Positions 1-64,000 of a stretch of DNA of 64,000 bases are shown piece after piece. A program made the position numbers and the translations under genes. The DNA comes from Acidimicrobiaceae bacterium. Its GTDB lineage: Bacteria > Actinomycetota > Acidimicrobiia > Acidimicrobiales > JAUTXP01. The notes below the pieces were generated by a model. The model worked only from the letters and a program-made list of their open reading frames with translations, had not been told where the DNA came from and made no database searches. The DNA lies in NCBI GenBank assembly GCA_030837965.1, contig JAUTXP010000046.1, forward strand, positions 38,326 to 102,325, in the 5' to 3' direction. Position 1 is the stretch's first letter. Each line of letters starts with the position of its first letter.

Positions 1-455
1 TCGCCCCCGATCAGGCCCAACATGTCCTGGGCTTGCAGGTGTACAGCAAGACCCTGCCCAACGAGGACCTGCCCTCGACGTGGGCGCTGCGCGAGGCCAA
101 CCCGGCGGAGTACGGCGGTTACACCAACCACTGGATCTACGAGTCGCTGCTGGTGTTGGCGTCAGGGATTCAGATGGCTGGGCCGCGGCTGACGCCGGAG
201 ACCTTCCAAGCCGGGCTGTTCAAGACCCGCTTCCCCAACCCGGGCGCGGGCGCGGCGCCGTACTACCAGGCGACAGTGGGGTTCCCCGGCGTGCACTCGT
301 TCGTGCAGGACCTGGCGCCGGTGTGGTTGAGCTCGTCCGACAAGTCGGTGGCCACGGCGCGCGCGCCGTCGTACTGCTACGTCTTCCAGGGCAGGCGGTT
401 CAAGGCGGGCACGTTCCCTGACGCCCTGCCATTCCGCCAACAACCCTGCCGCTGA
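1..455 (+). CDS. C-terminal part of a periplasmic solute-binding protein (ABC-type, possibly amino-acid family); 5' end lies outside the window
   Basis: The ORF is open to the window start (frame 3) and stops at 455. High-GC codon usage. The function rests on general resemblance only. Confidence 0.45.
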   Translation, partial: APDQAQHVLGLQVYSKTLPNEDLPSTWALREANPAEYGGYTNHWIYESLLVLASGIQMAGPRLTPETFQAGLFKTRFPNPGAGAAPYYQATVGFPGVHSFVQDLAPVWLSSSDKSVATARAPSYCYVFQGRRFKAGTFPDALPFRQQPCR

Positions 456-564
456 AGCGGCGGCGGTGTGTCGCCCACAGCGGCCCGGCCGCGTTGCCCC
501 TTCTTGGCATGATCAGTTCGGCGCCCAGGCGTGGGCCCGGTGCCAAGAACGGAGAGCGCGGAAC

Positions 565-1602
565 TCAGCCGCCCGCGAGCTTGCGCTGCAAGACGTCGTA
601 GGCCGCGCCCCGCGCCCCTGACGGCTTGATCAGCCAGAACCCGCTGCAATCCTCGACCGCGTTCTCGTCACGCCACCCGTCCACGCAACTGTCGTCGAAC
701 ACCTGCCAGTACACGACCCACGGACAACCCCAGTCGAGCGCGGTCTGCGACACGTTCTCCACCAGGGCCGCGGTCACGCCCGGCCCGGCTCGGTTCTCGG
801 CGCACCCGAACTCGCCCAACATCACGTTGCGGTCGCCGAACGCGTCCGAAGGAGGCGCCATCGCCCCCAAGTGCGCCAGCGCGGCTGCGAACTGCTCTGG
901 CTCCAACGTCGTGTCCCATGCGCTGTACGAGTACAGGTCGCACCCGGCCTTGGGCACCACGTCGTTGGTCACGCACGGCCGCCCTTCGAGCGCCTGGCTC
1001 ACGATGTTGACCTCGAGCGCGTTGAACACGTTGACCCCGTCGGCGCCCACCCGGTCTCGGGCCCGGTCGACGGCCCGCTGTCGCACCTCCATCCACCGCA
1101 GCATCCCGTCGAACCCCTGCTGGGTCGGGAGCTGCTCGGGATCGGTGTGGCCCCGCACGGCCCAGTCGCCCTCCCAGTTCTGGAACACGAAGGTCTTCCC
1201 CGTCCCCGCGTACGTCGTCAGGAAGTGCGTGGCCAGAGCCTCGACCTGGCGCTCCTCCTCGGCGAACCAGACCGCCCGCGGGTCGTCGAGCCAGTAGTGA
1301 CGGGGGCTGCCCCACTGGTAGACCTCGAACACATACGTCGTGAAGGGGCGCTCGAACAAGGCCCGGTACGAGGGTGTCGACACCAGTTCCACCAACGAGT
1401 TCACCGGCGGCAGGGGCTTGCCGAAGCGATAGACGTTGCGCGGGTTGTCATCGAGCCAGCCCTTGAACACCCGGCTGCCGATGCCCAGGATCTCGTCCGC
1501 CCCTTCGAGCAGGAAGTCGTCGCCGCCGAGGGAGTAACGGCCCGCGGCGTGGGTGACGCCGAGCCGGTCGGGCACGGCCCACTGCGTGGCATCGATGGTC
1601 AT
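565..1602 (-). CDS. Clan GH-A (TIM-barrel) glycoside hydrolase-like protein
   Basis: Internal ATG at 1602 (MTIDATQW...) forms an ATGA overlap with the upstream gene's stop. 'FQNWEGDW' is an NE acid/base-type motif and 'MLGEFG' is a nucleophile-type motif. Confidence 0.6.
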   Translation of the reverse strand: MTIDATQWAVPDRLGVTHAAGRYSLGGDDFLLEGADEILGIGSRVFKGWLDDNPRNVYRFGKPLPPVNSLVELVSTPSYRALFERPFTTYVFEVYQWGSPRHYWLDDPRAVWFAEEERQVEALATHFLTTYAGTGKTFVFQNWEGDWAVRGHTDPEQLPTQQGFDGMLRWMEVRQRAVDRARDRVGADGVNVFNALEVNIVSQALEGRPCVTNDVVPKAGCDLYSYSAWDTTLEPEQFAAALAHLGAMAPPSDAFGDRNVMLGEFGCAENRAGPGVTAALVENVSQTALDWGCPWVVYWQVFDDSCVDGWRDENAVEDCSGFWLIKPSGARGAAYDVLQRKLAGG

Positions 1603-3026
1603 CGACCCGACCCCGTACCCGCGCCCGTGATCACCACTGGTCCGAACAGCGGAACGGGCAGGCCGCCCTTGTCCACCAGGGCCGCCCGCGGGCACAGACC
1701 CGGTCCGTAGACGATGGTCGCGCCCGCGGCCAACGGCTGGTCGACATGCACGACGAAGGCATCGCCCTCGGCCCGCACGTCGAGGACCGACGCGCCGTCG
1801 ACCACCACGTCACACGGCCCCGTCATCTCCAGCTCGCCGTCGACGCTGTCGAAGCGGCACACGACTGTCTGGCTGTCGACGGCCTCGACCGCCACCAGCC
1901 GGGGCGACGAGCGGCCGGTGTGGCCGGGCACGAACTGCTCGGCCACCATGGCCATCCGGCGACCCAGCACGTCGACCGCGGGCCGGTCGAGATGCACGCC
2001 GTCGCCCAACGTCAGGTCGGCCGCGGCCACGACGGCCACGTTGGCGATGGCGTCGGCCACTCGGCGCTGGGCATCGCGAACCAACGGCCACCCGGCCACG
2101 TCGGCCGGATCGACGTCCTCGTTCAGCACCCGCTTGAGTTGCGCGATGTCGTAGCGCGAGATCTGCACGGTGACGATCGGCAACTGCGGGTCTTCGAGGT
2201 CGGCCCGAAGCTCTTCCACGAAACCTGCGAAGCGTTCGAAGTACGACGGAGCAGGGTCGGGCCCGCTGTCGCCCTCGCCTTGGTACCAGGCCACGCCCCG
2301 CAGCGGCCCGGCATCGCGAGCGCGAAGCACGAGGTTGCCGTAGAGCGTGTCGGCGAAGGCCGCACCCGTCTTGCCCGCCCAATCGCGTCGCCAGTTGTAC
2401 AGCGACGTGGCGCCCAGCGCGCACGGCACCAAGCCCACCGGGACACCGGTCCGGGCTGCCAGTTCTCGGGCGAACGACGACCCAGGGCCGACGCCGCCGA
2501 TCGGCCCCTGTTGCTGTTGCGCGAAGTACGGCGCGCACACCTCGGCCCAGGCCTGGTCGCTCATTGGCGCGTGGACGTCCCGACGGGCCGAGCGCAGCAC
2601 GGGCGAGTGCGGGTTCTCCCACAAGCGGTGGAGCGGGTCGACCGCGGGCTGCCACCGCTCATCGAAACCGAGCATGCGGACGTTGTCGATCGGCGTCGGC
2701 TCGTCGTCCAGCGCGCCGCCGCCCATCATGTTCGACTGGCCTGCCAGCGCCCACACATCGCCCACCAGGACGTCGTTGGCCTGGTGGGCGATGGTGTCGC
2801 CGTCAGAGACGGTGATCGAGTACGGGCCGCCCGTGGGCAGCAGCAGCCGGTCGCCGTCCACTACGAACTGCTCCGCGGCGCGCCCGGTGCCGCGCACCTC
2901 CACCTGGCGCCGCCGGCCGGGCGGCAAGCCGATGGCCGCGGCACCGTTCTGGTCCGGCAACAACGTGAGGTCGCGGGGGAGGACGCGGTGGTCGCACACG
3001 GTCGGGAGGGGTGTCACTGGTGCCAT
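1599..3026 (-). CDS. Sialate O-acetylesterase-like carbohydrate esterase (SGNH/DUF303 type)
   Basis: 'GDVWALAGQSNMMG' is the GQSNM motif and 'WYQGEGD' is also present. ATG at 3026 (MAPVTPL). The gene is coupled to the downstream hydrolase. Confidence 0.7.
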   Translation of the reverse strand: MAPVTPLPTVCDHRVLPRDLTLLPDQNGAAAIGLPPGRRRQVEVRGTGRAAEQFVVDGDRLLLPTGGPYSITVSDGDTIAHQANDVLVGDVWALAGQSNMMGGGALDDEPTPIDNVRMLGFDERWQPAVDPLHRLWENPHSPVLRSARRDVHAPMSDQAWAEVCAPYFAQQQQGPIGGVGPGSSFARELAARTGVPVGLVPCALGATSLYNWRRDWAGKTGAAFADTLYGNLVLRARDAGPLRGVAWYQGEGDSGPDPAPSYFERFAGFVEELRADLEDPQLPIVTVQISRYDIAQLKRVLNEDVDPADVAGWPLVRDAQRRVADAIANVAVVAAADLTLGDGVHLDRPAVDVLGRRMAMVAEQFVPGHTGRSSPRLVAVEAVDSQTVVCRFDSVDGELEMTGPCDVVVDGASVLDVRAEGDAFVVHVDQPLAAGATIVYGPGLCPRAALVDKGGLPVPLFGPVVITGAGTGSGR

Positions 3027-3078
3027 GGTATACCAGCGGGGGACGGCAGGCGGGCGGCGGCCGAAAGGGCGGTGAGAA

Positions 3079-3495
3079 TCAGGTGGCGCGCATGCGGTTG
3101 CCGCGTGCTTCGTGCTCGACCTCGGCCATTCCGAGGGCTTCGAGCACCGGGGGCACGTAGCTGCCGAAGCGCCCCCGGAGGCCCTTCTTGAGGCCGTACC
3201 ATCCGCCCACCGGGTTGTCGTCCGAGCGGGCCCACGCCTCGACCGACCCGTCCGGCGCAGGCTTCTGCTCGTCGGCGTTGCCCAGTGCCACCCAGTCGCC
3301 CTGCTGGCGCAGCCACGCATGCAGGTCGTCAATGGCGCGCAGGTGGTACCGAAGCTGCGTCGAGCCGACTTGCACGACCAAGGCGGGCGGTTCGGCCTCG
3401 GGTTCGCGCCAGGCCTGGAACTCCGACTTGCCAGGCGGCGTGGTCAGCACCCACGGGTCCTCGGCCGTCCCTGCTCCAACTGGTTCGATCGCCAT
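3079..3495 (-). CDS. Hypothetical protein (138 aa)
   Basis: ATG at 3495 (MAIEPVGAG...) and a coherent ORF. No recognisable catalytic motif. Confidence 0.5.
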   Translation of the reverse strand: MAIEPVGAGTAEDPWVLTTPPGKSEFQAWREPEAEPPALVVQVGSTQLRYHLRAIDDLHAWLRQQGDWVALGNADEQKPAPDGSVEAWARSDDNPVGGWYGLKKGLRGRFGSYVPPVLEALGMAEVEHEARGNRMRAT

Positions 3496-3661
3496 CCCAG
3501 GATGATGGCACCACTGGGTGGCCGCTCGCCGAGCGTCGTGGCCGGGCTTCAGGCCGGGTGGGGCCCGCATTTGGGCGTACTTGCACACCGCCACGGTGGC
3601 CAACCGCGCCCAAATGCAGCATGCCGCAACTGGTTCACCTCTGAGCAACGCCCAGTCGGCG

Positions 3662-4180
3662 TCAGGGGCCGGGGCGCTGGCGGCTGTGCATGTCCACCTT
3701 GCTCCACGTCGCCTTGGCCCCCGCGTGCCCCACCTGAACGAGTCGGGCCGTGGCGGCCACGCCAGTCAGCAACGCGGCCACGGCGAACGCGGCGCCAAGG
3801 CGCCTCGTCCACAGGCTTCCACGGGCAGCCGGCCCGCCCTCGCCATCGGGTTCACGAACCGGCCGACGTTCGAAGGCGACGGCGCCGAGCACGAGCACGA
3901 GCACCAAGATCGAGAGCGGACGCAGACCGTCGGCCAGTTGCGTGTGCCTTTCGAGGAGCGTGCTCCGCGGCACGTGGTGTTCCAGGGCGTCCCCGCTGCT
4001 CACGGCCAGTTGCACCGAGACGACGGTCAGGGCGGCCAGCACTGCGGTGGGCAGGCCAAGGACTCGTCGCTTCGACGGCACCACCGCCCGCACCGCGACG
4101 AGGAGCGTCACGATCGGGATCGACAGGATGGGGAAGTGGACGAGGAAGGGGTGGGCGGGCAGCCCGAACACGGTTGACAT
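3662..4180 (-). CDS. DUF2231-like integral membrane protein
   Basis: 'HPFLVHFPI' N-terminal motif and four hydrophobic segments. ATG at 4180. Confidence 0.6.
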   Translation of the reverse strand: MSTVFGLPAHPFLVHFPILSIPIVTLLVAVRAVVPSKRRVLGLPTAVLAALTVVSVQLAVSSGDALEHHVPRSTLLERHTQLADGLRPLSILVLVLVLGAVAFERRPVREPDGEGGPAARGSLWTRRLGAAFAVAALLTGVAATARLVQVGHAGAKATWSKVDMHSRQRPGP

Positions 4181-4188
4181 CTGGCCCG

Positions 4189-4989
4189 CTACCGGTCGCC
4201 TGCCTCGATGACGATCTGGTCCTTCCGGGTCCGGGTCAGGTAGACGACGACGGCCAGGATGGCCGCGAGAAAGATCGCGCTCGTCCCCGTCGTGCCGAGG
4301 GCGAGCCCGCCGGCGTGCCGAGACTGCGACAGGTAGTCGCCGATGGACGCGCCCAGCGGGCGGGTGAGGATGTACGCGGCCCAGAACGCGAGGATGGCGT
4401 TGAGCCGGAGGTAGCGCCACGCCAGCGTGATCAGCGCGATCCCGGCCCCGAAGATCAGCGCTGACCGCCAGTAGCCGATCTTGAACTGCTCAGCGATGAG
4501 GTCGCCCGCGGCCGTGCCGAGAGCGAACGTGAACAGGATGGCGAGCCAGTAGTACGCCTCGCGCCTCGCGGTGAAGATCGAGTGGATCGAAAGCGTCCCC
4601 TCCTTGCGCTGCCAGACCCCGAAGGTGACAGCCAGCGCCAGCGCGAACAACGCGGTGCTCAGCTTGAGGCTGACGCCGAAGCGGTCCGTGAGGTTGTCGG
4701 TGATGAGAGTGCCGACCACGCTGATGGCGACGACGGCGAACCAGTAGTACCCGGGCACGTAGCGGCGCTCCCGGAACTGGAGGTAGAGGGCCACGGCGAG
4801 GACGCCAGTCATGGCGACGGTGGTCCACGTGAGCCCGAAGTGAAGGGTGTCGTTCAGGAAGTCGGCCGCCGTCTCCCCGATGGTCGTGGCCAGGATCTTG
4901 ATAATCCAGAAGTAGATGGTGACTTCCGGAACCTTGCTGAAGATCCTCCGGACGTCCTGGCGCGATGCGTGGTCGGCGGCGGTTGTCAA
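4189..4989 (-). CDS. Integral membrane protein (COG4705-like repeat membrane protein)
   Basis: Repeated TM pattern ('IYFWIIKILATTIGETAADFL', 'FWAAYILTRPLGASIGDYL'). TTG at 4989 is preceded by GGAAGG 7 nt upstream. Confidence 0.55.
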   Translation of the reverse strand: MTTAADHASRQDVRRIFSKVPEVTIYFWIIKILATTIGETAADFLNDTLHFGLTWTTVAMTGVLAVALYLQFRERRYVPGYYWFAVVAISVVGTLITDNLTDRFGVSLKLSTALFALALAVTFGVWQRKEGTLSIHSIFTARREAYYWLAILFTFALGTAAGDLIAEQFKIGYWRSALIFGAGIALITLAWRYLRLNAILAFWAAYILTRPLGASIGDYLSQSRHAGGLALGTTGTSAIFLAAILAVVVYLTRTRKDQIVIEAGDR

Positions 4990-5078
4990 CGTGTGACCTT
5001 CCTGTGTCGTGAGAGCAGTCGATGGCGACGGTAGGGCCGCCTTGGTTCGCGCCGGGCTGGTCTCAGGTTCGCGGACGG

Positions 5079-6383
5079 CTAAACGTGCGTGGACGCCGCA
5101 CGGGCGCTGGGGATGGCCACGCTGAAGATGGGCCGGGGCGCAGCCCTCGCCACCTCCACTCGGGCACCGTGGGCCTGAGCGAGGGAGCGGGCCAACGCCA
5201 GCCCGATGCCGTGTCCCGCGGCCTGCGGTGAGCGCCGGTTGAAGATGGCCGCGACATCGCCCCGAATCCCCTCGCCTTCGTCGCCGACGTCGACAACGAC
5301 GCCGCGGCCCGCGCCACGGGCGGCGATCGTGACAGTGCCCGATCCGTGGACGACCGCGTTGTCGACCAGGACGTTGAGAATCTCGCGCAGGACGTCGGCG
5401 GGGCAGGCGACGGGGGCGAGGACGCCCTCGATGTCGAGCCGCAGCGGCCGGCCCGACGCGCCGAGCTGGCCGTGCCATCGCTCGGCCACCTCGGCGCAGA
5501 CCCGACCGGCATCCGATGCGGAGCCCTCCCCGGCGGTCTCCCGGGCTACGGCGAGCAGGGTCGAGACGGTGGCTTGGAGGCGGTCCACCTCGTCGATGGC
5601 GTCGCCGATCGCGGCGACGGGGTCTGCTCCCGGCGTGACGAGCGCGCTCTCGAGCCCGAGGCGCAGGCTCGTCAGGGGCGTGTTGAGCTGGTGCGACACG
5701 TCAGCGGCGAAGGCGCGCTCCGCGGCCACGACCTCACCCAGCCGCTCGGCCGTGTGGTTGAGGGCGGCCGCCGTGCGGTCCACCTCGGCGATGCCTGAGG
5801 GGCGAAGACGCACGGCGAAGTCGCCGTCGCCCAGCCGCATGGCGAGGGCCGCCATGTCCTCGACGGGCGTCACCAGGCGCGACGACTGCCAGCGGGCCAG
5901 CATCCCCGCGAGGGCCACGGCACCGAGCGCGAACGCGGCCATCAGCAGCCAGCTCTCGCGGGTCTCATCCACGACCGCGGCCCACGGCACCGCGGCCCGG
6001 GCCGCGCCGACGACTTGCTCCTCGTCGTGGAGCGGGACGGCGACGGCGAGCCACCTGCCGTCACGGGCATCGCGGACGTGCGCCCCCAATGCCGAGCGCA
6101 CTTCGGCACCGCCGACACGGGGGCCGACGCCAGCGACGAGCCGACCGTGCTCGTCGTAGAGGGCGACCTGCATGCGCGCGGGCGTCGGGGGGAGGTCGAC
6201 GGGGTCGCCGCCGCGCAGGCCGGAGGCCGGAAGCGCGCCCGCCGCCCGCGTCGCCACCTGCTCCAGGCGGCTCACCTCGCGACTGCGATAGAGCCGGGCC
6301 GCGGCCACCGCGAGGGGCGCCCCGAACAGGACGACGGCAAGCGAGGTCACCGCGACCATCGACGCCAGGAGCCGGCGTCTCAC
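5079..6383 (-). CDS. Sensor histidine kinase (HAMP + HisKA + HATPase)
   Basis: H-box 'SHQLNTPLTSL', N-box 'LVDNAVVHG', G-boxes 'DEGEGI' and 'GHGIGLALA'. GTG at 6383 overlaps the response regulator's stop (GTGA). Confidence 0.85.
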   Translation of the reverse strand: MRRRLLASMVAVTSLAVVLFGAPLAVAAARLYRSREVSRLEQVATRAAGALPASGLRGGDPVDLPPTPARMQVALYDEHGRLVAGVGPRVGGAEVRSALGAHVRDARDGRWLAVAVPLHDEEQVVGAARAAVPWAAVVDETRESWLLMAAFALGAVALAGMLARWQSSRLVTPVEDMAALAMRLGDGDFAVRLRPSGIAEVDRTAAALNHTAERLGEVVAAERAFAADVSHQLNTPLTSLRLGLESALVTPGADPVAAIGDAIDEVDRLQATVSTLLAVARETAGEGSASDAGRVCAEVAERWHGQLGASGRPLRLDIEGVLAPVACPADVLREILNVLVDNAVVHGSGTVTIAARGAGRGVVVDVGDEGEGIRGDVAAIFNRRSPQAAGHGIGLALARSLAQAHGARVEVARAAPRPIFSVAIPSARAASTHV

Positions 6384-7051
6384 GGCAGGTCCATGCGGTA
6401 CCCGACCCCTCGGACGGTGCTGATCCGGCTGCGGCCGCCAGGCGCGTCGAGCTTGCGCCGGAGGGCCCAGATGTGGATGTCGAGCGTCTTCGTCGAACCG
6501 AACCAGTGCTCGTCCCACACCTCCTCGAGCAGTCGCTCCCGCCGCACGACGCGTCCAGCGTTGCGCGCCAGCGCGACCAGAAGGTCGAACTCCTTGGGCC
6601 GCAGCTCGACGGGGACGTCGTCGATCGTGACGGCGCGGGTGTCGAGGTCGACGACGAGGTCGCCCACGACGAAGCGGTCGCGCTCGCCGTCGGCCCGGCG
6701 GGTGCACGCCCGCACGCGCGCCAGCAACTCCGCCAGCCGGAAAGGCTTCACGAGGTAGTCGTCAGCCCCGGCGTCGAGCCCCAGCACCACGTCGGCCTCC
6801 TCGCCTCGGGCGGTGAGGATCAGGACCTGCGGCCGGGCCGCCTCGGCGTTGAGCATCCGGCAGACGTCGAGCCCGTCGCGGTCCGGGAGGCCGAGATCGA
6901 GGACGACCAGCGCGGTCGTCGGCCGGACCGCGCTCATCCCCTCTGCCGCGCTGGTCGACCACGAGACCTCGTACCCCTGTCCTTCGAGCGTCCGCTCCAG
7001 CGAGGAGCCGATGCCGGCGTCGTCTTCGATGACCACGATGTGGGCTGGCAC
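6380..7051 (-). CDS. OmpR-family response regulator
   Basis: Receiver domain 'LVVLDLGLPDRDG' and winged-helix C-terminus 'TVRGVGYRM'. Confidence 0.9.
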   Translation of the reverse strand: MPAHIVVIEDDAGIGSSLERTLEGQGYEVSWSTSAAEGMSAVRPTTALVVLDLGLPDRDGLDVCRMLNAEAARPQVLILTARGEEADVVLGLDAGADDYLVKPFRLAELLARVRACTRRADGERDRFVVGDLVVDLDTRAVTIDDVPVELRPKEFDLLVALARNAGRVVRRERLLEEVWDEHWFGSTKTLDIHIWALRRKLDAPGGRSRISTVRGVGYRMDLP

Positions 7052-7139
7052 GTGACGATGGTGGCACCTGCGTCGGGATTAACCCACCGCGAACCTTCGT
7101 CGGCGGCGTCGCGAACCGCCGGTTCCGTACGGTGACCGT

Positions 7140-7817
7140 GTGCCCAGCCGTCCTCTCGTCGCCGCAACGGCCCTGCTCGTCGCAGGCGCTTGTTCGTCGA
7201 GCGGCTCCGCCGGGCGCCCCCCGACCACGCACGTGGCAACGACCGCGACGAGCCTCGCGGCCACCCCGCAGACTGCTGCTGCCGCTGCCCCCTGCGCTTC
7301 GGGACCGAACGGTTCTGCGAGCCAGTCAGGCCAGTCAGGCAAGGAGACCAGCCCTCCGGGCGACATCCCCGACAACCAGGCGTTCGTCCTTTACAGCCCG
7401 CCGAGCGGGGGCTACTCGATCAAGGTGCCCGAGGGGTGGGCGCGAACCGACGAGCAGCAAGCCGTCACATTCACCGACAAGTTCAACGCCGTGAGGGTCG
7501 AGTTGACGCCTGCTTCACAGGCGCCGACCGTGGAGTCGGCGCGGGCGGCGGAGGTGCCGCCGCTGGCGGCGACCGTGCCCTGCTTTCGCGCCGGCAACGT
7601 AAGCACGGCGACTCGCCGGGCGGGCACCGCGGTCGTCGTCACCTACCAGGCCGACGGGCCGAGCGACCCGGTGACCGGCAAGGCAGTGCGCGAAGACGTC
7701 GAGCGCTTCGAGTTCTGGCGCAATGGGACGGAGGCGGTGATCACGTTGTCGGGACCAGCCGGCTCCGACAACGTCGACCCGTGGAGGATCGTCACCGACT
7801 CCTTCGCGTGGCGGTGA
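7140..7817 (+). CDS. Lipoprotein, unknown function
   Basis: Lipobox 'LLVAGAC' after a signal peptide. The stop overlaps the next start. Confidence 0.65.
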   Translation: MPSRPLVAATALLVAGACSSSGSAGRPPTTHVATTATSLAATPQTAAAAAPCASGPNGSASQSGQSGKETSPPGDIPDNQAFVLYSPPSGGYSIKVPEGWARTDEQQAVTFTDKFNAVRVELTPASQAPTVESARAAEVPPLAATVPCFRAGNVSTATRRAGTAVVVTYQADGPSDPVTGKAVREDVERFEFWRNGTEAVITLSGPAGSDNVDPWRIVTDSFAWR

Positions 7818-8479
7818 CAACGCCGGCGCTCGAGGCCGTCACCCTCTACCGGTTCTTCCACGCGGGCCACGACGAGGTGCTGGCGTTGCGGGGCGTGTCA
7901 CTCGAAGCGGCACCAGGGGAGGTGGTGGCCGTCGTGGGCCCGTCGGGCTCCGGGAAGTCGACGCTCCTCGCGTGCCTGTCTGGGGTGGATGAACCGGACG
8001 GCGGCCAGGTGCGGGTGGCCGGCCACGTGCTTACCAGGCGAGGCGAGGCGCGACGCGCCCAATTGCGCGCCCGCTACATCGGCGTCCTCTTCCAATCCGA
8101 CAACCTGGTCGGCCACCTCGGCGTCACTGAGAATGTGCGCCTCGCGCAGCGGCTCGCCGGTCGGGACGACGAGGCCAGGCGTGTGGCCCTGCTCGAAAGC
8201 GTCGGCCTGGCCGGGCGCGCCGCCGCGTTGCCGTCCCAGCTCTCGGGCGGTGAGGCGGTCCGGGCCGCCTTGGCCGTCGCCCTGGCCAACGATCCGGCTG
8301 TGGTGGTTGCCGACGAGCCGACCGGAGAGCTCGACTCCTCCACGGAGCAGACCGTCCTCGAGCTGCTCCTCGCCCAGGCGGGCTCCGGCACCGCGGTGGT
8401 CATCGCCACCCACAGCGACGCCGTCGCCTCGATCGCCGACCGGACCGTCCGCCTGGAGGACGGAAAGGTCCGAGCGTGA
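7814..8479 (+). CDS. ABC transporter ATP-binding protein
   Basis: Walker A 'GPSGSGKST', signature 'LSGGE', Walker B 'VVVADEPT'. GTGA overlap at 7814-7817. Confidence 0.85.
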   Translation: MTTPALEAVTLYRFFHAGHDEVLALRGVSLEAAPGEVVAVVGPSGSGKSTLLACLSGVDEPDGGQVRVAGHVLTRRGEARRAQLRARYIGVLFQSDNLVGHLGVTENVRLAQRLAGRDDEARRVALLESVGLAGRAAALPSQLSGGEAVRAALAVALANDPAVVVADEPTGELDSSTEQTVLELLLAQAGSGTAVVIATHSDAVASIADRTVRLEDGKVRA

Positions 8480-9150
8480 CCGCCGTCCCTATCGTGGTCG
8501 CTGAGCACGTGGGGCGCACGTACGGCCAGGGTCGCCAGGCCGTCGTCGCCGTGCACGACTTCTCGGGCGCGATCGAGCCGGGGCGGTCGGTCGCCGTCGT
8601 GGGCCCGTCGGGCTCGGGCAAGAGCACGCTCTTGCACCTCCTCGCGGGACTCGACGCGCCGACCGTGGGCCGCGTGAGCTGGCCCGGCCTGGGGACGTCG
8701 GCGCGCGCGTTGCCGGCGGGAACGATCGCCCTCGTATTCCAGGGGCCCAGCCTGCTGCCCGCGCTCGACGCGCGAGAGAACGTGGCCCTCCCGATCCTGC
8801 TCGCAGGCGGGCGCGACGCGGACGCGGGCCGGGCCGCGGACGCGGCACTCGCTCTGCTCGGCCTCTCCGGTGTGGGATCGGCCCTCCCCGAGGAGCTGTC
8901 CGGTGGCCAGGCCCAACGAGTCGCGGTGGCCAGGGCGCTGGCGTCGGGGCCTCGGCTGCTGATCGCTGACGAGCCGACGGGGCAGCTCGACCACGCCGCG
9001 GCCGGGCTTGTGATCGACGCCATCCTGGCGGTCGTCGACACAGGCGCGGCCGTGGTCGTGTCGACCCACGACGCCGCGGTGGCGGCCCGGTTCTCCAGTT
9101 CGTGGCGCATGGCCGACGGCGCCCTCTACCACGAGGACCCCGCGTGGTAG
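8476..9150 (+). CDS. ABC transporter ATP-binding protein (second ATPase)
   Basis: Walker A 'GPSGSGKST', signature 'LSGGQAQRVAVARAL', Walker B 'LLIADEPT'. Confidence 0.85.
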   Translation: MTAVPIVVAEHVGRTYGQGRQAVVAVHDFSGAIEPGRSVAVVGPSGSGKSTLLHLLAGLDAPTVGRVSWPGLGTSARALPAGTIALVFQGPSLLPALDARENVALPILLAGGRDADAGRAADAALALLGLSGVGSALPEELSGGQAQRVAVARALASGPRLLIADEPTGQLDHAAAGLVIDAILAVVDTGAAVVVSTHDAAVAARFSSSWRMADGALYHEDPAW

Positions 9151-11804
9151 CGCTGGGCTGGGCGGTCGCGCTCGTGCGGCGACGGCCCGGGCGCGTCTTC
9201 GGGGCCGCCGCCGGTGTCGCCCTGGCCGTCGCCCTCTTGGGCTCGCTCGGCGCTTTTCTCGCGACTGCGAAGAGCCAGATGACCACGCGGGCCGTTCGCC
9301 AGGTGCCCGTGGACTGGCAGGTAGAGGTGCAGCAGGGAGCGTCGAACGCCGATGTTGCCGGCGCCATCGCCCGCAGGCCCGGAGTCCGCGCATCCGTGTC
9401 GGTTGGCTACGGGCCTACGACTGGGATGGTCGCGACTACCGGCGGAACCACCCAGACCACCGGCCCTGGTGTCGTCCTCGGCTTGCCCGAGGGCTACCGC
9501 GCCTGGTTTCCGCAGGAGATCCGGACGCTCGTGGGCCGCGGCGATGGCGTCCTGCTCGCCCAGCAGGCCGCGGCCAATCTGCGTGCCCGCCCCGGTGACG
9601 TCGTCAGTGTCGAAGTGCCCGGGCGCGCGCCGGTGAGCGTCACCATCGACGGGGTGGTCGACCTCCCGGCCGCGGACTCGCTGTTCCAGCGGGTCGGGGC
9701 GCCGCCGGGGGCGGGCCCCGAAGCCCCGCCCGACAACGTGCTGCTGCTGCCGAAGGCGCGCTGGGACCAGCTCTATGCCGACGCCGCGTCTCCCGTGCAG
9801 GCGGTTCGCACGCAATTCCACGTCAGGCTGGACCATCACCTGCCTCCGGACCCGTCGGCCGCCTTCTCCCAGGCGGTGAGCGCGGGCCGGAGGCTCGAGG
9901 CCGACCTGGCGGGAAGCGTGCTCGTGGGGAACAACCTGGCCGCCATCCTCGACGCGGCCCGCTCCGACGCCCTCTACGCGCAGGTCCTGTTCATCGGGCT
10001 CGGCCTGCCCGGGTTGTTGCTGGCCGCGCTCCTCACGCGCGCCGTCGCCGGCTCGGGCGGCGCGGCCCGTCGCCGTGAGTTGGCGCTGCTGCGGACCCGC
10101 GGCGCGTCGCGGCCGCAACTGCAAGCGCTGGTGCTGTCCGAGGCGGTGGCCGTTGGGATCATCGGCGCGGTCGGCGGGCTGGCCGGCGCCGCCGCGGTCG
10201 GCCGGGCCGCGTTCGGCTCGTCGCCTTTCGGAGCCGGGCGGCTGGATCTCGGGTGGGCCGCGGTGTCTGCGGCCGCTGGGTTCGCCATCACCGCCGCCGC
10301 GGTCGCGGTACCCGCACAACGCGACGCCTCCACCGTCTCGGTGGCCGACGCCCGACGCGCACTTCGAGACGCGTCCGCGCCCGCCGCTCTGCGGTACGGG
10401 CTCGACGTGATCATGCTGGCCGTGGGCGGCGCCATCGTGTGGGCAACGAGCCGGGCCAGTTACAACTTGGTGGTCGCCCCTGAGGGCGTGCCCACCGTGT
10501 CGGTCGACTACTGGGCCCTCGCCGGCCCGCTGCTGCTCTGGGGTGGCCTCGGCCTGTTTGCCTGGCGTGTCGTGGTGCAATTCGTCGGGCGGGGTCGACG
10601 CGTCCTCGACGGCCTGCTTCGGCCGATGGCGCGAGGGCTGCACGCTCCGGTCGCTGCCACCGTGCACCGGCAGCGCCGTGCCATGGGAGCAGGCGTTGTG
10701 CTCTTGACGCTCACGGTCGCGTTCGCGGTGTCGGCGTCGGTGTTCAACACCACGTACCGCCGCCAGGTCGAGGTCGACGCCATCCTCACGAACGGAGCGG
10801 CGGTGACAGTCGCGGAGGCGCCCGCGGCCCAGGCCGGCCAGGCGAACGCCGCCCGTTTGGCGCAGGTCCCCGGCGTTTCCCGAGTCGAAGCGCTTCAGCA
10901 CCGATTCGCCTACGTGGGCGCCGACCTCCAGGACCTCTACGGCGTGGACCCGACAACCATCGGGCCCGCCGCCCATCTGCAGGACGCGTACTTCTCGGGC
11001 GGGACCGCCCGGCAGCTCCTCAGAGCGCTTTCGCTTCGTCCTGATTCGGTCCTGGTCAGCGCCGAGACTGTGACCGACTTCCAGTTGCGGCCGGGCGACC
11101 GCCTCCGGCTGCGCGTCCGCGACGCCCGGTCGGGCCAGCTCGTCGACGTCGACTTCCACTACGCGGGCATCGTCAAGGAGTTCCCGACCGCGCCCACCGA
11201 CAGCTTCCTCGTCGCCAACGCGCGCTACTTGGCCGAACGCACCGGTGACCCGTCTGTGTCGACGTTCCTGCTGTCCACCGCCGCGGGCGCCCGTCCCCGC
11301 GCCGTGGCCCGCGACGTGCGCAGGGCGGCGGGCAGCGACGCCACCGTCACCGACATCGAGGAGAGCCGCCGGGTCGTGGGCTCCAGCCTCACCGCGGTGG
11401 ACCTCAACGGATTGACCAAGGTCGAGCTCGGCTACGCCCTCTTGCTCGCCGTCGCCTCAACCGGCCTGGTGCTCGCGCTCGGCTTCGCCCAGCGTCGACG
11501 CGCCTTCGCCATTCTGGCCGCGCTCGGCGCCAAGCGGCACCAGATCGCGGTGTTCGCCAGTGCCGAGGCGGCCGTGTTCGCCGTGCTCGGAGCCGTTCTC
11601 GGCGTGGCCGGGGGATGGGTCCTCGCCGAGGTGCTGGTCAAGGTCCTCACTGGCGTCTTCGACCCGCCGCCCGCCAAGCTGGCCGTCCCGGGGGCGTACC
11701 TGCTCGGGTTCGCGGCGTGCGCCGCAGGTGGTGTTGTCGCCGCGGTCTGGATGCAGATCCATTCCCTGCGGCGGCCATTGATCGAGATGGTTCGAGACCT
11801 GTGA
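9144..11804 (+). CDS. FtsX/MacB-type ABC transporter permease (double FtsX module, about 886 aa)
   Basis: GTG at 9144 is in frame. An N-terminal TM is followed by a large extracytoplasmic region and two 4-TM FtsX-like blocks. Confidence 0.75.
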   Translation: MVALGWAVALVRRRPGRVFGAAAGVALAVALLGSLGAFLATAKSQMTTRAVRQVPVDWQVEVQQGASNADVAGAIARRPGVRASVSVGYGPTTGMVATTGGTTQTTGPGVVLGLPEGYRAWFPQEIRTLVGRGDGVLLAQQAAANLRARPGDVVSVEVPGRAPVSVTIDGVVDLPAADSLFQRVGAPPGAGPEAPPDNVLLLPKARWDQLYADAASPVQAVRTQFHVRLDHHLPPDPSAAFSQAVSAGRRLEADLAGSVLVGNNLAAILDAARSDALYAQVLFIGLGLPGLLLAALLTRAVAGSGGAARRRELALLRTRGASRPQLQALVLSEAVAVGIIGAVGGLAGAAAVGRAAFGSSPFGAGRLDLGWAAVSAAAGFAITAAAVAVPAQRDASTVSVADARRALRDASAPAALRYGLDVIMLAVGGAIVWATSRASYNLVVAPEGVPTVSVDYWALAGPLLLWGGLGLFAWRVVVQFVGRGRRVLDGLLRPMARGLHAPVAATVHRQRRAMGAGVVLLTLTVAFAVSASVFNTTYRRQVEVDAILTNGAAVTVAEAPAAQAGQANAARLAQVPGVSRVEALQHRFAYVGADLQDLYGVDPTTIGPAAHLQDAYFSGGTARQLLRALSLRPDSVLVSAETVTDFQLRPGDRLRLRVRDARSGQLVDVDFHYAGIVKEFPTAPTDSFLVANARYLAERTGDPSVSTFLLSTAAGARPRAVARDVRRAAGSDATVTDIEESRRVVGSSLTAVDLNGLTKVELGYALLLAVASTGLVLALGFAQRRRAFAILAALGAKRHQIAVFASAEAAVFAVLGAVLGVAGGWVLAEVLVKVLTGVFDPPPAKLAVPGAYLLGFAACAAGGVVAAVWMQIHSLRRPLIEMVRDL

Positions 11805-12589
11805 CCCCCACCCGGCGGCAGTTCCTCGTGGCCGTGCCCGCCCTCGTGCTGGCCGCGTGCACGGCGGCGCGGCGGGCCACGCGCGGTGCGGCCCGGCCGA
11901 CGACGACCTCCGTCACGGACCGGTCTTCGACGGGGCCGGCCCCCTCGCCGGCGACCTCGGCGCCGTTGCCCGGGAACGCCCGCGCGACGCTGCCCGCGTT
12001 CGTGGCGAACGGGTCGCGGGACCGCCCGATCGTCGCGTTGACCTTCCATGGGTCGGGTGACGTGGCGTTGCTCGACCGGCTGCTCGCGGTGGCGGCGACG
12101 CACCGTGCGCCGTTGACGATCTTCGCCGTCGGCCAGTGGCTCGACGCCAACCCGGCGATCGCGCGACGGGTACTCGACGCCGGGCACGAACTCGCCAACC
12201 ACACGTACACCCACCCTGCGCTGGGGCGCGTCGGAGCCGACGCGGCACGGCGTGAAGTCCAGCAGTGCCGAGACGCGCTCATCCGCCACGCGGCCGGGCC
12301 TGGCAAGTGGTTCCGGCCGAGCGGCGTCGAGGTCCCGAGCGCAACGATCCTGGCCGCGGCCGCCGCGGCGGGGTACTCGACGGTGGTGGGGTACGACGTC
12401 GACCCCCGCGACTACCAGGACCCCGGGGCGGCCGTCGTGCGCGCTCGCGTCGCGGCCGGCGTCCGGCCTGGCGCCATCGTCAGCCTCCACACCGGCCACC
12501 TCGGCACGGTGGACGCGCTGCCCGGCATCCTCGACGATCTGGACGCGAGGGGGCTGCGCCCGGTCACCGTCTCCGGGCTGCTGCTATGA
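11801..12589 (+). CDS. Polysaccharide deacetylase (CE4 / NodB-like) lipoprotein
   Basis: 'TFHGSG', 'ELANHTYTHP' and 'RPSG' NodB motifs. 'RRQFL...LAAC' is a Tat/lipobox-like N-terminus. GTGA overlap. Confidence 0.8.
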   Translation: MTPTRRQFLVAVPALVLAACTAARRATRGAARPTTTSVTDRSSTGPAPSPATSAPLPGNARATLPAFVANGSRDRPIVALTFHGSGDVALLDRLLAVAATHRAPLTIFAVGQWLDANPAIARRVLDAGHELANHTYTHPALGRVGADAARREVQQCRDALIRHAAGPGKWFRPSGVEVPSATILAAAAAAGYSTVVGYDVDPRDYQDPGAAVVRARVAAGVRPGAIVSLHTGHLGTVDALPGILDDLDARGLRPVTVSGLLL

Positions 12590-13758
12590 GGTCGGGGGTC
12601 CGGGCAATTGTGTTGGCGACGACACTGTCTTCGGCCGCGCTCGGCCTCGCCGGATGCGCGAAGTCGAACGCGCACCGGGCACCGAGCGCCGCCCGTCGTG
12701 GCGACGCCGCAGCCACCACCACCACGACCGTGCCGGCCCCGACCACGGGTGCGCCCACGGCGGGCGCGGCGGACGGCGCTGGGGTCTACGCCCACACCGG
12801 GGCGGGCGACGTGGCCGAGTCCGTCAGAGGCGACCGCCCTCTGGTGTACGTGCCCAACAGCGAGTCGGCGACGGTCGACGTCATCGACCCCACCACCTTT
12901 GCCGTCGTCGACCACTTCGCCGTCGGGCGACTGCCCCAGCACGTGACGCCGTCGTGGGACATGCGAGTGCTCTACGTCGACAACGACGAGGGCAACTCGC
13001 TGACTCCAATCGATCCCCGCACAGGGCGGCCTGGCGCACCTGTGCCCGTCGAAGACCCGTACAACCTGTACTTCTCGCCGGACGGCACGAAGGCCATCGT
13101 GGTGGCCGAGCGCCTACGCCGCCTCGACATCCGCGACCCTCACACGTGGCGCGTCATCGACAGCATCCCGGTGCCCTGCTCTGGGGTCGACCACGCTGAC
13201 TTCACGGCCGACGGCACGGCCATGGTCGCCAGTTGCGAGTTCTCAGGCGACCTCGTCCGAATCGACCTGGCCACCAACTCCGTGTCCGGAACGCTGCACG
13301 TTGGCGGCCAGCCCGTCGACGTGAAGCTCGGGCCCGACGGCTCCGTCTTCTATGTGGCCAACCAGAAGCGCAACGGCGTGTCCGTGATCGACGCGGCGAC
13401 GCTCAGCGAGCGGGGCTTCATCCCTACCGGCGCCGGCGCCCACGGGCTCTACCCGAGCCGCGATGCCCGCTGGCTCTACGTCACCAACCGCATCGGCGGA
13501 AGCGTGTCCGTCCTCGACTTCGCCACCGGAGCCGTCCACGACACCTGGGCCGTCGGCGGCAGCCCGGACATGGGAGGCGTCAGCGCCGACGGGACCCAAC
13601 TTTGGCTGTCGGGCCGCTACGACAGGGCGGTCTATGTCATCGACACCCGCACGGGCGGGCTCGTGCACACGATCGCTGTCGGCGCCGGGCCGCACGGTCT
13701 GTGCGTGTGGCCTCAGCCGGGCCGATACAGCCTCGGCCATACCGGGAACACGCGCTGA
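12586..13758 (+). CDS. YVTN-family beta-propeller repeat lipoprotein
   Basis: Lipobox 'LGLAGC' and repeated 'YV.N....VSVID' blades. ATGA overlap with the deacetylase. Confidence 0.75.
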   Translation: MRSGVRAIVLATTLSSAALGLAGCAKSNAHRAPSAARRGDAAATTTTTVPAPTTGAPTAGAADGAGVYAHTGAGDVAESVRGDRPLVYVPNSESATVDVIDPTTFAVVDHFAVGRLPQHVTPSWDMRVLYVDNDEGNSLTPIDPRTGRPGAPVPVEDPYNLYFSPDGTKAIVVAERLRRLDIRDPHTWRVIDSIPVPCSGVDHADFTADGTAMVASCEFSGDLVRIDLATNSVSGTLHVGGQPVDVKLGPDGSVFYVANQKRNGVSVIDAATLSERGFIPTGAGAHGLYPSRDARWLYVTNRIGGSVSVLDFATGAVHDTWAVGGSPDMGGVSADGTQLWLSGRYDRAVYVIDTRTGGLVHTIAVGAGPHGLCVWPQPGRYSLGHTGNTR

Positions 13759-13921
13759 CGCCCGCTCCGTAGACCCGTGGGCCCCGGCGGCGCGTCGCCG
13801 AGATCAACAGGCCGGAACGACTTGTCATTCGGCGTGCCGGCGGTCAGCTCATTCGGCGGGCCGTTGTCGATCGGCTGACCGAAACCACCTCAAACTTCGA
13901 GAAGTTCGGCGGGTCTGCGGG

Positions 13922-13974
13922 TAGTGCGCCCCTTGGGATTCGAACCCAGAACCTGCGGATGAAGAGTCCGTTGC
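13922..13974 (-). repeat. Orphan 3' half of tRNA-Lys (anticodon arm to 3' end); att-like direct repeat of 39109-39161
   Basis: 51 of 53 nt are identical to the intact tRNA-Lys 3' part. The 5' side cannot form an acceptor stem or D-arm, and one mismatch puts a pyrimidine at anticodon-loop position 37. Confidence 0.85.
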
Positions 13975-14246
13975 CGGCCGTCTACCGAGATCGCTGCAGG
14001 TCGCTGACCTGCAGTTGCGTCCCGAGCAACGTCCATGTGGTCCATCGAGAGAGCAGGTGTATCACGCCGATACGCGCCTGGATACGCGCCCGCGAACCGA
14101 CGTGAGTTCCGACCGGTGCTCGGCGTGCATGTGAACGACACGCGCCACCGAGACGGCGCGGCCACGGCGGCATTGAATGCACGGGCGCCATCAGCCTGTT
14201 GCAGGGGCGAGTCTGCGGAGGGCGCACACGGCACCAAATCGAAACC

Positions 14247-14873
14247 CTAGATCGCGACTCGCTCTGGGCCGCGGCCCGCGAAGGCACGGACGAAGCGGCG
14301 GATCTGACCGACGTCTACGGAGTCGCAGAGGAGCCGGCGGCCCCAAGCTGTCACCGCAATCCTGGCGGTCATCCCGGGGCGCGCTACTGCGATGATCCCG
14401 CGCTCCTGTCTTGCCAAGGCGCGCAGCTCCTCGACGGCGGAGTCGCCCGGGCTGTACCAGACCACGACAAATCCGTGCTCCATGGCGTGGACCAGCTCTC
14501 CGTCAGAGGGCGTCGCGGCGGGCTCTTTGAAACCAGGCGACGCCGGCCGTGCCGAGTGCGGTCCGCCGCTTGGGGGATCGACCGTGTACCGCGGCGACTC
14601 GACGTGCGTCCGGCCGGGGTCAGTTCTCCTGTCGTAGCTGCACCGGTCGCCGACGATCTCGTCGACGTCCACGCCGCGGCGCGCCTCTGCCCGATCTGTC
14701 GAATAAGCGAAGAGCGCCCCCCACCCGGCGAGCCCGACCGCGGCCACCGCCAAGAGACGCCTGAACAGGCGGCCGGCGCGCTGTACCCGCTCCTCGGGCG
14801 ATGGGAGGTCGTGGATGGAGCCGCCCCAACCGGAGGGGCTCTCGTTGCCCTGCGTAGGATCGGCTGATGCCAC
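14247..14873 (-). CDS. DUF3105-like membrane-anchored protein
   Basis: A single N-terminal TM segment and an 'AMEHGFVVVWYSP' motif. Confidence 0.6.
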   Translation of the reverse strand: MASADPTQGNESPSGWGGSIHDLPSPEERVQRAGRLFRRLLAVAAVGLAGWGALFAYSTDRAEARRGVDVDEIVGDRCSYDRRTDPGRTHVESPRYTVDPPSGGPHSARPASPGFKEPAATPSDGELVHAMEHGFVVVWYSPGDSAVEELRALARQERGIIAVARPGMTARIAVTAWGRRLLCDSVDVGQIRRFVRAFAGRGPERVAI

Positions 14874-15025
14874 AGCGAGGCATCGTAGATTTGTTCCGCA
14901 GGCGCGCCGCCCGCCCCGGGCTGTCCGGGGACGCGCTCGGTGCCCCGCTCAAGGCGAGGCGCGGGGGGGACGGCCGACGGGCACTCTTCGACGCGCTCCG
15001 CCTGGTGTCGCGAGCGGCAGCAGAG

Positions 15026-17158
15026 ATGCGCGGCGGGGCCAGGGTACCGTTCGTGGCGCAGACCGAGCTCGCCGACTGCGCGGCCGCTTCGCTGGCCATG
15101 GCCGCATTGGCCCAGGGCGTCGACCTCGACCTGGCTGGCGCCAAGCGGGTGCTGCCGCCGGGGCGGGGCGGGACGAGCGCCCGTGCGATCCTGGACGCGG
15201 CGCGGCTCGTCGGGCTGAGGGGCCGGGCCGTCAGGGCCGAGCTCGAGGATCTCCGCCACGTGCCCGTCGGCAGCGTCCTGCACTGGGACTTCAATCACTT
15301 CGTCGTCCTGCAGTCCGTCCGGCGCGACGGCGTCGTCGTGGTCGACCCGGCGCTGGGCCGACGGCTGGTCGACTGGGCGGCCGTCGACCGGTCGTTCACC
15401 GGGGTGGCGCTGGTCTTTGAGCCCGGCGAGGGCGGCGGGGCTCCGTCCGGCGGTCAATCCCGCGACCTGCGGTGGTCGTTCGTCAGATCCGTGCTGCGCC
15501 ACCGCTCTGCGTGGGCCCGGGTCGTCGCGGTGTCGGTGGCCCTTCAGGCGCTCGTGCTGCTCGTGCCGCTGGCATCAGCCTTCATGATCGACCGGGTCGT
15601 CCCCTTTGACGACGCCGACCTGCTCCGGAAGCTCGTCGCGGCAGGCGCGGCCGTCGCAGTGGGTCTCTTCCTGCTGTCGGCGGCGCGCTCGCTCGCACTG
15701 GCGTCGCTGCGCGCCCTGGTGGATGCCCGCCTGTCGGCCGACGTGCTGGAGCATCTGCTCGCGCTCCCGTACCCCTACTTCCAGACGCGCTCTGCAGGCG
15801 ACCTGCTGCTCCGGGTTCGGAGCGGCGCGGCGATCCGCCAGATCGTCACGACGGGCCTGCTCTCGAGCATCCTCGACGGGTGGGTCCTCGTCCTGTCGTT
15901 CGCCGCGCTCCTCCGAGTGGACCCCTTCCTCGCCATGCTCGTCGTCGGCGCGGCGGCGCTCCAGGTCGGGGTGGTGGCGCTGGCGTGGCCCACGCTGCGC
16001 GACCTAGCCCGGGCGGGAATGGAGGCGCAGAGCCGGACGCAGAACAACCTCGTGCAGGCGCTGGCTGGGATCGAGACGATCAAGGCCTCGGGGGGGGAGG
16101 CCCAGGCGTTCGAGCGATGGAGCGCCGTCTTCGTCGACGAGCTCAACCTTGACCTGGAGCGGGCGAGGGTAGGGGCGGTGGTCGAGTCGCTGCTGTCGGC
16201 TCTGCGATTCGCGGCGCCGTTCGCCGTGCTGTCGACGGCGATGTTCCAGGTGCTCGACCGCTCGCTGTCCGTCGGGTCCGCGGTGGCGGCCGGGATGCTC
16301 GCGGGCAACACCCTGGCGCCGGTGGCCTCCCTGCTGGGGAGCGGCGTGGCGCTCTCGGCGCTCGCCGGGTACTCCGCCCGCCTCGCCGACCTGCTGGGAG
16401 AGCCCCGAGAGGACGAGGGCCAGGGCGGCCGCCGCCTAGAGGGTTACCGCGGGGGCGTCGAGCTGGCGGGGGCGGAGTTCGCGTACCCGGGATCGCAGGC
16501 CCCGGCGCTGAGCGGCGCGAGCGTGCTCGTCGAGCCCTGCTCTTTCGTGGCCGTGGTGGGCCCGTCCGGCGCCGGCAAGTCGACGCTGGCGATGCTCGCC
16601 GCAGGGCTCCTGCGGCCCACGGCCGGCGAGGTCCTCTACGACGGCGTGCCCCGCTCGGAGCTCGACCTGTCCTCGCTCCGCCGCCGGATCGGGATCGTGA
16701 CCCAGAGGGCGTTCCTGTTCTCCGGGACCGTCCGGGAGAACCTGGCGCTGTGGGGCGCCGGCATCGACGACGAGCGAGTCGAGGAGGCGGCGAGGCTGGC
16801 GCGCATCCACGACGACGTCGAGGCGATGCCGCTCGGGTACGAGACGCGGCTGAGCGACGCCGCCGGGAACATCTCGGGCGGCCAGCGCCAGCGGCTCGCG
16901 ATCGCGCGGGCGCTCGTCAACCGGCCCGCGCTGGTGGTCCTCGACGAGGCCACCAGCGCGGTCGACGCCGCGATGGAGGCGCAGATCATCGACGACTTGA
17001 GGCGGCAGGCCTTCACGCTCGTGGTCGTCACCCACCGCCTGGACACGGTCAGCGGCGCCGACGCCGTGATCGTGGTCGAGGACGGGTGCGTGACGGCGTG
17101 CGGCCCGTACGACGCGGTCGTCCCGCGGCTGCGCAGCGGCTGGGGCGCTCAGGGGTAG
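15026..17158 (+). CDS. Bacteriocin/RiPP-type ABC exporter with an N-terminal C39 double-glycine peptidase domain
   Basis: C39 residues 'QTELADCAAASLAM' (Cys), 'NHFVVL' (His) and 'VVVDPA' (Asp). Six TM segments. Walker A 'GPSGAGKST', signature 'ISGGQRQRLAIARAL'. The start could instead be 14867. Confidence 0.85.
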   Translation: MRGGARVPFVAQTELADCAAASLAMAALAQGVDLDLAGAKRVLPPGRGGTSARAILDAARLVGLRGRAVRAELEDLRHVPVGSVLHWDFNHFVVLQSVRRDGVVVVDPALGRRLVDWAAVDRSFTGVALVFEPGEGGGAPSGGQSRDLRWSFVRSVLRHRSAWARVVAVSVALQALVLLVPLASAFMIDRVVPFDDADLLRKLVAAGAAVAVGLFLLSAARSLALASLRALVDARLSADVLEHLLALPYPYFQTRSAGDLLLRVRSGAAIRQIVTTGLLSSILDGWVLVLSFAALLRVDPFLAMLVVGAAALQVGVVALAWPTLRDLARAGMEAQSRTQNNLVQALAGIETIKASGGEAQAFERWSAVFVDELNLDLERARVGAVVESLLSALRFAAPFAVLSTAMFQVLDRSLSVGSAVAAGMLAGNTLAPVASLLGSGVALSALAGYSARLADLLGEPREDEGQGGRRLEGYRGGVELAGAEFAYPGSQAPALSGASVLVEPCSFVAVVGPSGAGKSTLAMLAAGLLRPTAGEVLYDGVPRSELDLSSLRRRIGIVTQRAFLFSGTVRENLALWGAGIDDERVEEAARLARIHDDVEAMPLGYETRLSDAAGNISGGQRQRLAIARALVNRPALVVLDEATSAVDAAMEAQIIDDLRRQAFTLVVVTHRLDTVSGADAVIVVEDGCVTACGPYDAVVPRLRSGWGAQG

Positions 17159-19437
17159 AGGGCCCGCAGCGCGAGCCGGTCGACCTTCCCGCTGGGCGTG
17201 CGCGGCAGCGCCTCCACCACATGCAGGCGGCGTGGCGCGTGCGTGACGGGCAAGACATCGCGTGCAGCGCGCAGGACCGACCGCTCCACGCCGGCGGCGT
17301 CCCCCACGGCGCCGACCTCCGCCCACGCGAAGACGCACTCGCCGAGCGTGGGGTGCTCCACCCCGACGGCCGCGGCGTCGATGACGGCGGGGTGCCGGCA
17401 GAGGACCTGCTCCACCTCGCGCGCGTGCACCTTCACGCCGCCCACCTTGATCACCTCCGCGTCCCTGCCGACGAGGAAGAGGAAGCCGTCATCGTCGAGG
17501 TAGCCGAGGTCGCCCGGCTCGGTGTATCCCTCGTGCGCAGATGTCCCGCCGCCGCCCAGTAGCGAGTAGCCGCCAGAGTTGACCGAGACGCGCCCCGCGT
17601 CGCCGGGCGGCAGGACGTCACCGCTTTCGCCGACGATCCGGATCGAGACGCCCGGCGACGCCCGGCCCACGGTCCCCGGCCGGCACAGCCAGTCCCGGGC
17701 GAGCACGAACGTCCCGCTCGCCTCGGCCGCGGCGTAGAACTCGTGGACCACGGGGCCGAGCCACTCGATCATCCGCCTCTTGAGCTCCGGCGGACAGGGG
17801 GTCGCCGCGTGGACGACAGCGGCGAGAGACGACACGTCCCGATGCGGGCCCGCATCGCGTGCGCGGAGGAGGCCCGCCATCATCGAGGGCAGAAGGAACA
17901 TCGACGTCGCCCCGAGGCGCTCGACCAGCTCCAGCGCCCGCTCGGGCGACCACGACCGCATCAGCGCGAGCGACTGCCCGCTGTGTAAGGCCGCGACCGC
18001 CACGCTGCGGAAGGCGCCCCCCGACAGCGGCCCCGTCACGAGGTGCGGGCCCGACGTCGGCATCTCCAGCCACCGCGACAGTGAAGCGTCCGTCAGCGCC
18101 CGCAGCGTGAGGTCGACCTGAGCGGCGTGGCGGCGCACCGCCTTGGGCACGCCGGTCGACCCGGAGCTGAGGGCGACGAGGAAGCCCGCCTGCGTGCGCT
18201 CGTCGACCGGAGCGTCAACAATGTCCGCCGTCAACTCGGCCACCGACGCCTCAGTCAGCCCGGGAACGCGCTGGCCGGCCGCGACCAGGAGTGCGGGCGA
18301 GTGCGCCGACAGAACCTCGCGAAGACGCGGCGGCGGCAGGTCGGTGCCGACGGCGAGGTAGCCGCAGCCGGCGGCGATGGCGCCCAGGTAGGCGACGATG
18401 GCGTCGGCCCCGTTCGGGAGGCAGCTCGCCACGACCGCCCCCGGCCCGAGCCCCCGCGTTCGGAGCGCGAGAGCCATCCTCCACGCCCGCGCCACGAGGT
18501 CACGCCTGGTGAGAACCGCGCCGTCCTCCTCTACGACCGCGAGCTCGTCCCCCGCTCCCGCGGCGAGCCGCCATACGCCGACGCGCCGATGCCGCTCGCC
18601 GGAAGCCGGGGCGGCCAGGCACCGCACGCCAGCGTTTGTATGTGACTCATAGACGACGGGGCCGAACCGCTGCTCGGCCGCCCGCCGCAGCTCGGCCGGG
18701 CACGGCCTGATCCCGACGACCACGGCGGCGAGGCCCGGAGGCGGACCGGCGGGCGCCGCCCCCTCGATGAGCGCGGCGAGGACGTCTGGCACGACGAACA
18801 ACGACACTGCCTCAGGCAGGCCCAGCTCACGGAGGATCTCCTCGCGGCCGAGCTCGGCCGCGAGGACGACGGAGTGGCCCGCGTTCACGGCCCCGAGGGC
18901 CACGCGGAGCGGCTCGGCGTGCCAGAAGGGGACGGCGGCCACGTGGGCGCCACGCGGCGGGAGGTCGTAGCGCGTCAGGAACGACGACGCGAGCGAGGAC
19001 ATCGCAGCGGCGAACGTGGTCGACCCAGGCCCCCCCGGACGCCTCGCCGCCTCCAGCAGCGCGCCGGCCGGCACGGAGCCGGGGACCGGATCTGCGACCA
19101 CCTCGCGAGCGCCGGCGTTCTCCAGCAGCACCGACCAGGGCAGCACGGGGGATCCCAACGCCCAGTCCTCAGCACCGACAGGGCCGCCGCCAAAGACGGC
19201 CACGGGCCGCAGCTGTGTCGCCACGCCCGCCAGCCGGTCTCCGCCCGCTGGGGGCAGGGGCAGGACGGACACGCCGAGCCGCAACGCCGCCGCGGCCACG
19301 GCGATCGCGACGCGCTGCGGCACCCCAGCCAGGACGACGCAGTCGCCCGGCACCGCGCCAAGGCGCCGCAGAGTCGACTCGGCACGTGCCGCATCCCGCT
19401 CGACGTCAGGCAGCTCGAGCCGGTCCGAACCCCCCAT
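17149..19437 (-). CDS. Adenylate-forming (ANL) enzyme with an extra degenerate N-terminal ANL half-domain (762 aa)
   Basis: The C-terminal unit has 'LSSGSTGVPKAV', 'YTEPGDLGYLDDDGFLFLVGRDAEVIKVGGVKV' and 'PRTPSGKVDR'. The N-terminal 330 aa or so look ANL-like, but the P-loop is replaced by 'GPGSTTFAAAMS'. ATG at 19437. Confidence 0.75.
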   Translation of the reverse strand: MGGSDRLELPDVERDAARAESTLRRLGAVPGDCVVLAGVPQRVAIAVAAAALRLGVSVLPLPPAGGDRLAGVATQLRPVAVFGGGPVGAEDWALGSPVLPWSVLLENAGAREVVADPVPGSVPAGALLEAARRPGGPGSTTFAAAMSSLASSFLTRYDLPPRGAHVAAVPFWHAEPLRVALGAVNAGHSVVLAAELGREEILRELGLPEAVSLFVVPDVLAALIEGAAPAGPPPGLAAVVVGIRPCPAELRRAAEQRFGPVVYESHTNAGVRCLAAPASGERHRRVGVWRLAAGAGDELAVVEEDGAVLTRRDLVARAWRMALALRTRGLGPGAVVASCLPNGADAIVAYLGAIAAGCGYLAVGTDLPPPRLREVLSAHSPALLVAAGQRVPGLTEASVAELTADIVDAPVDERTQAGFLVALSSGSTGVPKAVRRHAAQVDLTLRALTDASLSRWLEMPTSGPHLVTGPLSGGAFRSVAVAALHSGQSLALMRSWSPERALELVERLGATSMFLLPSMMAGLLRARDAGPHRDVSSLAAVVHAATPCPPELKRRMIEWLGPVVHEFYAAAEASGTFVLARDWLCRPGTVGRASPGVSIRIVGESGDVLPPGDAGRVSVNSGGYSLLGGGGTSAHEGYTEPGDLGYLDDDGFLFLVGRDAEVIKVGGVKVHAREVEQVLCRHPAVIDAAAVGVEHPTLGECVFAWAEVGAVGDAAGVERSVLRAARDVLPVTHAPRRLHVVEALPRTPSGKVDRLALRALYP

Positions 19438-19514
19438 GCGGACTGAACGTATCGCCCCGCACCCGCGGCGCGCCCATCCGCAGCCGGGCGGACAAAACGG
19501 GTATACACCACAAC

Positions 19515-19529
19515 ACATACCTGGTATGT
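19515..19529. promoter_or_regulatory. 15-bp palindrome ACATACC-T-GGTATGT in the divergent promoter region
   Basis: A perfect 7-bp inverted repeat read directly, lying 48 bp upstream of the peptide gene's ATG. Confidence 0.4.
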
Positions 19530-19576
19530 TTCCCTGCAACACGTCGGCGACCGGCCCGGCGGGAAGGAGCTGGGAG

Positions 19577-19795
19577 ATGAACGAGACCCACGGCCTCGGC
19601 GCCGCCGCGCTCACCGACATCAGCGACGAGCTTCTCGACGCCGTCGTCGGCGGCGGTTCCATCGTCGACCCGGTGCTCTGCCCGATCCTGGGGTCCCTCT
19701 CGCCGGGCGTGCCCGGCGTTGTGGACATCGACCCGACGGGCGACACCTCCATCGCCGGTCAGCCGACCTGGGACTGCGTGCCGTACGACGGCTAA
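19577..19795 (+). CDS. Double-glycine-leader precursor peptide (72 aa), bacteriocin/RiPP-like
   Basis: SD GGAAGGAG lies upstream of the ATG. The leader 'LTDISDELLDAVVGGG' is followed by a 45-aa acidic, Pro-rich core with 2 Cys and no basic residues. Confidence 0.75.
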   Translation: MNETHGLGAAALTDISDELLDAVVGGGSIVDPVLCPILGSLSPGVPGVVDIDPTGDTSIAGQPTWDCVPYDG

Positions 19796-19868
19796 ACGCC
19801 AAGTCCCGTCACCCTCGATCACGCCCAATCGCGCCACGGCCCCTAGCTGTAGTTCCTAGGAACGTTCT

Positions 19869-20100
19869 TCAGCTGTGCTCACCTCTCCAGTAGGTCGCCC
19901 CGTAGGACCACTCGCGCAGCATCGTCTGGATGAACCTGAACCGCCCCGGGTTTTGTGGAGGCTGTTGCTAAGTCTTGGCGGCTGCCAGCGCTGCGGGGCC
20001 ACGAGTTTCCCTCGCCCGCGAGGCCGTGAACCAGTCGGCCTCGAACTCGGCGATCGGCCACGTGCCGCCCGCCGAGTTCGAGGACGAGTGGCTGAGAGGC
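19869..20100. pseudogene. Convergent transposase C-terminal fragments (rve-type)
   Basis: The minus strand reads 'PQNPGRFRFIQTMLREWSYGATYW*' (compare GKAERFIQT..EW), preceded by an in-frame TAG. The plus strand reads 'SAIGHVPPAEFEDEW', an IS3-like C-terminal motif. Confidence 0.55.
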
Positions 20101-21159
20101 ACGGGCAGGGGAGAGACTCGCGTCGGGCGATCACCAGCGTTGGGCAGGCACGTAACAAACAGCCTCCGCCAAACCCGGGGCGGTTCAGTCCGTCAGGGGC
20201 ACGTCTCCCCGGGGCAATTACCCAGGGCGAGCCACGTCCCCGCCGTAATGCTGGCGCTCCCGTCCACGCCCGCTGCGGCCGCCGCGCCGTCGTGAACGAA
20301 CTCCAGGAGCAAATCTCGCCGGGCTCGCTCGGCCAGCGAGCGGCGGACACTGTCGAGCTGGCCTACGAGCACCCGGCAGACGCCGCCTTCGGCCCACGGC
20401 GCGCCGTTCAGCACCAAGGACAGGACGCTGGCTGTGACGCGGATAGGCGCGGTGTGGGCGGCAGCGAGTGGAGGGCGGGCGCTAGCGTCTCGGCCACCTT
20501 CTTCCACATGCTGGCCCGCGTCTCCGACTGGGCTGGGCCCCAGCCGGACAGGCGGATCGTCCGACGGTTCCCGACGCTCTCGGCGACGACCGTTTTTGAT
20601 CGCCGCGGGCCCCAGTCTGCTGCCACCGCACGGTCGCTGTCCTCCGGGGCCTGGCGACGGGCAACGCCGATCAGCCGCGCCAGTTCGGGATGGGGAGCGA
20701 GGAGGACCGGGACAGGGCGCAAGCATCGAGCCACGACGGGTTAGCGCCTCGTCTCGGACGAGCCCGCGCGCGCTGCGGAGGAGGCCCAGCTAAGCACACG
20801 CTGTCCACCTCGGGCCATCGGCCAGCCACGCGCGCCGCCATGGCGCGGCCGCTTGAGCGTCGGCCGTCCCCGGTCTCGGACGGCGACCAGCGCCCAGAGG
20901 CGCCGTACGTCCGTAGGGCCTCCGCGGCCCCATCAGCCGCCCCCGGGGTCGGGCGACGCCAGTGCGCACTAGGCCGTCCGACAATCGGTTCGGGCGCAGG
21001 CCGATAATGCCGATGCGCTCGGCGACGGCCTTCAGGGCGTCCCGTGAATAAGCGTCCTCGGCCCGAAGGCCAGCGCGTCACCTGCCTGCTCACGAGCACC
21101 ACGCTGTTCCCGGACGCGTCGCCTGGCAGTTCGACGAGCTCTAAGGCGTGAGGCATTCC

Positions 21160-21723
21160 TCAGCGGACAGGGGCGGCGTGCACCCCGGCCAGCACGGCGA
21201 GGATGGCCCGGGCGGCGGTCTCGGGCCCCCAGCCAGGGTCGATCACGAGGTTGGGCCGCAACGGCTCCTCGTACGGCGCCGAGACGCCAGTGAACTGTTC
21301 GAGCTCTCCCGAATGGGCCCGCCGGTAGAGTCCCTTCGGGTCGCGGCGGGCGCACTCCTGCACGGGCGTGGCGACGTGGCACTCGATGAACGGCACGCAC
21401 GCGTCGCGGTGCCTGCCGCGCACCAGCGCTCGCGCGTCCCTGTATGGGGAGACGATCGCCACGAGCGCAACAAAGCCCATCCGGGAGACCAACAGTGCGA
21501 CCTCGCCCACCCGGCGGATGTTCTCGCGGCGGTCCTCCGGCGTGAAGCCGAGGTCGGAGTTGAGGCCGTCTCGCAGCTCGTCGGCGTCCAGCCTGCACAC
21601 CGCGACCCCTTGCGAGCGGAGCCCCACCTCGACGGCACGCGCCAGTGTGGACTTGCCTGCCGCAGGCAGGCCCGTGAGCCACACGGTCGCGCCCAGTTGG
21701 TCATCCACGGGCCGGTCCGTCAT
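21160..21723 (-). CDS. cysC: Adenylyl-sulfate (APS) kinase
   Basis: 'VWLTGLPAAGKSTLA' P-loop, 'LDADELR', 'DRRENIRR', and 'PYEEP' near the C-terminus. ATG at 21723. Confidence 0.85.
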   Translation of the reverse strand: MTDRPVDDQLGATVWLTGLPAAGKSTLARAVEVGLRSQGVAVCRLDADELRDGLNSDLGFTPEDRRENIRRVGEVALLVSRMGFVALVAIVSPYRDARALVRGRHRDACVPFIECHVATPVQECARRDPKGLYRRAHSGELEQFTGVSAPYEEPLRPNLVIDPGWGPETAARAILAVLAGVHAAPVR

Positions 21724-22099
21724 GTGCCCGAGCCTTGGCGAGCTTTCCCAACGAATCCGCCCGACAGACGCCACCACGTCGAAGCGCGCCCGCCTGGCAG
21801 TTGGGGCGAGCAGTTCGCGTACGTGCTCGCGCACGCCACGGAGCCCAGCGGTTCGCTCGATGCCGTGCCGCACGGAGCCACCGGCGGCGACCCGTGCCCC
21901 GGGTTCGGGGCAGGCCACACGCGTGAGCGTCGCCTACCGCCCACGCTCGATGGACGGCAGTCGGACACACGTTGAGGCGGCCGAAGACAATCGACTCGTT
22001 CGACCGGGCAACCAGAAAGGTGCTGGGTCTCGTCATCGATTTGGCCGAGGTAGACCGGCTGGAAGCCCGTCCCCGGGACGGCGTCGCGCAACTGAACCT

Positions 22100-22140
<41 letters not shown>

Positions 22141-22249
22141 CCGGCGCCGCGGGCCGGCCGTCGACGTGGACGGCGAACTTGATGGCTCGACCGAGCGGCT
22201 CACGTTTGCCTGCTGGCGCTGCCAACTTCGCTGAGAAAATCAAAGATCC

Positions 22250-23190
22250 GGCGATGCCGCACTACTCGAAGACCGCGCGGCCGAGCCAGGAGCTCACGGG
22301 CAGTTTCACCGGCGCCGCCACACCTCATCGTCCGCCCCCCTTCGGTCCCGATGAAGAGCCAGATAGTAGCGAGGCACGGCTCCGAAGAGCTTGTCGAGAC
22401 CTCGGTCACCCCGATGAAGCCCCGCCGTCGCTGATGCTGGGACTGCTCACGCCAACCTTCGATGCGCCCGACGGCCTCGAACCGTCCCGATTGCCAAGAG
22501 CAATCGGCGTCGTCAGAGTTGTGGTCGGCGACCTCGCGGAGGGGTGTCCAGTATCGCAGGCGGGCCGTTGACGCGCAGCGTGATCCTTCCGCTCTTGTCG
22601 ACGGTGTCGTGTCGCACGCGGTCGCGCCTATCGCTGCGATCACCGGGTGTTGCTTGGGTCGCCAGTGATAGGCGTCGGCAGGGGGTGCATCGATTCGGTA
22701 GCGACCGGTGCGGTCGTTCGTGGTTGCAGTAGACGGCGAAGACGTTGAGGAGGGCTTGCTGCTCGCCGATCGTGTCGGGCTCCCCGGCTCGGGCCGCGAG
22801 CGAGCGCGTGAGGGTCTGGTAGAACCGCTCGACTTTTCCGGCATGTCGTCGGGTGGTTCGGTCTGGAGCTCTTGGGCGATGCCGAGGCGACGCAGCTCGG
22901 CATCGAGGGCGTTGCGGCCGCCCTTGCCGCCGGAGAGGCGGGTGGTGAATGGCATGCCGTGCCAGTCAGCGTCGACGCGGGAGCGCCGTGCTCGGCGATG
23001 GCAGCCCAGAGTTCGTTCAGCACGATCCGCCCGGTGTACGGTGAGCCGCAACGCGTAGCGGGCGTGAGTCGAGCCAGAACAACACCTCGACACCGTTGGC
23101 GAGGGGGTAGTGGACCCGTCATTTGCGACACACCATCCAGCTTCGTCTCTCGCGAGCGTCGTTCCTCAGCATGCGCTCCTTGGCGCTGAC
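22250..23190 (-). pseudogene. IS481-like (rve integrase-core) transposase, frameshifted and 5'-truncated
   Basis: Pieces are spread over three frames: 'HARYALRLTVHR', 'AAIAEHGAPASTLT', 'GMPFTTRLSGGKGGRNALDAELRRLGIAQ', 'SRPNHPTT', 'PADAYHWRPK'. Confidence 0.7.
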
Positions 23191-23351
23191 GCACAAGAGC
23201 CCGGAAAGTGCGCGACCTGAGAACCGTGGCGCGTGGCCAGGGGAGCCATTCGAAGCCGGGCGTCGGGCGCCGCCAATGAGCCCGTAGCAGGTGTCAGCCA
23301 GCCGAGGCGCTTGTGCCCGTCAGCCCGAATGGCTGCGAAAGCGACCTTGCT

Positions 23352-24254
23352 CTATCGCTCCTCCAGCAGGTCGCGATACACCGAGCTGAGAAGTGCGCGG
23401 AGACGTAAGTCTCCACTGCTGTGTGGTGAAAGGAAGATCCCGACCGCGAGGTCCCCGGCCGGATCGCAAAATCCCATGAGGTGACGGGAACTGGTCCTCG
23501 GCAACATCGCGGTGTGACCGAACGCTTCGTCGCTACAGAACCGACCGGTCAGCGGCGAGATCACGTTGTGCGTTTCGAAGCCCAGACTAAACATTCCACA
23601 GTCGCATCGATTGCGCCGGCACTCTGCGGCCGTACTCGCGGCAGCCGGCACGGGGAGCCGTCGGCGAGAATCCGAGCCGGACTTCGACCAGCGCGAGCAT
23701 GCCTCGAAGAAGCGACACAGGTCTTCGGCGGGGCCCACGCACCTTTGAGAGGCATCGAGCGCCGCGCGAGAGGAACCGACGACGCGGGTCGACCTGCACC
23801 CGGCCTCGGACAAGATCGCACCGAGGATCTCTTCCGCGGGTTCGCCGGCAGCGCTTTCGAGGACGCGCTCCAAGACCTGCCAGATCTGCGTCGACGTATA
23901 ACGAGCATGCAGCTGTCCGTCTGACCGTGGTTCGGACCGAATGGAGCCGATGTGGGCGAGGCAGTCACGGACGGACGCTCCGGGCCGCACCCAGGGTCCG
24001 ACATTACCGACGACGTCGGCGACCTTCGCATCGAGCGAAAGCGTTCCCGTGTTCGCTAGCCGGGCCAACGCCATGGCCAAGAGCGGCTTGCCGGCGCACG
24101 ACCACGGGATCGCGCGCTGTCGAGGCAGTCCGTTTGCAAGTGAAAGCTCGAGGGCAGGCGATGTCAAGGCAATCTGAATGTACGCCGTCGACTGCCGAAG
24201 CTTTTGCAGGTAGGCCGCGGTGCGGGGCAGATCCGAGAGTCGCTCGGCGGGCAT
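23352..24254 (-). CDS. Beta-lactamase-related serine-hydrolase-like protein (possibly degenerate)
   Basis: The ORF is coherent and its GC looks lower by eye. 'WSCAGKPL' stands in place of the SxxK motif. ATG at 24254. Confidence 0.4.
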   Translation of the reverse strand: MPAERLSDLPRTAAYLQKLRQSTAYIQIALTSPALELSLANGLPRQRAIPWSCAGKPLLAMALARLANTGTLSLDAKVADVVGNVGPWVRPGASVRDCLAHIGSIRSEPRSDGQLHARYTSTQIWQVLERVLESAAGEPAEEILGAILSEAGCRSTRVVGSSRAALDASQRCVGPAEDLCRFFEACSRWSKSGSDSRRRLPVPAAASTAAECRRNRCDCGMFSLGFETHNVISPLTGRFCSDEAFGHTAMLPRTSSRHLMGFCDPAGDLAVGIFLSPHSSGDLRLRALLSSVYRDLLEER

Positions 24255-24443
24255 CGCTCCTCCAGTGGTGCTCCACTTGACCACATGCGGCGGGATCTCC
24301 CGGCTACTCTACTGGCCGCGCGTGCTTCGCCGGCTGAGGGAGATTGAGCCATCGACAAGCTTGCCTGGGTTCCTTCCGGGGTGCCGTTGCGTTGGCTGCG
24401 GGCAGGCCATGCGTGCCGATCGACTTGCCGCGGGTGAGCGTGC

Positions 24444-25481
24444 ATGCTTGTGAGGTCGCACAACGAATGGGATCCCCTCGAAGAGGTCGTCGTCGGGACG
24501 GCGAGAACGGCCCGCGTCCCTCGCGACGGTCCCGATGTGCGCGCCATTGACTACCCGGACGTCCCGGCCGACGAGCCGTTGCCGTGCGGGCCGCTTCCCG
24601 AGGTGGTGCGCGGCGAGGCGGAAGACGACCTCGACGACCTCGCCGAGGTGCTGGCATCGCTCGGCGTCCGGGTAAGGCGACCGGCACCAGCCGAGGCGCC
24701 TGCACCGTTCTCGAACGGCTGGTGGACGACCGACGGCTATCACGCCGCCTGCCCGCGCGACTCCGTACTCGTCGTTGGTGACCGCCTGATCGAGGCGCCT
24801 ATGGTGTTGCGGTCCCGCCAGTTCGAGGTCCAGGCGCTGCGTCCGTTGTTGCTGGAGTACGAAGCGGCCGGTGCTCGATGGATCTCGGCGCCGCGGCCGC
24901 TCCTGGCCGATGACCTCTACGACCTCGATGCCGCTCCGGGTGCTCGGCTTCGCGATCACGAGCCGGTGTTCGACGCAGCCAACGTCGTTCGACTGGGACG
25001 CGACCTGCTGTACCTCGTCTCGGACTCCGGCAACGGCCGGGGCGCGGCGTGGCTCGAGCGCGCCCTGGACGGTGAGTACCGCGTCCACCGCTGTGCCGGC
25101 ATCTACGCCCGCACGCATGTCGACAGCACGATCGTGCCGATCCGTCCGGGCCTCGTCCTGCTCAATCCTGAGCGGGTGAACGACGCCAACATGCCTGAAT
25201 ACCTCGAGAAGTGGGACAAGCTCTGGTGCCCTCCACTCGTCGACATCGGGTACGCGGGGGATCGCCCCGCCTGTTCGATCTGGATCGGCATGAACCTCCT
25301 CATGGTGCGCCCGGACCTCGCGCTCGTCGACGACCGGCAGCTCGAGCTGGCTCGACACCTCGAGCGGGCCGGCGTCGGCGTGCAGCCGTGCCGACTGCGT
25401 CATGCGCGCACGATCGGCGGCGGGCTGCACTGCTGCACGCTGGACATCCGCCGTGGCGGCGAGTTGGAGGACTACGGGTGA
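24444..25481 (+). CDS. Amidinotransferase (StrB1 / inosamine-phosphate or glycine amidinotransferase family)
   Basis: N-terminus 'SHNEWDPLEEVVVG', 'VDSTIVPIRPG', and a C-terminal catalytic-Cys region 'GGGLHCCTLDIRR'. Confidence 0.85.
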   Translation: MLVRSHNEWDPLEEVVVGTARTARVPRDGPDVRAIDYPDVPADEPLPCGPLPEVVRGEAEDDLDDLAEVLASLGVRVRRPAPAEAPAPFSNGWWTTDGYHAACPRDSVLVVGDRLIEAPMVLRSRQFEVQALRPLLLEYEAAGARWISAPRPLLADDLYDLDAAPGARLRDHEPVFDAANVVRLGRDLLYLVSDSGNGRGAAWLERALDGEYRVHRCAGIYARTHVDSTIVPIRPGLVLLNPERVNDANMPEYLEKWDKLWCPPLVDIGYAGDRPACSIWIGMNLLMVRPDLALVDDRQLELARHLERAGVGVQPCRLRHARTIGGGLHCCTLDIRRGGELEDYG

Positions 25482-26404
25482 GGGTCGTCGTCGAGACGCC
25501 CCGCGGTGCAAGCGGGACCGGGTACGCGTTCGCCGTGTGCGTCGGCCACGGTGGCCATTTCGAATCGGTGTGTCGCCCCGCCCTCCATCGGTTCATGCGG
25601 CCGCAGGACGCGCTGATTGCGGTGTACGACTCCACCTCCATGTTCGAGGCGTACGACGAGATCTTCCGAGCCGCGACTGACCTCGCCAACTGCTGCGGCA
25701 TCCTCGCGATCCACGACGACGTCGAGGTGCGATCCGATCCGATCGCCGAGATGAGCGTCCTGGCCGAAATCGCCGACGTCGGTCTGGCAGGCGCTCTCGG
25801 CGGTGCCGCGGGCACGAGCTTGGCATGGTGGCGGGAGAAGCCTGAGCGACGGGGTCTGCTTGTCGATCGTCGGAAGGTCCACGACCATGGCGGGCGTCGC
25901 CACCTCGTCGACGTCGTCGACGACGTCGTGCTATTCGTTCCCCGTCCTACGTTCGAGTCGACCCGCTTCGAGCAGACCCCATACCGCGGCTACGAGGGTC
26001 TCGGCGTGATCCTGTCGTCGATGGTGCATCGGGCCGGCGCGCTCGTCGCGGTCGGTCAGTTCGACATGTTCCATCACAACGACTGTGTCGGGTTCAACAA
26101 TGTCGTCGACTGGCGGTGGAACGAGTTGGCATGGCAGCTCGACTTCTTCGAGGTCGATGCGCGGCGGCGTCTGCGCTCGATGCTTCAGTCGCGGCTGTCG
26201 GCCCTGGTGCCGGCGCGGATCGCCCTCAACCGTGCCGTTGCAATGGTGCGAGGAAACGCCGGGAGCCCGAGCGACGGCGAAGCGCAGGACCCCGCAGTGG
26301 ACTCCTTGGTCGAGCGATGGTTCAGGGACGGCAAGGCGTTGCGGGGCCGCTCCCGTCCGCCGTTCACCGGCTCATCGCGGCCACTCGAGGTGGCTCGTGT
26401 ATGA
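25478..26404 (+). CDS. Hypothetical protein, possible glycosyltransferase-like (acidic 'DVVDDVV' motif)
   Basis: GTG at 25478 overlaps the upstream stop. The ORF is coherent but has no firm motif. Confidence 0.5.
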   Translation: MRVVVETPRGASGTGYAFAVCVGHGGHFESVCRPALHRFMRPQDALIAVYDSTSMFEAYDEIFRAATDLANCCGILAIHDDVEVRSDPIAEMSVLAEIADVGLAGALGGAAGTSLAWWREKPERRGLLVDRRKVHDHGGRRHLVDVVDDVVLFVPRPTFESTRFEQTPYRGYEGLGVILSSMVHRAGALVAVGQFDMFHHNDCVGFNNVVDWRWNELAWQLDFFEVDARRRLRSMLQSRLSALVPARIALNRAVAMVRGNAGSPSDGEAQDPAVDSLVERWFRDGKALRGRSRPPFTGSSRPLEVARV

Positions 26405-27047
26405 GCTTGACCCGACCGTGACGTCGTCGGTCCAGAGGTTCGAGAGGCTCCGGTACGACGCGACGGCCATCCCGCTCGTGAGCGTCGTCGCCGCGATGCT
26501 CGAAGTCGAAGACCTCACCACGCTGACCTGCGACACGCTGGTCACGCGGCAGATGGACGATCAGCGGTCGGTCTTCCATCGGAGGTACTTCGATCACGTC
26601 GATCAGCTCCACGAGCCGTATTGCGGTCTCCTCGACGCGCTCGGCCTCAGCCCGGACGAGGTTCTCGTTCAGAGGATTCCGACGCTGCGCGTCCAGTCGC
26701 CGGGATCGCTGGCCGTCGGGGCGTGGCACCGCGACATGGACTACGGCCACCATCCGGCCGAAATCAACTACTGGGTGCCGCTCACGCCGTTGTGTCCCGA
26801 CAACACGTTGTGGATCGAGGACGAGCCGGTCCTGGTCGATGTCGGCGAGGTCGTTCGGTTCCGCGGCGCGACCGCCCGCCATGGCAACGTCGTCAACCGT
26901 GCCAATCGGTCGAGGGTGAGCATCGACTTCCGAACGCTCGACCCGACGTACTACTCGCCAGGCGTGCGGTCCGTGTCGCACGGGGTCGAGTTCCGTGTCG
27001 GGAAGTATTGGTGGTACTCCGGAAGGCACGTCCGTGACGACGCGTGA
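26397..27047 (+). CDS. Fe(II)/2-oxoglutarate-oxygenase-like protein (StrG-like)
   Basis: The pattern 'WHRD' ... 'ARHGN' ... 'RVSIDFR' fits HxD...H...RxS. The GTG start overlaps the upstream gene by 8 nt. Confidence 0.55.
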   Translation: MYELDPTVTSSVQRFERLRYDATAIPLVSVVAAMLEVEDLTTLTCDTLVTRQMDDQRSVFHRRYFDHVDQLHEPYCGLLDALGLSPDEVLVQRIPTLRVQSPGSLAVGAWHRDMDYGHHPAEINYWVPLTPLCPDNTLWIEDEPVLVDVGEVVRFRGATARHGNVVNRANRSRVSIDFRTLDPTYYSPGVRSVSHGVEFRVGKYWWYSGRHVRDDA

Positions 27048-28197
27048 GCTGCCAGACGCGGAGACCGTTCAACTTCTCGCTCACCCCGAGGCGGCCAACG
27101 CGATCCTGCACGGGCTGCGCACGATCACCGAGGACGTACAGCCGACGCCGTCATCGTCCCGGTCGGTGGTAGATGTCCTCACCGCGGTCCTGCGAGGTAA
27201 TCGTCGCACGAGGACCGACCCGAGACCGGACCCGTTGGTGCTCCGTGACCAGGTCGCCCGTCAGTACGTCGAAGACGCTCCCTTGCGGTTGCTCACGATG
27301 TGGGGGGCGGTGAAGCACTACGTGGAACCTTCCGAGCAGGGCGTTGACCTCGCCGAGTTGTGGGCAGGCGTGCGCATGGCGGCCATCTGCGACGCGATCG
27401 GCTCTGTGCACGGGCCAGGAGGCGAGACGTCGGTTCTGGTCGAAGACCTGGGGGTCTGGTATCAGGATGGCTTCGGCGAGCCACCGGAGATCGCCGACTG
27501 CGTCGAGAGATCCATCGCGTCGTACGTGTCGTCGCTTCGATCACTCCTCGCCATCATCGACCCGCGCTTGCGACCGGTGACGTTTCTCGACGTCTTCGGA
27601 GGCTGCGTTGATGACTACATCGAGGCGCTCGAGCGCAACACATCGCTCATCGAGCGCCATCTCGACGGGCTCCAGTCGGGCGCTCGGGCTCCCGACCGTG
27701 ACCTGCTCGACGCAGGGTGGCGGGGCGACTTGAGCAGCCAGACGTTGGATCATTATCTCGGTCGGGTCCGGTCTCTCCACCCTGGCGAGCCTCACCGTAA
27801 GCAGCTCGAGCGGGTGAGCCGATTCCTCGGAACCGTGTTGCTCTATGAGCAGTACGGATGGCAGCAGGCAGCCTCGCCGAACGCGATTCGGCTCGCATTC
27901 TACAAGCCACCGCCCGCGATGCCCGTCCACCGCCTCCACGGCCGCGTCCACGTGCGGGGACTGCCGCGTTCGTGCTGCTCCACTATGATGCCGCCCTGGA
28001 CGTCGTGCGGATGCGTCGTCACCGAGCCGGACGGCCGCACCCGCTCCCACCTCGAGAGCTTCCGCGAGCTCGCCCAAACGACAGCAAACCGCTCGGACGT
28101 CGTCGCCGCGCTGACACGAGACCAGCTCGAGATGTCCTTCCGGGTGCGGTGGATCAGCAGGAGTACAAGAGTGCGGTCGACCGGCGCACCACAATGA
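27034..28197 (+). CDS. Hypothetical biosynthetic protein (387 aa)
   Basis: Translationally coupled on both sides. No confident motif. Confidence 0.55.
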   Translation: MTTRELPDAETVQLLAHPEAANAILHGLRTITEDVQPTPSSSRSVVDVLTAVLRGNRRTRTDPRPDPLVLRDQVARQYVEDAPLRLLTMWGAVKHYVEPSEQGVDLAELWAGVRMAAICDAIGSVHGPGGETSVLVEDLGVWYQDGFGEPPEIADCVERSIASYVSSLRSLLAIIDPRLRPVTFLDVFGGCVDDYIEALERNTSLIERHLDGLQSGARAPDRDLLDAGWRGDLSSQTLDHYLGRVRSLHPGEPHRKQLERVSRFLGTVLLYEQYGWQQAASPNAIRLAFYKPPPAMPVHRLHGRVHVRGLPRSCCSTMMPPWTSCGCVVTEPDGRTRSHLESFRELAQTTANRSDVVAALTRDQLEMSFRVRWISRSTRVRSTGAPQ

Positions 28198-29210
28198 CCG
28201 TCCTGCGCATCGCGATCGTGGGCTATGGCCGCATGGGACGGCGCCACGCCGCGACCATCGCTCGGCTCCCGCACGTCGAGATCCGAGCGATCGTCGACCC
28301 AGTTGTCCGATCGTCCGACCCCCACGACCTCCCGATCCGAGAGTTGGATGCGGTGTTGGAAGACCCGTCGATCGATGCCGCCATCGTCGCGTCGTCGACT
28401 GACGCGCACGCCCGTCTCATCGACCGTCTGATCGCCGCTGGCAAGCCGACCTTCTGCGAGAAGCCGTTGGCCGCGTCGACGACCGATGCCGAGCAGCTTG
28501 TCGCGGCTGCGTCCGATGCCGGCGTGCCGCTCACCGTCGGCTTCAATCGTCGGTTCGACCCCGACGTGGCCGAACTGCGGCAGCGGATCGCCGAGGGCGA
28601 GGTAGGTCGCGTCGAATCCCTGCACTTCATATCGCACGACGCCACGCCGCCTTCCGCCGACTACGCAGCCGCGTCGGGCGGTCTGTTCCACGACATGTCG
28701 ATTCACGACTTCGACCTCGCCCGCTTCCTGACGGGTGGGGAGGTCGCACAGGTCTCGGCTTTTGCCGGCCGCTCGAGCGACGCGGCCCCTGCAACTGAGG
28801 TCGACGTGGCCGTCACCACTCTCCTGATGGACGACGACACGATCGTGCAAATCAACAACTCGCGGCACTGCGCCGCCGGCTACGACCAGCGGATCGAAGC
28901 CTTCGGCTCTCGCGGGTCGCTGGCGATGGCGAGCCGGCCCACCTCCGCCGTTCGTGTGGCGAACGAGGCAGGGTTTCGGTACGGACCGCTGAGTCCGGGG
29001 TTCCTGCAGCGGTACGACACGGCCTACGGGATCGAGATCGAGGCTTGGGTCCGCTCGGTCCGCGAGCAGGCCGAGCCATGGCCGAGCGGGTGGGACGCGC
29101 TCGAGGCGTCGCGCGTCGCGGACGCTGCCGCGGCGTGTGCGGCGACGCGCACGACGACGACCCCGTCACGGCCCGACAGAAGGGAATCGCCGCGTGCCCC
29201 CGTCCACTGA
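28194..29210 (+). CDS. Gfo/Idh/MocA-family NAD-dependent oxidoreductase (myo-inositol 2-dehydrogenase-like)
   Basis: 'IAIVGYGRMGRRHA' Rossmann motif, 'CEKP' and 'GFNRRFDP'. ATGA overlap. Confidence 0.8.
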   Translation: MTVLRIAIVGYGRMGRRHAATIARLPHVEIRAIVDPVVRSSDPHDLPIRELDAVLEDPSIDAAIVASSTDAHARLIDRLIAAGKPTFCEKPLAASTTDAEQLVAAASDAGVPLTVGFNRRFDPDVAELRQRIAEGEVGRVESLHFISHDATPPSADYAAASGGLFHDMSIHDFDLARFLTGGEVAQVSAFAGRSSDAAPATEVDVAVTTLLMDDDTIVQINNSRHCAAGYDQRIEAFGSRGSLAMASRPTSAVRVANEAGFRYGPLSPGFLQRYDTAYGIEIEAWVRSVREQAEPWPSGWDALEASRVADAAAACAATRTTTTPSRPDRRESPRAPVH

Positions 29211-30303
29211 GACGACGGCGGCGTTCGAGACATTCGTGCTCGAGCACGCCATGCCGAACCCGTGGGTCGTCTTCCTGACCGGCAACCTGATTCACGTCTT
29301 CGACCACTTCATCCACTTCCAGCCACCGGACCTTCGGCTGCTGGTTGTCGTGTCCGACATGACACCAGACGAGGCGGACACGGTGCGGTCGCTCACCTCC
29401 GCACCAGTCTTTTCGATCGAACCGAGGATTGACTCCAAGGCCGTGTACGAGCTGCTGTTCGCGGTGATGGACCAGCCGTGGGCATGGGTGGACGTCGACT
29501 GCTACGTCCTCGATCGCTCGCTTTACGACGAGTGGGACAAGCTCAATGGCACGGCCCCCGTCGCCGGCCCGTTCCTCTACGGACCGATCCCGCTCTGCGC
29601 GGCGCCGCTCGTGTATTTCGATCCCCAGGTCCACCGGCGCGTCGAGGACGCGATCGGCGAGCCGGTCTCGCCGTCGGCCTATTCCTTCGTTCCGACAGCG
29701 CACGGTCGTGAAATGGAGGCAGCCTGCACGTACCTGGTGACGGACGGGCAACGGCGGGCGCTCGAGCGTGTCCTCGCATTCGAGCGGCCCGACATCCCGT
29801 ACCCGCAGGGCGGCATCAGCGACGTCCTGTCGGACGGCAACGAATCGCGGAGCCACGAGCGGTCGGCGCGACGGGCGGCGGGGCTCGACGTCGATCACGT
29901 CTTCTTCGACGGGCTGATGCTGTACCAGCTGTTGGCCATCGCCTTCGGGATGTGGCCCGCCCAACTGCGACACATTCCTGGCTCGAAGATCATCTCGCCA
30001 GACCTCGTGCACACCGGCGGGATCTCGTACTGGCAACAGCTCAGTCCGCACGACGCCCGTACCGTCTCATCGGCAGACGGCCAACTGCCGCTCGCCGCGC
30101 ATCTCGACGCCGCCGTGCTGCGGCGGTTCGTCTTCGACCATCCGGACCTCGACCGGCCGAAGGAGCGACAGCAGGCGATCGACCAGTACCTCGGCCAGAT
30201 GGGACGGACGTCTACCGAGCTCGCGGACGATCTGCTGGCACGACTACACGATGCCGGCGTCGACTGCGGCCCGAACTCTCCATGGGCGCGGATCGCCCCG
30301 TGA
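29194..30303 (+). CDS. Hypothetical protein (369 aa)
   Basis: GTG at 29194 overlaps the upstream gene. Contains 'WVDVDCYVLD'. Function unknown. Confidence 0.5.
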   Translation: MPPSTETTAAFETFVLEHAMPNPWVVFLTGNLIHVFDHFIHFQPPDLRLLVVVSDMTPDEADTVRSLTSAPVFSIEPRIDSKAVYELLFAVMDQPWAWVDVDCYVLDRSLYDEWDKLNGTAPVAGPFLYGPIPLCAAPLVYFDPQVHRRVEDAIGEPVSPSAYSFVPTAHGREMEAACTYLVTDGQRRALERVLAFERPDIPYPQGGISDVLSDGNESRSHERSARRAAGLDVDHVFFDGLMLYQLLAIAFGMWPAQLRHIPGSKIISPDLVHTGGISYWQQLSPHDARTVSSADGQLPLAAHLDAAVLRRFVFDHPDLDRPKERQQAIDQYLGQMGRTSTELADDLLARLHDAGVDCGPNSPWARIAP

Positions 30304-30335
30304 GGCCGATCGACACTTGGTGAGATGATCGAACG

Positions 30336-31271
30336 ATGCACTGCCGAAACCCCGCCATCGACGAAGCCGCCGTGGAGCGGACCGTCAGCGACCGGTACGA
30401 CGGACGCGGATCCCTGACGTTCGTTCCAGCTGGACGCGACAGCTGGTGCTTCGTGATGGGCGACCTGTGGGTCAGCGTCCGGCGCGACCATCTCGGCCAC
30501 CGGCCGGAGGCGTACGCGGCGGCTTGCGACCTGCGGGACAGCGGTCTCGACTTCCTGCTGTGCCCGCTGCGCGGTGACGACGGCCAGTTGACCCGTCGGG
30601 TCGGCGGCTTTCCGGTCGTCGTGTTCCCGCTCGTCACCGGCGCAAGGGAGGTCGCTGCGGACGACCCTCGCGACGTCGAGCTGGCATTGCAGCATCTCGA
30701 CCGCTTCCACCATGCGATCCCACCACGCGACCTGCCCATGGAAGAAGCCGACGAAGGTTTCGACGAGGCGCTGCTCGCGTTGCTCGAACAACCAGCACCG
30801 CAACCGAGCACCGGTCCTCACGCAACTGCCGTCGCGACGGCACTGGCTGGAGCGCACAGCACGCTCGAATGGTGCGCTCGTCGTCTCGGCCGTGCCGCGC
30901 TGGCCTACGCGAGCGCTTCACCGCGACGCACGGTGACGCACGGCGACGCCAGCGCGCAGAACATGATGATCACGAGGGAGGGACGAATGCTGCTCGGCGA
31001 CCTGGGCGCTCTGGCGATGGCTCCGCCCGAGCGAGACTGGTTCCATGTCGACCGATCGTTGGGAACGAGTCACGAGTCGGATCCGTCGATCCGTGACTTC
31101 TACCGACTCCGGTGGCTCGTGACCGAAATCCTGGAGTACGGCTCCGCGTTGCAGCGTCCCCACGCCGACGATGAGGACGCAGCCCAGATGTGGCGCGAGT
31201 TGCAGGCGCTCCTCGCCGACGCGAGCTCGCTCTGGGCCCGTGAGGGCGCGACCCGGGAATTGCTCACGTGA
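30336..31271 (+). CDS. Aminoglycoside-phosphotransferase (APH) family kinase
   Basis: Brenner-type catalytic motif 'VTHGDASAQNMM' followed by 'GDLG'. Confidence 0.75.
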   Translation: MHCRNPAIDEAAVERTVSDRYDGRGSLTFVPAGRDSWCFVMGDLWVSVRRDHLGHRPEAYAAACDLRDSGLDFLLCPLRGDDGQLTRRVGGFPVVVFPLVTGAREVAADDPRDVELALQHLDRFHHAIPPRDLPMEEADEGFDEALLALLEQPAPQPSTGPHATAVATALAGAHSTLEWCARRLGRAALAYASASPRRTVTHGDASAQNMMITREGRMLLGDLGALAMAPPERDWFHVDRSLGTSHESDPSIRDFYRLRWLVTEILEYGSALQRPHADDEDAAQMWRELQALLADASSLWAREGATRELLT

Positions 31272-32026
31272 GCGGCCCTGCGTCGGCCGCCGTCGAGTCG
31301 CTGGCCGCTGGCCTCCTGGAGGTTCTCGCCTTGAACCTGATCGGCCTGTACGTCCACGGCTCGCTCGTCAGCGGCGCCTTCGTCCCGGACAGGAGCGATC
31401 TCGACCTCCTCGCGGTGGTCAACCGCGACCTCGATGACTCAGAGGCCGACGCGCTGCTGATGCTCTTCGAGTCGAACCCGTTCGCGCACGACTTCGAGAT
31501 CGACTTCCGTGCGGTCACCACGGTTGTCGCAGCGGAGCCGAGTGCCGCGGGCTGGAAGCCGACGCTGGCTTTCGAGATCGAAATACGACCCTGGAGCGGT
31601 GGTCGGGCGCGGCCGCGGCGCGGCCCGGTCGACGAGCCGGATCTCGTCATCGAGCTGTCCCAGGTGCGGGAGCGGAGTCACACCCTCTTCGGACCCGACG
31701 CCTCGACTGTGGTCGGTCCCGTCCCGGCAGAACGGGTGGTCGAGGTCGGCGACGGCCACCTCGCCATGTGGCAAGACCTTCCGTTCAACCCAGACGTCGC
31801 CGAGCTCATGGTCTTCACCGCATGTCGGGCGTGGAGGTTCGCGGTGACCGGCACGCATACGAGCAAGGACGACGCCGCGAACTGGGTGCTCAGTCGCCGC
31901 CCCGACCTCGACGTCGTCGCAGAGGCGCTGGCGATCCGCCACGGCGCCGAAGGCGTCATCGAGGCCGAGCCGGTCTTTGCGCTCCTCCGCATCGCCCGCG
32001 AAGAGATCGCGCGGCGGAGGATGTGA
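31268..32026 (+). CDS. ANT(3'')/AadA-like nucleotidyltransferase
   Basis: 'GLYVHGSLVSGAFVPDRSDLDLLAV' is an NTase G-S...D.D motif, followed by a DUF4111-like C-terminal half. GTGA overlap. Confidence 0.75.
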   Translation: MSGPASAAVESLAAGLLEVLALNLIGLYVHGSLVSGAFVPDRSDLDLLAVVNRDLDDSEADALLMLFESNPFAHDFEIDFRAVTTVVAAEPSAAGWKPTLAFEIEIRPWSGGRARPRRGPVDEPDLVIELSQVRERSHTLFGPDASTVVGPVPAERVVEVGDGHLAMWQDLPFNPDVAELMVFTACRAWRFAVTGTHTSKDDAANWVLSRRPDLDVVAEALAIRHGAEGVIEAEPVFALLRIAREEIARRRM

Positions 32027-32047
32027 TCACTGGCCCCCACGAGATCG

Positions 32048-32917
32048 TCAGGCACGTCTCAGGCATTGCTTCAGCGTGGCCTCGAGAGCCGCCGCGTGGC
32101 GGATCGGCGGCGGGAACCCCGACAGCAGGTCGATCAGGAGCACGATGTCGACCCAGCGATCGAAGCGGCGCCCGGATTGCCGGACCCAGCTCCCGCGGAA
32201 GAACGTTGCCTCCTCCGGTCCGCATCGAGCGAGCAGTTGGAGGCTGCACCACGACGCGTCGACCGAGAGCGGGCCGACGCAGGCGGCTTGCCAGTCGACG
32301 ATTCCGCTCACGTGCGCACCGGTCCAGAGGACGTTCGCTGTGTGGAAGTCGCGGTGCAGCAGAGCCGCGTCCGGCGACGGCGGCGGCGCGTCGAACACTG
32401 CGACGGCTTCTGCCCAGGCACCGCGGTCAGTCAGCCACCCGGGCGGCTCCCACGAGCGCGGCGGGTAGGGCTGGAAGGGAGGCAGGTCTGCTCCTGTCGG
32501 CGCGGTCTCCTGGAATCGGACGAGCGCGGCGGCGAGCTCGTCGAGCGAGCCGGTCGGGGTGCGAGGGCAGACCCGGTGCACCCCCTTCACCCGGGACATC
32601 ACGAGGGCTGGGACATCCGCGTGCGAGGCCGATGCGTCGAACGCTAAGAGCTCTGGCGTGGGCACGCCGACCCCACGGATCAAAGCGAGCGCGTTGGCCT
32701 CGTGCTCCACGGCGCGGCGGCCTACGGCGGTCGCGACCGTGACGTATCGGCGAAGGACCACACGACGGACGGCGTCGCCCGACTCGAGCCGAAGGGCGTG
32801 CACGGCCGACGACCAACCCCCGGTGAGCATTCGCACACCGCCGACACGCCCGCCGAGGACGCTCTCGACCCACCGCAACGTGGCAGGCGGCGGATCGTCG
32901 GAGTCGCGGGTGTGCAC
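32048..32917 (-). CDS. Aminoglycoside-phosphotransferase (APH) family kinase
   Basis: 'LLHRDFHTANVLW' and 'GIVDW' motifs. Confidence 0.75.
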   Translation of the reverse strand: MHTRDSDDPPPATLRWVESVLGGRVGGVRMLTGGWSSAVHALRLESGDAVRRVVLRRYVTVATAVGRRAVEHEANALALIRGVGVPTPELLAFDASASHADVPALVMSRVKGVHRVCPRTPTGSLDELAAALVRFQETAPTGADLPPFQPYPPRSWEPPGWLTDRGAWAEAVAVFDAPPPSPDAALLHRDFHTANVLWTGAHVSGIVDWQAACVGPLSVDASWCSLQLLARCGPEEATFFRGSWVRQSGRRFDRWVDIVLLIDLLSGFPPPIRHAAALEATLKQCLRRA

Positions 32918-32925
32918 CGGTCGCG

Positions 32926-34236
32926 CTATGAGTAGCTGACCGCTCGGCCCTCGACACCCGATGTGTTGCGGAGCGCGACGACATTGGCGAGAACCTTTTG
33001 GAACGCGTGCACGAAGTCGTCGATGTCATCCTCGCCGCCGAGGAGGGCCGCGTGATGCGTCAGCAGCGTCGAGCGCCGGTAGGCGTCGGCGCCGGGAAAC
33101 GATCGGCCGACTGACCGCATCGCACCGTCCTTCGTCCACTGGTTCCGGAACCTCGGCCGGGTGGAGGGACTGAAGTACGGACTCCGATGCAACGGGTCGT
33201 GAGGCGGGTAGACGGGTCGTTCCAGCTCTGCCGTCAGCGCGGTGGCGAGCGTGTCGACCGGAACGCCGATGGCATCGACGTCGACTCGCAACGCGAGCTC
33301 GTAGATGGATCGCCGGGTGACGCATGCGTGGCTCGACAATCCGCGGATCCCAAGGGCCTCTGCCGCGAGCCGCCGCTCGAGCTCGTCCGCCTGCGTTGTC
33401 CGCCGGTCGTGCTGCGCCTCCAGCTGCGCCAGGCGGTCGAGAGCGACCGCTGCGAGCACTTCGGGCATGCAGTGGTTCGCGCCCATCACCGTGCCGTCGA
33501 CGACCAGCTCCATCGAGCCGGGAGCGACGTCGTCGGCGTACGTCCGGCCGTCGGCTCGAAGCTGCTGCAGCGTTCGGAACGCCGATGGAGACGACGTGGT
33601 GACGGCGCCGCCCTCGCCGGCTGCGAGGACCTTGCCGCTCTGGAAGCTGAAGGCGCCGAAGTCTCCCAACGTCCCGACTTGGCGGTTCCGCCACTCTGCT
33701 CCGTGTGCTTGCGCGCAGTCCTCGACGACGGCGAGGTCGAAGCGGGTGGCGATGGCGAGGAGGGCGTCGAGGTCGGCCACCGTGCAGGCCAGGTGGACGA
33801 CGATGACGGCGCGGGTCGCACTGGTGACCGCCTGCTCCGCTGCCCGGGCGTCGATGCACCCGGTCTCCGGGTCCACGTCGACGAGCACGGGCAGTGCCCC
33901 CGCGCGGAGGACTGCGCTGGCGCTGGCCACCCACGTCATCGCGGGCACGAGGACCTCGTCCCCGGCGCCGACGCCGGCCGCCTCGAGCGCGAGAAGGACC
34001 GCGGTCGACCCGTGGTCGACGGCAACGGCAAACGCAGCGCTGACGTATGTCGCGAACGCCGACGCGAAACGAAGTTCGTACGATGGCGCACCGGACGAGG
34101 GCCAACTGGCGGCCCAACGCCGTTCGTGGATGGCGGCCAGAGCGGCACGCTCGGTGCCCTCGTCGAAGGAAGGCCACAACGGCCACGGCTTGCCGCGCCG
34201 AACCGAGTTCCCGCCATGGAGCGCGAGCCGGAGCAC
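32926..34236 (-). CDS. DegT/DnrJ/EryC1/StrS-family PLP aminotransferase
   Basis: 'LALHGG..VR', 'GDEVLVPAMTW', 'EDCAQAHGA' and 'FSFQSGKVL' (the PLP lysine). GTG at 34236. Confidence 0.85.
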   Translation of the reverse strand: MLRLALHGGNSVRRGKPWPLWPSFDEGTERAALAAIHERRWAASWPSSGAPSYELRFASAFATYVSAAFAVAVDHGSTAVLLALEAAGVGAGDEVLVPAMTWVASASAVLRAGALPVLVDVDPETGCIDARAAEQAVTSATRAVIVVHLACTVADLDALLAIATRFDLAVVEDCAQAHGAEWRNRQVGTLGDFGAFSFQSGKVLAAGEGGAVTTSSPSAFRTLQQLRADGRTYADDVAPGSMELVVDGTVMGANHCMPEVLAAVALDRLAQLEAQHDRRTTQADELERRLAAEALGIRGLSSHACVTRRSIYELALRVDVDAIGVPVDTLATALTAELERPVYPPHDPLHRSPYFSPSTRPRFRNQWTKDGAMRSVGRSFPGADAYRRSTLLTHHAALLGGEDDIDDFVHAFQKVLANVVALRNTSGVEGRAVSYS

Positions 34237-34264
34237 CCGAACAGCGTATGGCAAGATCGGCGGC

Positions 34265-35407
34265 GTGACTGACCAGACCGGATTGGTTGCGTTGGATCTT
34301 CCGCGGTGGCCGAACATCACCGATGAAGACATCGCCGCGGCCGAGGATGTCCTGCGTTCTGGCGTGCTCAACATGCGGTCGTCGGCGGTCGTGCGAGCGT
34401 TCGAGGCCAAGTTCGGCGGCTACCACGGAGGTCACAAGGCGGTCGTCGTCGCCAATGGAACCGCGGCGATCCACCTCGCGCTTATTGCGTGTGACATCGG
34501 GCCGGGCGACGAGGTGATCGTGCCGACGCACACCTTCGTCGGTGCGGCCGCGCCCGTGCTGTACGCCGGGGCCACGCCAGTGTTCGCAGACGTCGACGAG
34601 GTGACGCACTGCGTCTCGGTCGCCACCGTCGAGCCACTCATCACGCCGCAGACGCGGGCCGTGACGGTCGTGCACCTGAACGGCTATCCCGTCGACATCG
34701 ATCCATTGCTGTCGATCCTTGCTCCGCAGGGGATCGTCGTCATCGAGGATTGCGCGCAGGCCCTCGGGTCCACGAGCCGGGGCATCCCCGTCGGCACGTT
34801 CGGCCGGGTGTCTACGTTCAGCTTCTTCGAGCAGAAGGTGATTACGGCCGGCGGCGAGGGCGGTGCGGTCGTGACCAACGACGGAGCGCTCGCGGACCGG
34901 CTCGACCTGTTGCGTCAGCACGCGGAGGCGTCGAGAACGGCTGATGATGCCCGGTTCTGGAGCCACGAGCTCGGCTACAACTACCGGCTCTCGCCGGTGC
35001 AGACGGCAATCGTCTCATCCCAGTTCGATCGGCTTGGGGATCTCGTACGCCGGCAGCGGCGCAACGCGCACCTCTATGCGGAGGTGCTCCGTGACGAGAC
35101 GCGACTCGTCCTTCCCGTCGAGCCCCAGGCCGGCCAGCACTCCTTCTGGCGGTACGCCGTCCGCGTCACCCGCGAGGCAGGAGTGCCGGCGGGCGAGATT
35201 GCGGATCGGCTGCAGCGACGTGGTATCCCGTCACGCCTCCGCTATCCCTTCCCCGTTCACGTCCAGCCGCCATTCGACGATCGCTCATGCTTGTCAATGG
35301 CCGAGCGGCTGTCCCACGAGTTGATCACGTTGCCAGTTCACGCCACGATGGACGCGTGCCACGTCGAGCGCGTCGCCGAGGCCGTGATCCAGGTGTTGGA
35401 CGAGTAA
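34265..35407 (+). CDS. DegT/DnrJ/EryC1/StrS-family PLP aminotransferase (second copy)
   Basis: 'GDEVIVPTHTF', 'EDCAQALGS', 'FSFFEQKVI', 'LGYNYRLS'. The start codon is uncertain (GTG at 34265). Confidence 0.85.
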   Translation: MTDQTGLVALDLPRWPNITDEDIAAAEDVLRSGVLNMRSSAVVRAFEAKFGGYHGGHKAVVVANGTAAIHLALIACDIGPGDEVIVPTHTFVGAAAPVLYAGATPVFADVDEVTHCVSVATVEPLITPQTRAVTVVHLNGYPVDIDPLLSILAPQGIVVIEDCAQALGSTSRGIPVGTFGRVSTFSFFEQKVITAGGEGGAVVTNDGALADRLDLLRQHAEASRTADDARFWSHELGYNYRLSPVQTAIVSSQFDRLGDLVRRQRRNAHLYAEVLRDETRLVLPVEPQAGQHSFWRYAVRVTREAGVPAGEIADRLQRRGIPSRLRYPFPVHVQPPFDDRSCLSMAERLSHELITLPVHATMDACHVERVAEAVIQVLDE

Positions 35408-35410
35408 ACG

Positions 35411-36355
35411 GTGGCGGGGATGTCAGGATCCGGATCAGCGCCCCCGACGGCGCCGCCCGTCACGGCAGCGGCGTTGATGCTCGGGACGTCGTCGTTCGGG
35501 ACGACAGCTCGCGGGTTCCCGGTGTACGACGAGTACTGGGAGCGCGGTGGTCGGGCCTTCGACACCGCGTGGATCTACGGCTTCGCGTTCGGCCCCGGGT
35601 GCTGTGAGCGTGTGCTCGGTGAATGGCTCGGACGACGAGCCGTTTCGAACGAGGCGTTCGTGCTCGTAAAGGGTGCGCACACGCCCGAGTGCCGGCCCGA
35701 CCGCATCGAAAAACAGCTGACTGAGAGCCTCGACCGCTTGGGTCTGGGCTCGTGCAGCCTGTACATGCTGCACCGCGACGACCCTGCCGTCCCCGTTGCC
35801 GAGTTCGTGTCGGTACTCGAGTCGCTCCGGCGAGCTGGTTGCATTCAGGCGTACGGGTTCTCGAACTGGTCACGGCCCCGCTTCGCCGAGGCACTCGATG
35901 CTGCCCGGTCGCAGGGGCTGCCGACGCCGACGAGCGTCAGCAACCACGCGAGCCTGATGGAGATGACCTCGCCGATCTACGAAGGCACCGTCGACGCGAA
36001 CGATTCCGAGTGGTGGAGCTGGTTGCGACGCGAGGATCTCGTGCTCATGCCGTGGGCCAGCCAGGGGCGCGGATCGCTCGCGGTCACGCCGGACGACTGG
36101 GTGTCGGATGAGGGGCTGAGGAACCACTGGTCATCCGACGCCAACAACCAGCGATGGCGGCGCGCAGACCAGCTCGCGACAGAACGCGAGGTCTCCCGAA
36201 CTGCCCTCGGGCTCGCCTGGGTGCTGCGACTGCCGTGTCGGGTGCGCCCGATCATCGGCCCGCGCACGGTCGACGAGCTCACCGACTCGCTGACCGGCCT
36301 CGAGATCACGCTGTCGTCGGACGAGTGGCGCTGGCTCCGAGACGGGGCTGTCTGA
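35411..36355 (+). CDS. Aldo/keto reductase
   Basis: 'FDTAWIYG', 'MLHRDD' and 'YGFSNW' motifs. Confidence 0.8.
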   Translation: MAGMSGSGSAPPTAPPVTAAALMLGTSSFGTTARGFPVYDEYWERGGRAFDTAWIYGFAFGPGCCERVLGEWLGRRAVSNEAFVLVKGAHTPECRPDRIEKQLTESLDRLGLGSCSLYMLHRDDPAVPVAEFVSVLESLRRAGCIQAYGFSNWSRPRFAEALDAARSQGLPTPTSVSNHASLMEMTSPIYEGTVDANDSEWWSWLRREDLVLMPWASQGRGSLAVTPDDWVSDEGLRNHWSSDANNQRWRRADQLATEREVSRTALGLAWVLRLPCRVRPIIGPRTVDELTDSLTGLEITLSSDEWRWLRDGAV

Positions 36356-36375
36356 GGAGGACGACGTCATGCACG

Positions 36376-36972
36376 ATGCGAGCGCGGCCCCGTGCGATGC
36401 CCCGTGAGGCCGAGTGGTTCGTGCGCTCGGACGCGCAGCTGGAGCGGTCAGTCTTGTTCGATCGACTGCCGAAGCACTCGAGGGGCGCGGAGGTCGGGGT
36501 GTGGACGGGTGAGTTCTCGGCCCAACTGCTCGCAATGGTCGAGCCGAGGGAGCTGCACCTCGTGGACCCCTGGCGGTACCGGACCGAGGACGAGTTCAAG
36601 GGCGCGAGCTACGCCGGTGGCATGGCGCGGGACCAGTCCGACATGGACCAGCTCCACGAGTTGGTCCTGACCCGTTTCGCGGGTGACCAACGCGTCCACG
36701 TGCATCGGCTGGACTCGGTGTCCGCGGCGGGTGAGTTCGCTCCCGGCTCTCTCGACTGGGTCTACCTCGACGGGGACCACCGCTACGAAACGGTGCTCGC
36801 GGATCTTCATGCCTGGCGACCGCGGATTGCTCCTGGAGGAATCTGCAGTGGAGACGACTACGGTGAAACAGGGTGGTGGGGCAACGGCGTCACAGAGGCG
36901 GTCGACCGGTTCGCCTCGGAGCTCGACGTCGCGTTAACCATCCTCGGGCACCAGTTCGTGATGCAGCTCTGA
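36376..36972 (+). CDS. Class I SAM-dependent methyltransferase (Methyltransf_24/TylF-like)
   Basis: 'EVGVWTGEFS', 'VYLDGDHRYE' and 'GGICSGDDY'. An alternative ATG is at 36397. Confidence 0.65.
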   Translation: MRARPRAMPREAEWFVRSDAQLERSVLFDRLPKHSRGAEVGVWTGEFSAQLLAMVEPRELHLVDPWRYRTEDEFKGASYAGGMARDQSDMDQLHELVLTRFAGDQRVHVHRLDSVSAAGEFAPGSLDWVYLDGDHRYETVLADLHAWRPRIAPGGICSGDDYGETGWWGNGVTEAVDRFASELDVALTILGHQFVMQL

Positions 36973-37003
36973 GGACAGCGGTGACCGCATTGGCGCTACC
37001 GCG

Positions 37004-37957
37004 ATGATCTTCGTCGGGGGCATGCCCCGTTCGGGGACGACACTGCTGACCCAACTCGTCGGCACTCACCCGGAAATCTATTCCGTGCCCGAGGAGACGC
37101 GGTTTATCGTCGACCCGGACGGCGTCGGTGAACTCCTCGAGTCGTTGACGAGCGGTTGGGCCGGACCCAGCGTCGCCGGCGTGCGAATCCAACGGTTCCG
37201 AAAGTTGATGCTCACGCACCTCGTCGATCGCGACACCGATCCGTACATTGACTTCTGCATGTACGACTATTTTGACGAGACCCTGTACAGGAACGCCGTC
37301 GAGGACTTTATCGGGCAGTTGGCCTGTTGCACGTTCGAAGGCAAGGCAGCCGCGTCGACGGAGCCGGGCCGGTACGTGCCCCGGTGGTTCCCGGAAGAGA
37401 CGCTCGTCGGGCTGGCCCGGCAATTCGTCTCAACGCTGTTCGGTGGCCAAGCCCAGTTCGACGACAAGGCGATCTGGTGCGAGAAGACGCCCCACAACCT
37501 CGTCTCGCCCTACCCGCGGAAGCTCTTTCCCGACGCCCACTTCCTGCACGCTGTCCGCGACCCACGTGATGTCGCAGCCTCGATCGCGTCCGACCAGACC
37601 GCACACGGTTCGGGTGCGCCTGGCATCTGGGGCACGGGCTCGGTCGGAGCTGCTCTCGACTGGATTCACGAGTACTGCCGGCGGTGGGAGGCGCTCGCTG
37701 CCGGCGGTCGGTTCGACGGGATCAGGATGCTGCAGGTCGACTACGAGGACCTGGTCCGGGACCCGGACGCCACGATGGCGCGGGTCTTCGCCTTCGTCGG
37801 CGTCGACCCGGTCGAACCGGACCGGTGGACCGAGCCGCTGGATGCATCGGCGATCGGCCGGCACACAACCAGCTTCTCGAAGGACGACCACGTCCTGTTC
37901 GAGGCCCGCGTGGCGCCACTCTGGCGTCGGCTATTCGCTACGGCCGACGACTCATGA
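37004..37957 (+). CDS. PAPS-dependent sulfotransferase
   Basis: 5'-PSB loop 'GMPRSGTTLL' and a 3'-PB region 'HAVRDPRDVAAS'. Confidence 0.8.
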   Translation: MIFVGGMPRSGTTLLTQLVGTHPEIYSVPEETRFIVDPDGVGELLESLTSGWAGPSVAGVRIQRFRKLMLTHLVDRDTDPYIDFCMYDYFDETLYRNAVEDFIGQLACCTFEGKAAASTEPGRYVPRWFPEETLVGLARQFVSTLFGGQAQFDDKAIWCEKTPHNLVSPYPRKLFPDAHFLHAVRDPRDVAASIASDQTAHGSGAPGIWGTGSVGAALDWIHEYCRRWEALAAGGRFDGIRMLQVDYEDLVRDPDATMARVFAFVGVDPVEPDRWTEPLDASAIGRHTTSFSKDDHVLFEARVAPLWRRLFATADDS

Positions 37958-38713
37958 GCGGTACGCGAGCACCCGCAGGCGTCGACTCAGAACCGTGAAT
38001 GGCTCACCGGCGTCACCGGTGACCTGTACCTCGGCGAAACCGGCGTCTCGAAGCCACGAGGTGATCTCCGGAACGGTGAACGCTCGGACGCTGTAGCGAC
38101 TGGTGCTGACCCCCGAGCCGACGATCGCGATGCGTTCACCGAAGTATCGACTCGTGATCGGATCGAGCGTCGTCGTGTCGAAGAGGATGTCCTCACCGAC
38201 GCGCTGGACGTCGGTCTTCGCACCACCGCCTGCGACGAGCGAAGGAATCATGCGGTATGGCGACTGGAGGTCGACGACGAGGACACCGCCGGGATCCAGG
38301 GCCCGGTGATAGGACGTCAGCACCCGCTTGTCCTCGTCGTCACCGAAATAGCCGAACGATCCGTACCAACAGATCGCCACGTCGAAGCCTCCGCGGAACG
38401 GCAGGTCGGCCAGATCCGCCTGGCAGAGTGTGATGTCGACCAACGCTTCGTCGGAGGCGCGGCGGGCGAGCTCGAGGAATCGCCGGCTGCGGTCCGCGCC
38501 GGTGACGCGCAGACCCCGCGACGCCAGGGCAACGGCGTGCCGACCGTGCCCGCACGGCGCGTCGAGCAGTCGCTGCCCGGAGCGCTCGCCGAGGAGGAGG
38601 AGGATCTCGTCGACGTCTGCACGGGTGGCTGCCGCGGTGAGGATCGGGAACTCGAAGCGCTCGTAGTCCTCCCCGAACATCGCCGCTAACGCCTGACGGT
38701 CAGGCACGTCCAT
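37952..38713 (-). CDS. Class I SAM-dependent methyltransferase
   Basis: 'LLDAPCGHGRHAVALA' motif I. ATG at 38713. Confidence 0.75.
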   Translation of the reverse strand: MDVPDRQALAAMFGEDYERFEFPILTAAATRADVDEILLLLGERSGQRLLDAPCGHGRHAVALASRGLRVTGADRSRRFLELARRASDEALVDITLCQADLADLPFRGGFDVAICWYGSFGYFGDDEDKRVLTSYHRALDPGGVLVVDLQSPYRMIPSLVAGGGAKTDVQRVGEDILFDTTTLDPITSRYFGERIAIVGSGVSTSRYSVRAFTVPEITSWLRDAGFAEVQVTGDAGEPFTVLSRRLRVLAYRS

Positions 38714-39006
38714 CGCGGCCTGATCCCTCCGCCCGGGCGACGAGCGTGGCCGACTCCTGCGCCAGCCCCGCGTCACGACACCGTTCAAGCACCATGGTCC
38801 ATCGGGCGCGCTGCGGCCGAGTCATCCGCAATTATGGCCATTGCGTGACGGTGCCGGCCGACTTCGTCGTGACGTCGTCGGTACCATGCCGCATTGGCGC
38901 AAGTCCTGCATTGCTCGTCTCCTTCATCGGACCCAACAGGGGTGGATGGAAGGACGGCAGGAACGATGCGGAGGCGTCGACCGCGGTCGGACACTTCGGG
39001 CCGAAA

Positions 39007-39060
39007 GGTGTACCAAGCAGGTGTACCGGGCCTGGGGCGCGTATTTCCGCCCGGTACACC
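39007..39060. repeat. GGTGTACC direct repeat plus a 12-bp inverted repeat (GGTGTACCGGGC / GCCCGGTACACC)
   Basis: Copies at 39007-39014 and 39020-39031, with the inverted partner at 39049-39060. The set lies about 50 bp from the tRNA-Lys 3' end. Confidence 0.6.
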
Positions 39061-39111
39061 AGACGATCTGATAGCTCCGGAGAAAGCCCTGCTCCCGGCG
39101 GTGCTGCTTAG

Positions 39112-39183
39112 TGCGCCCCCTGGGATTCGAACCCAGAACCTGCGGATTAAGAGTCCGTTGCTCTGCCATTGAGCTAGAGGCGC
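39112..39183 (-). tRNA. tRNA-Lys (anticodon CTT)
   Basis: A hand-folded cloverleaf: acceptor GCGCCTC/GGGGCGC, T-loop TTCGAAT, anticodon loop CTCTTAA. 72 nt, with no encoded CCA. Confidence 0.9.
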
Positions 39184-39217
39184 ATTGGCGGTCGTTTTCG
39201 GGAGTCGACCGCTGGCG

Positions 39218-39292
39218 GGTGACCGAGGGGACTCGAACCCCCGACCTCCAGGGCCACAACCTGGCGCTCTAACCGACTGAGCTACGGCCACC
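39218..39292 (-). tRNA. tRNA-His (anticodon GTG)
   Basis: An extra G at position -1, anticodon loop TTGTGGC, T-loop TTCGAGT. 75 nt. Confidence 0.9.
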
Positions 39293-39410
39293 AAGCGGCG
39301 GACAGCATTGCACAGTCGAGGCAACCGCCGAACCGGCAGTGTACCGACACCGGCGGACCCGCTCCCCGAGTTCGACCCGTTGTGCGATCAGCGTTCAGCC
39401 AATTGTGCGA

Positions 39411-39641
39411 TCAGCGATCGGCGTCGGCCTCCAGACGACGAGCCACCTGGATCCACCGCAGCCCAGCGACCCGGTCTTCGAGATTGCCCGCCAGGTCAGT
39501 CTGACCTGCATACCGGGCCGCGGCGGCCGCCTCGGCCAGTTCATGCACCAGGGCCTGGGCCGACTCGTCCGCCGCTCGCCGGACATCCCGGTCATAAGCC
39601 ACGACGCCATCTTGCCAGCAGCGCCCGTGCCGTGCGGCCAT
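39411..39641 (-). CDS. Small hypothetical protein (76 aa)
   Basis: ATG at 39641 and an alpha-helical, Ala-rich sequence. The support is weak. Confidence 0.3.
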   Translation of the reverse strand: MAARHGRCWQDGVVAYDRDVRRAADESAQALVHELAEAAAAARYAGQTDLAGNLEDRVAGLRWIQVARRLEADADR

Positions 39642-39690
39642 GCTCCCATGCCCGGTCTGCCGTCGGGCCGGGCGGTACCCTCGCCCCACG

Positions 39691-42600
39691 ATGGAGGAGA
39701 CGCCCGCCGTCACCAGGGAGCGTGTGCGGAAGGCGTTGTGGCGGGACGTGCTCCCGGCCGTCTACGGGCCGACTGCGCCGCTTGCCGTGTCGGCCCATCA
39801 CGTCGGGGGCGAGCCGATTTCTGTGGCCGCGGCCATGCCTGCTTCGTACGAGCCCTTCGAGGTGGGCGGCGAATGGGGCGCAGCGTGGGACACGACGTGG
39901 TTCCGCCTGCACGGGCGCATCCCGGACGACTGGCGCGGCGCCGAGGTGGTGGTGCGAGTCGGGCTCGGTTATCAGGGCATGGTCGGGTTCGGCGCCGAGG
40001 CAATCGTGTGGGAGGACGGTGTGCCCGCGCAGGGCTTGTCGCCGAAGCACTCGACATACCGCATCACGGAGAAGGCCGCTGGCGGAGACGTGGTCGACGT
40101 CTTGTTGGAGGCGGCCGCCAACCCCATCGCCGATCTCGACGCCCGGCCCGCTCCGTCGCTGCGACCGGACTACGGCGGCGCGCCGCGCTTCCGACTGGAC
40201 CGGGCCGAGTTGGCCGTGTGCAACCGCGAAGTCGAGGGACTGGTCTTGGACATGGACGTCCTGTTGGACCTGTACGACCATCTTCCTCACGACGAGCCGA
40301 GGGCCAGTCGCATCCTGCGCTGTCTGGTGCGGGCCCTCAACGTCCTCGACTTCGACAACGTGGCCGACACGTCGGCCGCGGCGCGAGACGTGCTGGTTGA
40401 GGCGATGTCGGTACGCGCTCCATCGAGCGCGCATCGGCTGGCGGCCGTGGGCAACGCCCACATCGACACGGCCTGGCTCTGGCCCTTCCGGGAAACGGTG
40501 CGCAAGTGCGCGCGCACCTTCAGCACAGCGCTGCGCCTCATGGACGAGTATCCCGACTACCGCTTCGCCTGCTCGCAGCCGCAGCAGCTCGCGTGGATGA
40601 AGGAGCAGTACCCCGAGCTGTTCGAGCGCATCAAGGACCGGGTGCGCGAGGGACGCTTCGAGTTGGTGGGCGCCATGTGGGTGGAGGCCGACTGCAACGT
40701 GCCTTCGGGCGAGTCGTTGGTGCGCCAGATCGCGCACGGATGCAGGTTCCTGGAGGACGAGTTCGGGGTCACACCGGGCGAGGTGTGGCTGCCCGACGTG
40801 TTCGGCTACTCGGCCTCACTGCCGCAGATCATGCGCCGGGCCGGGATCACCCGCTTCCTCACGCAGAAGCTGTCGTGGAGCACGGTCAACCGGGTTCCCC
40901 ATCACACGTTCTGGTGGGAGGGGATCGACGGGTCTCGCGTGCTGACCCACTTCCCGCCTGCGGACACGTACAACGGCGACTTCAGCATGGACCAGCTCGA
41001 GCACAACGTGCGCAGCTTCAAGGACCACGACGTGTCGGGGCGGTCGCTCTACCTCTTCGGCTACGGCGACGGCGGCGGTGGCCCCACCCGGGAGCTGTTG
41101 GAGAAGGCGGCGCGCTATCGCGACATCGAGGGCGCGCCGCGCGTCGAGATGTCGAGCGTCGAGGAGTTCTGGGAGGCAGCCCAGGCCGAACTGTTGGCCG
41201 CGGGCGACAGGGCGGGCGTCTGGGTGGGAGAGCTTTACCTGGAGTTCCACCGCGGCACGTACACGACGTCCGCCATGTCCAAGCGCGAGAACCGCTCGCT
41301 CGAATTGCTGTTGCGGGAGGCCGAGCTTTGGTCCGCGGTCCGGCCCGACGGGCTGTCCCACTATCCCAGCGCGGGTTTGGACAAAGCATGGAAGGACGTC
41401 CTGCTGCTTCAGTTTCACGACGTGCTCCCGGGGACCAGCATCGCCTGGGTCTACGACGACAGCCGTTCGATGTACGCGTCGGCGCGAGCCGCGGCCGACT
41501 CGGCCATCAGTGCGGCTGTGCACGCCTTGCTTGACGGCGTCGACACTTCGGGGATGGAGTCGCCGGTGGCCATCCTCAACTCGTCACCGGCGCGTCGGCG
41601 TGAGGTGGTAAGCGTGTTCGGCGAGCCCCACTTGGTCGACGTTCCCGCGCTCGGCTATGTCGTCATCGACGGGGCCCACGCGGGCGGGGCCGACGGCGTC
41701 GTCGTGGGCGATCGCACCTTGGAGAACGAGCATCTGCGGGTGACCTTGGCGGACGACGGCACGCTGTCCTCCGTCTGGGACAAGGACGCAGGCCGGGAGG
41801 TCTTGGCCGCCGCCTCGCAGCCGGCGGACGGTGCCCGCGGCAACCTCTTGCAACTCCACGAGGACCGCCCGCCCAACTGGGACGCGTGGGACATCGACGC
41901 GTCGTACATGGACAAGGCTGATGACCTCGACGCCGTCGAGTCGATCACCGTCGTCGAGGGCGGCGGCCTGGTCGGGTCACTGCGAGTCGCTCGGGCATTC
42001 GGCCGTTCCCGACTGGCCCAAGACGTGGTCTTGCGCGCAGGCTCACGTCGGATCGACTTCGTCACGGAGGTCGACTGGCAGGAGAGTCACAAGCTGTTGA
42101 AGGCGTCGTTCCCTGTCGACGTTCATGCTCGCCGGGCGACGTATGAGATCCAGTACGGACATGTCGAGCGGCCCACGCACCGCAACACGAGTTGGGACTG
42201 GGCCCGGTTCGAGGTGTGCGCACAGAAGTGGGTCGACCTGAGCGAGCCCGGCTACGGCGTTGCGCTGTTGAATGACGGCAAGTACGGACACGACGTGTTC
42301 GGCAACGTCATGCGTCTCTCGCTGCTGCGGGCGTCGTCGTCACCCGCTCCCGACATCGACCGCGGGGTGCACCGGTTCACGTATGCGCTGTTCCCCCACG
42401 TTGGCGACCTCCGCGAGGCGGGGGTGATCGAGGAGGCGTACGCCCTGAACCTGCCGTTGCGGGTGGTGCCGCTGACTGGGCATGGAGGGTCGGCGGGCGC
42501 TGCCTCTGCCCGGTCGTGGGCCCCGTTCGCCGTGTCCGCCCCCGGTGTCTTCGTCGAAGTCGTCAAGCGAGCCGAGCGGACAGACGCTGTCGTTGTGCGG

Positions 42601-42786
42601 CTTTACGAGGCATGGGGCAGGCGCACGCGCGCCAGGCTGTCGACCGTCTTGCCATTTGCAACGGCCGCGGTCACCGATCTGTTGGAGCGCAGCCGCACGC
42701 CGCTGCCCCTTGTCGATGGTGCACTCTCGCTCGACCTGCACCCGTTCGAGATCACGACCCTCGTGTTCGAGCTCACGCCGGAGTAG
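39691..42786 (+). CDS. GH38 alpha-mannosidase
   Basis: 'GNAHIDTAWLWPFRET', 'FACSQPQQLAWM' and 'GAMWVEADCNVPSGESLVRQ' motifs. 1031 aa counted from the ATG at 39691. Confidence 0.9.
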   Translation: MEETPAVTRERVRKALWRDVLPAVYGPTAPLAVSAHHVGGEPISVAAAMPASYEPFEVGGEWGAAWDTTWFRLHGRIPDDWRGAEVVVRVGLGYQGMVGFGAEAIVWEDGVPAQGLSPKHSTYRITEKAAGGDVVDVLLEAAANPIADLDARPAPSLRPDYGGAPRFRLDRAELAVCNREVEGLVLDMDVLLDLYDHLPHDEPRASRILRCLVRALNVLDFDNVADTSAAARDVLVEAMSVRAPSSAHRLAAVGNAHIDTAWLWPFRETVRKCARTFSTALRLMDEYPDYRFACSQPQQLAWMKEQYPELFERIKDRVREGRFELVGAMWVEADCNVPSGESLVRQIAHGCRFLEDEFGVTPGEVWLPDVFGYSASLPQIMRRAGITRFLTQKLSWSTVNRVPHHTFWWEGIDGSRVLTHFPPADTYNGDFSMDQLEHNVRSFKDHDVSGRSLYLFGYGDGGGGPTRELLEKAARYRDIEGAPRVEMSSVEEFWEAAQAELLAAGDRAGVWVGELYLEFHRGTYTTSAMSKRENRSLELLLREAELWSAVRPDGLSHYPSAGLDKAWKDVLLLQFHDVLPGTSIAWVYDDSRSMYASARAAADSAISAAVHALLDGVDTSGMESPVAILNSSPARRREVVSVFGEPHLVDVPALGYVVIDGAHAGGADGVVVGDRTLENEHLRVTLADDGTLSSVWDKDAGREVLAAASQPADGARGNLLQLHEDRPPNWDAWDIDASYMDKADDLDAVESITVVEGGGLVGSLRVARAFGRSRLAQDVVLRAGSRRIDFVTEVDWQESHKLLKASFPVDVHARRATYEIQYGHVERPTHRNTSWDWARFEVCAQKWVDLSEPGYGVALLNDGKYGHDVFGNVMRLSLLRASSSPAPDIDRGVHRFTYALFPHVGDLREAGVIEEAYALNLPLRVVPLTGHGGSAGAASARSWAPFAVSAPGVFVEVVKRAERTDAVVVRLYEAWGRRTRARLSTVLPFATAAVTDLLERSRTPLPLVDGALSLDLHPFEITTLVFELTPE

Positions 42787-44405
42787 AGCGAGGTGGGCCT
42801 GCGCCTACCCTGGATCGTCTTGCCCTGGTAGCTCAGATGGATAGAGCACCGGACTTCTAATCCGATGGTCGCAGGTTCGAGTCCTGCCCAGGGCGCTGTC
42901 TGCGCCAGCGCGCGAACCAGCTTCGGCCCTGTGCTGCCGGTCGGGACGCGGAAGGTCGGGACGATGGGCTGGCGGCTGGTGACCTTGATCTCGGCGATCA
43001 GGGCCTGCATGAGGGCCTTGCGCTCCGGCCACCCGCCCTTGGTCAGCGCGGTGCGGACATGGCTCGTGAGGGCCTTCATGGTCTTGGCATCCGGCACCGC
43101 GAAGTCGCCGTCGCCGTCACGTGCCGCTGCGTCCTCCAGGGCTTGCGCGATTGCCGCTCGTCGGGTGCGGAGGTCTGCCGCCCGCTCGCCCAGGTCGCGG
43201 ATGCGCTTGACGAGCGTGTCCTCCTTGAGCCCGCCGCTCTCGAAGGAGTCCATGTAGCGCTCGATGCCGGCTTCCGTCTTGGCCAGCTCCGTGTCGACGG
43301 CGGTCAGCTCCTTGCGCTGCTGGTCCTTGACCTCCTCGGCCCGCTTGCGGATGGCCTCGATGGCCCGCTCGAACAGGTCCGTGCGCTCGTAGGTCCGAAG
43401 GAGGCTGTCGACCACCTGGCGGTCGAGCTCCTCGCTGGGGACGCGGTCGGTGGCGCAGACCTTGGAGCCGTAGCGGACCTTGGTGCCGCAGGTGTAGTAG
43501 CGGTACTGGTAGCCCGCCCGCCCGTTGGCCACGCCGCCCACGAAGTGCGCCCCGCATTTGGCGCACACTACGAGGCCGCTCAGCAGGTAGGGCGACGAGT
43601 TCGCCCCGAGGCGGCGGGAGTTGTAGGCCCGCTCGCTGCGGATGGCCTGGGCCGCGTCGAAGACGTCCTTGGCCACCAGCGACGGGTGCTTGCCCTGGTG
43701 CCACTGGTCCCGCCAGTTCACCTCGCCGACGTAGACCCGGTTGCGGAGGATGCGGATGACGTTGGTGTAGGTCCACAGTCGCCCCGCCGAGTTCCGGTGC
43801 CCGTTGGCGTTGAGCCAGTCGGCCACGCCGTGCCCGCCCAGGCGGCGCTTCACGTAGAGGTCGAAGATGATCGGGATGAGCGCGGCCTGGTCCTCGTTCA
43901 CCACGAGGTTGCCGTCGTCGCCCCGCACGTAGCCGAACGGCGCGGACCCGACCGGCCACTCGCCGCGTGCCGCCTTGCGCTCCAGCCCTGCCACGATGCG
44001 GTCGACGATGGTGGCCCGCTCGAACTCGGCGAACACGCCGAGCATCTGCACCATCATCCGCCCGGCTGGGGTCGTCGTGTCGAACGGCTCCGTCGCTGAG
44101 CGGAAGGCGACGCCGGCCTTGTCGAGCTCTTCGAGCAGGTGCGCCAGGCCCCGGACTGAGCGGGCGAAGCGGTCGACCCGGTAGACGAGCAAGAGGTCGA
44201 AGCGCTTGGCCTTCGCCTCCCCGATGGCCCGCTGGAGGCCCGGGCGGTCGGTGGTTGCGCCGGACTTCTGGTCGGTGAAGCTCTTCACCAGTTCCCAGTC
44301 CGGCTGGCTGTCGATGTAGGACTGGAGGCGGGTGGCCTGGGCCTCCAGCGAGTACGGCTGGTGCGCCTCGTCCGTCGAGGTGCGGGTGTAGGTGGCGACC
44401 CTCAT
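42603..44405 (-). CDS. Large serine recombinase (resolvase domain + recombinase domain + zinc ribbon + coiled coil)
   Basis: 'VATYTRTSTDE' (catalytic Ser region), 'LLVYRVDRFARS' and 'CAKCG...YYTCG'. SD GGAAGGAG precedes the ATG at 44405. The ORF has no stop before the tRNA, so the last 97 codons or so (42603-42895) are antisense read-through of tRNA-Arg and the GH38 3' end. Confidence 0.85.
   Translation of the reverse strand: MRVATYTRTSTDEAHQPYSLEAQATRLQSYIDSQPDWELVKSFTDQKSGATTDRPGLQRAIGEAKAKRFDLLLVYRVDRFARSVRGLAHLLEELDKAGVAFRSATEPFDTTTPAGRMMVQMLGVFAEFERATIVDRIVAGLERKAARGEWPVGSAPFGYVRGDDGNLVVNEDQAALIPIIFDLYVKRRLGGHGVADWLNANGHRNSAGRLWTYTNVIRILRNRVYVGEVNWRDQWHQGKHPSLVAKDVFDAAQAIRSERAYNSRRLGANSSPYLLSGLVVCAKCGAHFVGGVANGRAGYQYRYYTCGTKVRYGSKVCATDRVPSEELDRQVVDSLLRTYERTDLFERAIEAIRKRAEEVKDQQRKELTAVDTELAKTEAGIERYMDSFESGGLKEDTLVKRIRDLGERAADLRTRRAAIAQALEDAAARDGDGDFAVPDAKTMKALTSHVRTALTKGGWPERKALMQALIAEIKVTSRQPIVPTFRVPTGSTGPKLVRALAQTAPWAGLEPATIGLEVRCSIHLSYQGKTIQGRRRPTSLYSGVSSNTRVVISNGCRSSESAPSTRGSGVRLRSNRSVTAAVANGKTVDSLARVRLPHAS
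42822..42895 (+). tRNA. tRNA-Arg (anticodon TCT)
   Basis: Acceptor GCCCTGG/CCAGGGC, anticodon loop CTTCTAA, T-loop TTCGAGT. 74 nt. Confidence 0.9.
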
Positions 44406-44920
44406 AGGTCGGCTTCTCCTTCCTGGCCGGTCACGGCCTGGTCGTGGTTGTCGTCGGTTGCTGCCGGTGTGCTGTCGCCGGCGTCGGAGGCGCTGGCCGG
44501 TGCGAGCAGCACGGCCAGGGCGATGAGCGCGGCGCGCTCGTTCTCGGGGTCGAGCGGGACGAGCAGCGGGTCGAAGATCTGGACCCGCTTTCACGGCCTG
44601 CCCCCGAGGTTCGGGCGGGGCCGGTCGTGCGGTCGGTGGTTGGGCGGGTGTGCTCCCTTTCACCGGCGTCCTCCGGGTCGCGAAGTGGCACCTATAAACG
44701 GGGTCTCGACCCCGCGAATGTCACAAGGTTTTTCGCGCGGTCGGCTTCTCACGCCCTCTAAACCGCGATTTCGAGGCCCAATGTCACGGGATTCCTCGAA
44801 CCTGCTACCGATGATCTGCATGGCGGCGCTCCATGGGGCGGGGACGGGTCCATCCCGTATATGGCGGCGAAATGCCTGAAAAGTCACAACAAGCCCGCGC
44901 GGTGCTCGAAACTCGGGGGC

Positions 44921-45292
44921 TCAGACGTCGCCGATGAGCTCGGTGTCGTTCCCGTCCACCCGCACGCCCCAGCGGACCTCGCCGCCGGGCTCGCACAGCA
45001 GGACGAACGGCCCGGGCAGCCGCACCTCCGGGTTCCCCCGGTCGGCCACGCCAAGCTCAAGTACGACGTTCCCCTCGGCCGCGAACGACAGCAGCGGCCC
45101 AATGTCCGTGAGCACCAGGCTCACCCGCTCGTGCCCGCCCTCGTCCAGCAGGGCGACGCCGGGGAAGTACCCCTCGGCGTTGCCCTTCAGGTCGCCCATC
45201 ACGACGCGCACCCGCCCAAGCGGGTCTACGACCGCGAACGGTCTCGCCACAACGAGGTCGGCCACATCTTCAAGTTCCGTAAAGTTCTCCAC
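44921..45292 (-). CDS. Hypothetical protein (123 aa)
   Basis: GTG at 45292 has GGAGGA 6 nt upstream. The ORF is coherent and co-oriented downstream of the deaminase. Confidence 0.5.
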   Translation of the reverse strand: MENFTELEDVADLVVARPFAVVDPLGRVRVVMGDLKGNAEGYFPGVALLDEGGHERVSLVLTDIGPLLSFAAEGNVVLELGVADRGNPEVRLPGPFVLLCEPGGEVRWGVRVDGNDTELIGDV

Positions 45293-45444
45293 GTCGGTTC
45301 CTCCAGTTACGAATCGGCCAGGCCGGGGGGTGTTGCTGCACCGCCCCGGCCACTGTCGGTTGTCAACCGGCCACACGACCGGCCCGACGTGGATAGGTCA
45401 CCTCCGCCGCGAACTTCAACAACCAGCGCCGCGTGACCGTCTAG

Positions 45445-45696
45445 TTAGAGCAGTTCAGAGGAGACCACGTGCATCAGCGGAGCCTGACTTGGTTCCCGCA
45501 CGCCGCCGGCTGACCGCGCTGGCAACCCGGTGGGACGCTGGCCTTGTAGCGTGGGTCGACCCCAGTCGACGGCGTCAAGGATCAAGACTTGCGCCGCCGG
45601 ACTCAGAGCGCTTGGCGGGAGGGATCTGAGATATTCCGCCGCGTGCTTTGCGCACTCGTCCAGCCAGCTCGCCTCACGGCGATTCGGCAAGGACAT
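45445..45696 (-). CDS. Hypothetical small protein (83 aa)
   Basis: ATG at 45696 has AGGAG 8 nt upstream. It lies between the deaminase and the 123-aa ORF. Confidence 0.4.
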   Translation of the reverse strand: MSLPNRREASWLDECAKHAAEYLRSLPPSALSPAAQVLILDAVDWGRPTLQGQRPTGLPARSAGGVREPSQAPLMHVVSSELL

Positions 45697-45765
45697 GTTT
45701 GATGCTCCTGGGGACTGGTCGGCCACGATCGAGACGATACGGGGTGGGTGTAACAACAACGCGCA

Positions 45766-47529
45766 TCATGTGGCGGGCTGCCCTTCTCCGCTCGCACGAA
45801 GAGCGTCTCCGCCCGCGTCGGCACTGGCGCCTGCGTCTAGCACTGGAGGCGGGCCTGTCTCGGTGGCGGGGGCACTGCCAACGGCGTCTTCTGGTTCGGC
45901 CCGCGCCGCGATTGGAACGTAGACCGGTTCGATTGCTCCCGACGCAAGACCGTTGAGGACCTGTGAGATCGACGTGACTACCGTCGACTCACGCTCTCGA
46001 ACGCCATTCTCATTCCAGCCAGCCGTCTGCGGCCATGCCTTCATCCGGTCCCACTCGATGATCTGATCGCCAACCCTACGTTCGCCCGCACGAAACGCGG
46101 TCGCATACAGCCGAGGCGCGATGCCGAAGAATTGATGAAAAGGCACGCGTCTACCACTCAATCCAGAGGTCCCGTACAACTCGGGCTCGGTGTCAATGAG
46201 ATCTCGGTACAGGCGGCTCACGAGACTTTTTGGATAGGGCTCGACGTAGTGAACCTCGGTGATCCCGGCGCCAATGATCATCTTGGCGCATTCGTGGCAC
46301 GGGAAGGTCGTCGTATACATCATTGCATCGGTGGTAGCGATGCCAGCCCGAGCAGCATTGACGATCGCCGATTGCTCTGCATGGAGACACCTGGTGAACT
46401 CGATGAGCGCCGACGCCCTAGCGCCTTCGAGGACTGACTCTCCCTCATCAGACGACTCGGTCGCCCTTGCCAGGAGTTGCGGGCCGGTCAGCGAGCGGAG
46501 CTCATCTACGAGCCATCCGCGCCTGGCAAGCCGCTCAAGCATCTCCTGGATCACCCGTTTCGTGTAAACCGGATTTGGATCCGAGCCCACCTGGAAGTCC
46601 CGGTAGTCCGGAACATCGCCACTCCAGTACTGGCCACCGCCAGGCTTCGGAACCTCGTTAGTCCCTACGATCATCGGTGTTCCGATACGCGGGACGATTG
46701 TTGCCCCCACTTGACGGCCAGCCGCTGCCGATCGCAGGCTTGCGTCGAATGCAAGGCGCATCGCTTCTTCAGCTGGCCGGGGCGTGGCAAAGGGAGCGCC
46801 GAACACGGCGTCGATAAAACGATCTACTTCGTGCGCGACGATCAACCCCCTGCCGCTGGGCAAATAGACATCCGCCATCGAGTACACGGCGCGGACGTTC
46901 TGGCCAAAGTCTTGCTCTTCCGAGTCGGATTCATCGCGGGCAATGAGGTTCTCCGCCTCCGAGCGAGGGTTCTCAAAGAGCGAGAGATGGTCCGCCAAGG
47001 CTTGCCGGCGTTCTTCGATGCTGCTCGCAACTGCAACCAACAGAAACGCGTCGCCGTAGACATGCCGCAGAAGGTGTACTTCCGATGGGTTCTTGAGGCT
47101 GCGAAGAACAAAGGCAGATTCCTTGGGTTTCGGTCCGCGCCGCTTGACGATTGCGGTCACAGCCAAGGCTGCGAGGGCTGCGGCGTTGCCTACGGCACCC
47201 CGGAGCTCATCGCCTGCGTTCATCCGTAGGCGGTAGTACTCACGCTCGCCGCGTTTCGGCAGCGTCCCCCACGGCGCAAAGGGAGTCGTATCCAGTAGGT
47301 CCGACAGCCTGACGGACTCGTACCCGTAGCCGAACCGGCGCAGCGAGTCGCGCAGTGCCGTCTCCACGTCGTCGAGCGGAGTCCCGACAGGTGCTACCAG
47401 AGCAAGGATCAGGGGGTGGCGTTCCGGGTCGCGCCTGATGACCTTGCCAAGGGACTCGCGCGCGCGAGTCGCGACGGTCGTTGGGTCGGCCTGTGACTTC
47501 GTCCCCTTCTTGCCCGGTTTTGTCGGCAT
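45766..47529 (-). CDS. Anti-phage dCTP deaminase-type protein (AvcD/DCD-like): N-terminal kinase/NTPase-like domain + C-terminal CMP/dCMP-type zinc deaminase
   Basis: Deaminase zinc motifs 'CLHAEQSAI' (HAE) and 'FPCHECAKMI' (PCxxC). An N-terminal region of about 250 aa carries a degenerate P-loop ('LVAPVGTPLD'). Confidence 0.75.
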   Translation of the reverse strand: MPTKPGKKGTKSQADPTTVATRARESLGKVIRRDPERHPLILALVAPVGTPLDDVETALRDSLRRFGYGYESVRLSDLLDTTPFAPWGTLPKRGEREYYRLRMNAGDELRGAVGNAAALAALAVTAIVKRRGPKPKESAFVLRSLKNPSEVHLLRHVYGDAFLLVAVASSIEERRQALADHLSLFENPRSEAENLIARDESDSEEQDFGQNVRAVYSMADVYLPSGRGLIVAHEVDRFIDAVFGAPFATPRPAEEAMRLAFDASLRSAAAGRQVGATIVPRIGTPMIVGTNEVPKPGGGQYWSGDVPDYRDFQVGSDPNPVYTKRVIQEMLERLARRGWLVDELRSLTGPQLLARATESSDEGESVLEGARASALIEFTRCLHAEQSAIVNAARAGIATTDAMMYTTTFPCHECAKMIIGAGITEVHYVEPYPKSLVSRLYRDLIDTEPELYGTSGLSGRRVPFHQFFGIAPRLYATAFRAGERRVGDQIIEWDRMKAWPQTAGWNENGVRERESTVVTSISQVLNGLASGAIEPVYVPIAARAEPEDAVGSAPATETGPPPVLDAGASADAGGDALRASGEGQPAT

Positions 47530-47597
47530 GGCGTCGCGACAGGATAGAGGTGTGCGCGGCAGCGCTGCGGCGGTGAGGGGGCAATTCCCTCCTCTGT

Positions 47598-47636
47598 TCC
47601 CGCCATGGGCATCCCGCGTCCCGCCATGGGCATCCC
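47598..47636. promoter_or_regulatory. Two perfect 18-bp direct repeats (TCCCGCCATGGGCATCCC), 21-bp period
   Basis: Copies at 47598-47615 and 47619-47636, in the divergent region between the deaminase and the TGT-like gene. Confidence 0.5.
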
Positions 47637-47670
47637 CGCAAATGCGGCAGCCGACGGAGAAAATGATGGG

Positions 47671-48741
47671 ATGGCATCAGTCTCTACTCGAACGCCCGAG
47701 GCCAAAGCACGTGTTCGCCGGGCGCAGTTGCTCGTCTACGCGGGCCGCAATGAGGTTGCAGCGAGGCAGGACGTACATTTGAGGCGCGGCATCATCTTTC
47801 ACGGTCGGCTCGGCGCGGTCGAGGCCGCAGGCTTGAGGAGCCGCGGGTTCACTGGGGCGCTTGCGGTGGACCCCGAGCGCTATACCAAACTCAACGAGCA
47901 GCCGCCGCGCTTGATCAGCGATGCCGATCTCTGCGCCACCGAGCAGGCGACGCTTGGGGTTTCCGCATACTTTGCGCCTTCATTCGCCACTCAACGAACC
48001 CAAGCGTCATTGCTCTCTGTGCTCGAAGATGGTGCCTCCTTTCTCTCCGCCGTGGAACGAACGGGAGCTTCGGCGCCTGCTTACGTATCCGTTGTTGTCA
48101 CTCCGTTCTGGCTCTCGGAGGGCCTCGACGTCTTAGAGACGGCCGTTCGAGATTTCGCACGACCTATCGCCTTCGTGTTCGCAGCACCATTCGATCCCCT
48201 GGGATCTCAAGCTGCCGTCGAAGGCGCACTTCGGTTGATCCAGGCCTCGGCCGGGGCCTTCATCCTTCGGTGTGACCTCTCGGCGATCGGGCTCGTGGCC
48301 GGTGGAGCGATGGGCGGTTCGGTGGGTGCATCCGCTACCACAAGACACCTCGGCATGCCGCTTCGGAATGCTCGGCGTGACAGATCGAGCAGGGACAACT
48401 CGTTGCACGTCTTTGTTCCTCGCCTCCTGAGCTGGCCTCGCGGGTCGACGCTGGAGCACCTCGCTGACGATCTCGACGTCTTTGTGTGTCGATGCGGCGT
48501 TTGCCAGGGAGATTCGCTGCTTCGGTTCCGTGAGGCTTCGCGGGCCGTCGAGGCAGAGCGTCACGCTGTGGCAGCTTGGGCCGCGATCGCTGACGCAGTG
48601 CTTGGTGACAATGACCCGATCGCTCGGTGGCGAAGCGTTCTCGAGAGTGCCGACAACGCTTACGGCGAGCTCGAGGCTGACGGCGTAGCCCTCGGTCGGC
48701 CTGGATTCATTCGCGCGTGGCTTTCAGTGCTCCCTGCGTGA
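47671..48741 (+). CDS. tRNA-guanine-transglycosylase (TGT)/DpdA-like protein, tentative
   Basis: 'CRCGVCQG...(16 aa)...RH' fits the TGT CxCxxC...H zinc motif, and 'VAGGAMGGSVGAS' resembles the TGT GGLAVGE strand. The start may instead be 47605. Confidence 0.4.
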   Translation: MASVSTRTPEAKARVRRAQLLVYAGRNEVAARQDVHLRRGIIFHGRLGAVEAAGLRSRGFTGALAVDPERYTKLNEQPPRLISDADLCATEQATLGVSAYFAPSFATQRTQASLLSVLEDGASFLSAVERTGASAPAYVSVVVTPFWLSEGLDVLETAVRDFARPIAFVFAAPFDPLGSQAAVEGALRLIQASAGAFILRCDLSAIGLVAGGAMGGSVGASATTRHLGMPLRNARRDRSSRDNSLHVFVPRLLSWPRGSTLEHLADDLDVFVCRCGVCQGDSLLRFREASRAVEAERHAVAAWAAIADAVLGDNDPIARWRSVLESADNAYGELEADGVALGRPGFIRAWLSVLPA

Positions 48742-49324
48742 CCATCGCGTTCCAGACCCGTTCCTGAACAAGCCACCTCCTCGGACCCGGCCGCACGTGT
48801 TCCCGTGTTGATGGCGAGAGCGTTGCACCGTCTCGCACAAGGCCAACTCCGACCCGTTCGGCTCTGGCGCTCCACGATGGCGCCCGGTTAACCACGAGAC
48901 CGCGTTCGGCGTCTGCAGCCAGTACGGAGATCGCCTCGAGGTCTCGCTCGCCTCGCGTTGCGCACCGGAGGACGCCGGTTAACTCGACGACTGGCCTGAA
49001 TATCCGGGTGACCGCGTCCTGGCTCCAGCTCAATGCCCATCGGGGCACTGACTCGAGAACTGCACGGTGGGCGAGTTCGAGAGATCGGAGCGGAACGGCG
49101 ATCTCCTCGGGCAGGGAGCCAAACGCCCGGAGTATGTCGCGGTCGAGAAGTGCGCCTGCTCCTGAGCGCCGGCCAGCCTCCGCCGCGTCCACTAGGCCGA
49201 TGGCCCACACGTTCACGTTGGCGAGTTGGATTTCAACGAGAGGCCTTCCCGCCCAGCCGAAGGCCTCAGCGAGCGAGGTGGCGTCGGCCCGTGTCAACCC
49301 GGTCTCGCTTGTGGCTGTCCTCAT
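48707..49324 (-). CDS. Hypothetical protein (205 aa)
   Basis: A coherent ORF whose 3' end overlaps the TGT-like gene by 35 nt (convergent). No motif recognised. Confidence 0.5.
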   Translation of the reverse strand: MRTATSETGLTRADATSLAEAFGWAGRPLVEIQLANVNVWAIGLVDAAEAGRRSGAGALLDRDILRAFGSLPEEIAVPLRSLELAHRAVLESVPRWALSWSQDAVTRIFRPVVELTGVLRCATRGERDLEAISVLAADAERGLVVNRAPSWSARAERVGVGLVRDGATLSPSTREHVRPGPRRWLVQERVWNAMVTQGALKATRE

Positions 49325-49326
49325 AC

Positions 49327-49344
49327 AGTGAAAAGCTTTTCACT
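49327..49344. promoter_or_regulatory. Perfect 18-bp palindrome AGTGAAAAGCTTTTCACT
   Basis: Read directly in an AT-rich 50-bp divergent intergenic region, with an extra half-site TTCAC at 49352-49356. Confidence 0.6.
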
Positions 49345-49374
49345 AATTAACTTCACAAGCGTGGATGGGGTTGG

Positions 49375-49638
49375 ATGACGGCAGACGGCCGAGTCTCGAA
49401 GGCCCTCTTTGGTAACGCCAACCTGCTCTCGGTCGCGGAAGCGGCGGCAGGGTTCGCTGGCGCCTTCACCGGTCGCGCGCTTGCTGCAGGCGCCGACCTT
49501 CCGGACCCGGTTGTTACCCCCATCGTTAGGCGTCTGAGCGAAGGCCGCGTCATCGTGCTGAAGCGCGAAGTCGGTCGCAGCCGCGAGTACGAGGTGGTGG
49601 ACGGTCCGTTCTGGGATCTGATTCGCTCCCTCGCCTAG
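49375..49638 (+). CDS. Small winged-helix DNA-binding protein (87 aa), tentative
   Basis: Its size, the 'IVRRLSEGRVIVLKREVGRSREYEV' wing-like segment, and its divergent position next to the palindrome. Confidence 0.5.
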   Translation: MTADGRVSKALFGNANLLSVAEAAAGFAGAFTGRALAAGADLPDPVVTPIVRRLSEGRVIVLKREVGRSREYEVVDGPFWDLIRSLA

Positions 49639-49650
49639 GGACAGGTGGGG

Positions 49651-50760
49651 CTACGAACCGCCCTCACCGGCGGGCAGGCGGTTGTACAGCCAACCTCGGC
49701 CTTGTTCTCGCCACGGACAATCGTTTTCGCCTGGAGTCAGTAGCCCTCCGGGATCGACGGTCGGCCCGAGCACTCGATATCGGTTGTGGAGCGTCTTGCC
49801 GTCCTTCTCCACCAGGCCGTCGCGGTCGGCGCGGCGCTGGGTGATGCTCACCTGGTCGGCTCGTTGCCACGACGTGCAAACGAGGATCACGTGGGCGTGA
49901 TCACCTCGCTCCTCCTCGAAGCGGTCGTAGCGGTAGAGCTCATCGAGCAGCTTCTCGACTGAGCCGCCGGGGTCGGGGACGAGAAAGAACTGCTCGACCC
50001 GGCTCTCCTCCTGCCACTCGCCGAACCAGGCCTCCCGGATGATCCCCTGAGTCCACTTCTCGACTTCCTCGGGCCGCATCCAGTCCAGCAGCTTGCAGCG
50101 TGGGTTGACCCGCTGGGTCGCCACGAGGCGGGCGTAGAACGCGCTAACGGCCACGCTGCGGGCCAGGACGGCCCGACGGGCCAAGGCGATGCCGAACGCG
50201 CCCCGGTAGCGGCGGACGGCCTGGTCGACGTTGGCACCAGTCCACGCCGCGACCACCGCCGCTCCTTCACGCCCGAGCACGTAGTGGTACGGCTCCGAGC
50301 CGCCGCCCTCCCGGTAGGGGCGGAAGCGGTCGAGGACGCCCATCTCGTAGAGCTGCTTCAACCGGACGAGCCCGCGGCCGCGGGTGTCGAAGAACATCTC
50401 GCAGATGTGGTTGGCCGTCAGCACGTTCAGCCTCCACACGGCGCGCACGATCTCCAGGTCTCGGTCGGTGAGGCGGGGGAGCAGTCGATAGCGGTAGTCG
50501 CCTGAGTGTGGGCGGGGACGGGACTGAGGGGACGCTGGTCCCCTCAGGAGTCGGGTTTCCGACTTCGCGCCCGTGACCCGCCGACGACCAGCGCCTTTGC
50601 GGCTGTCCTCCGCGAAGTCGAGCGCGGATGCGGTCACCACCGACTCCGCGAGCGACTTCGCGCCCGATGTTGCGCCCGACTCTGCGGGCCACAGCGGGGC
50701 CGTCACTTGCCCGGCTCCGACTCGACGCGGGGCTTGCGCGAGTACGGCCGACTCAGGCAC
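49651..50760 (-). CDS. Replication-relaxation family protein
   Basis: 'LTDRDLEIVRAVWRLNVLTANHICEMFF' and 'RLKQLYEMGVLDRFRP', typical of actinobacterial plasmid/AICE replication-relaxation proteins. Confidence 0.65.
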   Translation of the reverse strand: MPESAVLAQAPRRVGAGQVTAPLWPAESGATSGAKSLAESVVTASALDFAEDSRKGAGRRRVTGAKSETRLLRGPASPQSRPRPHSGDYRYRLLPRLTDRDLEIVRAVWRLNVLTANHICEMFFDTRGRGLVRLKQLYEMGVLDRFRPYREGGGSEPYHYVLGREGAAVVAAWTGANVDQAVRRYRGAFGIALARRAVLARSVAVSAFYARLVATQRVNPRCKLLDWMRPEEVEKWTQGIIREAWFGEWQEESRVEQFFLVPDPGGSVEKLLDELYRYDRFEEERGDHAHVILVCTSWQRADQVSITQRRADRDGLVEKDGKTLHNRYRVLGPTVDPGGLLTPGENDCPWREQGRGWLYNRLPAGEGGS

Positions 50761-50818
50761 AGAGGCTCGGCCTCGATGAGCGGCGGGGGGTTTCCGCCAT
50801 CAGTTAGGTGCAAGTGCC
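50759..50818. repeat. Copy A of a 60-nt repeat (extended similarity from 50737)
   Basis: 58 of 60 nt are identical to 51570-51629. It contains GGCGG-N7-CCGCC. Confidence 0.85.
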
Positions 50819-50912
50819 AAGCATGAAATACATCGAGACTTCTCAGAACTCAGAGAAGAATGCATACGTGAAGACCACGGCCGCCGACCGCGCATCGCGA
50901 TATCGTGATGTC

Positions 50913-51122
50913 ATGACGAAGCAGACGACCGTGCGACTCCCGGACGAGCTGGCCGACGAGGCCGAGGCGGTCGCGCGCGTCAAGGGCACGAGCGTCAACG
51001 CGCTCATCGTGGAGTCGCTTGCCGCCGAGATCCAGCGCGTCCGGGCCGACAAGGACTTCACCAAGCGGGCCCGCAAGCTCTTGGAGCGGGACAAGGAGCT
51101 GCTCGACCGCCTCGCCCGTTGA
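50913..51122 (+). CDS. Ribbon-helix-helix antitoxin
   Basis: 'TTVRLPDELADEAEAVARVKGTSVNALIVESL' RHH pattern. Its stop overlaps the Doc start. Confidence 0.7.
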   Translation: MTKQTTVRLPDELADEAEAVARVKGTSVNALIVESLAAEIQRVRADKDFTKRARKLLERDKELLDRLAR

Positions 51123-51517
51123 CGCGCTACATCACCCTCGCCGAGTACGTCTGGCTCGCGGAGCAGGTGACTGACGTGGAGACCGCGGTGCTTGCTAAGG
51201 CGTCCCGGCTCGACCTGGCCGACTCGGCCCTCCACGCGCCGCAGGCCGGCTTCGGCGACGACGACTTCTACCCGGACGCGATCGACAAGGCTGCGGTGCT
51301 CACGTGTCGGCTTTCGTGGAACCACTCCCTGCCCGACGGCAACAAGCGGGCGGCCTGGGCCGCCCTGGTCGTGTTCCTCGACCTCAACGACTGGGTCTGG
51401 GAGCCGGACCCGCCGGACGTCGACGAGGCCGAGGCCGCCATACAGGCGGTCGCCGCGGGCGAGGTCGATGAGGCATGGCTCGCGGACTGGCTCCGTGCCC
51501 GCGTCCGGCGGGCTTGA
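51119..51517 (+). CDS. Doc (death-on-curing, Fic-fold) toxin
   Basis: 'NHSLPDGNKRAAWAA' is a Fic/Doc-type motif (compare H.F.DGNKR). The TTG start overlaps the upstream stop. Confidence 0.75.
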   Translation: MTRYITLAEYVWLAEQVTDVETAVLAKASRLDLADSALHAPQAGFGDDDFYPDAIDKAAVLTCRLSWNHSLPDGNKRAAWAALVVFLDLNDWVWEPDPPDVDEAEAAIQAVAAGEVDEAWLADWLRARVRRA

Positions 51518-51569
51518 CGCGCTCACTTCTCGACCCCCGAACGTCGTCGCGAGTAGGGCCTCGACAGAT

Positions 51570-51629
51570 ACAGAGGTTCGGCCTCGATCAGCGGCGGGGG
51601 GTTTCCGCCATCAGTTAGGTGCAAGTGCC
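51570..51629. repeat. Copy B of the 60-nt repeat (extended similarity from 51547)
   Basis: 58 of 60 nt are identical to 50759-50818. It lies 41 bp upstream of the Phd-like antitoxin start. Confidence 0.85.
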
Positions 51630-51670
51630 TTGGCGTGGGCAGATCCAAATCACTCTGATAATCTGATCCC

Positions 51671-51859
51671 GTGAAAGAGATCTCCGCCACCGAGGCAGCT
51701 CGCGGATTCTCCGACATCCTCGACGCAGTCGAGCATCGACGACAGTCGTTCGTCGTCGTCCGGGGCGGGCACGCCGTGGCCAGACTGGAGCCGGTCGCCG
51801 CTGTTGACGGCAAGGCTCTCAAGACGCTGCTCGCCAAGCACAAGCCCGACAGGGCATGA
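51671..51859 (+). CDS. Phd/YefM-type antitoxin
   Basis: 'ISATEAARGFSDILDAVEHRRQSFVVVRGGHAVARLEP'. ATGA overlap with the PIN gene. Confidence 0.7.
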   Translation: MKEISATEAARGFSDILDAVEHRRQSFVVVRGGHAVARLEPVAAVDGKALKTLLAKHKPDRA

Positions 51860-52308
51860 CTCAAGGAACTGACCGAGATGCGCGAGGCGCTGCCCGTCGA
51901 GGAGCGGTCCTGGCCAGCCTGATCCTCGACGCGTCGGTTCTTGTCGATGCAGAGCGGCAGGGCACGAAGCTTGCGCAGATCGTCGCTGACGACGACGACG
52001 TGGCGATCGCCGCTATCACGGTCGCCGAGCTTCTCGTCGGGGTCGAGCTTGCTAACGGGAAGCGCCGTGTCGCAAGGCAGAAGCTTGTCGACGCCATCAT
52101 CGACACGCTGCCGATCGAGGACTACGACCTCAACGTCGCCCGGCGGCACGGCGAGTTACTCGCGCACGCCCGACTCGCCGGGCAACCCCGCGGCGCGCAC
52201 GAACTCGTCATCGCCGCCACAGCGGTTGCTCGCCGCCGGATTGTTGTGACCGCCGATGCCCGAGGCTTCGACGGTCTGCCCGGCGTGACCTACCGTGCCA
52301 TCCGCTGA
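51856..52308 (+). CDS. VapC-type PIN-domain toxin
   Basis: 'LILDASVLV', 'ITVAEL' and 'VVTADARGF' supply the PIN acidic residues. Confidence 0.75.
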   Translation: MTQGTDRDARGAARRGAVLASLILDASVLVDAERQGTKLAQIVADDDDVAIAAITVAELLVGVELANGKRRVARQKLVDAIIDTLPIEDYDLNVARRHGELLAHARLAGQPRGAHELVIAATAVARRRIVVTADARGFDGLPGVTYRAIR

Positions 52309-52363
52309 CCTCTCCGGGCGCACCACCATGTGTAAGGCGGGACGACCGAGATCGGAGCTGTTT

Positions 52364-52530
52364 CGCTGTCCGCATCACCGCGCGGAACCAACTTCGGGCC
52401 TGTGCTGCCAGTCGGGCCGCGGAAGGTCGGGACGATCTGCTGGCTCGACTCGCCCTTCACTTCGCGGATCAGGCCTTGCGTGGGCCTCACCCGTGACGGG
52501 CTGCGGGCCTTTGTGATGGTGCGGTCGCGG
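52364..52530 (-). pseudogene. 3' remnant of a second, diverged large serine recombinase
   Basis: 'TQGLIREVKGESSQQIVPTFRGPTGSTGPKLV' aligns with the intact 'MQALIAEIKVTSRQPIVPTFRVPTGSTGPKLV'. 46 of 50 nt are identical between 52387-52436 and 42916-42965. Confidence 0.7.
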
Positions 52531-52537
52531 CCCCACG

Positions 52538-53026
52538 CTACGGCTGACGGGCCTGGTCGACGAGGGCGGCCACGTCGTCGGTGGTCTCCACCACGATGTG
52601 GTCGAAGCGGTGGCCGGCCAGCTCGATGACGGTGGCCGGGTGCCCGCGCCGGGCTAGCACGAAGTTCTTGTCGCCGCGCCAGCGAAAGGTGCCGGCGGCG
52701 AACAGCCCGGGAATGCTGGTGCCGGGCGCCCTGATCCCTCTCGCATAGCGGAACGCCTCGCGGCCCGACACCACCGTGACAGCGGTGACCGAGGCGACGG
52801 GCACGTCGATCGTCCCGTGACACGCCCACAAGACGTTGAGACCACGCGGCGCCACCACTAATCCCTTGCCCCGACGGGTCGCTCGAGCACCGGGGGCCGC
52901 TGCCGCCGCTACCAGTATGAATACGACCAACATGACCGCGACCGCTATGTAGTACGCCGAGCCTCGCCGTATTTCGTAAGCAGCCGCGCCCAGCACGAGC
53001 AACAAGAGCAACGTCCATCGGATCAT
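52538..53026 (-). CDS. Membrane protein with a bacterial PH-like (bPH) domain
   Basis: ATG at 53026 (MIRWTLLLLL...), two N-terminal TM segments, then a soluble domain of about 100 aa. Confidence 0.5.
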   Translation of the reverse strand: MIRWTLLLLLVLGAAAYEIRRGSAYYIAVAVMLVVFILVAAAAAPGARATRRGKGLVVAPRGLNVLWACHGTIDVPVASVTAVTVVSGREAFRYARGIRAPGTSIPGLFAAGTFRWRGDKNFVLARRGHPATVIELAGHRFDHIVVETTDDVAALVDQARQP

Positions 53027-53250
53027 GTGGTAGATGTCTCCTTCGTGAGGCAGGGGCAGCTCGTTGCTCACGTTCGCACGGCCGGGCTGCGGCGGGGCGC
53101 GCACCCCTGGTGCTGGCCGCCACGGCGTGGGCACGACGGCGGATTGTCACGGCCGACAGCCGCGGCTCGAAGGACCTGCCCGGCACCACCTACCGCGGCT
53201 CGCTCAGCTCACCGACAGGGGATGCCTCGCGCACGTTGAATTATTAGGAC

Positions 53251-53967
53251 GTGCGCTCTCGTATCTCAACACCTTCGTCCGCTGTACCTGCCGCAGGCAC
53301 CGCTCGACTCGCTGCCGCCGTCGTGCTGGCCGCAGCCGTGGGTCTCGTGGCGGCCGGGCCGTCGCAGGCGGACGGGCTGCTGGCACCGGCGGGCGCCCAC
53401 GGCCACGGTGATGTTGCCGACGCGCCGCCGGGCGCGCTGCCGATGATGGCGGGGGCCTTTTTGAACGCTCCCGTGCTCGCCGTCGGCGCGGCCGACTTCC
53501 CGGGTGGCGTGCGGGTCAGGTATGCGGCGTACACCGTCACCACCGCCGACGGCCGCCCGACGGCAGCGCGGGTGTTCGCGGTCAAGCAGCAGTTGTCCGC
53601 CACGGGCGGCGAGAACACGGCGGTCGCTGCGGCCGACGTGGCCGTCCCGGTAAGCGACCTCGGATACGGGCACACGGGCGACGAGGCTGTCGGCAGCCTG
53701 CACGCGGTACTGCCGTCGCTCGGCACCCTCGACGTGCGCCTGACGGCGCCGGTCACGGGGCACGGTTCCATCACCAGCCTTCATGCCGTCCAGTGGAACT
53801 ACAACCTCACGATCGACGAGGGCCACCAGAAGACCGACGTCATCGCGGCCCACTCATACGTGCGCCTCGATGGGGTGGCGGGCGTCGTGTACGAGGCGGC
53901 CTGGGGGCGGGGAGCCAGCGGGTATGTGCGCTCGGCCTATCCCGTGGTGCCCACCGCTCCGGCCTGA
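53251..53967 (+). CDS. Secreted hypothetical protein
   Basis: Signal peptide 'AAAVVLAAAVGLVAAGPSQADG'. Confidence 0.55.
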   Translation: MRSRISTPSSAVPAAGTARLAAAVVLAAAVGLVAAGPSQADGLLAPAGAHGHGDVADAPPGALPMMAGAFLNAPVLAVGAADFPGGVRVRYAAYTVTTADGRPTAARVFAVKQQLSATGGENTAVAAADVAVPVSDLGYGHTGDEAVGSLHAVLPSLGTLDVRLTAPVTGHGSITSLHAVQWNYNLTIDEGHQKTDVIAAHSYVRLDGVAGVVYEAAWGRGASGYVRSAYPVVPTAPA

Positions 53968-53986
53968 TCTCCGGCGAGCGAACCGC

Positions 53987-54199
53987 TCAACGATCGAGTC
54001 GACGCCACAGGCGGCCCGCTTCGAAGCCGACGGCGCTCAACGCCAGCAGCACCGTCGCCACCGCGGTGGCTTGCGCGGGGAACACCGCCGCAGCCACCAG
54101 GGCCAAGGCCCCTACCGCGCCGATGCCCACGCCGATCACCAGCGCACGGACCGACTCCTTCGAGTCATGGCCCGTCACCTGTGCATCCGGCTGGCGCAA
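53987..54199 (-). CDS. Small two-TM membrane protein
   Basis: Hydrophobic stretches 'LVIGVGIGAVGALALVAAAVF' and 'VATVLLALSAVGF'. Confidence 0.35.
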   Translation of the reverse strand: MRQPDAQVTGHDSKESVRALVIGVGIGAVGALALVAAAVFPAQATAVATVLLALSAVGFEAGRLWRRLDR

Positions 54200-54647
54200 A
54201 GCTGGTAGGCAGACGCGACAATGCGCGGGCCGCGACTTCCTCGGTGACGTCGAACTCGGCAGCCACGTCGGCAGGAGTCACTCCGATCTCGAGGTCGGCC
54301 AGACGCAGGCAGAGCGCCTGAAGCTCGGCGGGCGGAACCAGCCGGTCGGCGACGATGTCGTTCACCCAACCCTCCTCCCGGCTCACGACCGCGTCCCACG
54401 AGTCGGGCATGAAGTCGGCGTCGCAGCCGCCCAGGCGCTCGTCGTGCACCAACTCGTGGGCCAGCAGACACCGACGTCGCACCCGCCGCTCGCGACGATC
54501 GATGAGCACAGCGACGTAACGCCCCAGCGGCCAGTACACGGCCCCGCCCAGCAGGGCAGGCAGGTCGGCCCGGCCGTACACCAGATGCGGCCGAGCCCCC
54601 AACGCGGCCCACGGGTCCCAGGTGAGTGCCATGCGGAGAGCATGCAT
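54165..54647 (-). CDS. ImmA/IrrE-family zinc metallopeptidase
   Basis: 'LLAHELVHDE' is an HExxH motif. The gene lies downstream of an HTH gene. Confidence 0.65.
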   Translation of the reverse strand: MHALRMALTWDPWAALGARPHLVYGRADLPALLGGAVYWPLGRYVAVLIDRRERRVRRRCLLAHELVHDERLGGCDADFMPDSWDAVVSREEGWVNDIVADRLVPPAELQALCLRLADLEIGVTPADVAAEFDVTEEVAARALSRLPTSFAPAGCTGDGP

Positions 54648-54661
54648 GGGCGGTGTAACGC

Positions 54662-55174
54662 TTACTTGGGCCGCGCCTTGACGTCGCCGCCGTCATCGGC
54701 GCCGGGCGAGATGTGGTGGCCGCTGGCTTCGATCTCCGCTACCTGCCCGGGCGTGAGCGGCGCCGTCTTCCCGCCCGACGCCGCCTCTCGTTCCACCCGC
54801 TCGGCATCGACGGGCCGAAGCCGCCGGGCCTTGGCCTTCCTGCGGTAGTGGTCGAACAGCACCAGCACCGCCTCCTTGCCCTCCAAGCTCAGTCCGGCCT
54901 CGCTGCGGATGCCCTCCCGCACCGACTCTGGCGTCTTGGCGAAGCCCATCACCCGCACTATCTCGCCGTGCGGCAGCCCGAGTTTGGCCTCGATGACGGA
55001 GAACCGTTTCAGCATCTCCAAGGTCATCGTGAGGGACGTGCCCTTGAACATGGCGTTGAGCATGCTGTCCGAAATATGGAGCTCGTCGGCCAAGGCCGTC
55101 TTGAACAGCCCGTTCCGCTCCAACGCCTCTTCGACCAAGTCCCTGAACGCCGAGACAGGGTCGGGGGCGGCCAC
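54662..55174 (-). CDS. XRE-like helix-turn-helix regulator
   Basis: 'KTALADELHISDSMLNAMFKG' HTH segment, paired with the ImmA-like gene. Confidence 0.6.
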   Translation of the reverse strand: MAAPDPVSAFRDLVEEALERNGLFKTALADELHISDSMLNAMFKGTSLTMTLEMLKRFSVIEAKLGLPHGEIVRVMGFAKTPESVREGIRSEAGLSLEGKEAVLVLFDHYRRKAKARRLRPVDAERVEREAASGGKTAPLTPGQVAEIEASGHHISPGADDGGDVKARPK

Positions 55175-55293
55175 AAATCCGCATCGTATTCATCGGTATC
55201 CCATGTACTTATAGGCGGGCTACCTAAAGAGTGCAAGCACGGTTTGCTGGAATTCCGATATCAGCAATTGAGCCGCCGAATATCAGAATCTAT

Positions 55294-56454
55294 TTAGCCG
55301 CCAGAGACGAACTCCTCAGCCCCCCTTGGCGGCCTCGGGTCCATCGGATCGTCCATCCATCCAGCGGGCACGACGACGCGCCGAGGACCGTTGACGGGGC
55401 CGCGGGGGAGCACGGCGTCCGCGGCCAGCGACGGGTCGAGTCGGTCGAGCAGCCCGTCCAACTCGGCCGGGCTCGACACCGCCACCATGGCCCGCCTGGT
55501 CTCGCGGCCAACGGCGTACCCGGTGAGGTACCAGCCCACGTGTTTGCGGAAGTCGCGGGCCCCGTGGTCGTCGCCCAACAAGTCGCACAGCAGGGCCATG
55601 TGCCTGCGCATCACCGAGGCAACCTCGCCCAGCGGCGGCAACATGGCCCGGCCGGGAACCGCCGGCGCCGGTCCAGCCGCCAGCGCCGACCCGGCGGCCA
55701 ACAACGCACGCGCGCTCAACGCCGCGTCCAGCTCGCGAAACAGCCACGGTCGCCCCAGGCAGCCCCGTCCGACCACGACCCCGTCGCAGCCCGTCTCGGC
55801 CATCATCCGCACCGCGTCGTCGGCCGTCCAGATGTCGCCGTTGCCCAGCACCGGGATGGACGTGACCTCCTGCTTGAGCCGGGCGATGGCGTCCCAGTCG
55901 GCCTGTCCGGAGTAGAGCTGCTCGGCCGTTCGGGCGTGCAGCGTCACGGCCGCCGCGCCCTCGTCCTCGGCCCGACGGGCCACGTCGAAGGCGGTGATCC
56001 GCTCCCCGTCGATCCCGATCCGCATCTTGACCGTCACCGGCACCGTGCCCGCGGCCCGCACCGCGGCCCGCACGATGGAGGCGAACAGCACCGGATGGGC
56101 GGGCAGCGCAGCACCGCCGCCCTTGCGAGTGACCTTGGGCGCCGGGCACCCGAAGTTGAGGTCGACGTGGTCGACCCCGACGTCGTCCACCAAATGGCGC
56201 ACGGCCGCGTCCATCACCCGCGGGTCCACGCCGTAGAGCTGCACGCTGCGAACCGGCGCGTCGTCCTCGAAGGCGATCATGCGCGCCGTCTTCTCGCCGC
56301 CGCCGACCAACGCCCGCGCCATCACCATCTCGCTCACGTACAGCCCGCCGCCGTATGACCGGCACAGGCTTCGGAAGGCCACGTTGGTGACGCCGGCCAT
56401 GGGCGCCAAGACCACGGGCGGGTCGACGACGAGGGGCCCGATCTTCAGCGCCAC
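55294..56454 (-). CDS. dus: tRNA-dihydrouridine synthase
   Basis: 'VVLAPMAGVTNVAFR', 'VDLNFGCP' and 'TLHARTAEQLYSG' motifs. Confidence 0.9.
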   Translation of the reverse strand: MALKIGPLVVDPPVVLAPMAGVTNVAFRSLCRSYGGGLYVSEMVMARALVGGGEKTARMIAFEDDAPVRSVQLYGVDPRVMDAAVRHLVDDVGVDHVDLNFGCPAPKVTRKGGGAALPAHPVLFASIVRAAVRAAGTVPVTVKMRIGIDGERITAFDVARRAEDEGAAAVTLHARTAEQLYSGQADWDAIARLKQEVTSIPVLGNGDIWTADDAVRMMAETGCDGVVVGRGCLGRPWLFRELDAALSARALLAAGSALAAGPAPAVPGRAMLPPLGEVASVMRRHMALLCDLLGDDHGARDFRKHVGWYLTGYAVGRETRRAMVAVSSPAELDGLLDRLDPSLAADAVLPRGPVNGPRRVVVPAGWMDDPMDPRPPRGAEEFVSGG

Positions 56455-57050
56455 AGGTCCGTGATCCCCACGTCCAGCTTGGCCAGCAGCCTGCGCAGCA
56501 ACGGGAGCGACAGCCCGATGACCGTCCCTGGATTCCCTTGCACCGACTCCACGAACGGAGAGGCCAACCCGTCCAGTGTGAACCCGCCCGCCACAGCCAT
56601 GGGCTCCGCAGTGGCGACGTACGCGTCGACCTCGGCGTCAGTGGGGTCGCCGAAGCGCACGACACATGCGTCCACCGCCTCGGCCGACGCGTTCGACGCA
56701 GTGTCGATCACGCAGTGCCCGGTGAGCAGCGTGCCCTCGTGGCCGCGCATGGCTCGCCACCTCTGACGAGCGGCCTCGGCCGACGCGGGCTTGCCGTGCA
56801 CCACGCCGTCGAAGACGAACATCGAGTCACAGCCCAGCACCACGATCCCGCCCGTGCGCTCGTCGCCAAGCAGCGCGGCCACCGCGCCGGCCTTGCGTCG
56901 AGCCAACTCCACCACAAGCGCCTCGGGCGACTGGCCGTCGGCGCCGGACTCGTCCACGCCGCTCACCATCACCTCGAAAGCCAGACCGGCCTGTTCGAGC
57001 AGCCGGGCGCGCGCCGGTGACGCAGAGGCCAGCACCAGACGACGAGGCAT
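56445..57050 (-). CDS. maf: Maf-family nucleoside triphosphate pyrophosphatase
   Basis: 'LVLASASPARARLL', 'VLGCDS' and 'GKP' motifs. Confidence 0.85.
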   Translation of the reverse strand: MPRRLVLASASPARARLLEQAGLAFEVMVSGVDESGADGQSPEALVVELARRKAGAVAALLGDERTGGIVVLGCDSMFVFDGVVHGKPASAEAARQRWRAMRGHEGTLLTGHCVIDTASNASAEAVDACVVRFGDPTDAEVDAYVATAEPMAVAGGFTLDGLASPFVESVQGNPGTVIGLSLPLLRRLLAKLDVGITDLWR

Positions 57051-57059
57051 CCGACCAGG

Positions 57060-57833
57060 CTACGACGGGGCCTGGTCGCGGCCCGACCGGCCCGACCCAC
57101 GGGGCCAGACAGGGAGCGGTCGCAGCAGGACCACCGACACGGCAATGGCCCAGAGCGCGCCCAGCGCGCTGCCGCCCGCCACGTCGCTGGGCCAGTGCAC
57201 GCCGAGGTAGACGCGCGACATGGCCACGCCGAGCACGATCGCCATTCCCGCGCCCAAGGCCAAGGCCCGGTGCCACCAACGACGGGACAGGCCGACGGCC
57301 AACAAGACGACCACGCACCACACGGCTGCGGCCTGGGTGGCATGGCCGGAGGGGAACGACTCGCCCCCGATGGGCACCACGCGATAGGCGACCGGTGGCC
57401 GAGGTCGGGCCACCGCCTGCTTGATGGCGTGGGTGATCAACGAGCTGCCGACCAACGCCGCGGCCAGCGCGGCCATGGGCCGCCACGATCGGGCGACGAA
57501 GAGCCAGATACCCCCCAGGACGACGACGAGCAGGGCCAGTTCGGCCACGCCCCCAAACAGGGTCAGACCCCGAAAGGCGGTGGTCAACAACGGCGTGCGA
57601 TGGCGCAGGACCAGGCGCATGACCGGCTTGTCGAAGCGCAGGGCGCCCCCGCCGTCGAGGACGTCCTCCGTGATGTCGCCGAACACCAGGCCCAGCGCGG
57701 CCACCACGCCCAGCACCACCAACACCATGGGCGGCGGGGCCCACATGCGCGGGCGCGGTCCGGCAGTCTCGATCCCTCCACGTTGCCATCCCCGCTCCCG
57801 CCCACGGAAATCCCCGTTGCGGGCAGGCGTCAT
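57060..57833 (-). CDS. PAP2-family phosphatase
   Basis: 'KQAVARPRPP', 'FPSGHA' and 'SRVYLGVHWPSDV'. ATGA overlap with the upstream permease's stop. Confidence 0.8.
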   Translation of the reverse strand: MTPARNGDFRGRERGWQRGGIETAGPRPRMWAPPPMVLVVLGVVAALGLVFGDITEDVLDGGGALRFDKPVMRLVLRHRTPLLTTAFRGLTLFGGVAELALLVVVLGGIWLFVARSWRPMAALAAALVGSSLITHAIKQAVARPRPPVAYRVVPIGGESFPSGHATQAAAVWCVVVLLAVGLSRRWWHRALALGAGMAIVLGVAMSRVYLGVHWPSDVAGGSALGALWAIAVSVVLLRPLPVWPRGSGRSGRDQAPS

Positions 57834-58711
57834 GACAGGTGGAGCGGCTCGAGGCCGCGGCGGGTTCCACGCAGCCTGCTCATGCCTCGCAGTCCGGTGG
57901 CGGCGAAGACGGCGGCGAACAACGCCGATCCGGTGAGGACGATGGTGGGTCCCGAGGCGATGTCCAAGTGGTAGCTCAGGTTCATGCCCACGAACCCGCA
58001 GACGGCGCCGATGGCGGTGGACAGCCACAGCATGCGGGCGAACGAGTCGGTCAGCATGCGAGCCACCACCGCGGGCACGACGATGGCGGCTGCGATCAGG
58101 GTCACGCCCATCACGCTCATGGTGGCCAGGATCGAAGCGGCCAACACGAGCATCAGCAGCGCGTCGACCCGCGCCGTGTTGATGCCGGACACCTCGGCCA
58201 CCTCCGGGTCGAACGTCGTGAACAGCAGGGCCCGGTAGCGCAACACGATGACGGCCACGGCGAAGACGGACACGCCGACGACGATCCACACGTCCTGCGA
58301 GGCCACGCCCAACACGTTGCCGAACAAGGCCGCGTCGGGGTTGCGCCCGGGCGATCCGTAGAGCTGGATGAGGGCCAGTCCGAGTGCGAACGACGCGGTG
58401 GTGATGACGCCGATGGCCGCGTCCGACCCGATGCTCTTTCGCCTCGTCACTGCGCTCACCATCAACGCCGATGCCAATCCCCACACGCCCGCGCCCAGGA
58501 AGAAGTTCACGCCCACCAGGCCGCTGGCTGCGAACCCGCCGAAGATGGCGTGGGACAGGCCGTGTCCGATGTAGCTCATCCCCCGCAGCACCACGTACAC
58601 GCCGATGAGGCCGCACAGCGCGCCCGCGATGGTGGCGACCAGCAGGCCGTTGCGGAAGAACTGGAAGTGGAAGGGGTGGACGAGGTCGCCCCACGCCATC
58701 GCGCCTGTCAT
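57830..58711 (-). CDS. Metal (Zn/Mn-type) ABC transporter permease
   Basis: A polytopic ZnuB/MntB-like sequence, in an operon with an ATPase and a TroA-like binding protein. Confidence 0.8.
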   Translation of the reverse strand: MTGAMAWGDLVHPFHFQFFRNGLLVATIAGALCGLIGVYVVLRGMSYIGHGLSHAIFGGFAASGLVGVNFFLGAGVWGLASALMVSAVTRRKSIGSDAAIGVITTASFALGLALIQLYGSPGRNPDAALFGNVLGVASQDVWIVVGVSVFAVAVIVLRYRALLFTTFDPEVAEVSGINTARVDALLMLVLAASILATMSVMGVTLIAAAIVVPAVVARMLTDSFARMLWLSTAIGAVCGFVGMNLSYHLDIASGPTIVLTGSALFAAVFAATGLRGMSRLRGTRRGLEPLHLS

Positions 58712-58736
58712 CGCGTCATGCCCTTGGCGCCGCCCA

Positions 58737-59519
58737 TCACTGGGCCCGCCGTCGCAGCCGGATCACATTGGAAGCCGACATCCGGTCGACAACCACCGGC
58801 ATGCCCCCATGCTCCAACACGTCCATGGGCGCGCCATACGTGCGCTCCAGCACGTCGGCGGTCAGCACTTCTTCGGGTGGTCCTTGGGCGATCACCTCGC
58901 GGTTGAGGCAGACGAGATGGGGGAGGTGGGCGGCGATGCCGTTGAGGTCGTGGGTGGTGACGACCACGGCCAAGCCGTCGGCGTTGAGGTCGCTCAGCAG
59001 GTGGAGGATGTCGTGGCGGGTGCGCACGTCGACCCCCGATGTGGGCTCGTCCATCAACAGGAGCTGGGGGCGGTTGAGCAGGGCCCGGGCGATGAACACC
59101 CGCTGCTGCTGCCCGCCGGAGAGGGCACGGATGTGGCGGTGCTCCAAGCCCGCGATGCCGAGCCGGTCGAGCACGTCGGCCACCTCCGACCGCTCGCTTG
59201 GCGTCGACCACGGTGCCCAACGCCCGCCCGCTCGGGCCATGAGAACGCACTCGCCAACGGTGATGGGAAACGACCAGTTCACCGTCTCCACTTGCGGTAC
59301 GTAGCCCACTCGCACTCGACGGGCCCTGGTCACCGTGCCCGCCGCGGGGCGCACGGCGCCGAGCACCACCCGCAACAGCGTGGTCTTGCCCGAGCCCGAA
59401 GGGCCGACGATGCCCACGAAGTCGCCTGGGCTGACGGCCAGGTCGGCGTGCACGAGCACCGGGTCGCGGTCATAGACGACGGTGGCGTCGCTGACCTCGA
59501 CCAAGTGGCGGTCCGTCAT
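58737..59519 (-). CDS. Metal ABC transporter ATP-binding protein
   Basis: Walker A 'GPSGSGKTT', signature 'LSGGQQQRVFIARAL', Walker B 'LLLMDEPT'. ATG at 59519. Confidence 0.85.
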   Translation of the reverse strand: MTDRHLVEVSDATVVYDRDPVLVHADLAVSPGDFVGIVGPSGSGKTTLLRVVLGAVRPAAGTVTRARRVRVGYVPQVETVNWSFPITVGECVLMARAGGRWAPWSTPSERSEVADVLDRLGIAGLEHRHIRALSGGQQQRVFIARALLNRPQLLLMDEPTSGVDVRTRHDILHLLSDLNADGLAVVVTTHDLNGIAAHLPHLVCLNREVIAQGPPEEVLTADVLERTYGAPMDVLEHGGMPVVVDRMSASNVIRLRRRAQ

Positions 59520-60550
59520 TGCGGGTACACGGCCTTGTCGACCGCCACGTTGTCGACGGGAACGTCCCGCAACGCGGAAGCGTCGCCGCCCATGGCCTCG
59601 GTGATGGTCAGGTAGTCGGCCCGCATGAGGCCGAGCCACGAATGCTCAGGGTCGCCCGGGCGGCCCGGCAGGTCGTCGTCGCGGAGCTGGTCGACATAGC
59701 GGACGTGGGCCTCCCTGCCGATCTGTTCGAGCACGGGGCTGGGAAAGACCTCGGAGCCGAAGATGGCAGGGACACGCTCGGCCCGGACCTGCTCGATGAG
59801 GGCCGCCACCTCCTTGGGCGTGGGGTCCTCGAAGTCCGAGACCTGGATGGCGCCGATCACGGTCCAGCCGTAGTCGTCGGCGAAGTAGGCGTAGGCATCG
59901 TGGTAGGTGAGCAGCTTGCGCCGATCGCGGGGGATGGTGGCGAAGGCGGTCCGCAGGGCCTGGTCGAACCGGTCGACGCGTGCCGCGAAGGCGGCCTCGT
60001 TGGCCGCGTACTCGCGTCCATGGGCCGGATCGGCCTTGGCCATGGCGTCCCTGACGACCTCGGCATAGCGCTTGGCCAGAAGCGGGTCGGTCCACAGGTG
60101 CGGGTTGGGCTTGCCGCCCGACCTGGGGAACGAGAAGTCGTACTTGTACTGCGCAGGCTCGAGGACTTGTTCGCCGATCGACACCAGTACGGCCTTGCTG
60201 GACATGTTCTTGGCCGCCAGCTTCTTGGTCGGCTCCTCGAGCTTGAGCCCGTTGACGAACACGATGTCGGCCCGCTCCAGCACCTCGGCCATGCTGGGGG
60301 CCGGGTCGAAGGTGTGCGAGTTCGTGCCCTCGGGCACCACGCCGCGCACGTCGGCCAGGTCGCCGATCACATTGGCCGCGATGCTGGTGATGGGCGAGAC
60401 CGTGGTCACGACTTGCAGTCGCCCCGCTGCATGCGTTGACAGGGGATCGCCCGCAGCTCCGCTGTTTGCGCAGGCTCCGGTGACGGCGGCGAGCGCCGCC
60501 ATGGCCGCGAGCGACAGAAGCACCCCAGGCTTCCCACTCCGACCGGCCAC
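59516..60550 (-). CDS. Metal ABC transporter substrate-binding lipoprotein (TroA/ZnuA-like)
   Basis: Lipobox 'AAVTGAC', plus 'HTFDP', 'HLWTDP' and 'YHDAYAYF' motifs. The GTG at 60550 is a tentative start. Confidence 0.8.
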   Translation of the reverse strand: MAGRSGKPGVLLSLAAMAALAAVTGACANSGAAGDPLSTHAAGRLQVVTTVSPITSIAANVIGDLADVRGVVPEGTNSHTFDPAPSMAEVLERADIVFVNGLKLEEPTKKLAAKNMSSKAVLVSIGEQVLEPAQYKYDFSFPRSGGKPNPHLWTDPLLAKRYAEVVRDAMAKADPAHGREYAANEAAFAARVDRFDQALRTAFATIPRDRRKLLTYHDAYAYFADDYGWTVIGAIQVSDFEDPTPKEVAALIEQVRAERVPAIFGSEVFPSPVLEQIGREAHVRYVDQLRDDDLPGRPGDPEHSWLGLMRADYLTITEAMGGDASALRDVPVDNVAVDKAVYPQ

Positions 60551-60581
60551 GTCGTCCGAACGTAGCGCAACCTGGACGTTC

Positions 60582-60598
60582 TTGCGATCAGGTCGCAA
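60582..60598. promoter_or_regulatory. Inverted repeat TTGCGA-N5-TCGCAA between the metal-importer operon and the Fur-family gene
   Basis: Read directly from the sequence. It is a candidate operator and does not match the AT-rich Zur consensus. Confidence 0.3.
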
Positions 60599-60623
60599 TC
60601 GCCCCGCTGTTACGCTCGCCCGG

Positions 60624-61055
60624 GTGGCCGACGACCGACTGGAGCGCATCCTCGAGCTCCTGCGGACGCAGGGCGGCAGACTCACCACGTCGCGCCGGGC
60701 CATCGTGGCCGCCCTCTTGGAGTCAGGCCTGCATGTGACGGCTGAGGACTTGGCCGAGCACGTCCAAGCCGCCCACCCGGACATTCACCGGTCCACGATC
60801 TATCGCACGCTCGACACGCTGGCCGGGCTGGGCGTGGTCGACCACGTGCACTTGGGCCACGGGCCTGCCGTGTACCACCTCACCGACCAGCCCCATCACC
60901 ACTTGGTGTGCGACGCGTGCGGGGCTGTGGTCGAGCTTCCGGCCCGGGCCCTGTCCGCCCTGCGCCGGCGCGTCGAGCGGGACTATGGCTTTCAACTCGA
61001 CCCGGGGCACTTCGCCTTGGCGGGCCGCTGCGCGGCCTGCGCGCCTGTTGGCTGA
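60624..61055 (+). CDS. Fur-family metalloregulator (Zur-like by context)
   Basis: 'STIYRTLDTLAGLG' HTH segment, 'HHHLVCDACG' and a C-terminal 'CAAC'. Divergent from the metal ABC operon. Confidence 0.8.
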   Translation: MADDRLERILELLRTQGGRLTTSRRAIVAALLESGLHVTAEDLAEHVQAAHPDIHRSTIYRTLDTLAGLGVVDHVHLGHGPAVYHLTDQPHHHLVCDACGAVVELPARALSALRRRVERDYGFQLDPGHFALAGRCAACAPVG

Positions 61056-61070
61056 GCGGGCCTGCCCGGC

Positions 61071-62711
61071 CTACTTGTTGAGCGCGTCCAGCATCGACAG
61101 CGTGGTCATCAGGGCCTTGTCGCCGAAGCAGCGGTCGATCGAGTAGGCGTCTTCGTACTCGAAGAAGCCCGCGCCCGCGAAGCCCCCGCCCTGCCGAGCC
61201 GAGTCGTCGGTCTCGAAGGACTGCGGCATGTAGCCCAGGGCGTCGTTGGCCTGGCCGATGGCGAGGGTCGTGATGGGCGAGCGCTCCTCGAGGGTGTTGG
61301 TCCAGTTCGAGAAGATCTCGCCGGGCGAGGCGGTGATGATCATCTGGCCGACCTTGGCCGCGGTGGCCTGGGTCCGCACGCTGATGGCCGACGCGCTGGC
61401 GCACGGGCGGTTCCATCCGGGCTTGGCCACTTGCAGCGTGGCGGGCGTGGGCTGGAAGGCCCGGTCGAAAAAGCCCATGGCGCCGAGCGTCTGGAGCGGG
61501 GCGTTGGTCACCGGCTGGTCCCAGAACGTCTGGGCCACCTTCACGTCCGGCGACTTGACCGGCGTGCCCGCGCCCAGCGGCGGCAGCAGCGAGGCGAGGG
61601 TCGCGCCCATGGAGCCGTGGTTGTTGCCCCGGGCAGACATGTTGCCCAGGCCCGCTTCGAACACGACCGCCATGCCGCCGTACTGCTGCTCGACCGTCTT
61701 GTCGAAGACACCCGGCCAGTCGGCGTGGGCGATGGTGGCCGATCCTCCGAACGAGGTGGCGTGGGCCGCGAACGTGCCCACCGTGGCGATGACGTTGCCG
61801 GTCCTGCCCACGGCCCGGAACCAGTTCAGGGTCGGGTCCTCGGCCGAGTAGTAGCTGTCCCGCCGCTCGCTGTTGTTGCCGCGGGCGAGCGTGTCACCGG
61901 CTTCGAGGGTGGCGGGGGCCAGGCTGGCCACGGCCTGTCGAATGGACTGGCGGATGGACTCGGCCACTTGGCGCATGTACCACTCGGGCACGCCGCCCCA
62001 GCCCCCGATGAAGTCCATGGCCGAGTGGGCGTGGGTCGAGGCGATGACCACGCCGGCCGGGTCGATGCCGAGCTCGTCGTGCATCTGCTTGGCGATGTCG
62101 ATGGCGCCGCAGGCCTTCTCGGCCGGGCACATCTTGTTGTAGAGGCCGTTGTAGCCCTCGGCGTCGAGCAGCGAGAGGGTGAGGGTCTGGCCGCCGCGGC
62201 GCAGGGCCACGGTGCGGACCCACAGGCCGTACTCCTTGTCGAAGTCGAGGATGGGCTCCGACGGGCCCAGGCCGAAGCCGCCCATGTAGAGGCAGTTCGA
62301 GTTCTCGATCCACGGCGAGCGCCAGTCGGCCACGTGGTCCTGGGCCTCGGGGTCGACGCCCTTGGTCCCCGCCGGGATGCACTTGCCCAGGTCCCTGACC
62401 CACACCTCGCCCTTGGTCGCGTCGGGCCGGGGATACAGGTCGACCTTGGCCGCGCCCACCTCGACCTCGTCCGCGCCCAGGGTGGCTCCCGTGCCGACGG
62501 CCAGTCGGTGCATGGCGGCCAAGCTCTGGCCTGCGGCCGCGTCGGTGTTGGCGTTGGCTGCCGCGCCCGTGTTGGCCTTGGCGTTGGTGCCGTTGCCGGC
62601 GTTGCCGGTCTTGGCCCCGCCGGTCACGGGCGCCAGGCCCACGCCCGCCCACGCCGAGCCGACCAGGAGGGCACCACCGATGCCTGCCGCGATGAGGTTC
62701 TTTATGCGCAC
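61071..62711 (-). CDS. Secreted hydrolase, neutral-ceramidase-like (tentative)
   Basis: A signal peptide and 'IASTHAHSAMDFIGGWG', which resembles the ceramidase THTHSGPGG region. Confidence 0.4.
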   Translation of the reverse strand: MRIKNLIAAGIGGALLVGSAWAGVGLAPVTGGAKTGNAGNGTNAKANTGAAANANTDAAAGQSLAAMHRLAVGTGATLGADEVEVGAAKVDLYPRPDATKGEVWVRDLGKCIPAGTKGVDPEAQDHVADWRSPWIENSNCLYMGGFGLGPSEPILDFDKEYGLWVRTVALRRGGQTLTLSLLDAEGYNGLYNKMCPAEKACGAIDIAKQMHDELGIDPAGVVIASTHAHSAMDFIGGWGGVPEWYMRQVAESIRQSIRQAVASLAPATLEAGDTLARGNNSERRDSYYSAEDPTLNWFRAVGRTGNVIATVGTFAAHATSFGGSATIAHADWPGVFDKTVEQQYGGMAVVFEAGLGNMSARGNNHGSMGATLASLLPPLGAGTPVKSPDVKVAQTFWDQPVTNAPLQTLGAMGFFDRAFQPTPATLQVAKPGWNRPCASASAISVRTQATAAKVGQMIITASPGEIFSNWTNTLEERSPITTLAIGQANDALGYMPQSFETDDSARQGGGFAGAGFFEYEDAYSIDRCFGDKALMTTLSMLDALNK

Positions 62712-63097
62712 GTCAGATTGGGTTCGGCGCCGAGGCCGTCGGCCCCTTTGTGCTCAGTGCCAACGTCTGCCCGGGCCGTTTGGGCTCCGTCACGTGCCGG
62801 CCGGATCTGGGCCTGCCCTGGCCGCCCCCCGGCCCCCCGTCCCCGCCCGCCCCCGCTCGGACTGGAGGACATGCCCTGCGGAAACCGCGGGCTATGTCCT
62901 CCAGACGTGCTTGGGGTGGGTGGGGGTACAGTGCAGGGCGATCCAGTCGATCACCGACGGGAGTGAAGGGAGGTGCTGTTGCGATGACTGTTGACACGGC
63001 CACTCGAGTGCTTCGCCGTCCATCCGCCTCGGCGCCTCTGCCTGCGTGCCGCCACTGAGCCGAGCACGCCGGGCGCCTTCATCCAAGGAGCCCTTCC

Positions 63098-64000
63098 TTG
63101 CTGCCACCTTTGTCACCTGATTCACCGTCTTCACCTGACTCACCGTCGTCACCCCACGCACCGTTTGCTCCACGCTCGTCGCTGGCCGTTCTCGGCTGGG
63201 ACGAGGACTGGGCCGCGGCCTTGGCCGACGCCGCGCCCCACGCCACTCCGGCCCGTGTGGCCCGGGTCGACAAGGGCCAGTGCACGCTGCTCGCGGCCGA
63301 CGGCCCGATGCGGGCCACCACGTCCCGGCACGCCGAGGTGGCGGTGGGCGACTGGGCCGCGGTCGAGCCGCCCCTTCCCCACGGCCCCGACGACCTGCCG
63401 CGCGTCACCCACGTGCTGCCCCGGCGCAGCGCCTTCCTTCGCTCGTCGGCGGGGGAGGAGACCCGCGCCCAAGTGGTGGCCACCAACGTCGACCACGTGC
63501 TCATCGTCAACGGCCTCGATGTGCGCCTGAGCCTGCGCCGCATCGAGCGCTACCTGGCCATGGCCTGGCAGAGCGGGGCCAGCCCGGTGATCGTGTTGAC
63601 CAAGGCCGACCTGGTCGAGCGGGCCGAGCTGCTCGACATGGTGGCCGCGGTCGAGTCGGTCGCCTTGGGCGTCCCCGTGCACGTCGTGGCCGCCGACGAC
63701 GCCCACAGCCTCGAGGTCTTGGACGAGTACGTGCGGCCGGGTCGAACCATGGCCTTGCTGGGCTCGTCGGGCGCGGGCAAGTCGACCCTCGTCAACCGGC
63801 TGGCGGGATCGGACGTGGCCGTGACCGGGGAGGTCCGCAGCGACGGCAAGGGTCGGCACACCACCACCCATCGCGAGCTGCTCGTCCTGCCCGCAGGCGG
63901 CCTGGTGATCGACACGCCGGGCATGCGGGGCATCGCCTTGTGGGGGGCGGACGAAGGCGTCGAGCAGGCCTTCACCGACGTGGCCGACCTGGCCGGTCAG
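63098..64000 (+). CDS. rsgA: Ribosome small-subunit-dependent GTPase A (3' end lies outside the window)
   Basis: 'VATNVDHVLIV', 'VLTKADL', 'GSSGAGKSTLVNRL' and 'GRHTTTHRELL..GG.VIDTPG'. The TTG at 63098 lies 7 nt after AAGGAG. The gene is absent from the ORF track because there is no stop in the window. Confidence 0.85.
   Translation, partial: MLPPLSPDSPSSPDSPSSPHAPFAPRSSLAVLGWDEDWAAALADAAPHATPARVARVDKGQCTLLAADGPMRATTSRHAEVAVGDWAAVEPPLPHGPDDLPRVTHVLPRRSAFLRSSAGEETRAQVVATNVDHVLIVNGLDVRLSLRRIERYLAMAWQSGASPVIVLTKADLVERAELLDMVAAVESVALGVPVHVVAADDAHSLEVLDEYVRPGRTMALLGSSGAGKSTLVNRLAGSDVAVTGEVRSDGKGRHTTTHRELLVLPAGGLVIDTPGMRGIALWGADEGVEQAFTDVADLAGQ

Follow-up and report, generated by a model that had tools for sequence, protein, structure and literature searches.

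Among the closest described systems are the PCAT/AMS double-glycine systems, which include class II bacteriocins, LahT-type lanthipeptides and NHLP/Nif11 peptides. Their precursors combine a conserved leader of the double-glycine (GG) consensus with a variable core that is cationic and amphiphilic, and the C39 domain at the N terminus of their exporters has the Cys, His and Asp residues. The cassette described here shares the leader consensus, the C39 residues and the pairing of conserved leader and variable core, and its exporter is nearest to LahT150 and TIGR03796. It differs from these systems in its anionic core (net charge −3 to −6), which derives from the tail of Sec-secreted proteins; in its partner genes, which encode an ANL enzyme and a DUF3105 protein; and in its conserved block, where neither a HlyD-type accessory gene nor a small immunity gene is evident. 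The combination that marks a class II bacteriocin, a cationic or amphiphilic core together with a dedicated small immunity protein, is not evident in the cassette.

MccE492 and other class IIb (siderophore) microcins likewise pair a GG-leader peptide with PCAT-type export. The C-terminal carboxylate of MccE492 is joined post-translationally to a glucosylated linear trimer of N-(2,3-dihydroxybenzoyl)-L-serine, a type of linkage that can only be hypothesized for the cassette peptide. MccE492 depends on MceC, MceD and MceI/J, whereas the cassette contains none of these families and has an ANL as its enzyme. The hosts also differ, an enterobacterium in the case of MccE492 and an actinobacterium in the case of the cassette.

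Activation of a peptide carboxylate with ATP is known from MccB (ThiF-like), lasso cyclases, AS-like amidation/nitrile synthetases (PesC) and ATP-grasp graspetide ligases. The cassette resembles these enzymes only in the logic proposed below, ATP activation of a carboxylate on a leader-bearing peptide. None of them is an ANL, and Pfam detects no RRE in the cassette ANL. Searches of the literature turned up neither a RiPP class whose peptide is modified by an ANL nor a precedent for an ANL with a ribosomal peptide as carboxylate substrate, in agreement with an earlier note on this DNA that had recognized neither of its proposed modifications as a described RiPP class.

The cassette and its distribution

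The window is a stretch of 64,000 nucleotides from an Acidimicrobiaceae bacterium. Positions 13941–19795 form a discrete four-gene cassette that encodes a DUF3105 protein, a C39-ABC exporter (PCAT), a 762-aa ANL and a 72-aa double-glycine-leader peptide. The features are as follows.

13921–13972, minus strand: near-exact copy of the 3′ half of tRNA-Lys(CTT), from anticodon arm to acceptor end, found by alignment to the intact tRNA-Lys at 39111–39183
14247–14873 (start tentative), minus strand: DUF3105 protein (Pfam PF11303, E 3.9e-22)
14867–17158, plus strand: PCAT, 763 aa, with C39, transmembrane and nucleotide-binding domains in this order (Pfam Peptidase_C39, ABC_membrane, ABC_tran)
17149–19437, minus strand: long ANL, 762 aa (Pfam AMP-binding and AMP-binding_C)
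17149–18567, minus strand: complete catalytic ANL, aa 291–762 (Pfam AMP-binding and AMP-binding_C)
18568–19437, minus strand: pseudo-ANL domain, aa 1–290, an internal duplicate of the ANL large N-domain
19438–19576, no strand: divergent intergenic region between ANL and peptide, 139 bp, holding the peptide Shine-Dalgarno sequence GGAAGGAG
19577–19795, plus strand: peptide ORF, 72 aa, with GGAAGGAG at 19562–19569, 7 nt upstream of the ATG
19577–19654, plus strand: double-glycine leader MNETHGLGAAALTDISDELLDAVVGG, 26 aa
19655–19795, plus strand: 46-aa core GSIVDPVLCPILGSLSPGVPGVVDIDPTGDTSIAGQPTWDCVPYDG and stop codon; two Cys, net charge −6, C-terminal Gly

The elements described in the earlier note (ORF, Shine-Dalgarno sequence, leader, C39 motifs and ANL) are all present at or near the positions it gave. 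The layout is of RiPP type, a precursor of leader and core encoded beside processing genes. In line with the note, the LanM/LanB, YcaO, rSAM, ATP-grasp and lasso families are all absent from the Pfam matches of the four cassette genes. Combined Pfam and NCBIfam scans of the four proteins revealed no known class-defining RiPP maturase (including LanB/C/M/KC and lasso B/C) and no RRE, and Pfam matches to RRE/PqqD-like domains, carrier proteins or acyltransferases are likewise lacking in these genes. The DUF3105 gene is the sole gene of the block without an assigned role.

The extent of the cassette is defined by comparison with another locus, L001. A single blastn block, 13941–19795, is common to the two at 88.6% nucleotide identity, and the flanks are unrelated. 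The block ends exactly at the peptide stop codon on one side and inside the tRNA-Lys fragment, at 13941, on the other. The fragment was not called by ARAGORN or Rfam at 13921–13972. It also adjoins the DUF3105 gene in L001 and stands at the start of L002.

The cassette recurs in at least four further metagenomic loci at 51–88% identity, with different flanks and gene orders. L002 and L017/L018 contain the same four gene families in other orders and other surroundings; the ABC, peptide and ANL genes are colinear in L002. L014, a 587-bp contig, covers the C terminus of the ABC transporter followed by a GG peptide. L017 contains two long ANLs and three peptides, with one ANL located after peptides A and B and the other after peptide C. 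The two ANLs are anciently diverged, with catalytic parts that are 49% identical. Conservation of the peptide gene extends to its leader and neighboring genes in L001, L002, L014 and L017/L018. All five long ANLs found directly adjoin GG-peptide genes, in three different gene orders, a census that is a lower bound with possible exceptions, as the protein search missed both L017 ANLs. This gene-context evidence comes from four or five metagenomic loci, and two of these are closely related. All cassette loci belong to uncultured organisms (actinobacteria), and the cassette is rare. A lack of conserved peptide–ANL–exporter linkage in related genomes was to count against the proposal of the earlier note; the linkage is conserved in L001, L002 and L017, so this objection fails.

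Precursor peptide

The 72-aa ORF at 19577–19795 has the GG leader that the earlier note assigned to it. The leader end ...LTDISDELLDAVVGG fits the double-glycine consensus, with V at −4, L at −7, I at −12 and L at −15, and the leader is conserved in relatives, the sequence L-L-D-x-[VI]-V-G-G being invariant in 7/7 GG-type peptides. Predicted cleavage after Gly26 should give a 46-aa core for export. The core had been described as 45 aa long with eight prolines; cleavage after GG gives 46 residues and the 45-aa string contains seven prolines, and its strongly anionic character and two cysteines were described correctly. The 139-bp intergenic region (19438–19576) shows no consensus for a sigma-70-type promoter or a terminator. 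Pfam and NCBIfam contain no model for the peptide.

Leader and core evolve differently. Between the window and L001, the leader shows one nonsynonymous and three synonymous changes, whereas the core shows 15 nonsynonymous changes and two indels against six synonymous changes. A conserved leader joined to a fast-diverging core is precursor-like evolution. The seven GG-type cores are all anionic, with net charges of −3 to −6; Lys, Arg and His are almost absent, and Lys is absent from every core. The two Cys and a D-C-x-P motif are invariant in all seven, and no Ser or Thr position is conserved among them. The C-terminal residue is Gly or Ala in 7/7 GG-type cores versus 23/114 (20%) Sec-type relatives, a pattern that was spotted post hoc with an n of only 7.

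Relation to Sec-secreted proteins

Rather than being a stand-alone novelty, the core is a homolog of the C-terminal two-Cys disulfide module, about 45 aa in size, in a large actinobacterial family of Sec-secreted proteins. The module family, with the consensus DPxxCPxLAxLAPGVPGVVDIxPxGD..WDCPPY, has 321 representatives in a profile search, 75 of them at E ≤ 1e-10, and is not in Pfam. In an alignment of 150 sequences, C35, G55 and C67 do not vary. The window peptide possesses the two conserved Cys and the WDCPPY-type end. Its anionic, Pro-rich composition is inherited from the module family and is no sign of special chemistry.

Family members are usually composed of a Sec signal peptide and a Cys-containing N-terminal domain of ~130 aa ahead of the module, and some consist of signal peptide and module alone (P0132, P0274 and P0275). 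The window peptide lacks both the signal peptide and the N-terminal domain and has a GG leader instead, a type that accounts for 3 of the best 150 family representatives. In a subset of Sec-type proteins, the helix immediately before the module resembles the GG leader. The precursor therefore looks like a detached tail of a Sec protein that was switched from Sec to PCAT export. No ANL, PCAT or DUF3105 gene lies near the Sec-type relatives in the nine loci examined; since the ANL is missing there, the module can work without it. The AF2 model of the module (pLDDT ~90) is compact and contains one helix and three short strands. This predicted compact fold and the two conserved Cys suggest a plain disulfide mini-protein.

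Exporter and DUF3105 protein

The C39 domain of the PCAT spans approximately residues 60–187 (15044–15427; Pfam PF03412, E 2.4e-21) and can be aligned to LahT150, a double-glycine protease (6mpz, E 8e-21). Conserved are the Gln and Cys in QTELADC (aa 65–71), the His in HWDFNH (aa 139–144) and the Asp in VVDPA (aa 158–162). The earlier assignment of the exporter to 15026–17158 was right about the C39 Cys, His and Asp, as the LahT150 alignment confirms, but probably not about the start: the most likely start is 14867, and the N-terminal sequence MPQRGIVDLFRRRAARP is conserved in L002 as MPNGNIRQLFRDRATRP. The best NCBIfam match of the PCAT is TIGR03796 (NHLP bacteriocin exporter), at 519 bits, below the cut-off. 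The peptide is accompanied by the transporter expected for double-glycine export, an adjacent ABC protein whose N-terminal C39 domain keeps Cys, His and Asp.

The DUF3105 gene (14247–14873, minus strand) lies inside the interval covered by the earlier note and was absent from it. Its product contains a single N-terminal transmembrane helix (aa 35–57), and the positive-inside rule predicts an outward-facing DUF3105 domain. The protein is 84%, 62% and 54% identical to its counterparts in L001, L002 and L017, respectively. Speculatively, this membrane-anchored protein could play an extracellular role in immunity or oxidative folding.

The long ANL enzyme

The 762-aa protein is an ANL, as first reported, with the Pfam AMP-binding and AMP-binding_C domains and all core motifs. 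In it, a complete ANL is preceded by a fused, degenerate second copy of the N-domain; the N- and C-terminal halves share 31% identity over 127 aa (BLASTP, E 1e-12). The 290-aa N-terminal pseudo-ANL domain is an addition to the earlier description. It stops just past an A5-like YE motif. No P-loop/SGSTGxPK motif is present in this domain in the five long ANLs, yet many of its residues are invariant. It diverges faster than the catalytic part (36–50% versus 49–69% identity among long ANLs). AF2 predicts residues 9–105 with confidence and residues 108–290 with low confidence. The architecture of pseudo-domain plus full ANL has been found only at the cassette loci.

The catalytic half is predicted to be competent, as its core ANL motifs are intact: SSGSTGVPK (424–432), HEFYAAAEASGT (565–576), GDLGYLDDDG (642–651), GRDAEVIKVGG (657–667) and PRTPSGKVDR (745–754). 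The A3 P-loop, A5, A7 Asp, A8 hinge and A10 catalytic Lys are all present, and the motifs are invariant in five homologs. The best PDB matches by sequence are BaiB (4lgc, E 9e-41) and McbA (6sq8, E 6e-37), and the best by fold are ShABS (8ppp) and McbA (6sq8), with a Foldseek probability of 1.00 against ANL structures. Like them, the catalytic half is a complete ANL with all core motifs. These nearest relatives use differing acceptors: McbA and ShABS are CoA-independent amide-bond synthetases, whereas BaiB is a bile-acid-CoA ligase. The amide-bond synthetases are only 27–28% identical to the catalytic half (Foldseek), and BaiB is comparably distant. McbA, ShABS and BaiB are single units of ~490–540 aa acting on small molecules, whereas the cassette ANL adds the 290-aa degenerate N-domain and is genetically tied to a ribosomal peptide. 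The best NCBIfam matches are generic acyl-CoA synthetases, and all matches score far below the equivalog cut-offs. Stand-alone relatives of the catalytic half occur in a housekeeping context, beside a PF00144 gene and glgE/glgB, without a peptide.

Possible roles of the ANL

We lean toward a cytoplasmic, pre-export action of the cassette-specific long ANL on the precursor, because the linkage of the ANL and peptide genes is conserved. Against this view stand the Sec-type relatives that lack an ANL nearby, the compact predicted fold of the module, the lack of Pfam matches to RRE/PqqD-like, carrier or acyltransferase domains, and the lack of a precedent in the literature searches. The precursor would be translated with its GG leader, the complete C-terminal ANL would perform an adenylation, and the C39 domain of the PCAT would cut after Gly26 for export of the 46-aa core. 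The conserved but non-catalytic pseudo-ANL domain is a speculative candidate for a docking surface that binds the peptide or its leader. As the leading, though tentative, chemistry, the ANL may adenylate the peptide's own carboxylate, most plausibly that of the C-terminal Gly/Ala after D-C-x-P.

The resulting acyl-adenylate could be captured by a thiol or an amine. Capture by the Cys located 4–5 residues upstream would produce a thiolactone like that of staphylococcal AIPs (AgrD/AgrB). Thiolactone rings of AIPs have this spacing, a Cys 4–5 residues from the C terminus, and the second Cys is so placed in 6/7 GG-type cores, a likeness that serves as a lead only. In AIPs the ring is closed by AgrB, a protease that works via an acyl-enzyme intermediate, and not by adenylation; the cassette has no agr-like gene. 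The amine would come from a small molecule, as in McbA-type amide-bond synthetases. The full combination, in which the pseudo-domain docks the precursor, the C-terminal Gly/Ala is adenylated and a thiolactone or amide conjugate forms before PCAT export, with a leader that arose from the pre-module helix, is doubtful to the same degree as the carboxylate chemistry itself.

The peptide may instead be exported unmodified save for leader removal and one disulfide, as a class II bacteriocin-like peptide or mini-protein, with the ANL serving another role in the cassette (immunity, envelope-lipid remodeling or acyl-CoA formation) and linked to the peptide by block inheritance. This is a serious rival, though less probable than action on the precursor. 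It agrees with the predicted compactness of the module and its two conserved Cys, with the Sec-type relatives, including signal-peptide-plus-module forms, that have no ANL nearby, with the generic acyl-CoA synthetases as best NCBIfam matches, and with the peptide-free housekeeping contexts of the stand-alone relatives. However, it leaves unexplained why the ANL has a unique, conserved extra domain found only in these cassettes, why every long ANL found flanks a peptide gene in three gene orders, and why L017 retains two anciently diverged ANLs, each by its own peptide gene or genes. Alternatively, the product would be a lipidated or acylated ribosomal peptide, with the ANL activating a free fatty or aromatic acid and passing it straight to the core, at a Cys thiol or at the hydroxyl of a Ser or Thr, which we consider rather unlikely. 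The closest ANL relatives do activate large hydrophobic acids, and two of them, McbA and ShABS, need no CoA to join the acid directly to its nucleophile. ANL enzymes natively form thioesters in their second half-reaction, and the two Cys are invariant in 7/7 cores. Against this, Ser/Thr positions vary among the seven cores, and acylation of Cys would compete with the disulfide suggested by the family fold. Known lipidated RiPP pathways use an ACP, GNAT or condensation partner, and Pfam finds none in the cassette. N-acylation, as envisaged in the earlier note, is unlikely because the cores contain no Lys and the N terminus is blocked by the leader until export.

Two further explanations fare worse. 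RaxX is a PCAT-exported sulfated peptide, and the window encodes a sulfotransferase (37004–37957) that could sulfate the Tyr of WDCVPYDG before PCAT export, with PAPS from the APS kinase encoded at 21160–21918; acidic residues flank this Tyr. This is very improbable, as the sulfotransferase lies 17 kb away within an aminocyclitol-like gene cluster, both genes are outside the conserved block, neither is found in the flanks of L001, L002 and L017 (complete only for L002), and one GG-type core, P0131, has Leu in place of the Tyr. The chance that the small ORF is a random frame in GC-rich DNA and the arrangement a coincidence is negligible. High-GC DNA does contain many spurious ORFs and the peptide has no Pfam or NCBIfam model, but protein-level conservation in at least five loci, the conserved leader, the Shine-Dalgarno sequence, membership in a family with 321 representatives and a confident AF2 model of the module all speak against it; the conservation of the peptide refutes it.

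Action of the ANL on the precursor is the reading we prefer. The cassette points to a putative, so far undescribed type of ribosomal-peptide modification. If the ANL does take the ribosomal peptide as its own carboxylate substrate, the pathway would be the first of its kind.

Conservation of the cassette

The cassette consists of four genes, spans 5.9 kb and is self-contained. The host of the window is a high-GC actinobacterium; the peptide and the ANL match proteins of an Acidimicrobiaceae MAG at 100% identity. The genes are arranged as follows:

14247-14873 (-): DUF3105 membrane protein, within the interval described by the earlier note
14867-17158 (+): C39-ABC exporter (PCAT; start probable), with Peptidase_C39, ABC_membrane and ABC_tran domains
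17149-19437 (-): 762-aa ANL enzyme, with AMP-binding and AMP-binding_C domains
19577-19795 (+): 72-aa peptide with a double-glycine leader, GGAAGGAG 7 nt before the ATG

Alignment of the window with L001, a locus from a JGI metagenome, by blastn reveals a single shared block (window 13941-19795, 88.6% nucleotide identity). One edge of the block lies exactly at the stop codon of the peptide gene and the other inside a 3′ fragment of tRNA-Lys. The flanks are unrelated between the two loci. The ANL of L001 is 87% identical to that of the window. Another locus, L002, carries the genes in the order DUF3105, ABC, peptide and ANL, has different flanking genes and encodes an ANL of 51% identity. L017/L018 is composed of DUF3105, ABC, an 806-aa long ANL, three GG-leader peptides and another long ANL, of 781 aa. 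Divergence between this pair of L017 enzymes is ancient, their catalytic parts being 49% identical, and each has a peptide gene or genes of its own beside it. In addition, the 587-bp contig L014 contains the C-terminus of an ABC protein followed by another GG peptide.

The linkage of peptide, ANL and exporter put forward in the earlier note recurs in other loci, with all four gene families of the cassette in L001, L002 and L017/L018. All five long ANLs found lie beside GG-peptide genes, in three different gene orders; this number is a minimum and there may be exceptions, because the word-indexed protein search missed the ANLs of L017. The cassette loci are all metagenomic, and about four independent lineages are known. 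A metagenome scan with a GG-peptide profile returned two Sec-type relatives only and no further cassette. A genome scan found only Sec-type arrays of Frankiaceae and one match in Clostridia (L009), which is spurious. A tblastn search of PLSDB plasmids with the N-terminal part of the ANL gave no match.

Precursor peptide

The peptide ORF is present as the earlier note had described it, with a textbook GG leader and an upstream SD sequence; the 45-aa string credited there with eight prolines contains seven. The seven GG-type cores are 26 to 48 aa long; in the L017 cores most of the central hairpin has been lost. Every core possesses exactly two cysteines, a net charge of -3 to -6 and an invariant D-C-x-P motif. 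The last residue is Gly or Ala in 7/7 cores, as opposed to 23/114 (20%) Sec-type relatives, and six of the seven have their second cysteine 4-5 residues from the C-terminus. This C-terminal pattern was noticed after the fact and is therefore only a lead.

The leader has barely changed between the window and L001 (one nonsynonymous and three synonymous changes), whereas the core changes fast (15 nonsynonymous changes and two indels versus six synonymous changes). A frozen leader and a fast-changing core are typical of bacteriocin and RiPP precursors. The DIDPTGDT segment was considered as a candidate calcium-binding motif, comparable to the DxDG of calcium-dependent lipopeptides. In the L017 cores it has decayed or been deleted, and it is therefore not the feature that links the peptides to the ANL. 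A promoter and terminator scan around the peptide gene found nothing. A perfect 12-bp palindrome, GTTCCTAGGAAC, is located at window 19852-19863, 57 bp past the peptide stop and just outside the block shared with L001.

The core module in Sec-secreted proteins

Judged by profile matches, the peptide core is not an orphan but a member of a family of Sec-secreted modules. When 1.84 billion representatives (50% clustering) were searched exhaustively with a profile, the module was detected in 321 proteins, 75 of them at E<=1e-10, with the consensus DPxxCPxLAxLAPGVPGVVDIxPxGD(T/V)xVxGxxxWDCPPY. About 140 of the best 150 are proteins of 170-270 aa that begin with a classical Sec signal peptide, continue with a Cys-containing N-terminal domain and carry the module at their extreme C-terminus. 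Among the same 150, some contain two modules, a few consist of a signal peptide and the module alone (P0132, P0274 and P0275), and only three have a GG leader. Pfam contains no model for the family. The AF2 model of the module is compact, with one helix and three short strands (pLDDT ~90), and a PDB fold search with it gave no match.

Frankiaceae MAGs contain tandem arrays of Sec-type genes with up to five paralogues. No ANL, PCAT or DUF3105 gene is found near the Sec-type genes in the nine loci inspected (L004, L005 at 8101-11581, L006-L008, L015, L016, L019 and L020). In L019, a short Sec-type member (8001-8297) sits inside a pentose-phosphate operon, where opcA lies on one side of it, the 6-phosphogluconolactonase gene lies on the other and start and stop codons overlap. 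This is an odd site for a secreted peptide.

The helix preceding the module resembles the GG leader in some Sec-type members. That of P0135, EIVDLLDAVVEATRIVDP, closely resembles the leader of the window peptide, ISDELLDAVVGGGSIVDP; the best cases (P0135, P0254 and the Sec-type locus L015) are colinear and striking. An HMM of the seven leaders shows a weak enrichment on Sec-type segments, reaching >=5 bits in 4/123 versus 1/615 shuffles and 0/123 controls. It is plausible from this resemblance that the GG leader derives from the pre-module helix of Sec-type proteins.

The long ANL enzyme

The 762-aa ANL-superfamily enzyme reported in the earlier note is indeed encoded at 17149-19437 (-). Residues 291-762 form a complete ANL, in which the P-loop and the A5, A7, A8 and A10 motifs are invariant in five homologues. 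Residues 1-290 duplicate, within the same protein, the large N-domain of ANL (31% identity over 127 aa, E 1e-12). This pseudo-domain has lost the P-loop and ends just past an A5-like YE motif, and therefore cannot adenylate. Many of its residues are nonetheless invariant across homologues. It evolves faster than the catalytic part, with identities of 36-50% versus 49-69%. In the AF2 model of the window ANL, the catalytic part and residues 9-105 are confident, and residues 108-290 are poor.

The nearest characterised enzymes by sequence are BaiB (4lgc), followed by McbA (6sq8/6h1b; PDB 6SQ8 is McbA) and ShABS (8ppp/8pyx/8pyy). The top matches by fold are ShABS and McbA. These two are amide-bond synthetases that couple an acyl-adenylate directly to an amine, CoA-free. 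The next closest natural proteins are stand-alone enzymes of ~476 aa, which correspond to the catalytic half only and are 35-38% identical. Where their neighbours were checked, no peptide gene was present and the contexts were housekeeping (a PF00144 gene, glgE/glgB). Such relatives in L010 (3407-6105), L011, L012 (6739-9434) and L013 are annotated as 'bile acid-CoA ligase'. They consistently form a conserved divergent pair with a PF00144 β-lactamase-fold gene, and the pairs adjoin glgE/glgB/treS-mak glycogen genes in Frankiaceae-like genomes.

Exporter and DUF3105 protein

The C39 domain of the exporter aligns with the double-glycine protease LahT150, and the catalytic Cys, His and Asp are in place, in agreement with the earlier note. 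The gene itself is also as described there; its start was placed at 15026 and is probably at 14867, because the N-terminus is conserved in L002. The DUF3105 protein is predicted to face outward. A role in immunity or oxidative folding is speculation. One paper notes DUF3105 proteins in BGCs, themselves uncharacterised, for cyclopeptide RiPPs that contain Avi(Me)Cys.

Surroundings of the cassette

Two tRNA-Lys(CTT) sequences lie 25 kb apart in the window:

13921-13972 (-): copy of the 3′ half of tRNA-Lys(CTT), a near-exact direct repeat adjoining the cassette
39111-39183 (-): intact tRNA-Lys(CTT)

A repeat of this kind is the classic mark of a genomic island integrated at a tRNA gene, here from ~13.9 to 39.2 kb. 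No integrase was found among the ORFs scanned in this putative island, and the ORF nearest the tRNA encodes a methyltransferase. Decayed copies of the tRNA-Lys fragment flank DUF3105 in L001 and L002, not in L017. ARAGORN detects no tRNA adjoining the cassette in the window, L001 or L002, the 3′ fragment being visible by alignment. Rfam at the gathering threshold detects no RNA family in window 12000-24000. The stretch that separates the tRNA fragment from the end of the DUF3105 gene has a perfect hairpin, CTGCAGGTC-GCT-GACCTGCAG, as well as a GCGCGTATCC(n)GGCGCGTA motif (window 13994-14014). Both are kept in the distant L002 (about 65-85) at ~73% nucleotide identity and could be a terminator or a mobile-element site.

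An aminocyclitol/aminoglycoside-like gene cluster lies beside the cassette at 21160-38788. It encodes an APS kinase, a sulfotransferase, a methyltransferase, an aldo-keto reductase, a DegT aminotransferase, an APH phosphotransferase, an AadA-like nucleotidyltransferase and a PF00144 β-lactamase-fold protein. The GC content is 0.66-0.68 from ~22 kb onward versus 0.72-0.74 in the cassette. The cluster is not shared with the flanks of the other cassette loci; L001 has sugar/inositol genes of its own, which are different. RaxX-like tyrosine sulfation was rejected because the sulfotransferase and APS kinase, which belong to this cluster, do not travel with the cassette.

Upstream of the conserved block, window 7190-13758 encodes two ABC ATPases, a 900-aa FtsX-type permease, a polysaccharide deacetylase and a YncE-like β-propeller; these genes are unrelated to the cassette in other loci. 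In L002, an APH-family phosphotransferase, a type II thioesterase and a JmjC/cupin hydroxylase are encoded downstream of the ANL on the opposite strand (6106-9148). They are not found beside other cassettes and may be tailoring genes specific to this lineage or an unrelated cluster.

Possible action of the ANL on the peptide

The PCAT would cut the precursor after the GG and export the core. The gene linkage tilts us slightly towards a long ANL that acts on the precursor in the cytoplasm, with the precursor perhaps docking through the pseudo-domain. Our leading guess as to the chemistry, an unlikely one taken by itself, is that the C-terminal Gly/Ala carboxylate of the peptide would be adenylated and then captured either by an amine, as in McbA, or by the nearby Cys to close an AIP-like thiolactone. 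In the alternative, slightly less probable, the ANL would load an exogenous acyl group onto Cys, Ser or Thr of the core. N-acylation, suggested in the earlier note, is unlikely: the N-terminus is blocked by the leader, and none of the seven cores contains Lys.

The main rival, somewhat improbable in our estimate, holds that the peptide is exported as an unmodified, disulfide-bonded mini-protein and that the ANL has another role in the cassette. The hundreds of Sec-exported relatives, which are ANL-free, favour this rival. Three features of the ANL count against it: its architecture is specific to the cassette, it is strictly adjacent to the peptide genes, and it is co-duplicated with them.

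Comparison with known systems and significance

The export logic is the same as in other PCAT/GG-leader systems, and the cassette, by its gene content, clearly encodes a PCAT-exported leader peptide. Lasso cyclases and ATP-grasp ligases perform the same kind of ATP-dependent carboxylate activation as that considered for the ANL. In class IIb microcins, MceI/J attach a siderophore moiety to the carboxylate of the C-terminal Ser, a precedent for C-terminal modification of a GG-leader peptide, which in the cassette is a hypothesis only. ATP-dependent activation of peptide carboxylates in RiPPs is also carried out by ThiF-like and asparagine-synthetase-like enzymes, such as the nitrile synthetase PesC. 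A literature search returned no case of an ANL activating a peptide carboxylate in a RiPP.

If the ANL acts on the peptide, the RiPP maturases would gain a new enzyme superfamily, and a new ATP-dependent route to activate and ligate peptide carboxylates would be added. Such activation matters for biocatalysis, since engineering for amide synthesis is already under way with McbA and ShABS, the nearest relatives. The status of the cassette as a new RiPP class awaits chemistry, with action on the peptide carboxylate as a candidate; because the cassette is small and self-contained, heterologous expression can test the question directly. The analysis also delimits a large family of secreted actinobacterial proteins that lacks annotation, and the cassette illustrates in a specific case how the tail of an ordinary secreted protein may become a leader-dependent precursor peptide.

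What the first reader, a model, noticed from the sequence alone, without database searches (positions are those of the whole stretch)
42822..52530. Compact serine-recombinase element at tRNA-Arg packed with defence-type and addiction genes
Directly after tRNA-Arg(TCT) come a 600-aa-class large serine recombinase, two small ORFs and an AvcD/DCD-like dCTP deaminase. These are followed by a TGT-like gene, a 205-aa ORF, a small wHTH gene, a replication-relaxation gene, RHH-Doc and Phd-VapC. There are no capsid, tail or conjugation genes. The element therefore looks like a minimal integrative, possibly mobilisable element (AICE/satellite-sized) whose cargo is mostly anti-phage or stabilisation functions. 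Serine recombinases leave no long direct repeat, so the right end (about 52363) is inferred only from where homology to a second recombinase 3' end begins.
Basis: partly seen in the sequence, partly recalled or inferred. Interest (0 to 1): 0.62.

Follow-up and report, generated by a model that had tools for sequence, protein, structure and literature searches.

The report
Small defence-carrying mobile element at tRNA-Arg
A 9.5-kb mobile DNA element has inserted at the end of a tRNA-Arg gene using a serine recombinase whose own last codons form part of its attachment site, and it carries an anti-phage dCTP deaminase, two toxin-antitoxin pairs and an uncharacterised two-gene module.

Summary
Window 42897-52363 is a 9.47-kb element next to tRNA-Arg(TCT). 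It encodes a large serine recombinase (LSR), a Replic_Relax/MOBC relaxase-type protein, RHH-Doc, Phd-VapC and a dCTP-deaminase defence gene. It has no capsid, tail or conjugation genes.

Comparison with about 80 related loci adds four points.
1. In at least 61 of 78 relatives the LSR gene abuts the 3' end of a tRNA or tmRNA.
2. An inverted repeat GGTTCG...CGAACC (LSR Val-Arg codons versus the tRNA T-loop) spans exactly 45 nt at integrated junctions and 50 nt at attP-like junctions. This fits the known 5-bp attB/attP offset of serine integrases. The predicted crossover is at 42894-42895.
3. A distant host (flanking GH38 62% identical) carries an 89%-identical LSR at the same tRNA with different cargo, which indicates horizontal transfer.
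4. The "second recombinase 3' end" (52364-52531) and a VapC fragment (53080-53214) are the wreck of an older related element. The right junction is therefore attP-like, not a true attR.

The "TGT-like" gene is a distant TGT-fold protein with the CxCxxC...H zinc motif. It is always paired with a convergent, overlapping ~200-aa partner, and the pair's function is unknown.

Verdict: a new variant of an integrative mobilisable element. Whether this copy can still excise is untested.

The parts
42822..42896 (+). tRNA-Arg(TCT). This is the integration target and is entirely host-derived.
   Evidence: ARAGORN and Rfam at 70.1 bits. The acceptor stem differs from that of L082, while the sequence just past it is element-like in both.
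42874..42918 (.). Predicted attL. It is an inverted repeat, GGTTCG (tRNA T-loop, 42874-42879) and CGAACC (LSR Val-Arg codons, 42913-42918), spanning 45 nt. The predicted crossover dinucleotide is CG at 42894-42895.
   Evidence: The same 45-nt span occurs in 63 of 82 LSR copies and in none of ~30 tRNAs that lack an adjacent LSR. The shared core CGCTGTC lies at 42894-42900 and 52364-52370.
42603..44402 (-). Large serine recombinase. The homology-supported part is 42897-44402 (502 aa). Positions 42603-42896 are a read-through tail antisense to the tRNA and to the 3' end of the GH38 gene.
   Evidence: Pfam Resolvase, Recombinase and Zn_ribbon_recom. GC3 is 0.95. Relatives are aligned.
44660..44887 (-). 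o75, a doubtful small ORF or regulatory region upstream of the LSR.
   Evidence: GC3 is 0.57. It is 47% conserved in L082. No HMM hits.
44921..45376 (-). o151, a conserved backbone gene of unknown function. It could be an accessory or directionality factor, but this is untested.
   Evidence: 81% identical in L082 and 45% in L003, next to the LSR in both. The GC pattern 0.78/0.45/0.86 is typical of coding sequence.
45445..45696 (-). o83, a small cargo ORF of unknown function.
   Evidence: Called in the Logan contig L001. No HMM hits.
45766..47529 (-). Anti-phage dCTP deaminase (AvcD/DCD type).
   Evidence: PADLOC dCTPase 4.5e-127. NCBIfam antiphage_deaminase 359.8 bits, below the cut-off. Pfam dCMP_cyt_deam_1. 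The HAE...PCHEC motif is present.
47671..48741 (+). Distant TGT-fold protein (356 aa) with the zinc motif CxCxxC...H. It has no named family.
   Evidence: 577 cluster representatives found. AF2 model at pLDDT 92.3. The best Foldseek matches are TGT/QTRT, E 2e-4, TM 0.49-0.54. The zinc motif aligns to TGT C318/C320/C323/H349.
48707..49324 (-). o205, the partner of the TGT-fold gene. It is convergent and its 3' end overlaps the TGT-fold gene by 35 nt.
   Evidence: Homologous partners lie in the same arrangement in L165, L166, L167, L168-171 and L172.
49375..49638 (+). o87, a small ORF.
   Evidence: Called in L001. Only a faint PHROG hit.
49651..50760 (-). Replic_Relax / MOBC-type relaxase or nicking replication initiator. 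The start codon is uncertain.
   Evidence: Pfam PF13814 4.6e-18. phrog_9381 'replication initiation by nicking'. Literature.
50737..50818 (+). 82-nt repeat, copy 1, upstream of RHH-Doc.
   Evidence: 89% identical to 51548-51629.
50808..51517 (+). RHH antitoxin (50808-51122) and Doc toxin (51119-51517).
   Evidence: The module is 76-81% nt identical in L003, L007 and L011, although the LSRs there are only 57% identical.
51548..51629 (+). 82-nt repeat, copy 2, upstream of Phd-VapC.
51671..52308 (+). Phd antitoxin (51671-51859) and VapC PIN toxin (51856-52308).
52339..52389 (.). Right junction of the element, of attP type. The P arm of the element (GGGACG, 52339-52344) is joined to the P' arm of the older recombinase remnant (GGAACC, 52384-52389). 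The span is 51 nt, i.e. 50 plus a 1-nt insertion. The element ends at 52363-52365.
52364..52531 (-). Remnant of the last ~55 codons of a second, older LSR gene (E0). It is frameshifted.
53080..53214 (+). C-terminal VapC fragment of the older element E0. It marks roughly the far end of E0.
   Evidence: 41.6% aa identity over 77 residues and 71% nt identity to 52177-52316.

Best explanation
Window 42897-52363 is one copy of a family of small (about 4.5-10 kb) integrative, probably mobilisable elements of Acidimicrobiia and other Actinomycetota.

Integration. The large serine recombinase inserts the circular element at the extreme 3' end of a tRNA gene, here tRNA-Arg(TCT). One half-site of the chromosomal target is the tRNA T-arm and acceptor end, with the T-loop GGTTCG as the distal (zinc-ribbon-domain) motif. 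The matching half-site of the element is the recombinase gene's own last conserved codons (Val-Arg, GTT-CG), which form an inverted copy of that motif. Strand exchange is predicted at CG 42894-42895. The tRNA therefore stays intact and host-encoded, and the recombinase ORF runs on into tRNA-antisense sequence.

Transfer. After excision, the Replic_Relax/MOBC protein would nick the circle for replication and/or for transfer by a helper conjugation system. This step is inferred, not shown.

Maintenance. RHH-Doc and Phd-VapC stabilise the element.

Cargo. A variable slot between the relaxase gene and o151 holds cargo. Here it holds a dCTP deaminase, which depletes dCTP during phage infection, and an uncharacterised module of a TGT-fold gene with a partner gene.

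History of this site. This copy lies next to the wreck of an earlier related element (52364 to about 53230). It arrived there either by recombinase action on the resident tRNA-proximal junction or by homologous recombination within the recombinase genes.
For: Shown:
- Domain content of the element.
- 50 of 78 related LSR copies have a convergent tRNA or tmRNA within 130 nt, and 11 more are followed by tRNA 3' fragments.
- The inverted repeat spans exactly 45 nt in 63 of 82 copies and 50 nt in 4 attP-like junctions. No other spacing occurs, and the repeat is absent from tRNAs without an LSR.
- This matches the published rule that the ZD motif lies 5 bp closer to the centre in attB than in attP (PMC3783163).
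- In L007, attL and attR share a 14-nt core. The P-arm GGTTCG lies 5 nt further out than the tRNA arm, and attR spans 45 nt.
- In L082 the LSR is 89% identical and o151 81%, while the flanking GH38 is only 62%. The tRNA acceptor stems are host-specific and the cargo differs.
- Related elements carry Shedu, SoFic, PDC-S04, PDC-S24 or a methylase in the same slot.
- Cargo GC3 is 0.66-0.70, against 0.83-0.95 for the backbone.
- Replic_Relax is the MOBC relaxase superfamily with a PD-(D/E)XK fold.
- The recombinase and VapC remnants lie to the right of the element.
Against: - No excised circle and no empty site were found. The predicted attP is absent from IMG/VR. No unoccupied tRNA-Arg site exists in any relative fetched. 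The exact proteins occur only in one MAG and one Logan contig.
- The right junction is attP-like (span 51), not a canonical attR. Canonical attL x attR excision of this copy alone is therefore doubtful.
- The P-arm motif in the window (GGGACG) matches the consensus at only 4 of 6 positions.
- No oriT, recombination directionality factor or helper conjugation system has been identified.
- The deaminase falls below NCBIfam's equivalog cut-off.
- The att-site model rests on sequence geometry only.
Confidence: 0.75

Rival explanations
1. The element is a fossil. This copy was once mobile but is now locked in the chromosome and simply inherited. Its defence and TA genes are retained by the host.
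For: The right junction has attP-type, not attR-type, architecture. The true attR of the older element was not recognisable. Backbone GC3 equals host GC3. No circle or empty site was found.
Against: All backbone ORFs are intact, with the catalytic N-terminus, the Doc motif and the PIN acidic residues present. The LSR is 89% identical across hosts that are only 62% identical in a flanking gene, which indicates recent transfer. The 165-nt direct repeats would still allow loss by homologous recombination.
Confidence: 0.25
2. The element is a self-transmissible AICE or an integrated conjugative plasmid.
For: The host is an actinobacterium, the site is a tRNA, and a replication/relaxation gene is present. 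AICEs with serine recombinases in tRNA-Leu are known in Mycobacterium (PMC3218068).
Against: There is no FtsK/TraB-like translocase, no RepSA/RepAM/Prim-Pol and no Nudix/Pif. All ORFs in the 9.47 kb are accounted for.
Confidence: 0.03
3. The element is a phage satellite (PICI-like) or a prophage remnant.
For: The size is satellite-like and the cargo is defence genes. Three related LSRs occur in IMG/VR contigs.
Against: No capsid, terminase, packaging, primase or repressor-antirepressor genes are present. PHROGs gives only a nicking-initiator hit. The backbone shared across about 20 loci is relaxase plus LSR, not phage genes.
Confidence: 0.05
4. The 165-nt repeat of the recombinase 3' end is an intrinsic terminal repeat or a duplication made by integration itself, not a second element.
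For: Similar repeats of the LSR 3' end are seen in L016, L010/L011 and L008.
Against: Serine recombinases exchange at a 2-bp core without duplication. Most family members have no such repeat. The right copy is frameshifted and diverged. It is followed 550 nt later by a VapC C-terminal fragment in the order expected for a deleted sister element. The loci with repeats look like tandem arrays of different elements.
Confidence: 0.05

Closest known systems
Integrative and mobilisable elements (IMEs) with a MOBC/Replic_Relax relaxase, such as the streptococcal Rel_PF13814/MobC class (PMC5357655)
   Same: Both have an integration module plus a PF13814 relaxase-type protein, lack a mating-pore apparatus, are small and carry variable cargo.
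   Different: The host phylum is different. Integration is by a large serine recombinase at a tRNA 3' end. No oriT or helper system has been identified. The relaxase is very divergent, with only distant Embleya plasmid hits.
Mycobacterium AICEs with serine recombinases inserted in tRNA-Leu (Ghinet et al. 2011, PMC3218068)
   Same: Both are actinobacterial elements in which a large serine recombinase is associated with a tRNA site, a combination that paper calls rare.
   Different: Those elements are AICEs with Tra and Rep genes, and this one has neither. Relatedness of the recombinases could not be tested because no sequences were at hand.
Phage large serine integrases (A118/LI, Bxb1, phiC31) and their att-site rules (PMC3783163)
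   Same: The three-domain architecture is the same. The inferred attP is 50 bp and the inferred attL 45 bp, with the distal motif shifted by 5 bp. There is no long direct repeat.
   Different: Identity to any annotated phage integrase is only ~31%. The target is a tRNA rather than a protein-coding gene. The P' half-site lies inside the integrase's own C-terminal codons. Members are often found in tandem with relatives.
AvcD / dCTP deaminase anti-phage defence
   Same: The protein has an N-terminal kinase-like region plus a dCMP/cytidine deaminase domain with HAE...PCxxC. The PADLOC match is strong.
   Different: The score is below the NCBIfam equivalog cut-off. The protein has a ~65-aa low-complexity C-terminal extension. 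Activity is untested.
tRNA-guanine transglycosylase / DpdA superfamily
   Same: The predicted fold is a TIM barrel with a C-terminal zinc subdomain. The CxCxxC...H(N) motif aligns with the TGT zinc ligands.
   Different: There is no PF01702 hit. The TM-score is only ~0.5. The catalytic aspartates could not be mapped. The element carries no preQ0 pathway genes and no DpdB-like partner. Instead the gene is paired with a convergent ~200-aa protein of unknown fold.

Membership tests
Large serine recombinase | N-terminal resolvase catalytic domain with the serine nucleophile | tested here: met
   PF00239 2.6e-42, covering profile positions 2-145 of 145. The N-terminus reads MRVATYTRTS.
Large serine recombinase | Recombinase domain plus zinc-ribbon domain | tested here: met
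   PF07508 2.2e-15 and PF13408 1.4e-12.
Large serine recombinase | attP about 10 bp longer than attB, with the distal motif shifted 5 bp per half-site and a short identical core only | tested here: met
   In silico only. The inverted repeat spans 45 nt at attL in 63 of 82 copies and 50 nt at attP-like junctions in 4 of 82. The L007 core is 14 nt. The rule is taken from PMC3783163.
Large serine recombinase | Catalyses attP x attB recombination | not testable with these tools
   Needs a recombination assay.
Integrative mobilisable element (IME) | Own integration/excision module | tested here: met
   An LSR with predicted att sites. No directionality factor was identified.
Integrative mobilisable element (IME) | Relaxase and/or oriT, but no mating-pore genes | tested here: met
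   PF13814 (MOBC superfamily) 4.6e-18. No T4SS, T4CP or FtsK-like gene is present. oriT was not identified.
Integrative mobilisable element (IME) | Excision and helper-dependent transfer | not testable with these tools
   There is only indirect evidence of horizontal transfer: LSR 89% against host GH38 62%.
AICE | FtsK/SpoIIIE-like TraB translocase and a RepSA/RepAM/Prim-Pol replication gene | tested here: not met
   No such domain occurs in any ORF of 42897-52363.
dCTP deaminase defence (AvcD/DCD) | Match to the family model with an intact zinc-dependent deaminase motif | tested here: met
   PADLOC PDLC02373 4.5e-127. HAEQ...PCHEC is present.
dCTP deaminase defence (AvcD/DCD) | NCBIfam equivalog cut-off of 400 bits | tested here: not met
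   359.8 bits.
TGT / DpdA superfamily | Sequence-family membership (Pfam TGT) | tested here: not met
   0 of 82 family members hit any Pfam model. The profile against PDB gives E ~0.13-0.3, limited to the zinc subdomain.
TGT / DpdA superfamily | TIM barrel plus C-terminal CxCxxC...H zinc subdomain | tested here: met
   AF2 pLDDT 92.3. The top four Foldseek PDB hits are TGT/QTRT at full length, E 2e-4 to 6e-4, TM 0.49-0.54. C273 and H298 are invariant. C278 is nearly invariant. C275 is conserved in the consensus and invariant among the five closest homologues. The motif aligns to the TGT zinc ligands.
TGT / DpdA superfamily | Catalytic aspartates and base-exchange activity | tested here: inconclusive
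Type II toxin-antitoxin (Doc; VapC) | Toxin domain with catalytic motif, preceded by a small antitoxin gene | tested here: met
   Fic/Doc 9.7e-8 with HSLPDGNKR, and PIN 1.3e-8. The upstream RHH-like and Phd-like ORFs overlap the toxin start codons.
Phage satellite / prophage | Capsid, terminase or packaging-hijack genes | tested here: not met
   No structural or packaging hits were found in Pfam or PHROGs.

The most novel reading that the evidence does not exclude
The TGT-fold gene (47671-48741) and its convergent, 3'-overlapping ~200-aa partner (48707-49324) may form a previously undescribed two-gene anti-phage or nucleic-acid-modifying system that travels as cargo of mobile elements.

The family has about 577 cluster representatives and no entry in Pfam, NCBIfam, PADLOC or PHROGs. 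The partner is present in 6 of 7 distinct genomic contexts examined. Two of those contexts are mobile elements that also carry known defence genes: a dCTP deaminase here, and KwaA in L172.
Probability: 0.3. Interest if true: 0.7.

Novelty: new variant of a known kind. Interest (0 to 1): 0.6.

Why it matters
1. The finding documents, from sequence alone, a large clade of serine integrases that target tRNA and tmRNA 3' ends. That combination has been described as rare.

2. It gives a concrete and testable att-site model. The near-universal tRNA T-loop serves as the distal recognition motif, and the integrase's own Val-Arg codons serve as the mirror half-site. The integrated and attP-type junctions show a strict 45/50-nt signature. 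Serine integrases are genome-engineering tools, so a clade keyed to tRNA genes, with at least 8 different tRNA or tmRNA targets, is a natural series for studying specificity.

3. It shows that very small relaxase-plus-integrase elements act as shuttles for defence genes in poorly studied Acidimicrobiia. The cargo seen across the family includes a dCTP deaminase, Shedu, SoFic, PDC candidates and a methylase.

4. It flags an unannotated family of TGT-fold proteins with an obligate-looking partner as a candidate new system.

Tried and rejected
- Exact-protein look-ups of host flanking genes and of P0001 found nothing.
- An exact-match scan of metagenomes for the whole tRNA found nothing.
- No unoccupied tRNA-Arg(TCT) site was present in any of the 80 loci related through GH38. 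Only L082 shares the synteny, and it is occupied.
- The predicted attP junction is absent from IMG/VR.
- A search for tRNA 3' direct repeats at the far ends of related elements gave only L079 (36-39 nt) and a 14-nt core in L007. The rest were at chance level, as expected for serine recombinases.
- The idea that the crossover lies inside the tRNA, with an element-supplied 3' end, was rejected for this subfamily. The acceptor stems are host-specific and no tRNA fragment lies at the far end.
- The 82-nt repeat upstream of both TA operons has no Rfam match and no fold better than shuffled sequence. The promoter and terminator scans were uninformative.
- The first structure model, from a 5-sequence alignment, was poor (pLDDT 57.5). 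It was replaced by a model from an 82-sequence alignment.
- The alignment A2 was too divergent to scan viral contigs.
- o205 has no word-index homologues. Its relatives were found only through genomic context.
- An attR for the older element around 53215-53270 was looked for by eye and not recognised.

Full report
**What is there.** The window has high G+C (~0.69). P0001, a 100%-identical match to the TGT-like ORF, is annotated by NCBI as coming from an Acidimicrobiaceae MAG. tRNA-Arg(TCT) lies at 42822-42896 (+).

To its right, on the minus strand unless noted, the genes are:
- A large serine recombinase (LSR): Resolvase, Recombinase and Zn_ribbon_recom domains.
- A doubtful 75-aa ORF.
- o151.
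- o83.
- A 587-aa dCTP deaminase: PADLOC dCTPase 4.5e-127, and NCBIfam antiphage_deaminase 359.8 bits against a 400-bit cut-off.
- A 356-aa ORF on the plus strand.
- A convergent 205-aa ORF.
- An 87-aa ORF on the plus strand.
- A Replic_Relax protein: 4.6e-18, also phrog_9381 "replication initiation by nicking".
- On the plus strand, RHH-Doc and Phd-VapC.

Nothing resembles capsid, tail, T4SS, T4CP or FtsK-type genes.

Two details need correcting. First, the recombinase ORF has no stop codon before the tRNA and reads antisense through it to 42603. Homology to relatives stops at residue ~502, exactly at the tRNA end, so the "600 aa" size is a read-through tail. Second, the "TGT-like" and "wHTH" labels have no sequence-family support.

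**A family, and a rule.** A genome-collection scan with the LSR returned 80 loci at 48-58% identity, mostly Acidimicrobiales and Actinomycetes MAGs, often with several copies per genome.
- In 50 of 78 copies a convergent tRNA or tmRNA lies within 130 nt of the LSR's 3' end. The targets are Arg, Val, Ala, Glu, Ile, Leu, Lys and tmRNA.
- 11 more copies are followed by a tRNA 3' fragment, and 3 reach a contig end.
- In almost all of them the LSR ORF runs into the tRNA antisense strand, giving tails such as "...VRAxSxSxGxxGLEP".
- Replic_Relax homologues lie 1-4.5 kb upstream of the LSR in about 20 loci.
- RHH-Doc modules 76-81% identical in DNA to the window's occur in L003, L007 and L011, although the LSRs there are only 57% identical.
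- The slot between relaxase and LSR is variable. It contains Shedu (L003), SoFic, PDC-S04, PDC-S24, a C5 DNA methylase, and also non-defence genes.

**Horizontal transfer.** L082 is a JGI metagenome contig with the same synteny: tRNA-Lys, tRNA-His, GH38, tRNA-Arg(TCT). Its GH38 is only 62% identical to the window's. Yet its LSR is 89% identical and its o151 81%, and beyond o151 its cargo differs (a ThiF-like ORF). The tRNA acceptor stems differ between the two hosts, and each is complementary to its own 5' strand. The sequence from the discriminator base onward (CTGTC...) is element-like in both. The whole tRNA is therefore host DNA, and the crossover lies at its very end.

**Attachment-site geometry.**
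- On one strand, the LSR's conserved Val-Arg codons read GGTTCG and the tRNA T-loop reads CGAACC. This inverted repeat spans exactly 45 nt in 63 of 82 LSR copies, whatever the tRNA.
- It spans 50 nt in four copies (L009, L012, L016, L076) whose LSR is followed not by a tRNA but by sequence homologous to the far-end interior of L007's element. These are attP-type junctions from tandem arrays or circles.
- No other spacing occurs.
- None of ~30 tRNAs without an adjacent LSR has the 45-nt repeat.
- In L007, attL and attR share a 14-nt core. The P arm carries GGTTCG 5 nt further from the core than the tRNA arm does, and attR again spans 45 nt.

This matches the serine-integrase rule that the zinc-ribbon-domain motif lies 5 bp closer to the centre in attB than in attP half-sites (PMC3783163). 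It gives attP = 25+25, attL and attR = 20+25, and a predicted attB = 20+20.

In the window, attL is 42874-42918. The sequence shared by the two junctions is CGCTGTC (42894-42900 and 52364-52370). The geometry places the crossover at CG 42894-42895. This is inference from sequence, not a demonstrated reaction.

**The right end.** What follows is a frameshifted copy of the last ~55 codons of a related LSR (52364-52531). Next comes a probable membrane-protein gene. Then, at 53080-53214, there is a fragment homologous to the C-terminus and downstream flank of the element's own VapC. This is the order expected for a sister element (E0) that has lost its middle.

The E1/E0 junction spans 51 nt between GGGACG (52339-52344) and GGAACC (52384-52389). 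That is attP-type architecture with a 1-nt insertion. E1 therefore sits between the tRNA and E0's old attL arm. This can arise in two ways:
- Homologous recombination between a circular E1 and a resident E0 within the LSR genes.
- Recombinase action on an attL-type site, which is non-canonical for serine integrases.

The data do not distinguish these. Tandem or repeated arrangements in L012, L016, L046 and L010/L011 show that accretion is common in this family. One consequence is that this copy lacks a canonical attR of its own, so its present mobility is uncertain.

**Cargo.**
- The deaminase has the HAE...PCHEC zinc motif and matches the defence-family models along most of its length.
- The cargo block from o83 to o87 (45445-49638) has GC3 of 0.66-0.75, against 0.83-0.95 for the backbone and host genes. 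This suggests a separate and more recent origin.
- The 356-aa protein has only four word-index homologues, but a full HMM search finds 577 cluster representatives, all ~350 aa. None of 82 tested hits Pfam.
- With an 82-sequence alignment, AlphaFold gives pLDDT 92.3. Its four best PDB matches are tRNA-guanine transglycosylases at full length (E 2e-4 to 6e-4, TM 0.49-0.54), ahead of generic TIM barrels.
- The family's conserved CxCxxC...H aligns to the TGT zinc ligands. It is thus a distant member of the TGT fold, not of the TGT sequence family. Its activity is unknown.
- In the window, L165, L166, L167, L168-171 and L172, the gene is followed by a convergent ~176-219-aa gene that overlaps its 3' end by 4-35 nt. 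These partners fall into two phmmer groups. By inspection, the groups share motifs. L162-164 lack the partner.
- L172 is another mobile element, with a T4CP, Replic_Relax, a tyrosine integrase and KwaA.

**Classification.** The best fit is an integrative mobilisable element. It has an integration module and a MOBC-superfamily protein (PF13814), and it has no transfer apparatus. It is not an AICE, because it has no TraB or Rep gene. It is not a satellite or prophage, because it has no packaging genes. Serine-recombinase insertion at tRNA genes is reported as rare, with a Mycobacterium AICE group as precedent. The LSR here is only ~31% identical to any annotated phage integrase.

I rate it a new variant of a known kind. 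The att-site logic and the TGT-fold pair are the parts worth following up.

Noticed in passing
window 50737-50818 and 51548-51629: An 82-nt direct repeat (89% identical) lies immediately upstream of both toxin-antitoxin operons, RHH-Doc and Phd-VapC. It may be a duplicated promoter or operator. It has no Rfam match and no fold better than shuffled sequence.
   Followed up: partly
window 54165-55174 (-): An HTH-like 170-aa ORF sits next to a weak M78/IrrE-type peptidase ORF, an ImmR/ImmA-like pair. The pair lies between the older element's remnant and the Dus gene. It may be debris of yet another mobile element at this tRNA hotspot.
   Followed up: no
window 52538-53134 (-): This ORF probably starts at MIRW, giving ~162 aa. 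It has two N-terminal hydrophobic helices and lies inside the remnant of the older element. It has no family hit.
   Followed up: no
L033 11492-11535, 13597-13656, 17947-18021; L049 11489-11535 / 18145-18222; L072 3780-3821 / 13634-13710: Here the LSR is followed by a 42-60-nt tRNA 3' fragment identical to a full tRNA 6-10 kb away. Other elements evidently inserted later into the same tRNA and displaced the LSR element.
   Followed up: partly
L006 2707-3108, L010 3010-3384, L016 4568-4948, L002 3542-3919, L068 2362-2760 (all minus strand relative to the LSR): In the 57%-identity LSR clade, a conserved ~125-aa protein with the motif CEWCGRPLP...YCRPSCRQRAYEAR (zinc-finger-like) lies just upstream of the LSR. 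It is a candidate regulator or directionality factor. It is absent from the window's element, which has o151 instead.
   Followed up: partly
L046 103-6089; L012 2370-3926 and 9722-11608: L046 has a tandem duplication of a ~3-kb relaxase-containing unit. L012 has two LSR genes on one contig. Both suggest that arrays of related elements are frequent.
   Followed up: partly
L166 696-2359: In one context the TGT-fold/partner pair is preceded by a DprA-like (DNA_processg_A) gene with a faint LDcluster4 hit and by a 249-aa ORF. An Abi_alpha gene lies nearby.
   Followed up: no
window 22000-31000: A stretch of lower G+C (0.65-0.68, against 0.70-0.75 in the first 20 kb of the window). It was not examined.
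   Followed up: no
L082 16177-16638 (-): In the 89%-related element, the cargo next to the o151 homologue is a ThiF/E1-like ORF rather than a deaminase. This identification is by eye only; the contig ends at 16670.
   Followed up: no

Follow-up and report, generated by a model that had tools for sequence, protein, structure and literature searches.

The gene under study occupies positions 45766-47529 on the (-) strand of the window (the whole 64,000-nucleotide stretch of DNA that was analysed), and its reading frame, profile matches and alignments indicate a two-domain dCTP/dCMP deaminase of 587 amino acids. The open reading frame recognised in the preliminary description is real, an identical protein being held by NCBI as a hypothetical protein of a metagenome-assembled Acidimicrobiaceae genome (QOK43_2198). 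The composition of the gene (62.4% GC, GC3 of 0.69) is low for the window, whose background GC lies at about 70%.

The deaminase gene sits in an integrated segment of approximately 9.5 kb which is low in GC (66.1% against 70.0% in the flanks), adjoins a tRNA gene, and carries at its two ends 60-nt direct repeats lying 9471 bp apart, the copies of which are 90% identical. The left repeat (42914-42973) falls within the 3' end of a gene for a large serine recombinase with Resolvase, Recombinase and zinc-ribbon regions (42603-44405, (-) strand), 18 nt from the tRNA-Arg(TCT) gene beside the left segment end (42822-42896, (+) strand), and in the integrated state the recombinase reading frame extends over that tRNA gene. 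The right repeat (52385-52444) codes for the same recombinase C-terminal peptide, IVPTFRxPTGSTGPKLV. A Replic_Relax (replication-relaxation) protein is encoded at 49651-50760 on the (-) strand, and two toxin-antitoxin pairs occupy 50808-52308 on the (+) strand: a weakly matched RHH-type protein (Arc/HicB/Rv0623-like, 50808-51122) with Fic/Doc (51119-51517), followed by Phd/YefM (51671-51859) with PIN (51856-52308), one copy of an 82-nt repeat preceding each pair. The earlier placing of the deaminase on a mobile element is thus sustained by the terminal repeats, the tRNA-Arg gene, the recombinase, the Replic_Relax protein, the toxin-antitoxin pairs and the low GC content.

Divergent from the deaminase gene on the same segment is an unannotated gene (47671-48741, (+) strand) for a 356-residue protein that begins MASV behind a GGAGAA Shine-Dalgarno-like site, a start in agreement with the NCBI call. 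The predicted structure of this protein (pLDDT 91.9) is a TIM barrel, the ten best PDB matches of which were all tRNA-guanine transglycosylases (TGTs) and spanned the whole protein (E = 3.5e-5 to 5.8e-4; TM of about 0.5), and its sequence contains a CxCxxC...H zinc motif (C273-x-C275-xx-C278...H298) in which C273 and H298 were invariant, and C278 nearly so, among 47 relatives. A profile of the family gave a weak match to the TGT zinc region, while the protein itself gave no match to the Pfam TGT model even at E values up to 10. Judged from the model, this neighbour has the fold and the zinc site of the tRNA-guanine transglycosylase (TGT/DpdA) superfamily. Its conserved partner in loci L001, L006, L078 and L079 is p205, a 205-residue protein whose gene (48707-49324, (-) strand) is convergent with it and overlaps it, and for which no match was found in Pfam, NCBIfam, PADLOC or PHROGs. 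Synteny indicates that the TGT-like gene belongs to a module separate from the deaminase, and a TGT-fold protein with a partner of about 210 residues on integrative elements constitutes a separate lead, towards a nucleic-acid-modifying module.

The architecture of the deaminase was examined with an AlphaFold model (pLDDT 83.6, pTM 0.78), Foldseek searches of its two halves, and alignments. The N-terminal domain (residues ~38-245; 46795-47418, (-) strand), modelled with a pLDDT above 90, is predicted to be adenylate-kinase-like, with a P-loop NMP-kinase fold: its structural matches were adenylate-kinase-related and other NMP kinases, including UMP-CMP kinases (3h0k, 3lw7, 5ukd and 1uky). At the P-loop position the sequence reads APVGTP, without the canonical GxxxxGK[ST]; alignments revealed K146, E150, R174, D199, G209-Q210 and D220 as invariant in this domain, and the motifs SLK(H/N)PxE, RDxxD...GQ and AD(V/F) as common to the deaminase and its E. 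coli and Vibrio relatives. The C-terminal domain (residues ~250-500; 46030-46782, (-) strand) is predicted to adopt a dCMP-deaminase fold, being matched by Pfam PF00383 (dCMP_cyt_deam_1; E = 1.4e-16, residues 253-429) and, in Foldseek, by the solved dCMP deaminases 2hvw, 2w4l, 1vq2 and 7fh4. The arrangement of an N-terminal kinase-like and a C-terminal deaminase region, previously proposed from the letters alone, was accordingly recovered by the Pfam match, by the model and by structural matches to both folds.

The zinc site suggested for the C-terminal domain was likewise corroborated, both of its motifs being invariant across 60 homologues, the E. coli and Vibrio members included. The HAE motif (residues 383-385; 46375-46383, (-) strand) would supply His383 as a zinc ligand and Glu385 as the catalytic residue, and the PCHEC motif (residues 410-414; 46288-46302, (-) strand) would supply the ligands Cys411 and Cys414. 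A family-specific insert at residues ~290-375 of the deaminase domain carries the conserved sequence KPGGGQYW..D..RDF. The acidic low-complexity tail described earlier was also evident: residues 541-587 (45769-45909, (-) strand), rich in Ala, Gly and Pro, are predicted to be disordered (pLDDT below 50), the final 45 residues have a net charge of -6, and the final 73 residues comprise 60% A/G/P/S/T and 12% D/E. Among the 60 homologues such tails proved variable and mostly acidic, a clade-wide trait that is unconserved in sequence.

Comparison with curated models placed the protein close to known defence enzymes. The PADLOC dCTPase model PDLC02373 matched residues 31-521 at 423.5 bits (E = 4.5e-127), positive controls on the same model scoring 553-585 bits, and NCBIfam NF041025 ('anti-phage dCTP deaminase') was matched end to end (model positions 2-434 of 437) at 359.8 bits, a value below its curated cutoff of 400 bits, so that functional equivalence is not guaranteed by NCBI's own criterion. 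A collinear alignment with an E. coli plasmid protein named by PGAP as an anti-phage dCTP deaminase extended over 472 residues at 32% identity (E = 7e-59), and over residues 24-485 the identity to PGAP-named members from Vibrio, E. coli and Klebsiella plasmids was 31-34%. The original assignment to the AvcD family was upheld by these three lines of comparison, and the protein is therefore classed, from its sequence and its model, as a divergent member of the AvcD/anti-phage dCTP deaminase family. Its clade, drawn mostly from Acidimicrobiia and other Actinomycetota, is itself divergent: the members scored 344-364 bits on NF041025, all below 400, against 407-504 bits for members from Vibrio, E. 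coli, Acidobacteriaceae and Actinomycetospora. Being below the cutoff, they are named 'hypothetical' in NCBI records and are missed by the current naming rules. The deaminase has more than 1,100 database homologues in all.

The catalytic core resembles that of dCMP deaminases, and a housekeeping enzyme of pyrimidine metabolism (ComEB/Dcd-like) was weighed as an alternative. The ComEB model TIGR02571, which has a cutoff of 219 bits and describes a single-domain protein of ~150 residues, gave 53.8 bits, and its match was confined to residues 379-433 of a 587-residue protein with an extra domain; this result, together with the additional kinase-like domain of 210 residues, the family-specific inserts, the location on a low-GC mobile segment and the fact that the best matches were to defence-family models, makes a housekeeping role scarcely credible. 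A Pfam match to the MafB19-like polymorphic-toxin deaminases (31.8 bits) was also rejected as a family assignment, because it covered only the shared zinc-motif segment, residues 382-435.

In the AvcID system, known from Vibrio, AvcI is a non-coding RNA of 152-174 nt, encoded directly ahead of the deaminase gene on the same strand and transcribed together with it (preprint of PMC9830645), and the preliminary description had suggested that a comparable RNA might be encoded here. That the stretch upstream of the deaminase gene is non-coding was substantiated: given the divergent start at 47671, it runs from 47530 to 47670 (141 bp). Of the 'structured repeats' reported within it, the repeats are genuine, there being two exact 18-nt direct copies of TCCCGCCATGGGCATCCC (47598-47615 and 47619-47636; together 47598-47636), while the structure was not borne out, RNA folding being no better than that of shuffled sequences (-54 against -56.7 kcal/mol, z = +0.70; an equally good or better fold in 151 of 200 shuffles). 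The two copies, set 21 bp apart from start to start, lie 35-73 nt before the ATG of the TGT-like gene and 69-107 nt before that of the deaminase gene, and are found nowhere else in the window, where 0.09 copies would be expected by chance; in sequence terms they look like an operator. Among the small products of the segment, the one encoded at 49375-49638 is a DNA-binding candidate that may act on them. A blastn comparison of the 350 nt upstream of the deaminase gene at 16 loci gave no match between the window region and any of the 15 related loci. Rfam searches at gathering thresholds returned only three tRNAs in the whole window, and nothing between 45300 and 47900 at E values up to 1. Over the same interval, a promoter scan revealed no sigma-70-type site, and a terminator scan revealed one terminator-like site, inside the coding region, which is no more than chance would give. 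The hexamer TATCCT stands at -17 to -12 ahead of the deaminase ATG, and would fit a transcription start just before that codon.

It follows from the length, the folding, the lack of upstream conservation and the Rfam result that the suggestion of an AvcI-like RNA is not upheld; an AvcI-type gene upstream of the window deaminase has neither room nor any positive sign and is unsupported, and on sequence evidence the 141 bp are a divergent promoter region rather than a structured RNA, although the locus may give rise to a short leader transcript or to antisense RNA. The scheme in which a small RNA from the 141 bp inhibits the deaminase until its decay, after phage-induced transcription shut-off, frees the enzyme can draw on the homology of the deaminase to AvcD-family proteins, on an AvcI-like small ORF upstream of the deaminase in the E. 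coli plasmid member (L076, 705-887), and on the 200-350 nt available upstream in some clade members. Moreover, AvcI homologues show no sequence conservation among themselves (preprint of PMC9830645), and the missing conservation is consequently not decisive. Nevertheless, an RNA of the size of AvcI with its own promoter would have to fit into 141 bp, or into the 117 bp of the closest relative (L001), on top of a shared divergent promoter; the gap in other clade members ranges from 49 to 350 nt, some having as few as 49-66 nt, and all that stands out here is a direct repeat in tandem, as is typical of operator DNA. Regulation by an upstream RNA is accordingly considered very unlikely at this locus.

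Directly 3' of the deaminase gene lies a conserved gene which had been overlooked in the preliminary description. This gene, p83 (45445-45696, (-) strand; NCBI QOK43_2197), encodes 83 amino acids, starts 69 nt past the deaminase stop codon on the same strand, and has an AGGAG ribosome-binding site 8 nt ahead of its ATG. A homologue was present at the same downstream position in 20 of 20 loci (18 of 18 clade loci, a Rhodococcus plasmid and the window), comparisons that draw on metagenome-assembled genomes; the loci span 45-67% deaminase identity and several orders, and 13-111 nt lie between the deaminase stop codon and the start of the co-oriented homologue. Purifying selection acts on p83, its dN/dS being 0.13-0.28. 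Its database family consists of 48 proteins without a Pfam match, at least 10 of which are encoded on the same contig as a deaminase match, and among four weaker-scoring relatives that were sampled, three were in loci without any deaminase. In several loci the deaminase gene is disrupted and p83 is still there. Searches with p83 gave no domain match in Pfam, NCBIfam, PADLOC or PHROGs, and its profile gave no match among PDB sequences.

In the window, the deaminase and p83 share a reading frame, with a single stop codon and 23 further codons between them. A read-through fusion was considered and discarded, as the common frame is lost at other loci, where spacers of 13, 29, 49, 53, 56 or 89 nt occur. 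The charges of p83 and of the acidic tail were also compared for complementarity, and no correlation was found (Spearman 0.29, p = 0.30). More distant deaminase relatives, from Acidobacteriaceae, Nocardioides and Antrihabitans, have small downstream ORFs of other families, likewise under purifying selection; homology between these and p83 was rejected at an hhalign probability of 1%, and they are treated as separate or unrecognisably diverged families. Literature searches on AvcD and dCTP deaminase, aimed at partner proteins and at solved structures, returned surveys only.

On the strength of its conserved position and the selection acting upon it, p83 is put forward, as a proposal rather than a proven role, as a regulatory partner of the deaminase, the LGPAGRxLV and QLPLL motifs being candidate sites of contact between the two proteins. 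Defence catalogues list dCTP deaminase as a one-gene system. It is conceivable, in keeping with this, that p83 is unrelated and merely co-inherited, the deaminase being controlled by its own kinase-like domain, by nucleotide allostery or by its acidic tail; both PDLC02373 and NF041025 describe a single protein, and p83 relatives without a deaminase exist. Neutral hitch-hiking, however, seldom outlasts divergence of the extent seen across the 20 loci, where position, orders and spacing are as given above, and distant relatives also retain a selected small downstream ORF, so that independence of the two genes seems unlikely, though it is to be taken seriously.

Some type II toxin-antitoxin systems have the toxin gene first and a small gene after it, an order that this locus fits. 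The deaminase and p83 could be regarded mainly as an addiction module that stabilises the segment, any defence against phage being no more than a by-product. The segment already bears two classical toxin-antitoxin pairs, orphan p83-like genes occur, and several loci have kept p83 beside a disrupted deaminase; overexpressed AvcD is, in addition, toxic (preprint of PMC9830645). Against this, tested members of the AvcD/dCTP deaminase family protect against phage (preprint of PMC9830645), relatives adjoin other defence genes (KwaA in L078), the disruptions may represent long-read assembly errors, and no antitoxin domain was found in p83. Stabilisation of the segment as the main function is for these reasons judged improbable.

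The reading preferred here, to which a probability of roughly 0.7 is attached as a whole, is that of a defence enzyme which depletes nucleotides and belongs to the AvcD family, carried by a mobile segment, without AvcI, and encoded in an operon with p83 as its partner. By analogy with the tested members, the deaminase would act once an infecting phage has shut down gene expression in the host, and would convert dCTP and dCMP into dUTP and dUMP, a loss by which phage DNA synthesis would be starved. Deaminase and p83 would constitute a two-gene operon, in which p83, we infer, is most likely a labile protein inhibitor that would hold the enzyme in check, as the counterpart of the AvcI RNA in Vibrio. 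A wider extension, to the effect that in a large non-proteobacterial branch of the dCTP-deaminase defence family a small, labile protein with a downstream gene took over from AvcI or was there without AvcI from the outset, with p83 as one example and the small ORF families of the Acidobacteriaceae, Nocardioides and Antrihabitans relatives as others, and that orphan p83 proteins are stand-alone immunity factors, is a tentative one that we consider possible but doubtful.

Nucleotide-depleting deaminases are an established class of defence proteins, and the enzyme alone is unsurprising; what is new is the p83 gene 3' of the deaminase at every one of the 20 loci examined in this clade. Were p83 to control the enzyme, a single defence effector would clearly answer to an RNA in one lineage and to a protein in a second, which would bear on how toxic enzymes are silenced and how infection is sensed. 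Censuses of defence systems that rest on NCBI names would, moreover, miss this clade in Actinomycetota/Acidimicrobiia.

Among characterised proteins, the stand-alone dCMP deaminases (S. mutans 2hvw, human 2w4l, phage T4 1vq2 and chlorovirus bi-DCD 7fh4) have the same C-terminal fold and zinc site but lack both the kinase-like domain and the insert at ~290-375, and belong to metabolism or to phages, not to host defence. Human CDADC1, a hexameric deaminase that binds dCTP (9hfq-9hft), matched weakly in sequence around the zinc motifs (E = 9.1e-6) and marginally in structure (Foldseek E = 3.5e-4, TM 0.14-0.19), and differs in architecture, there being no match to the kinase-like N-terminal domain. 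Type II toxin-antitoxin operons of the toxin-first kind likewise place a close, same-strand small gene after the gene for a large toxic enzyme, and the adjacency by which they are recognised, a small same-strand gene conserved beside the toxin gene, is seen with the deaminase and p83; orphan copies of the small gene also occur in both cases, whereas p83 has no known antitoxin or DNA-binding domain. The single-gene 'dCTP deaminase' system (Tal et al. 2022; PDLC02373, NF041025) is represented by models that both match both window domains, but throughout the clade to which the window deaminase belongs the gene has a small companion 3' of it, and scores fall below the NF041025 threshold.

The closest likeness is to AvcD (DcdV, VC0175) of the V. 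cholerae AvcID system, which has the same two-domain plan of a P-loop-kinase-like region and a deoxycytidylate deaminase, shares the HAE and PCxxC residues, is related through PGAP-named members of its family by the collinear homology already described, and also resides on mobile DNA. In AvcD, residues E384, C411 and C414 are essential, and toxicity requires the Walker A-like and Walker B-like residues S52 and D162/Q163 (preprint of PMC9830645). By comparison, the window deaminase has APVGTP at the P-loop instead of the GAVGSG or GAVGTE of AvcD-family members, its tail is longer, acidic and disordered, its clade falls below the NCBIfam equivalog cutoff, and its locus has a conserved p83 gene downstream in place of an AvcI-type RNA gene upstream. 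The locus represents a known kind of system, in an operon arrangement that is probably new.

The open reading frame at 45766..47529 on the minus strand, coding for 587 aa, was present as the preliminary description had given it, and NCBI holds an identical protein (QOK43_2198, hypothetical) from a 119.7-kb contig of an Acidimicrobiaceae metagenome-assembled genome. The zinc motifs attributed to it were located at residues 383–385 (HAE) and 410–414 (PCHEC), both of them invariant in 60 homologues, and Pfam placed the dCMP/cytidine deaminase zinc-binding region, extended by a family-specific insert, at residues 253–429. With 60 homologues as input, AlphaFold gave a confident model (mean pLDDT 83.6, pTM 0.78), the poorly modelled parts being two insert loops and residues 541–587. 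When compared with the PDB, the C-terminal half of the model resembled the dCMP deaminases 2hvw, 2w4l, 1vq2 and 7fh4, and the N-terminal half an adenylate-kinase-related protein (3h0k, 3lw7) together with UMP/CMP and adenylate kinases; from these matches of both predicted halves, the description of the protein as nucleotide-kinase-like plus deaminase is correct. The acidic, Ala/Gly/Pro-rich tail also noted at the outset is real but not peculiar to this protein, being a trait of the whole clade, in nearly every member of which a non-conserved and usually acidic tail of 40–75 aa succeeds a conserved helix.

The proposed family was borne out by the PADLOC defence model dCTPase, which matched residues 31–521 (E 4.5e-127). 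The NCBIfam model NF041025 ('anti-phage dCTP deaminase') was matched over positions 2–434 of 437 with 359.8 bits, a score that does not reach its curated cutoff of 400 bits. By way of calibration, the PGAP-named Vibrio nigripulchritudo plasmid member scored 504 bits, the member on a 4.6-kb E. coli plasmid 483, and more distant relatives from Acidobacteriaceae and Actinomycetospora 452 and 407 respectively, whereas clade mates also fell below the cutoff (Rhodococcus plasmid 364, database proteins P0002 and P0015 344 and 351 bits), which is why the metagenomic and Rhodococcus RefSeq proteins are labelled 'hypothetical'. Aligned collinearly across both domains, the window deaminase and the E. coli plasmid enzyme are 32% identical in 472 residues (E 7e-59). 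The housekeeping ComEB model, with a cutoff of 219 bits, gave only 53.8 and matched the zinc-motif segment alone. On these comparisons the deaminase is therefore placed, although below one formal score threshold, in a divergent clade of the anti-phage dCTP deaminase family, a known group of defence enzymes in which this clade is new and at present unnamed. The E. coli/Klebsiella plasmid family of ~4.6 kb carries little beyond its PGAP-named anti-phage dCTP deaminase (L076 942–2525).

That the gene lies on a mobile element was supported by repeats at a tRNA gene, a recombinase with associated cargo, and base composition. A 60-nt direct repeat, 90% identical (42914–42973 and 52385–52444), adjoins tRNA-Arg(TCT) at 42822–42896, and inside the segment so bounded are a large serine recombinase (42603–44405, minus strand), a Replic_Relax protein, a weak RHH-type match paired with a Fic/Doc protein, a Phd/YefM-PIN toxin-antitoxin pair, the deaminase with the small gene p83 described below, and a TGT-like gene with its partner. 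GC content is 66.1% in the segment and 70.0% in the remainder of the window; the deaminase gene has 62.4% with a GC3 of 0.69, neighbouring chromosomal genes having GC3 values of 0.85–0.95. While the segment is integrated, the recombinase reading frame extends across the left repeat and then across tRNA-Arg, which is encoded on the other strand. The recombinase C-terminal peptide IVPTFRxPTGSTGPKLV is encoded by each copy of the repeat, and recombination between the copies would exchange the C-terminus for a different, shorter one. The right repeat, with ~90 nt beyond it (52290–52470), resembles a relic of the 3' end of the recombinase gene (…IREVKGESSQQIVPTFRGPTGSTGPKLV…). Each toxin-antitoxin operon has on its 5' side one copy of an 82-nt direct repeat (50737–50818 and 51548–51629, 89% identical), perhaps a promoter/operator cassette that was duplicated. 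A stretch of ~20 kb left of the tRNA cluster (22000–42000) has 66–68% GC compared with 70–74% at the window start.

Divergent from the deaminase is the TGT-like gene (47671–48741, plus strand, 356 aa), overlapped convergently by that of its ~210-aa partner (48707–49324, minus strand; 205 aa in the window). The pair is syntenic with the deaminase in the closest related locus, L001 (4145–5817), and lies 1–2 kb from it in L006 (8600–10409), but it also occurs without any deaminase and is therefore a separate module: in L078 (4459–6418) it accompanies an HTH gene on an element with Replic_Relax, a TrwB-like ATPase, an integrase and the Kiwa protein KwaA, and in L079 (170–1863) it adjoins a PIN gene. 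The TGT-like gene was always found with the partner, and frequently with an HTH gene too, on integrative elements near defence genes such as KwaA. The 356-aa protein had no Pfam or PADLOC match, and only two relatives by word index as against 492 representatives by exhaustive search. Its model was very confident (pLDDT 91.9, pTM 0.91), and all of the ten best PDB matches, full-length alignments with E 3.5e-5 to 5.8e-4 and TM ~0.5, were tRNA-guanine transglycosylases. A zinc motif, C273-x-C275-xx-C278...H298, has C273 and H298 invariant and C278 nearly so in 47 relatives, and the family profile matches the TGT zinc-site segment, weakly, at exactly that place. The protein is read as belonging to a branch of the TGT/DpdA-like superfamily that had so far gone unannotated.

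The preliminary description had pointed to control by an AvcI-like RNA, and to 'structured repeats' in the ~140 bp that lie between these divergent genes. AvcI (DifV), which regulates AvcD in Vibrio, is an RNA of 152–174 nt, and systems homologous to AvcID carry in the AvcI position a small pseudo-ORF whose sequence is not similar from one system to the next (AvcD preprint); on the E. coli plasmid L076 a 60-codon ORF (705–887) occupies that position, 54 nt before the deaminase gene. In the window the gap between the deaminase ATG and the divergent gene, which starts at 47671, is only 141 bp; this start carries a GGAGAA site and is consistent with the NCBI 356-aa call. The equivalent gap in L001 (67% identity, same gene order) is 117 bp, and both are shorter than AvcI; gaps in other clade members range over 49–350 nt. 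The 141 nt folded no better than shuffles (z +0.70), lacked an Rfam match and resembled none of the upstream sequences from 15 related loci, so that control of the deaminase by an AvcI-type RNA from this region is not supported and appears highly improbable. Direct repeats do exist there, as two exact 18-nt copies (TCCCGCCATGGGCATCCC) at 47598–47636, spaced at 21 bp or roughly two turns of the helix, unique in the window and 35–73 nt before the start codon of the divergent neighbour; not present in the equivalent region of L001, they resemble a protein-binding operator within a divergent promoter, not an RNA. The deaminase ATG has no Shine-Dalgarno sequence before it, and at −17 to −12 there is TATCCT, a hexamer of the TANNNT type, which suggests that the transcript leader may be very short or absent.

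On the 3' side, the initial reading had missed p83 (45445–45696, minus strand, 83 aa; NCBI entry QOK43_2197), which starts 69 nt after the deaminase stop with AGGAG 8 nt before its ATG. L001 carries a homologue at the same position (7650–7904), others include L003 7766–7993 and L074 4642–4902, and a profile built from the first matches located one 13–111 nt after the deaminase stop in 18 of the 18 clade loci, defined by >50% deaminase identity (L001–L015, L024, L034, L035). A homologue is likewise 3' of the deaminase, itself 45% identical, on plasmid pUSK13_1 of Rhodococcus sp. USK13, both products being hypothetical in RefSeq. The p83 proteins are 20–38% identical and share the motifs W..RA..AE..L.SIP...LGPAGR.LV and ...GI(D/E)GG...SQLPLL; pairwise dN/dS values of 0.13–0.28 mark a gene that is translated and constrained, as opposed to an RNA. 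Among 5.8 billion proteins searched with a profile, the family has 48 members, all of 56–102 aa and none with a Pfam domain or name, at least 10 of them on the same contig as a deaminase match.

On positional and evolutionary grounds, p83 is tentatively proposed as a regulator of the deaminase, with a probability of roughly 0.3. In the simplest version it would be a short-lived protein inhibitor that disappears once infection stops host gene expression, and would be the protein counterpart of AvcI. Charge complementarity between p83 and the acidic deaminase tail was absent, and searches of Pfam, NCBIfam, PADLOC, PHROG and the PDB revealed no likeness to known antitoxins. The main rival explanation, that p83 is merely co-inherited with a self-contained deaminase, is likewise considered rather unlikely. 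Of four members looked up, one (L073) follows a frameshifted deaminase gene and three, lower-scoring, stand alone in unrelated neighbourhoods (L070 4001–4207, L071 4001–4207, L072 4001–4237); such orphans fit an 'orphan antitoxin' and an independent function alike. One of the three lies between THAP4_heme-bd and FdhD housekeeping genes, one among LRV/HEAT-repeat proteins and another near a transposase, and some orphan-related members (P0163, P0165–P0167) are shorter, without the C-terminal QLPLL motif. Frameshifted or interrupted deaminase genes occur in L013 (6001–7597), L024 (5992–8095), L034 (6001–7646) and L073 (2315–3888), and could reflect toxin decay or long-read assembly error; the p83 homologue is intact in three of these loci and frameshifted at its C-terminus in L013.

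Small ORFs with SD-like sites and dN/dS of 0.15–0.45 were also found just after, or overlapping, the stop of more distant deaminases that pass the NCBIfam cutoff, from Acidobacteriaceae, Nocardioides, Agrococcus, Antrihabitans and Hoyosella (L016 7502–7669, L021 7475–7651, L027 7490–7660, L019 7643–7795, L020 7632–7781, L023 5270–5452, L028 7655–7828). They are of three types (EKGWL...WP, RPDWTKRRMP and SESRMMAEFARA), with no homology to p83 detectable by hhalign (probability 1%).

Since the small downstream gene is constant throughout the clade, its combination with the deaminase is, in our judgement, probably a new operon arrangement of a known kind of system and not just another family member, and would be of greater interest were p83 truly a protein replacement for AvcI. 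Members from Vibrio and E. coli have been shown to act as dCTP/dCMP deaminases and to block phage once transcription in the host ceases (AvcD preprint and other cited work); predicted fold, motifs and family membership support placing the window deaminase among these anti-phage enzymes, and by analogy it may be expected to do likewise. The P-loop position reads APVGTP, without lysine, in the window protein, as against GAVGSG in the E. coli member and GAVGTE in that from Vibrio, and the kinase-like domain motifs SLK(H/N)PxE, RDxxD...GQ and AD(V/F) are common to all three.
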